18,859 bases of DNA, taken from a bacterium. Lineage in GTDB: Bacteria > Zhuqueibacterota > Zhuqueibacteria > Oceanimicrobiales > Oceanimicrobiaceae. The translations under genes were made by a program, and so were the position numbers. Where the stretch lies: NCBI GenBank assembly GCA_037446635.1, contig JBBIIG010000074.1, positions 1-18,859 on the forward strand, read 5' to 3'. Positions 1 to 18,859 of this stretch are shown here, in pieces (the first letter of the stretch is position 1; the number at the start of each line of letters is the position of its first letter). A model generated the notes under the pieces. That model was not told the DNA's origin. It made no database searches and was given only the letters and a program-made list of their open reading frames with translations.

Positions 1-1
1 T

Positions 2-1096
2 CTTTTTGCCGATGTGCACGTCGGCCCGCGCTGGCGAGTATTTAGTGAATTCAAAGTTGCCGGCATCACTGACAATGAGCTGCCCGCGCCGCCAACCGCC
101 CGCGATGAGCCAGACATTCAAAACCTGTTTGCGGAGGTTTGGTTTTTTAAGAAGGAAAGTACCCGAGTCGGTCTGCGCGGCGGCCGCCAGGAACTGCAAT
201 TCGGCAAACAGCGGCTGATCTCTCCCCTGGATTGGGTGAACACCCGGCGCACGTTTGACGGCGTGCGGCTGCTGGCCAATTTTCCAAAATGGAAACTCGA
301 TGGCTTTTTCACCTACGTGGTGCAGTTCGAGCCGGAAAAGCTTAATAGCGCCAATCACTCGCAGCCGTTTGTCGGCGTGTACCTTCAGCGCCCGTTGAAA
401 GGCAAAACGATATCGGCTTATTATTTGGGGTTGAAAGAGAACGATCCCATCATTGTCGATAGCCGCGGGATCGCGGGGGGCTTTTTTTACCACACCCTTG
501 GCGCGGCATTTGACGGCGCGGCCAAAAATTTTGATTGGACTAGCGAGGCCGCGTATCAGTTTGGGAGTTTTGGCGGGGACGACATTGCTGCTTATATGCT
601 CTCGCTGGAAGGCGGCTACACCGTCGCCAAGCTCGCAGTTAAGCCGCGGATCGCCCTCGGTTTCGATATCGCCTCCGGCGACAACGACCCTACCGATGAT
701 CAACAGCAGACCTTCAATCAGCTCTTCCCGTTGGGGCACGCATTTTTCGGTTGGGCTGATCAAGTGGCGCGGCAAAACATTCAAGCGCTCAGCCTGCTGC
801 TTTCGGCTAAACCGCACCCGCAGCTCGTTTGCAGACTCAACGCTTTTAAATTTTTTTTGGATGAAAGACGCGATGCGCTCTACAACGCGGCTGGCGCCCC
901 ATCTCGGCGCAGCCCCACCGGTTCAGCGGGCAAGGAGGTCGGCGCCGAAATCGATGCCGAGGTGACCGTTAATCTCAACCTCCACGCCAGTTTGGTGCTG
1001 GGTTACACTCGTTTTATGCCGGGTGATTTTATCAAAAATACTGGCGCGACTAAAACACACAATCTGTTTTATCTGATGGCGCCGCTGCGATTTTGA
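2..1096 (+). CDS. Alginate export (AlgE) family outer-membrane beta-barrel protein, 5' partial
   Basis: The frame is open from base 2 (LFADVHVGPRWRVF...), so the true start lies upstream of the window. Family-like segments are GRQELQFGKQRLISPLDWVNTRRTFDG and ASGDNDP...TFNQLFPLGHAFFG. There are alternating aromatic beta-strand patterns and a C-terminal Phe (LMAPLRF) typical of outer-membrane barrels. Confidence 0.8.
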   Translation, partial: LFADVHVGPRWRVFSEFKVAGITDNELPAPPTARDEPDIQNLFAEVWFFKKESTRVGLRGGRQELQFGKQRLISPLDWVNTRRTFDGVRLLANFPKWKLDGFFTYVVQFEPEKLNSANHSQPFVGVYLQRPLKGKTISAYYLGLKENDPIIVDSRGIAGGFFYHTLGAAFDGAAKNFDWTSEAAYQFGSFGGDDIAAYMLSLEGGYTVAKLAVKPRIALGFDIASGDNDPTDDQQQTFNQLFPLGHAFFGWADQVARQNIQALSLLLSAKPHPQLVCRLNAFKFFLDERRDALYNAAGAPSRRSPTGSAGKEVGAEIDAEVTVNLNLHASLVLGYTRFMPGDFIKNTGATKTHNLFYLMAPLRF

Positions 1097-1127
1097 AAGT
1101 TCATCTTTATTAAAATTAAAGGACGAT

Positions 1128-3221
1128 ATGTCGAAAATCATCATTCGCAATTTATCCATGATGTTTCCCGGCAAGGAAAAGGGCGCCGCCATTCCTGTAT
1201 TGGAAAATATCAACCTCGAGGTGCGCGAAGGGGAGTTGGTGTGCATCGTCGGGCCCTCTGGCTGCGGCAAGTCAACGATTTTGAATATTGTTGGCGGGTT
1301 TCTAAAAGCTAATGCCGGCGAGGTCTTGATTGATGGCGCGCCGGTCACAGGACCGGACTTGCGGCGGATTTTTATATTTCAAGAAAACGGCGTGTTTCCC
1401 TGGCTCACGGTTGAGCAAAACATCTGTTTCGGTTTGCTCGACAAATCCTCGCATGAACGCCAGCGCATCGTCAATCATTACATCGAAATGGTCGGGTTAA
1501 CCGGCTTTGAAAACGCCTTTCCGCGCGAGCTCTCCGGCGGCATGAAGCAGCGGGTGGAAATCGCCCGCGCGCTGGCCGCTAACCCGGATGTGCTCTACAT
1601 GGATGAGCCGTTCGGGGCGCTGGATTTTTTGACGCGGCTGCGCATGCGCGCCGAGCTCATTCAAATTTGGCAGCGGGAGAAGAAAACGGTTTTATTTGTT
1701 ACCCACGATGTCGAAGAAGCCGTGCAGCTCGCCGACCGGGTCGTGATTCTGAGTCAACGGCCAGCCACCATTCGCAGTATTGTGGAGGTCCGGCTGCCGC
1801 GGCCGCGCGACCTCGACTCCCATGCGTACCTGGAAATTCGCGATGAAATTTTCGACACCATGGGACTGGATCCTTCCGGAAGGAGCGCCGACGCCGAACG
1901 CGAGCGTGAAACTGTCAGCGCGTCGTTTGTGGGCGGCCCCATGCGCACGAAAACGCTGGATACGGATGTGCTCATCATCGGCGGCGGCCCGGCCGGATCC
2001 GTGCTGGGCGCTTATCTTGCCCACGCCGGCGTCCAACACATTATTCTGGAACAGGCGCACTATCCGCGCCCGCACGTCGGCGAATCACTGGTATGCTCGA
2101 CCACCCGCATTCTGCGGGAAATTGGTGTTCTGCCGGAATTGGAACGTGCGGAGTTTATTGTCAAACGCGGCACGTGCTGGGCCTCCTGGTTTGACCGAAA
2201 TGAAATCGATCTGCCCTTCGATCATGCGGATGATCTGAATTTTTCGTTTCATGTCGATCGCGCGCGCTTCGATGAGCTATTGTTGAAACATTGCTGTGAA
2301 AAGGGGTCGCGGGTGTTAACCGGGGTGCAGGTGGAAGCGGTGGAATTCAATCGCAAAGGCTTTGCCAGCGGCATTACCGCCAAAGTGGGCGAGTCCAAAT
2401 TTCGCCTGCATGGCAAGATGGTGGTGGACGCCTCCGGGCGCAAAGCGCTGTTGGGGCGTCAACTGCGGCTGATGAAATCCGATCCGGACCTGCGTCAGTT
2501 TGCCGTCCACAATTGGTTTATCGACGTCAATCATAGCCAGCGTGATAACGCCGATTTTTCTCATATTTATCTGCTGCCCATTCGCCGCGGCTGGGCCTGG
2601 GAAATTCCCATCACCAAAGAGATAACTTCGGTTGGAGTGGTAACCGACCGGGAAAATTTTGTCAAGGCTGGCGAAGATGTGCCGGCTTTCTTCCGCTGGA
2701 GTACCAGCTTGAATCCGTTGCTGGCCGAGCGCCTGAAGAATGCGGCGCCGCTCCGCGAGTTTCGCCTGGATGGCAATTATAGTTATATTATGGAACGCTT
2801 CGTCGGCGACGGCTGGCTGCTGCTGGGCGACGCCGCTTTTTTCATCGATCCGATTTTCGCTTCCGGGATGAGTGTGGCGATGCACTCCGCGAAATTTGCC
2901 GCGCAGGCCATTCCGGACGCCCTTGCCAAGAACGACGTCAGCGGCGCGGCTTTGAAAGAGTATGAAAGCAAATTGCTCGCGGGCGCACACGTGTGGCGAG
3001 AATTTGTCCGCTTGTTTTATAATGTCGCCCCGATTTTCAGCCGGGTCATTTCCGCAAGCGAGCATCGCAGCCTTGCGCTGCGCCTCTGTGAAGGGGATGT
3101 TTACGATCACTCTGCGACCCAAACCCTGGCGCAGTTGCAAAATGTGTTTGAACATATTCGAAACGACGCCCAGCATCCGCTGCAACCATTTCTGCGCGGC
3201 GCCTACGCCGGGGTTAATTAG
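1128..3221 (+). CDS. Fusion: NitT/TauT-type (SsuB/TauB/NrtD-like) ABC ATPase plus C-terminal FAD-dependent halogenase-like domain
   Basis: An AAAGGA RBS lies at 1118-1123. The N-terminal ~245 aa carry Walker A GPSGCGKST, Q-loop IFQE, signature LSGGMKQR, Walker B LYMDEPF, H-loop VTHD and the family tail LPRPRD. From about aa 272 there are GGGPAG, YPRPHVGES, a candidate catalytic Lys in FIVKRG, WAWEIP (2592-2609) and GDAAFFIDPIFASG. No stop separates the domains. Confidence 0.88.
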   Translation: MSKIIIRNLSMMFPGKEKGAAIPVLENINLEVREGELVCIVGPSGCGKSTILNIVGGFLKANAGEVLIDGAPVTGPDLRRIFIFQENGVFPWLTVEQNICFGLLDKSSHERQRIVNHYIEMVGLTGFENAFPRELSGGMKQRVEIARALAANPDVLYMDEPFGALDFLTRLRMRAELIQIWQREKKTVLFVTHDVEEAVQLADRVVILSQRPATIRSIVEVRLPRPRDLDSHAYLEIRDEIFDTMGLDPSGRSADAERERETVSASFVGGPMRTKTLDTDVLIIGGGPAGSVLGAYLAHAGVQHIILEQAHYPRPHVGESLVCSTTRILREIGVLPELERAEFIVKRGTCWASWFDRNEIDLPFDHADDLNFSFHVDRARFDELLLKHCCEKGSRVLTGVQVEAVEFNRKGFASGITAKVGESKFRLHGKMVVDASGRKALLGRQLRLMKSDPDLRQFAVHNWFIDVNHSQRDNADFSHIYLLPIRRGWAWEIPITKEITSVGVVTDRENFVKAGEDVPAFFRWSTSLNPLLAERLKNAAPLREFRLDGNYSYIMERFVGDGWLLLGDAAFFIDPIFASGMSVAMHSAKFAAQAIPDALAKNDVSGAALKEYESKLLAGAHVWREFVRLFYNVAPIFSRVISASEHRSLALRLCEGDVYDHSATQTLAQLQNVFEHIRNDAQHPLQPFLRGAYAGVN

Positions 3222-3252
3222 TTTAAAATTTCTAATAGCCAATGAGGCTCAA

Positions 3253-3501
3253 ATGGATATCAAAAATCAACTCAAAGAATTTATTGTTGCGGAATTTGGC
3301 GAAGACAAAGAGCTGCAAGCCCTGACGCCCGACGACGATCTCATCCGCCAGGGCGTCGTTGACTCGATGGGAGTCCTGCAGGTCGTCAATTTCATTGAAC
3401 AAACCTATGGAACCCAGGTCGCGGATGAAGAAATTACGGTGGAAAATTTTCGCACCATCAACGCCATCGCAAATCTGGTTTCTAAAAAAGCTCAAGTTTA
3501 A
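3253..3501 (+). CDS. Stand-alone acyl/peptidyl carrier protein (82 aa)
   Basis: A GAGG RBS at 3244-3247 precedes the ATG at 3253. The protein is small and acidic, with the phosphopantetheine-site motif GVVDSMGVL and the tail EEITVENFRTINAIANLV. The longer 2962 start in the ORF track overlaps the upstream gene and is not used. Confidence 0.9.
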   Translation: MDIKNQLKEFIVAEFGEDKELQALTPDDDLIRQGVVDSMGVLQVVNFIEQTYGTQVADEEITVENFRTINAIANLVSKKAQV

Positions 3502-3514
3502 TGTGAGATACATT

Positions 3515-5230
3515 ATGAGCGCGTCTCTACAAGCACGGCTATATGCGCAGCTCGAAAAGGCCCCGCATCGCCGGGCCCTGGCGTTTATCGACCCTAAAGG
3601 GCAGTTCTCCTGGCAATCGCTCGAACAGGTTTACCAGCGCGCTTGCGCTTACGGCAGCAAAATGCAGGAGCTGGGATACCGGCCGGGGGAAGTGTGTTTA
3701 CTGGTGCTGCCGAGTAACGAATTCTGCGCCGTGAGCGTACTGGCCACGCTGCTTTGTGGAGGCGTGCCGCTGCTAATGGCGCCGCCCATTTTGCAGGAGG
3801 GCTCCAATTCCACTCTCTTGCAAATTTTGAAAGGCATCCTGCAGCGCACGAACGCCAAACTGGTGATCGCCCATGAAACCCTCGAAAAAAATCGCGACGA
3901 ATTGCAGAGCATGAGCCCCCATACCATTTTTGTTTTTGGTGAAGGATGCTTTGCCTCGGCGACGGCCGGCGCGTTTTCGCCGGTTATGCCGGCTGAAACC
4001 GACACCTTCGCTTTGCAATTGACCTCCGGCACCACCGGCTTTCCGCGCATCTGCCGCTGGCAGCGGAAAAATCTTTTAGCGGCCCTGGATGGAATGGCGC
4101 TGGCCATGGGAGTGACGCGCGAGGACGTCTGCCTGAATTGGACGCCGCTTTATCATGATATGGGGTTGGTCAATAATTTTTTTCTCTGCCTTGCTTACGA
4201 GATTCCCCTCGCCATGCTGAGCCCCATCGACTTTGTTAAGCAGCCGGCGCGGTGGCTGCGGGCCTTGCACGATACCGGCGCAACCATCACCTGGTCGCCA
4301 AACTTCGGATACGCCATCACGGCTCAGCGGGTGCGCGAGTCCGAAATCGCAGGCGTTCGTCTGGATCACGTGCGATCGTTTTGGAACGCGGCCGAAAGGA
4401 TTCATTTCGAGACGGTGACGGCGTTCTATGATCGCTTTGCTCGTTACGGCGTCCGCCGTGAGGCGCTCAAAATGAATTTTGGCTGCGCCGAAAATATCGG
4501 CGGCGCCACCTTCACCGAGTTGGATAAACCGTTTGTGTACGAACGGGTGGATACGCAAAAGTTGCAGGTGGAGCGCCTGGCGCAGCCGGTCCCGCAAAAC
4601 GGCTACGATAAGCCAGCGATGTGGGTGGTGGGCGCCGGCCGACCCCATCCCTATCTGCAAATTAAAATTGCCGATGAAGATGGCAACTTTTTGCCCGATG
4701 GCCGGGTGGGCGAAGTGATGCTCGAAACCCCTTCCCGAATGAGCGAATACCTCGGTGAGCCAGAAGAAACCAGGTATGCCATAACCGGCAACCTGCTGCG
4801 GACAGGTGATCTCGGCTACCTCCGCAACGGTGAACTTTTCTGGACCGGGCGCGTGCGCGAACGCATCACCATTCGCGGGCGCAAAATCGACCCCAGCGAA
4901 TTTGAAAGCATCCTGCTCAAAATTCCCGATCTGCGCGCTGGTTCTTTTGCGGCGTTTGGCGTGGACGACTTGCGCCAGGGCACCGAGCGCATTGTTCTGG
5001 TTTCCGAGCTGCGGGAGCCAACCTCCAAGCCCTATTCCGAAATCGCCGCCGAAATTCAGGAGCAAGTCAATCAGGATTTAGGGGTGCCGGTCAGCGACAT
5101 CGTGCTGGTACCCAAAGGCGTGCTCACCAAAACCTCCAGCGGGAAACGCCGTCACCGTCACTTTCGCGAGCTCTATCTTGCGGACAACCTTGAATATCTG
5201 TACAAAAGCCTAAAGCCAGAGTATGCCTGA
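3515..5230 (+). CDS. Fatty acyl-AMP ligase (FAAL)-like adenylating enzyme
   Basis: Motifs are LQLTSGTTGFPR (P-loop), WTPLYHDMGL, SPNFGY, RTGDLGY and KTSSGKRR (catalytic Lys), plus a FAAL-type insertion between FGCAEN and VGAGRP. The start is placed at ATG 3515, just after the carrier-protein stop. Confidence 0.85.
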   Translation: MSASLQARLYAQLEKAPHRRALAFIDPKGQFSWQSLEQVYQRACAYGSKMQELGYRPGEVCLLVLPSNEFCAVSVLATLLCGGVPLLMAPPILQEGSNSTLLQILKGILQRTNAKLVIAHETLEKNRDELQSMSPHTIFVFGEGCFASATAGAFSPVMPAETDTFALQLTSGTTGFPRICRWQRKNLLAALDGMALAMGVTREDVCLNWTPLYHDMGLVNNFFLCLAYEIPLAMLSPIDFVKQPARWLRALHDTGATITWSPNFGYAITAQRVRESEIAGVRLDHVRSFWNAAERIHFETVTAFYDRFARYGVRREALKMNFGCAENIGGATFTELDKPFVYERVDTQKLQVERLAQPVPQNGYDKPAMWVVGAGRPHPYLQIKIADEDGNFLPDGRVGEVMLETPSRMSEYLGEPEETRYAITGNLLRTGDLGYLRNGELFWTGRVRERITIRGRKIDPSEFESILLKIPDLRAGSFAAFGVDDLRQGTERIVLVSELREPTSKPYSEIAAEIQEQVNQDLGVPVSDIVLVPKGVLTKTSSGKRRHRHFRELYLADNLEYLYKSLKPEYA

Positions 5231-7103
5231 TTTTGAATTAACCTGCGGTGCACCAGCATTCAGACAGTTAGAGCCTTATTCCCCTGAAATTTGCGGAAAT
5301 TTTGAAGTGCCCAGCCATTTCGGGCGGATGATTGCTTTTTGGGATAAACCGGAGTTTGTACCGGCTGATAAGTCCACCCACCTGCGGGACGACGACTACG
5401 TGGTAGGTCTGATTTACAAAGGTGTAGTGCGGGCCTACCCACTTTGGATTGTAGATAATTATCATGTGATTAACGACACCATAGCCGGAGATGCGATTGT
5501 GTTTGCCACCTGTGAGCGCTGCCAATCCGGGTCAGCTTTTCTCTCGCTGCTGGATGGGAAACGGCTCAAGTTCAGCGGCATGGGGATGTACAACGCCTCA
5601 TTAACCATGCTGAATCGCGCCGCGTTTGAACGCGATCGCAGCATCTGGCTGCATTATGAAGGGGTGGCGCTCCACGGCAAATTTGCCGGCAGGTTCTTGG
5701 CGCAAATTCCAACCTATCATACCGTCTGGAAGGACTGGCGCGCCGCTTATCCTCAAACCGAAGTGATGATCGAGCCAGAGTACCAATTTCATCGCGATGC
5801 GCGGCACGGGCACGGCCGCGACGAATATTTTGCGCGCCCCGGAATGGAGTTGCCTTTCATTCAAACCATCACCAGCGCCCTGGATAATCGTTACCCGGAA
5901 AACGAGATGGTGCTCGGCATCAACCTCGATTTGGGGGTAAAGGCATATCCCTTGCGCGAAGTGAAAATGAGCGGCAGCGTGGTCAACGACCATCTTGGCA
6001 GCCACCCAGTGGTGGTTTTGGCCGGACCGCGGCCGGAGCAGTTTACCACGGCCGCCTACTCTCGCGTCGTGGAGGGGCGGGTGCTTTCGTTTCGACATGC
6101 CGGCGACCGCTTTGCGGATCACGAGACCGAAAGCCACTGGACCATCGCGGGCGTGGCGACCCACGGGCCGCTGGCCGGGCGCCAACTGACGCCGCTGCGC
6201 TGGCAGTACGTGCGCTGGCACGCCTGGTTCTATCCCCATCGCAGCACCGAGCTGTATCGTTATGAAGGCGAACTGCCCGTTTATCCGAAGACGCCGGCCG
6301 GTTTAGACATTTCGCCTTTTCAACCGCTGTTGGAGGGATTATCTAAATTAGGGAAGCCGATGGTTGTAGAGGGCGCCATCATCAACTTGCGCTTGCCTCA
6401 CGAGGCCGAACAGGGCTTGGCGCTGCGAGTGGGTTCAGATCGGCTGAATCTTTATCTTTTTAACTCAGAAGCCGCGGCGGCGGATTACGTGGCGCTGCAG
6501 GGCGCCTGGTACTGTGTGCCGGTTGCCATCAAGGTGGAGCGGCGAAAATCCTACCGCGCCGGTAGATTTGTGCTGGAGTCTGACCCGGAGATTCAATATG
6601 CCGATGCAGCCCAAATCGTGCGCCTGCCGGATGCCGAGATTCGTTGGTCTGAGGTGGTAACCGACGAAAACCTCATTCGTCAGTGGAGTTTAGCCGTTGA
6701 CCATTTTTCCGAGGCGGGCGCCGGCCCTTTTGCCAGTCTGATTCAACATTTAAAGGACCGCGGCTATGATGTGGTCGAGACGGCATTTCTGCCGCACAGC
6801 CAACTGCGGGTGGGAGTGGTCAACGCGGTTTCGGCAACCATCAACGCCGACAACTTTGCCATTTATAAATGCGAGAACGACGAAGCGGGGGAGCGCGTGG
6901 CCTCCGAGTTATCGCATTGCCTCCGAATCGGCCGTTGGGTATTTCGTGCAGTACCCCTGGGAATGTACGAAGACCAGCGCTATGAAATCGGCCACTTGCC
7001 CGATGAAAAAATTCGCTGGTCAAAACTGATTGAGGATGAACGATTTTTGGCCGCCATTCAAACCTATTTAGTTTATCAAAAACCAATGATGCACGAGCAA
7101 TGA
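5223..7103 (+). CDS. DUF3179-like protein with CxxC motif and duplicated C-terminal module
   Basis: RAYPLWIVDNYHVINDTIAG..IVFATCERCQSG and a second KAYPL...VVNDHLG..PVVV, plus FADHETESHWTIAGVATHGPLAGRQL and WHAWFYPHRST, match my recollection of the DUF3179 pattern. It overlaps the ligase stop by 8 nt. Confidence 0.75.
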   Translation: MPDFELTCGAPAFRQLEPYSPEICGNFEVPSHFGRMIAFWDKPEFVPADKSTHLRDDDYVVGLIYKGVVRAYPLWIVDNYHVINDTIAGDAIVFATCERCQSGSAFLSLLDGKRLKFSGMGMYNASLTMLNRAAFERDRSIWLHYEGVALHGKFAGRFLAQIPTYHTVWKDWRAAYPQTEVMIEPEYQFHRDARHGHGRDEYFARPGMELPFIQTITSALDNRYPENEMVLGINLDLGVKAYPLREVKMSGSVVNDHLGSHPVVVLAGPRPEQFTTAAYSRVVEGRVLSFRHAGDRFADHETESHWTIAGVATHGPLAGRQLTPLRWQYVRWHAWFYPHRSTELYRYEGELPVYPKTPAGLDISPFQPLLEGLSKLGKPMVVEGAIINLRLPHEAEQGLALRVGSDRLNLYLFNSEAAAADYVALQGAWYCVPVAIKVERRKSYRAGRFVLESDPEIQYADAAQIVRLPDAEIRWSEVVTDENLIRQWSLAVDHFSEAGAGPFASLIQHLKDRGYDVVETAFLPHSQLRVGVVNAVSATINADNFAIYKCENDEAGERVASELSHCLRIGRWVFRAVPLGMYEDQRYEIGHLPDEKIRWSKLIEDERFLAAIQTYLVYQKPMMHEQ

Positions 7104-7121
7104 CAAATGAATTCTTAACTG

Positions 7122-8849
7122 ATGAAAGATAATGAAGTGTTACCAGTAGATAGCTTGTATGATTGTGATGTCGCCATCTGTGGCGGCGGGTTGGCCGGGC
7201 TGACGTTGGCGCGCCAGCTCAAGCAGCAAATGCCGGGGTTGGCTATCGTCGTGCTTGACCGGCTCGCGCGCCCGTTGCCGGAAGCGGCGTTCAAAGTGGG
7301 CGAATCGACGACGGAAGCTGGCGCGTACTATCTGGCCGAAACCCTCGGGCTTAAAGATTATTTGAGCCGATCCCATCTCTACAAATTGGGCTTTCGCTTC
7401 TTTTTTGGCGACGCCCGTGGGCCATTTCACCAGCGCCCGGAGTTCGGTCTGTCGGAGTTTCCGGTGGTGCCGTCGTTTAATGTTGACCGCGGCTTACTGG
7501 AAAATGATTTGCGCGAGTTTGATGCCGAGATCGGGATCATCATGCTGGAAGGTTGTGCGGTGCGGGATATCGCCCTGAGCAACAGCGACGATCGCCACGA
7601 GATCAGCTTTGTTAATGGCAATAGCGCAGTCGAAGGAAAAATCCGCGCCCGTTGGGTGGTGGATGCCATGGGGCGCCGGCGCTTTATCCAAAAAAAGCTC
7701 AACTTGCTCAAACCCCTCGGCAAGGATTGCAGCGCGGTGTGGTTCCGTCTGCGCGGCCGTATCGATGTCAGCGATCTGGTGCCGCGCGAGGCGGAAGACT
7801 GGCACCGACGCGTCCCCAATAACAATCGCTTTTATTCAACCAACCACCTGTTGGGCCGCGGCTACTGGGTGTGGATCATCCCGCTGCCGTCGGACAGTAC
7901 CAGCGTCGGCATCGTTGCACTGGAGGAGATTCACCCATTTTCCGAATTCAACACCTATGAATCCGCGCGGCAGTGGCTGAAGAAATTCGAGCCGGTATTC
8001 GCGGGTTACATCGAAGGACGCGAGCCGCTGGATTTTATGTGCATGCGGAAATATAGCTACTCCTCGCGGCAGGTGTTTTCCTTCCAGCGCTGGGCATGCG
8101 TGGGTGAAGCCGGCACGTTTTCGGACCCGCTTTACGCGCCCGCGACCGATTTGATCGCCATCGCCAATTCGATGACCACCGAACTGATCCGTCTCGATTG
8201 TGCCGGAAAGTTGACCCCCGAGGTGGTGAGAAACTATAATTTTTCCATCATTGCGCTCAACGACGCACTCACGCGCAATATTCAGGTGGGCTACCCGTTG
8301 TTTAGCAACGCGGTGGTGGCGGCCGCCAAAATCATTTGGGATACGGTGGCCGGCTGGGCGCTGTTGGCGCCGCAGATCTACAACGCGGTTTTTGTTGACG
8401 ACGAAAAGCAAGCCAAAGTGCGCAAGGCCAAGGCCGGCTATTTTTTGCTGGCGCAAACCATGCATCGTTTATTCGTGGAATGGGATGCCAAGTCACGCGG
8501 ACGCGGTAGCTTTGAATTCATTGATTTTCTCAAAATTCCCCTGTTGGTGGAATTACGCCAGCGCAATTTGCAGGGTGGCAAATGCGCCCAGGAACTGATG
8601 GACGATCATCTTTTCAACATGGAGAAAATAGAGGAACTGGCGCTGGCTATTTTTTTGTTGGCGGTGGAGGACGTCATGCCGCAACGCCTCCATCAATTTC
8701 AACCGCCGGTGTGGTTAAATGCCTGGGGCCTCAGCTTACAACCGGAAAGATGGTCGACGGATAAGCTGTTTGAGCCCGCTACTCTGCCGCGCGACTGGAG
8801 CAACATTCGCGAACAAATCAGAAGTTTATTTCACATTGCTCAAAAATGA
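7122..8849 (+). CDS. FAD-dependent halogenase-like oxidoreductase (575 aa)
   Basis: Motifs are ICGGGLAGL, KVGESTTE, a candidate catalytic Lys in HLYKLGFRFFF, WVVDAMGR, YWVWIIPL (7866-7883 for WVWIIP) and GEAGTFSDPLYAP. Confidence 0.82.
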   Translation: MKDNEVLPVDSLYDCDVAICGGGLAGLTLARQLKQQMPGLAIVVLDRLARPLPEAAFKVGESTTEAGAYYLAETLGLKDYLSRSHLYKLGFRFFFGDARGPFHQRPEFGLSEFPVVPSFNVDRGLLENDLREFDAEIGIIMLEGCAVRDIALSNSDDRHEISFVNGNSAVEGKIRARWVVDAMGRRRFIQKKLNLLKPLGKDCSAVWFRLRGRIDVSDLVPREAEDWHRRVPNNNRFYSTNHLLGRGYWVWIIPLPSDSTSVGIVALEEIHPFSEFNTYESARQWLKKFEPVFAGYIEGREPLDFMCMRKYSYSSRQVFSFQRWACVGEAGTFSDPLYAPATDLIAIANSMTTELIRLDCAGKLTPEVVRNYNFSIIALNDALTRNIQVGYPLFSNAVVAAAKIIWDTVAGWALLAPQIYNAVFVDDEKQAKVRKAKAGYFLLAQTMHRLFVEWDAKSRGRGSFEFIDFLKIPLLVELRQRNLQGGKCAQELMDDHLFNMEKIEELALAIFLLAVEDVMPQRLHQFQPPVWLNAWGLSLQPERWSTDKLFEPATLPRDWSNIREQIRSLFHIAQK

Positions 8850-9835
8850 ACCAAAAGTTATTTACACCCAGCGATCTCTACTGGATGGTCGTCTGGCTGA
8901 TGACGAAACTCTATTATACCATCATCCCCATCGTCGCATTGGTGAAATTGGCGCGCTGGCAAGGGCGGCTCACGTCGTGGGCATTTAAACATCGTCATCT
9001 TGTTAAAAACAATCTCGTCTCTATTTTTGGCGATTCGATGACCGAAAAGGAAATTCGCGCCACCGTGCGGAGGCATTTTGGGTATCTGAGAGAATGTGAG
9101 CTGATGCTGAGGCTGCCAAAATTAAAAGGGTTTTCGCGGCCCGCGCACTGCCCCATAGAAGGGTTATCGCATCTGGAGCAGGCGCTTGCCAAAGGCAAGG
9201 GTGTCATCATCCTCGGTGCCCACTTCGGTTATTCGCGACTGATCAAACACTTTCTGGCCATGAGAGGTTACGACATAAAGGTCGTGGGCGCGCGCTCCAG
9301 CCAGAAAGTCAAAGCGGAAAAAAAAGAAAAAAAGCACATTCGATCCTACACCGCTTGGCGGCGATTCCTGTATCAGCGGTTGCGCGTTTCAACGGACATA
9401 ACCGATGAGCGGGATATCTTTGCGGATTTCAACGTGCGGCCGCTGCTGGAGGTCTTGAAGAAAAATGGTATTTTGATTATTGATGGCGATGCGCAGCATG
9501 CCGTCGGCTATGCGGTTTTACCCTTTTTGGGACGGCTCTATCCCTTTCCCACCGGCTTCATGACAGTGGCGATGGGAACGGGCGCGGCGGTTCTACCGGC
9601 GTTTGCGGTAGATGGTGCTGAGGGCTTTGGGATCAAAGTCATTATCGAACAGCCCCTATCTCTGGAGACGAATGGCGGCGCGGAGCAAGCCGTAACCAAA
9701 AACTTAGAAAGCTTCGTTCAAATCTTTGAATCGTATGTTAAGCGCTACCCCTATCTGTACCGAATCTGGAGCAAAGAAAACTGGTTCGAGCGCAAATTAG
9801 CGCAGGTGGATAAAGACCCGGCGGAGCGTTTTTAA
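8846..9835 (+). CDS. LpxL/HtrB-like (lysophospholipid acyltransferase family) acyltransferase, paralog 1
   Basis: ATGA overlap with the halogenase stop. It has an N-terminal hydrophobic helix, IEGLSHLEQALAKGKGVIILGAHFG, LPFLGRLYPFPTG, TGAAVLP and YVKRYPYLYRIW. Confidence 0.85.
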   Translation: MNQKLFTPSDLYWMVVWLMTKLYYTIIPIVALVKLARWQGRLTSWAFKHRHLVKNNLVSIFGDSMTEKEIRATVRRHFGYLRECELMLRLPKLKGFSRPAHCPIEGLSHLEQALAKGKGVIILGAHFGYSRLIKHFLAMRGYDIKVVGARSSQKVKAEKKEKKHIRSYTAWRRFLYQRLRVSTDITDERDIFADFNVRPLLEVLKKNGILIIDGDAQHAVGYAVLPFLGRLYPFPTGFMTVAMGTGAAVLPAFAVDGAEGFGIKVIIEQPLSLETNGGAEQAVTKNLESFVQIFESYVKRYPYLYRIWSKENWFERKLAQVDKDPAERF

Positions 9836-9850
9836 ATAAGGCAGAGCGAA

Positions 9851-11188
9851 ATGACTAACTTCAAAAGCATGCCGGAAGAGTGGCATTTTCCGCAATTGCG
9901 CCACATCAACGATGCCCAGCAACTGGCGCACCAGCTGCAGCCCCACGTCGGGGAGGCGCACGTTGCGGGCAGCGAAATCGACGAGGTGTATTATGAGCCG
10001 GGCGGCGGGTGCAAAATTTCGTTGCGCGTCCGCTTCAAAGTCGCCAGCGAGCGCATAGAGGAGCAAATCTACTACGGCCGGTTGTTCCCTAAAAAATGGA
10101 GAAACCCCGCGGAGATTTACGCCCGCGCCCAACGGCAAAATCATACCCCGCCGAAATTTGGCCCGCCGTTGATTTTTATTCCGGAATGGGAACTGGTGCT
10201 GTGGGCGTTCCCCAACGACCCCGGCTTGCCGGGCTTGCCGATTTTAGCGAACCCCGAGCGCGTGTTGGCCCTCGCTCAAGCCGCGCCCGAAAAATTCGGG
10301 CTGTCCCAGCCACCGATTTCCATTCGCGCCGAAATGACCAAGTACGTTCCCCACCGGCGCTGCGGCTATTTGTATCATTTCACACAACCCCACAACCACT
10401 CGGAGGCGGCGGTTTATGCGAAAGCATACCGCGATCGCAAAGGCAACGACGTATATGATTGCATGAAACAAATTTGGGAACATGAGGCCAGCCAGCGTGG
10501 GGAAGTTATCATCCCACAGCCCTACAGCTACGATACCGAACACAACATCCTTTGGCAGGAAGCGCTCACCGGCCGCCCCCTCTCGAAGCTGGCGGAGGCC
10601 CGCAAAGATTTACCGGCGGTAGCCCGCGAAGTGGGATGCCGTTTGGCGGCGCTGCATAATATGAGGTTGAATCTGCCGCAAGAGCTGACTCTTGAGTATC
10701 AAGTAAACAAGTTAGGGCAATATATCGCTGCGCTGGCAAAAGCATATCAACAATATGCCGAGCGCTGTAACATTCTTCATTCAAAATTACAGGCCGGAGC
10801 CGCGCAGTTGGAAGCCAGCCTTGTGGCGCCCATCCATGCCTCTTTCAAATTTAGCCATACTTTTTTGACCGATAGGGGGATCACTTTTATTGACTTCGAC
10901 GGCGCCAACCTGGGCGACCCGGGCCACGACGTAGGCAGCTTCGTTGCCTATTTATATAAAATGGAGGTCGAACAGAAGCTGGGGGCAGACGTTGTTGAGC
11001 AAACCGCTGCCAACTTTTGCGAGGCGTACAATCAAGCCGCGAACTCACCCATTTCGAAAAAGCGCAGCGACTGGTTTACCGCCAGCCACATCATCGTCAG
11101 TCATATTTATAAATCGCTCAAACGTTTGGATTCGCAACAACTCGGCCAATTCTTGCAAGTGGCGGAAGACCTGGTTGAAAAACTGTGA
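9851..11188 (+). CDS. Aminoglycoside phosphotransferase/choline kinase-fold protein 1 (catalytic Asp missing)
   Basis: Motifs are WAFPNDPGL, VYAKAY, IPQP, RLAALH, PIHASFKFSH (Brenner-motif position) and FIDFDGANLGDPGHDVGSF. Confidence 0.78.
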   Translation: MTNFKSMPEEWHFPQLRHINDAQQLAHQLQPHVGEAHVAGSEIDEVYYEPGGGCKISLRVRFKVASERIEEQIYYGRLFPKKWRNPAEIYARAQRQNHTPPKFGPPLIFIPEWELVLWAFPNDPGLPGLPILANPERVLALAQAAPEKFGLSQPPISIRAEMTKYVPHRRCGYLYHFTQPHNHSEAAVYAKAYRDRKGNDVYDCMKQIWEHEASQRGEVIIPQPYSYDTEHNILWQEALTGRPLSKLAEARKDLPAVAREVGCRLAALHNMRLNLPQELTLEYQVNKLGQYIAALAKAYQQYAERCNILHSKLQAGAAQLEASLVAPIHASFKFSHTFLTDRGITFIDFDGANLGDPGHDVGSFVAYLYKMEVEQKLGADVVEQTAANFCEAYNQAANSPISKKRSDWFTASHIIVSHIYKSLKRLDSQQLGQFLQVAEDLVEKL

Positions 11189-12606
11189 ACCGGCCTTTTC
11201 AAAACATCGTCGAGCGGTTGCTGCAGCAGCCGCAACTTCCTCAGCTCGCAACCGTCGTCAACGAAGAGCGGATGCACGAGTTGTTCGGCCAGCATCTGCA
11301 CGCCGCGGGGGTCGCTCAGGAATGGCGGGTGACGACCTGCAAAATTGAGCGAATCTACTTCAAACCCGCCAAACGCTGTTGGGTGTTGTATCGGTTAACG
11401 CTCTCGAACCGCGAGGGTGAGCAAGTGCAAGAATGGCTTTTTGGTAAAATCGCGCGCGATAGCAGCGATCTTGTCAAACATCTTGACTCCGGTCTCAAAA
11501 GAGATGGCGGCGATTCCCGTTGCTTAGATGTTTTGCCGGCGGTGAGTTTTTGGGAGAAGTTGGGGATGGAACTTTGGGTTTTTCCGTATGAGTCCGTTTT
11601 AAAGACTTTGCCGCAGGTCGTCGGCTCGAACTCCTTCGTCCCGCAAGTGGTGGCCAACCTTTCTGCGCTGGGTATTGCTAAAAGCGCAGCAGGGTGGCGC
11701 TGCAAACGGTTTCGCTTTGATCGCATCAAATACACGCCGGAGAAGCGCTGCGTTTTGCGTTTTCATATCGGTCTGGAAAATTCTAGGGACCAATCTCATG
11801 ACATCACGTTCTACAGCAAAACCTACAACGATTCTTTGAGTGGCAGTTATTTTACCATTCTGCGCTCTGCCCGCGAACAAATATCTGCCCAAACGACGGC
11901 GGTTAACGTGCCGAAACCCCTGGCTCATTTTGAGAACACGCGAACGACCTGGTACGAGGATTGGGGAGGCGCCGCGCTCATTGACCAATATTCCGAGTTG
12001 GAAAGCCCGCCGCTTTTTTCGAATATTGCCCATACGCTCGCGGCCCTCCACCGCTGTCGAATCAGCGGCCTGCGTCGTGGCCCGGATTTGGAGGATGTTT
12101 TCCAGCATTCCAGTGCCGACGCGCGGCAGGTTGCGCATCTCCTGCCAGGCTACGGGGATTGGATTGGCAAAATATTGGCCAGCTTGGAGCGCCGAAAAAG
12201 CCATTTGCAAAAGCAGGACGTCCCCTCGGTTCCGGTGCACGGAGCGTTTCGGCTCGAACAAATTCTGATCAAACAAAATAAGTTAGCCCTGGTGGACTTC
12301 GATGCCCTGGCCCTCGGCGATCCATTAGCCGACGTCGCCGAATTTATCGCCTCCTTGCATTACTTGCAATTAAGCCGGGGGGTGCCGTATGAGTTTCTCA
12401 AAACCGCTGCCGAACGTTTCTACACCAGCTATCGCGAGGCGGCGTCTTGGGCTTGTGATCGCGAACGCATCGGCTTCTACGCCTTATGCTTTTTTCTCAG
12501 CAAGATGTACATGATGATCAAACAACTGGATATCAACGCCCTGCAGCGGCTTGAGGTTTGGAATCCCCAAATTTTAAACGACTGGCTGCACTGGATATCA
12601 ACATGA
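11185..12606 (+). CDS. Aminoglycoside phosphotransferase/choline kinase-fold protein 2 (catalytic Asp missing)
   Basis: GTGA overlap with the previous stop. Motifs are WVFPYE, FYSKTY, VPKPL, TLAALH, PVHGAFRLEQ and LVDFDALALGDPLADVAEF. It is clearly paralogous to 9851-11188. Confidence 0.78.
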   Translation: MNRPFQNIVERLLQQPQLPQLATVVNEERMHELFGQHLHAAGVAQEWRVTTCKIERIYFKPAKRCWVLYRLTLSNREGEQVQEWLFGKIARDSSDLVKHLDSGLKRDGGDSRCLDVLPAVSFWEKLGMELWVFPYESVLKTLPQVVGSNSFVPQVVANLSALGIAKSAAGWRCKRFRFDRIKYTPEKRCVLRFHIGLENSRDQSHDITFYSKTYNDSLSGSYFTILRSAREQISAQTTAVNVPKPLAHFENTRTTWYEDWGGAALIDQYSELESPPLFSNIAHTLAALHRCRISGLRRGPDLEDVFQHSSADARQVAHLLPGYGDWIGKILASLERRKSHLQKQDVPSVPVHGAFRLEQILIKQNKLALVDFDALALGDPLADVAEFIASLHYLQLSRGVPYEFLKTAAERFYTSYREAASWACDRERIGFYALCFFLSKMYMMIKQLDINALQRLEVWNPQILNDWLHWIST

Positions 12607-13640
12607 AGGTAGCTTACGTTCGCACGCGCATGGGAAATGAAATGACGGCCACAAGCAGCTCATTTAAAATAATACTGGGCTTGCACCAGCGCCGCGCCGT
12701 TTCCGATTACGAAATCTGGCAGTTTACGGATCGCGCCGCCGCGGAAACTCCGGCGCCAGCGCCAGCGCTTAAACTTTTTCGATGTGACCACAACAACTTC
12801 GCCGATGATCTGACGCGCGAGGTTTATGAAAATGGCCAACCCGATATTCTCTGGGTGGATGGACGCGATACGCCGCCCTATATTCAACAAACCCTCGATC
12901 TCTGCCCGGCCAGCTTCAAGCTCATTTATTCGAAACACCCCCGGCCGTGGAACATCGAAAACTTAGAGCGCTATGATTTATGCCTGGTGGACGAGGACTG
13001 GCAAGTTGCCAAAGTCAAAAAACATTTTCCGCGAGTGAGCTGCTTCGTATGGGATAAGTTGGTGGATTACGAAACCACCTTTTACCCGCTAACATGTGAG
13101 AAGAGCTACGATCTGTGTTACGTGGCTAGCCTGCGCAAGGGGAAAAATCATGAACTGCTTTTTGAGGCCATTTCCAGAGTCAAGGACCGAACTCTGACCT
13201 GCGTGTGTGTGGGCGGCGACCTCAAAGGCAACCGCGAGTCCTGGGATCGCCTGGCGCCGCTGCAGCAAATGGTGGCGGATTTGGGGCTCTCCGTTCATTT
13301 TACTGGCCCGGTTAGCGCCCAGGAAGTGAATCGCTACATCAATTTATCGAAGATTGGCGTGATGTGTTCGATTGTTGATGCGGCGCCGCGCGCCATGTTG
13401 GAGTACATGGCCGCGGATGTGCCGGTACTGGTCAGCTCCGGCATGTTGGCCGGCGCACGCTACCTCGGCCCGGCCGCCGGAGTGGTCGCCGCGCCCAAAG
13501 AGTTTCATTTGGGGATGACGACGCTTCTGGATAACCGGAAAAACTATTCGCCGCGCGCCTATCTGCTTCAAAATTATTCGTTCGAAAAAGTGATAGCAAA
13601 ATGCATCACCATTTTGAGGCAGGCGGGATGCCAGGTTTAG
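12603..13640 (+). CDS. Glycosyltransferase, GT-B fold, GT4-like
   Basis: ATGA overlap at 12603-12606. C-terminal domain motifs are LCYVASLRKGKNHELL, VHFTGPVS and SIVDAAPRAMLEYMAADVPV (D/E-x7-E). Confidence 0.85.
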   Translation: MKVAYVRTRMGNEMTATSSSFKIILGLHQRRAVSDYEIWQFTDRAAAETPAPAPALKLFRCDHNNFADDLTREVYENGQPDILWVDGRDTPPYIQQTLDLCPASFKLIYSKHPRPWNIENLERYDLCLVDEDWQVAKVKKHFPRVSCFVWDKLVDYETTFYPLTCEKSYDLCYVASLRKGKNHELLFEAISRVKDRTLTCVCVGGDLKGNRESWDRLAPLQQMVADLGLSVHFTGPVSAQEVNRYINLSKIGVMCSIVDAAPRAMLEYMAADVPVLVSSGMLAGARYLGPAAGVVAAPKEFHLGMTTLLDNRKNYSPRAYLLQNYSFEKVIAKCITILRQAGCQV

Positions 13641-13660
13641 CAGCAGTTGCGAGGCCGACG

Positions 13661-14686
13661 ATGCCGCAGGAAGCTGAGATCATTTTTAAGCAGAAGCGAT
13701 TCAAACCCACTGATATTGTCTGGTCGTTGATCTGGCTGATAAAAAGGATCGCCTACTCGACGGTTCCGATACCGTTATTATTCTGGTTGGCAAAAGCTAA
13801 AGGTTTCATCGTATCGTTTGTTTCCTCAGAGCGCTTCGATGTCAAACGCAATCTGATTTCTGTTTACGGTTCAAACAAAAGCGAACGGGAAATTAACACC
13901 ATGGCCCGCCGCCATTTCGAATACTTGGAGCGGTTCGAGCTGAGTCAGGTGTGGCCGGATTTGCAGGGATTTGCGCACGCCCACCGCTGCCCGCTGGAAG
14001 GGCTGCCGTATCTGGAGGCGGCGCTCGCTCAGGGCAAAGGCGCGATTTTGCTGACCACCCACTTGGGTTACGGTCGGCTAATTAAATACTTTCTCAGAGT
14101 GAAAGGGTATCCGGTGCTGACCGTGGGCCCAAAAGACCCGAAAGATAAAAGTCATAAGATGACGAAATTTGCCTATTTCATTTATTACCGACTGCTCAAG
14201 GTGCCGGAATTTTCTCGTGAAAAAGAAAACGATCTCCCCCTCGCTTTGAATGTGCGGCCGCTGGTGCAAGCGCTAAAGAAAAATGAAATCCTTTTGCTCA
14301 CCGTGGATGGCAAGCGCAGCAGCCGGCTGATGGAGGTCAAGTTGCTGGGAAGGCGCACGGCCTTTGCCACCGGCAGCGTGAGGTTGGCGCACGAAACCGG
14401 CGCCACGGTACTGCCGGTTTTCGTGGTGGATTCAAATGATGGCTGGATTGGCATGAAGTCCATTATTGAACCCCCGTTGGAGCTCGAGCGCAGCGGCGAT
14501 GCGGAACAGGACGTTTGCCGACCTCTTGAACGATATGCTCAACTTTATGAAGATTATATTCATCGCTATCCCCATCTCTTTCATTGGCGCAAACGCGACT
14601 TCTTTTCCAAACGACGATTGAAGGCGCTCAAAGCCGATGTGGCGGATCGACTGAGTGGACAGTACAAAACAAAAATGACGCGATAA
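13661..14686 (+). CDS. LpxL/HtrB-like acyltransferase, paralog 2
   Basis: A GAGG at 13651-13654 precedes the ATG at 13661; ATG 13628 is an alternative start. Motifs are LEGLPYLEAALAQGKGAILLTTHLG, NVRPL, ATGSVRLAHETGATVLP and YIHRYPHLFHW. Confidence 0.85.
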   Translation: MPQEAEIIFKQKRFKPTDIVWSLIWLIKRIAYSTVPIPLLFWLAKAKGFIVSFVSSERFDVKRNLISVYGSNKSEREINTMARRHFEYLERFELSQVWPDLQGFAHAHRCPLEGLPYLEAALAQGKGAILLTTHLGYGRLIKYFLRVKGYPVLTVGPKDPKDKSHKMTKFAYFIYYRLLKVPEFSREKENDLPLALNVRPLVQALKKNEILLLTVDGKRSSRLMEVKLLGRRTAFATGSVRLAHETGATVLPVFVVDSNDGWIGMKSIIEPPLELERSGDAEQDVCRPLERYAQLYEDYIHRYPHLFHWRKRDFFSKRRLKALKADVADRLSGQYKTKMTR

Positions 14687-14703
14687 TTTACAATGTGAAG
14701 TCC

Positions 14704-14736
14704 TGTCGGGAACGCATACTGCGTTCCCGACATTTT
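14704..14736 (+). terminator. Perfect 13-bp hairpin followed by TTTT: intrinsic terminator or REP-like palindrome
   Basis: TGTCGGGAACGCA (14704-14716), loop TAC, TGCGTTCCCGACA (14720-14732), then TTTT. It starts 17 nt after the stop of paralog 2. Confidence 0.6.
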
Positions 14737-14774
14737 GCTTGCTATATTTGATTTACAATAGTCGAGTTATAACT

Positions 14775-15764
14775 ATGAACAGAACCTTCGAACCCAGCGA
14801 TCTCTATTGGGCTTTTGTTTGGGTGAGCAAGAAAATATTTTATTCGCTGGTTCCAATCCCATTTCTGTTTTTCTGGTGGAAAGTGAAGGGATATTATCGC
14901 ATGTTCGCTGCCGGTGAGCGGCAAATGGTCAAGCAGAATCTTCTCTCATTGTTAGGCGACAAAAAAAATGAGCGAGAAATTAAATCGATTATCCGGCGGC
15001 ACTTTGTGTTTCTGGAAACTCGCGGCCCCATTCATATTTTACCGAAATTAAAAGGGTTTGCCAAAGCGAAGCTCTGGCAAATTGAAGGGCTGCACCATTT
15101 GGAGGCAGCCTGTTCGCGAGGCAAAGGGGTGATTTTGCTGACCGGACATTTTGGCTACAGTGCCCTCATTAAATATATTCTTAACGCGTGGGGGTATAAG
15201 GCCCGCCGAGTTCGAGCGCAAAAAAGCAAAAAGTTGAAAACGTTGAAAAAAGAAAAACGGTGGATTGAAAACTCTTCTCGTTTTAGGAAGTCGATGTATG
15301 ACCGTTTTCATATAGACCCTGCTGGCTTTGACGACGACGATTTGGTGGCGGATTTCAATGTGCGGCCCTTAGTCCAGTGCCTGAAGAAAAACGAAATTTT
15401 ATTGTTTCTGGCTGATGCCTTACATGCCGCAAATTTTGTTGAACTGCCCCTGTTGGGCGAGCCCTATCCATTTGCAACCGGTTATATGAGCTTGGCGATA
15501 ATGACCGACGCCGCTATTTTGCCGCTCTTCGCCGTGGACCGTCTCGAAGAGTTTGGCGTGAAAATTGTGATTCAAAAACCGCTGGAGCTCGAGGGCCAGC
15601 GCGTGCAAAGTTTAGAGGCAATCCGGACCAATATTGAACGCTTTGTCCGGCTCTTTGAATCCTATTTAATCCAGTACCCTCATCTTTATAACATTTGGAC
15701 CAAAGAAGGCTGGTTTGAGAGCCGGCGCGCTCGTAGCCAAAAACCCCTGGTTGAACGGTATTGA
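14775..15764 (+). CDS. LpxL/HtrB-like acyltransferase, paralog 3
   Basis: The ATG at 14775 was chosen because MNRTFEPSDLYW aligns with MNQKLFTPSDLYW of paralog 1. Motifs are IEGLHHLEAACSRGKGVILLTGHFG, ADFNVRPL, LPLLGEPYPFATG and YLIQYPHLYNIW. Confidence 0.85.
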   Translation: MNRTFEPSDLYWAFVWVSKKIFYSLVPIPFLFFWWKVKGYYRMFAAGERQMVKQNLLSLLGDKKNEREIKSIIRRHFVFLETRGPIHILPKLKGFAKAKLWQIEGLHHLEAACSRGKGVILLTGHFGYSALIKYILNAWGYKARRVRAQKSKKLKTLKKEKRWIENSSRFRKSMYDRFHIDPAGFDDDDLVADFNVRPLVQCLKKNEILLFLADALHAANFVELPLLGEPYPFATGYMSLAIMTDAAILPLFAVDRLEEFGVKIVIQKPLELEGQRVQSLEAIRTNIERFVRLFESYLIQYPHLYNIWTKEGWFESRRARSQKPLVERY

Positions 15765-15802
15765 ATCAAAAACATATTTACTAAATTCATGCAGGATAAA
15801 CC

Positions 15803-17365
15803 GTGCTAAGCAAGAAGATCAAAGTATTAATCATTAGCGTGCTGATGTTGTGCACGTCTCTGATGGCGGGGGGAGATTGCAATAAAACCGCCACCGGAAA
15901 GGTTCCTTTAAACGATTTGGGGGCCGGGTTTTACCAGGGATTTGTAGGAGGGTTGTTCCCTGGCGGGTTAAATACGCCGCCGGCCCCGCATGATTCCGCC
16001 GGCCGGGCGCTCGCCCTCGCCATCCAACCGCTTGACGCCAACGGCCAGATCGACGTGGTCAACGGGGACATCGTTTTGGTGACCATCGGCATGTCCAATA
16101 CCTCGCGCGAATCTGACGTCTTCATCCCGTTGGCCAACTCGGATCCCGTCAAAAACCCAAAAGTGAAGATAGTGAACGGCGCCTTAGGCGGCCACGACGC
16201 CAAAATGGCTGCTGACATCAACAATGACTATTGGCAATTCGTGCAAGACCAGATCGCCGCTGCCGGATTTACCAATGCGCAAGTGCAAGCGGCGTGGGTC
16301 AAACAGGCCACCGGCGGCCCGAAAGATCCGTTTCCGGCGGAGGCGGTCGAACTGCAAGGCTACCTGGAGCAGATTGCCCGCAATCTAAAATTTTACTTTC
16401 CCAATTTGAAAATTGCTTATTATTCCAGCCGCATTTACGCTGGGTATGCCACCTCGAATCTCAATCCAGAGCCGCACGCTTACGAAAGCGGCTTTTCTGT
16501 GAAATGGATGATTGACAAACAGATCAACGGCGACCCCAACCTGAATTACGATCCCGCCAAAGGCCCGGTGGTAGCCCCCTATCTCACCTGGGGCGCATAT
16601 CTCTGGGCTGATGGCTTAACCCCACGCAGCGATGGCCTAATTTGGGAATGCGCTGATCTTCAGGATGATGGCACCCATCCCTCCGAGTCCGGCAAAGCAA
16701 AGGTGGCGGAGCTCTTGCTTAATTTTTTTAGAACCAACCCCGCTGCTGCCCCGTGGTATTTAAACAACGGCACCGTGCCGGTCGAACTCATCAACTTCGA
16801 GGCCGGGATACAAAATTTTGACGTGGTTTTAAGATGGGCTACGGCCAGTGAAACTAACAATTTGGGTTTTGATATTGAAAGAAAAAGCGGTCACGCGCCA
16901 TTTCAGAAAATCGCTTTTGTGCCAGGAAATGGCTCCACCAGCGCCCAAAGTTTTTATGAATATCGCGACTCGGCGCTGCCGCCCGGTTTCTATTCGTATC
17001 GACTGAAGCAAATCGATACCAACGGTGACGTCAGCTTTTCATCGGACGTGACGGTGCAGATTAACGCCCCGCAGGGCTTTTCGTTGGAACCCAATTATCC
17101 CAATCCGTTTCGCCATTCCACCACGTTTGTTTTTAAATTAGCGGAACCTTCGTTTGTGAGCCTGCGGATTTATAACCTGCTGGGCCAGGAGGTCGCGCGC
17201 CTGGTCTCGCAAGATTTGGACGCTGGTTTACACCAGGTGCGGTGGGAGGTAAATCATCAACCCAAAAACCTGACGCCCGGAATTTATTTTGTCATTCTCC
17301 GCCACCGAGGGCCGGATGGCATGGAACGCCCAATCGGCAAACGAAAACTACTTTTTTTGGATTGA
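15803..17365 (+). CDS. Secreted protein: signal peptide, SGNH-hydrolase-like domain, PVEL/Ig-like linker and T9SS type A-like C-terminal sorting domain
   Basis: GTG start after an AGGA. The N-terminus is basic then hydrophobic, ending ...SLMA. SGNH-like blocks are IGMSN, NGALGG and DGTHPS. These are followed by VPVELINF..WATASETNNLGFDIER..YRLKQIDTNG and NYPNPF...LRIYNLLGQEV...GIYF. Confidence 0.8.
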   Translation: MLSKKIKVLIISVLMLCTSLMAGGDCNKTATGKVPLNDLGAGFYQGFVGGLFPGGLNTPPAPHDSAGRALALAIQPLDANGQIDVVNGDIVLVTIGMSNTSRESDVFIPLANSDPVKNPKVKIVNGALGGHDAKMAADINNDYWQFVQDQIAAAGFTNAQVQAAWVKQATGGPKDPFPAEAVELQGYLEQIARNLKFYFPNLKIAYYSSRIYAGYATSNLNPEPHAYESGFSVKWMIDKQINGDPNLNYDPAKGPVVAPYLTWGAYLWADGLTPRSDGLIWECADLQDDGTHPSESGKAKVAELLLNFFRTNPAAAPWYLNNGTVPVELINFEAGIQNFDVVLRWATASETNNLGFDIERKSGHAPFQKIAFVPGNGSTSAQSFYEYRDSALPPGFYSYRLKQIDTNGDVSFSSDVTVQINAPQGFSLEPNYPNPFRHSTTFVFKLAEPSFVSLRIYNLLGQEVARLVSQDLDAGLHQVRWEVNHQPKNLTPGIYFVILRHRGPDGMERPIGKRKLLFLD

Positions 17366-17396
17366 TCGATAACTATAACTATAAAAGGAAACCTAT

Positions 17397-18143
17397 ATGA
17401 GCCTTCACCGCGATCAACAAAAACAGGCGAGGCATCGAGAGGATGATATTTTAAAAATCGAGCCATCGCAAAACCGTCAGTACTTGCTCATCCTCGGCGC
17501 TCCGCGCTCGGGAACAACTCTGCTCACGGCCATGATTGGGCGCCACGACGAAGTGGCGCTGCTGGTTGAAGACAAGCGGCTCGCCTTCGCCAAAATTGTA
17601 AGCAAAACCGTGGTCGGTAACAAGCTGTGCGTTCCCAGCCAGATTGAATTCGAAAATAAATGGGATGAACGGTATGCCCGCTTCTCGAAATATTCCATTG
17701 AAAAATATTTAGAGCTCCCCAATTTTCACGCGATTCTTATCGTGCGCAACGGCAACGACGTGGTCAGCTCCATCATGACGCGGGCGGATAAATCTTTGGA
17801 AGTGTCATCCTATTACTGGACGAGAGCCATCGAGATCATGTATGAACTAAAGCGCCGTCTCGAAAGCGCGGCGCTGGTGATCTCTTATGAAGGCCTGCTC
17901 GCCAACCCCGAGGGCCAGATGAAACGAGTGGCGAAATTTCTTGGGCTTGACTATCAACCCAAGATGCTGGACGGCTACAAGTACAACCCCATTTATCCGG
18001 AATATTCCAGCATCGATGTGAGCAAGGCCAAACCGAAAACTGAAACGCCGGCGCCGATCAACTTGCAGCAAAGCCATCCCGAGATTTGGAAAAAATACTT
18101 AGAATTAAATAACAGCGCGTCAGGGTTGCATGAGAAATTTTAG
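17397..18143 (+). CDS. PAPS-dependent sulfotransferase family protein
   Basis: An AAAGGA RBS lies upstream of the ATG. Motifs are the 5'-PSB loop ILGAPRSGTTLL, the 3'-PB motif IVRNGNDVVSS and ISYEGLLANP...VAKFLGL. Confidence 0.85.
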   Translation: MSLHRDQQKQARHREDDILKIEPSQNRQYLLILGAPRSGTTLLTAMIGRHDEVALLVEDKRLAFAKIVSKTVVGNKLCVPSQIEFENKWDERYARFSKYSIEKYLELPNFHAILIVRNGNDVVSSIMTRADKSLEVSSYYWTRAIEIMYELKRRLESAALVISYEGLLANPEGQMKRVAKFLGLDYQPKMLDGYKYNPIYPEYSSIDVSKAKPKTETPAPINLQQSHPEIWKKYLELNNSASGLHEKF

Positions 18144-18783
18144 GAACACCGAAGAACTCCTCCGCGCGTTTCGGCGCGCCCTCGACCCCCAGACGCTCAC
18201 CGCGGACTTTGAAAGTTTGTTTCACCGAGAATATCCGGCGCTGGGGTTGGAGGTAACTGGCTGCCGAGTGGGTCAAGTGTATCACAAGCCCGGCAAAGCC
18301 TGTGAAATTACCTATCATTTGCAGGGGTGGGATCGAAAAAAACAGCCGTATGAAAATTGGTTTCATGGCAAATTGGCAATGGAAAAAGCAGCGCCGCCGA
18401 CTTTGCAACAAGCAGGCAGTTGGCCCGGCTGCGGTTTTTGGAAACCGCAGATAGTCTGGCCAGAACTGAATATGATCCTGTACGCTTTTCCGTACGATCC
18501 CAAGCTTCCCTATCTGGGCCAACTTTTGGAATCCGGTTTTGTTAAGAAAATTATTACGGAAAACCTCTCGGCGTTTGGTTTAAACAATGACTGGAGCTGC
18601 CAGAAAGTAACCTGCCAGCCGGTAAAATACCGTTTTGGAAAAAGTTGCACCCTGCGCTACCAGGTCGAGATGAGCCAGGGCGGGACGAATCAAAAAATAA
18701 GTTTTTACAGCAAGACCTATCATTCTAACCAAAGCCGTTATGTTTACGACGTGCTTCGACGGGTCTGTGAAAGCCCCCGATGA
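18130..18783 (+). CDS. Third APH-fold paralog, N-terminal part; apparently premature TGA, with the homologous frame continuing to the window end (possible pseudogene or sequence error)
   Basis: YHKPGKAC, YAFPYDPKLP, KYRFGKSC and FYSKTY align with the two upstream paralogs. After TGA 18781-18783 the same frame reads NHGPLRVPPPIHHLDDAITYCQTAW, which matches AVNVPKPLAHFENTRTTWYEDW. Confidence 0.7.
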   Translation: MRNFRNTEELLRAFRRALDPQTLTADFESLFHREYPALGLEVTGCRVGQVYHKPGKACEITYHLQGWDRKKQPYENWFHGKLAMEKAAPPTLQQAGSWPGCGFWKPQIVWPELNMILYAFPYDPKLPYLGQLLESGFVKKIITENLSAFGLNNDWSCQKVTCQPVKYRFGKSCTLRYQVEMSQGGTNQKISFYSKTYHSNQSRYVYDVLRRVCESPR

Positions 18784-18859
18784 AACCACGGCCCTTTGCG
18801 AGTGCCGCCCCCGATTCACCATCTCGATGACGCGATCACTTACTGCCAGACGGCGTGGG

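Follow-up and report, generated by a model that had tools for sequence, protein, structure and literature searches.

Why should a flavin-dependent halogenase be built into the same polypeptide as the ATPase of an ABC importer, and what would such an importer carry? The question is raised by an 18,859-nucleotide stretch of bacterial DNA (the window, meaning the whole stretch analysed), in which one gene encodes both, as follows:

1118..1123, + strand: Shine-Dalgarno-like AAAGGA before the ATG at 1128 (sequence)
1128-3221, + strand: ATPase::halogenase fusion, a single open frame of 697 aa
1128..1868 (aa 1-247), + strand: NitT/TauT-type ABC ATPase domain (Pfam; catalytic motifs all intact)
1869..1955 (aa 248-276), + strand: variable linker, predicted disordered (pLDDT <50), carrying the Met at 1941
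1956..3221 (aa 277-697), + strand: PltA/Mpy16/ChlB4-like flavin-dependent halogenase domain (PDB matches)
2163-2165, 2592-2609 and 2841-2867, + strand: halogenase sites K346, WxWxIP and FxDPxFxSG, respectively (sequence)

The sequence-only reading had described a 697-residue frame holding a complete ATPase and a complete halogenase-like domain, and both are found at these places. Pfam assigns ABC_tran to residues 25-162 (E 1.5e-31) and Trp_halogenase with FAD_binding_3 to residues 278-633. The ATPase half carries Walker A (GPSGCGKS, 42-49), Q85, LSGGM (135-139), Walker B (D159/E160), H193 and an intact D-loop, and the halogenase half carries GxGxxG (285-290), K346, WxWxIP (489-494) and FxDPxFxSG (572-580). 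In an AlphaFold model of the fusion built with 101 homologues both domains are confident (mean pLDDT 88.5, pTM 0.63), and pLDDT falls below 50 at residues 249-266 and 269-275, which fits a linker of about 27 residues where 25-30 had been suggested. The internal ATG at 1941, noted earlier for its missing Shine-Dalgarno sequence, is indeed preceded by nothing like AAAGGA, and the methionine it encodes (M272) is not conserved among homologues. No RNA holder is listed for the fusion gene.

The joined frame is a family and not an artefact, as both Pfam domains are present in all 119 other homologues listed (51-77% identity, 86-100% query coverage), which also answers the earlier call for a search of this domain architecture. 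The family thus comprises at least 120 proteins, this being the number of best homologues listed with the query included. The ATPase motifs are present in 117-120 of the 120, and the span aligned to residues 245-276 ranges from 19 to 91 residues (median 35), varying in both length and sequence. A second assembly holds a 697-residue member of the same 90% cluster, and a relative's single contig, about 91% identical and from a freshwater-labelled run, covers window positions 900-3400 with no linker indel listed, so the stop or frameshift that was to be looked for in close relatives is not recorded there. Together with the non-conserved M272 these observations rule out two mis-joined genes or a one-off read-through, and we regard the fusion as virtually certain to be real. 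Among 17 GTDB loci examined, both domains lie in one frame in 13 (L001-L012 and L014, with L003 cut by a contig end); L013 and L016 have frame breaks, L015 is unfused and L017 is truncated ahead of the ATPase. Those hosts that carry a name belong to Acidobacteriota, Verrucomicrobiota, 'Cytophagia' and Thermodesulfobacteriota. Distribution in the phylum of the window is patchy, since the associated binding protein occurs in 4 of its 167 genomes and in none of the 20 others of the same family. Database names for the homologues are automatic two-domain labels only, and a full-text search, with supplements and most subscription papers outside its reach, found no paper on an ATPase-halogenase fusion or a halide ABC importer.

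What the two halves resemble can be stated with some precision. The best solved relatives of the ATPase half are CmpD and NrtD, and its best NCBIfam matches (SaoA, NtrCD, TauB) all lie below their own cut-offs. The nearest known parallel in design is NrtC/CmpC of the NrtABCD and CmpABCD importers, in which the same ATPase subfamily likewise carries an extra C-terminal domain. According to PMC13287603 that extra domain is a nitrate-binding regulatory domain, related to binding proteins, whereas here it is a flavoenzyme; in addition the present cassette has a single ATPase gene, unlike NrtABCD/CmpABCD. Membership of NrtC/CmpC is rejected, with a halogenase fold in the C-terminal half and a TIGR01184 (ntrCD) score of 229 against 291.8 bits.

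The halogenase half matches PltA (5dbj, E 2e-92), 5buk (1e-86) and ChlB4 (5e-86) best in the PDB, and K346 aligns with the second lysine of the PltA sequence FPKKFG, the catalytic lysine (K73) of PltA. All the motifs that PMC8407142 gives for variant B halogenases (GxGxxG, WxWxIP, FxxPxxSxG) are present, and its table identifies 5buk as Mpy16. The likeness to PltA, Mpy16 and ChlB4 thus extends to best structural matches, three motifs, the lysine column and, as described below, PltE/F/L-like partners. These known enzymes stand alone, whereas the fused domain is tethered to a transporter; it also has Cys323 where PltA has proline, a column holding cysteine in 54 of the 120 homologues and tyrosine in 46. 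In the known fused halogenases described in PMC8407142 the partner is ThiF (KrmI) or a flavin reductase (XanH) and not an ABC ATPase. The fusion is an uncharacterised variant of both the NitT/TauT importers and the variant B halogenases.

Motif conservation bears on whether the fused domain is an enzyme at all. It might instead act as a cytoplasmic sensor of halide or flavin redox state that gates the ATPase, comparable to the C-terminal regulatory domain of CmpC/NrtC, which according to PMC13287603, for CmpC, locks the ATPases until nitrate binds. An Acidobacterial branch does drift in substrate-side motifs (lysine to arginine in 6 of 120, D574N in 3, F572 changed in 10), and fusions are found where cluster genes are missing (L010-L014). 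Against this, the catalytic lysine in the K346 column is kept in 114 of the 120, W489 and W491 are invariant, the linker varies in length and sequence, and the halogenase domain is missing from many copies of the same importer. We consider a sensor improbable, and an active fused halogenase highly probable.

The importer to which the ATPase belongs, and a potential source of substrate, are encoded partly in the window and partly on a second contig of the same genome (C91):

2..1096, + strand: outer-membrane anion-channel-type porin, 3' part (Alginate_exp, PF13372, E 2.8e-78)
3253..3501, + strand: acyl carrier protein (PF00550)
3515..5230, + strand: fatty acyl-AMP ligase-like (FAAL-like) enzyme (NF006624 best match, below cut-off)
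5223..7103, + strand: DUF3179 protein with a CxxC motif (PF11376; sequence)
7122..8849, + strand: third, divergent halogenase-like flavoprotein (Trp_halogenase 29 bits, cut-off 21)
8846..18143, + strand: downstream tailoring genes (Pfam)
C91 5789-10187: ACAD, A domain, PCP and second halogenase, upstream of the binding protein
C91 10215-11261: predicted Sec-containing binding protein, TGA at 10374 (sequence)
C91 ~11261-12022: permease

In relatives the cassette opens with the binding protein and the permease and closes with the ATPase::halogenase gene; at 4 of the 17 GTDB loci an Alginate_exp porin precedes the latter, and the permease is found at 16 of the 17. Here the porin 5' end and the remaining cassette genes lie at the end of C91 (locus L018), including the BPD_transp_1 permease and NMT1/SsuA-type binding protein by which an operon of this importer class is recognised. 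The relative's 9122-bp contig spans both pieces, its positions 544-1576 corresponding to C91 11348-12363 and 2485-4979 to window 900-3400, and the gap between them is accordingly about 10 bases. The suggested tethering of a halogenase-type enzyme to the ATPase of an importer is borne out; a cognate permease, binding protein and porin exist, and the link to halogenase loci recurs. An anion or halide as cargo, its channelling to the enzyme and a coupling of transport to the state of the enzyme, suggested at the same time, are hypotheses. A small membrane protein beside several cassettes matches hypothetical clusters only.

The carrier protein and loading enzymes that go with variant B halogenases are present on C91. 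The A domain has the L-proline:PCP ligase 6o6e as its best single-domain match, the ACAD is PigA/RedW-like (455/500 bits), a PCP follows, and the closest stand-alone relatives of the fused halogenase domain (44-46% identity) adjoin the same ACAD in L139 and L141. By homology, these upstream genes are a PltE/F/L-like pyrrole set. Of the three halogenase-like genes in the cluster the fused domain is nearest to PltA (E 2e-92 versus 1e-40 and 4e-12), and we judge it reasonably probable that pyrrolyl-PCP is the halogenase substrate in this genome. The third halogenase-like gene has halogenases as its PDB matches and is 45% identical to the halogenase-like gene adjoining the fusion in L005. Downstream lie three LpxL-like acyltransferases, two APH-like kinases, a GT4 glycosyltransferase, a secreted protein and a sulfotransferase, a block that recurs in L008 and partly in L002; the cluster product is likely to be a halopyrrole-bearing lipid or surface molecule. 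A flavin reductase gene is found elsewhere in the genome.

Clues to the cargo come from the binding protein. In the fused group all binding proteins that were called short contain an in-frame TGA, within the motif P-V-T-U-H-L-T/M-C, with conservation on both sides, and cysteine stands at this position in L014, L015 and all 80 metagenome loci. Gene callers truncate the protein at the TGA, so that the link between importer and halogenase is hidden in annotations. The C91 protein is predicted to be a selenoprotein. The genome encodes SelA, SelB and SelD (over cut-off) and tRNA-Sec, with SelD itself containing a TGA, and of 12 genomes carrying the TGA form 11 have SelA above its cut-off, versus none of the three Cys-type genomes tested; no SelA was found in G170, a TGA-form genome for which completeness is not given. 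All seven TGA forms folded show a hairpin about 13-16 nt after the UGA (z +0.5 to -3.7), and mean folding z is -1.30 for 12 TGA forms versus -0.46 for 67 Cys forms (p 0.03), a comparison of related sequences affected by higher GC. The hairpin shows no compensatory pairs (0 of 14), and consensus folding gives no covariation. Given the wide range of z, the relatedness of the sequences compared and the absence of covariation, a SECIS after the UGA is weakly supported. The U-H-x-x-C binding-protein family is absent from Table 1 of PMC13188914, which in 2026 listed 119 selenoprotein families of prokaryotes and in which the Sec-containing binding proteins are BtuF, SaoX and SaoB.

The last two belong to the SAO system (SaoA/SaoP/SaoB/SaoX), which resembles the present cassette in that its importer is of the NitT/TauT group and its binding protein carries Sec, as is predicted here. 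In NCBIfam the ATPase and permease score best against SaoA and SaoP, with cut-offs missed (245/360 and 180/295), as is that of SaoX in L001 (~59/300). The motif here is U-H-x-x-C, compared with CU or UxP in SAO, the hosts differ and a halogenase is fused; the permease ORF has no in-frame TGA, whereas Sec in the permease is an SAO criterion, and no SaoL, SaoT, SaoE or SaoC genes are seen with the cassette. SAO membership is rejected on the missed model cut-offs, the permease without Sec and the other motif.

T53, C/U54, C58, H121, R122, D123 and C227 are invariant in all 122 full-length binding proteins and H55 is kept in 121. A model of the Cys form (pTM 0.77) has an N-terminal membrane helix. 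The closest solved binding protein, a distant match (E 2e-20), is 3un6 from S. aureus, presumably in a zinc-bound state, and the positions U/C54, H121-R-D and C227 align with its His, His-His-Glu and Cys-Cys; 3un6 has histidine at the first pocket position, where the present proteins have Sec or Cys. We know of no halogenase link for 3un6. The predicted Sec/Cys-His-Cys pocket resembles a metal site more than it resembles the oxyanion pockets of NrtA/SsuA. These invariant residues and their alignment with the His, His and Cys positions of 3un6 would be expected if the importer took up a soft metal (Cu/Zn) or a metal-product complex, the halogenase making a metal-binding product or simply having sat next in the operon. 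Flavin halogenases themselves need no metal, the products of the host clusters differ, and no SCO, cupredoxin or copper chaperone family is found among the neighbours scanned. The Sec/Cys motifs of SAO binding proteins have been read as metal ligands (bioRxiv 10.1101/2022.07.06.499078), and many copies of the present importer have no halogenase. On balance metal uptake seems unlikely, though it deserves serious weight.

We tentatively prefer a halide importer with a metal-thiolate/selenolate receptor that feeds a tethered pyrrolyl-carrier halogenase, and put halide as the cargo at somewhat short of an even chance. The anion would pass the outer membrane through the co-encoded porin. The membrane-anchored binding protein would hold a soft metal through Sec54, His55, Cys58, His121 and Cys227, and a halide would be captured at the open site of this putative metal. 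The permease with two ATPase domains, whose motifs are intact, would carry it inside, where the flexibly linked halogenase near the cytoplasmic exit would use FADH2, O2 and the halide, with pyrrolyl-S-PCP made by the C91 PltE/F/L-like genes as its probable substrate. Such a metal-held anion site reconciles the halogenase link with the metal-like pocket; CmpA binds bicarbonate through calcium in a similar fashion.

The surroundings of the cassette elsewhere speak to the same choice. It occurs in pyrrole-PCP clusters (L001, L002, L137) and in NRPS clusters (L006 with a Trp halogenase, L005 with another halogenase-like gene, L009 with HPPD-like genes), and this differing organic chemistry suggests a common requirement, for example halide, and not a single organic precursor. 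Another reading is an importer that retrieves an organic or organohalogen ligand (jointly, pyrrole-2-carboxylate, a halogenated product or an electrophilic halogen species) for transfer to the fused enzyme, with Sec/Cys as nucleophile or halogen-bond acceptor. Against it, the scaffolds of the host clusters differ although identity among the binding proteins does not fall below 54%. Moreover, the halogenase lineage depends on carrier proteins, PltA, Mpy16 and ChlB4 all being variant B in PMC8407142. An organic ligand does have points in its favour: SsuA and TauA are among the binding-protein matches, so the fold family binds organic anions; an enzyme mounted on an importer ATPase is a natural design for import and modification; and Sec-halogen chemistry is known from deiodinases. 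We nevertheless hold it to be doubtful, with a low probability for its three candidates together.

For a halide cargo counts the recurrence of the ATPase-halogenase link, by fusion (P0278 and a Verrucomicrobia subgroup) and by adjacency, unfused importers lying beside separate halogenases in L096 and L138. Against it, halide is usually not limiting for halogenases, the pocket residues that align with 3un6 would suit a metal cargo as well, and neither carrier-protein nor cluster genes are seen at the fused loci L010-L014 and L016. The importer is also frequent without a halogenase. In a metagenome sample taken binding-protein-first (the best 80 of 341 loci, all Cys-type), the ATPase is unfused at 47 loci whose retrieved stretch shows no halogenase, three loci are fused and one has an adjacent halogenase; with 29 not judgeable, 47 of the 51 judgeable importers are without a nearby halogenase, many of the 47 being near-copies in one priA context. 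Nor is there genome-level enrichment in the Acidobacteriota clade of distant binding proteins (40-48% identity), where a PltA-like match is found in 5 of 15 versus 80 of 301 genomes, with the unpublished G199 left out and at most five candidates scored per genome; at four of the 15 loci, however, the PltA-like search missed a neighbouring gene of divergent halogenase type. In Verrucomicrobiota, in favour of halide, both genomes bearing the binding protein hold halogenases, versus 19 of 251 overall, one of the two being the search centre. A plasmid collection yielded distant binding proteins only (<33% identity among the 30 listed of 44).

Other neighbours were noted as well. One that speaks for halide is a related cation/H+ antiporter, which in L138 separates the importer from the halogenase, in L044 is part of the cassette and in L141 has a halogenase on either side; nothing relevant on antiporters beside halogenases was found in the literature listings searched or in PMC6100412. 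One ZnuA/ABC-3 pair lies near L124. A pattern search found no vanadium haloperoxidase motif near the cassettes.

The history of the joint is more complex than a single event. In a quick halogenase tree all main-family fusions, including the contig-cut row L017a, form one clade (SH-aLRT 98), with the Verrucomicrobia subgroup nested inside it. P0278 is a separate fusion of a different ATPase with a different halogenase lineage, represented by one cluster of two members. In the Verrucomicrobia subgroup identities are 39-44% for the ATPase, 20-26% for the binding protein and 48-50% for the halogenase; its binding protein nevertheless retains the Cys, His and Cys of the pocket. The simple reading, suggested by these values and by the halogenase and ATPase trees, would be a module swap. 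Holding the Verrucomicrobia ATPases with their halogenase sisters is not rejected (AU p=0.23, long branch). A topology that unites every fused ATPase in a single clade is rejected (AU p=0.004; 30 of 61 rows, LG+G4), and in the quick ATPase tree the Cys branch mixes fused with unfused ATPases, indicating repeated loss or regain of the fusion. So labile a joint is what would be seen if fusion were a tolerated joining of neighbouring genes that fixes co-expression only, importer and enzyme being functionally unrelated. But several phyla retain the fusion, at 51-77% identity, it has a separate origin with another halogenase lineage in P0278, and unfused copies also sit beside separate halogenases, and we regard such neutral joining as very unlikely.

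Whatever is transported, the fusion of an enzyme to an importer ATPase is an unusual architecture, and with halogenases it has arisen repeatedly; the predicted selenoprotein would add to the families of PMC13188914 Table 1 one of ABC binding proteins marked by U-H-x-x-C. For the questions of how halide is supplied to intracellular halogenases, and how chloride, bromide or iodide is chosen in vivo, the cassette offers a directly testable halide-supply candidate, its soluble parts being the binding protein and the halogenase domain. It is conceivable, if still the less likely outcome, that this is the first dedicated ATP-driven halide importer, a portable module in which a Sec-metal receptor picks up Cl-, Br- or I- for delivery to the halogenase attached to the ATPase. 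Halide import, should it prove true, would be categorically new, and bacteria would then possess a halide-supply module that they plug into unrelated clusters for halogenated products.

The position after the GESL motif is proline in PltA-type enzymes (PltA being a carrier-protein-dependent flavin halogenase), whereas in the fused halogenases it is cysteine (54/120) or tyrosine (46/120); Cys323 of the window's own fusion is encoded at 2094-2096. P0278, a homologue outside the main family, is an ATPase-halogenase fusion of separate derivation, its halogenase matching the window's at 37%, and one more halogenase-like gene lies elsewhere in the window's genome (G000:C17:1055-2251). Halogenase and transporter genes are split or frameshifted in the relatives L002 (4990-6197), L013 and L016, which may reflect assembly errors or decay.

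Two further proteins have selenoprotein-type motifs, one in a predicted selenocysteine form and one in cysteine form:
L018 (contig C91 of the same genome):10215-11261, binding protein with an in-frame TGA (U-H-x-x-C), predicted selenocysteine
window 5223-7103, DUF3179 protein with CxxC

Annotation would cut the binding protein short at its TGA. G279, G381, G243 and G215, from an Acidobacteriota clade that is more distant and unfused, have TGA forms as well. Table 1 of PMC13188914 places DUF3179 among selenoprotein families (UxxC/T), whereas the window protein has the Cys form; a search of related loci turned up no homologue of it.

Other genes adjoin cassettes or halogenase genes in other loci:
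L015:10397-10780 (-), small uncharacterised membrane protein of ~125 aa
L138:10834-12141, L044:6603-7898 and L141:5391-6662, related cation/H+ antiporters

The membrane protein, whose Atlas matches are hypothetical clusters only, is a convergent gene following the cassette in several unrelated contexts (L015, L016, L017, L024, L028, L057, L082, L096). The antiporters adjoin importer and/or halogenases; tblastn found none related in the window's genome. The distant clade L121-L129 has the order permease-ATPase-permease-binding protein, and FG-GAP-family neighbours occur in eight of loci L121-L137.

The window's genome also has a tailoring and export block:
window 8846-18783 and L018:3-5773, LpxL-like acyltransferases, APH-like kinases, GT4, sulfotransferase, two ABC exporters

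It is shared with L008 and partly with L002, and this combination of acyltransferase, kinase, GT4, sulfotransferase and exporter genes suggests a lipid or surface polymer decorated with halopyrrole.
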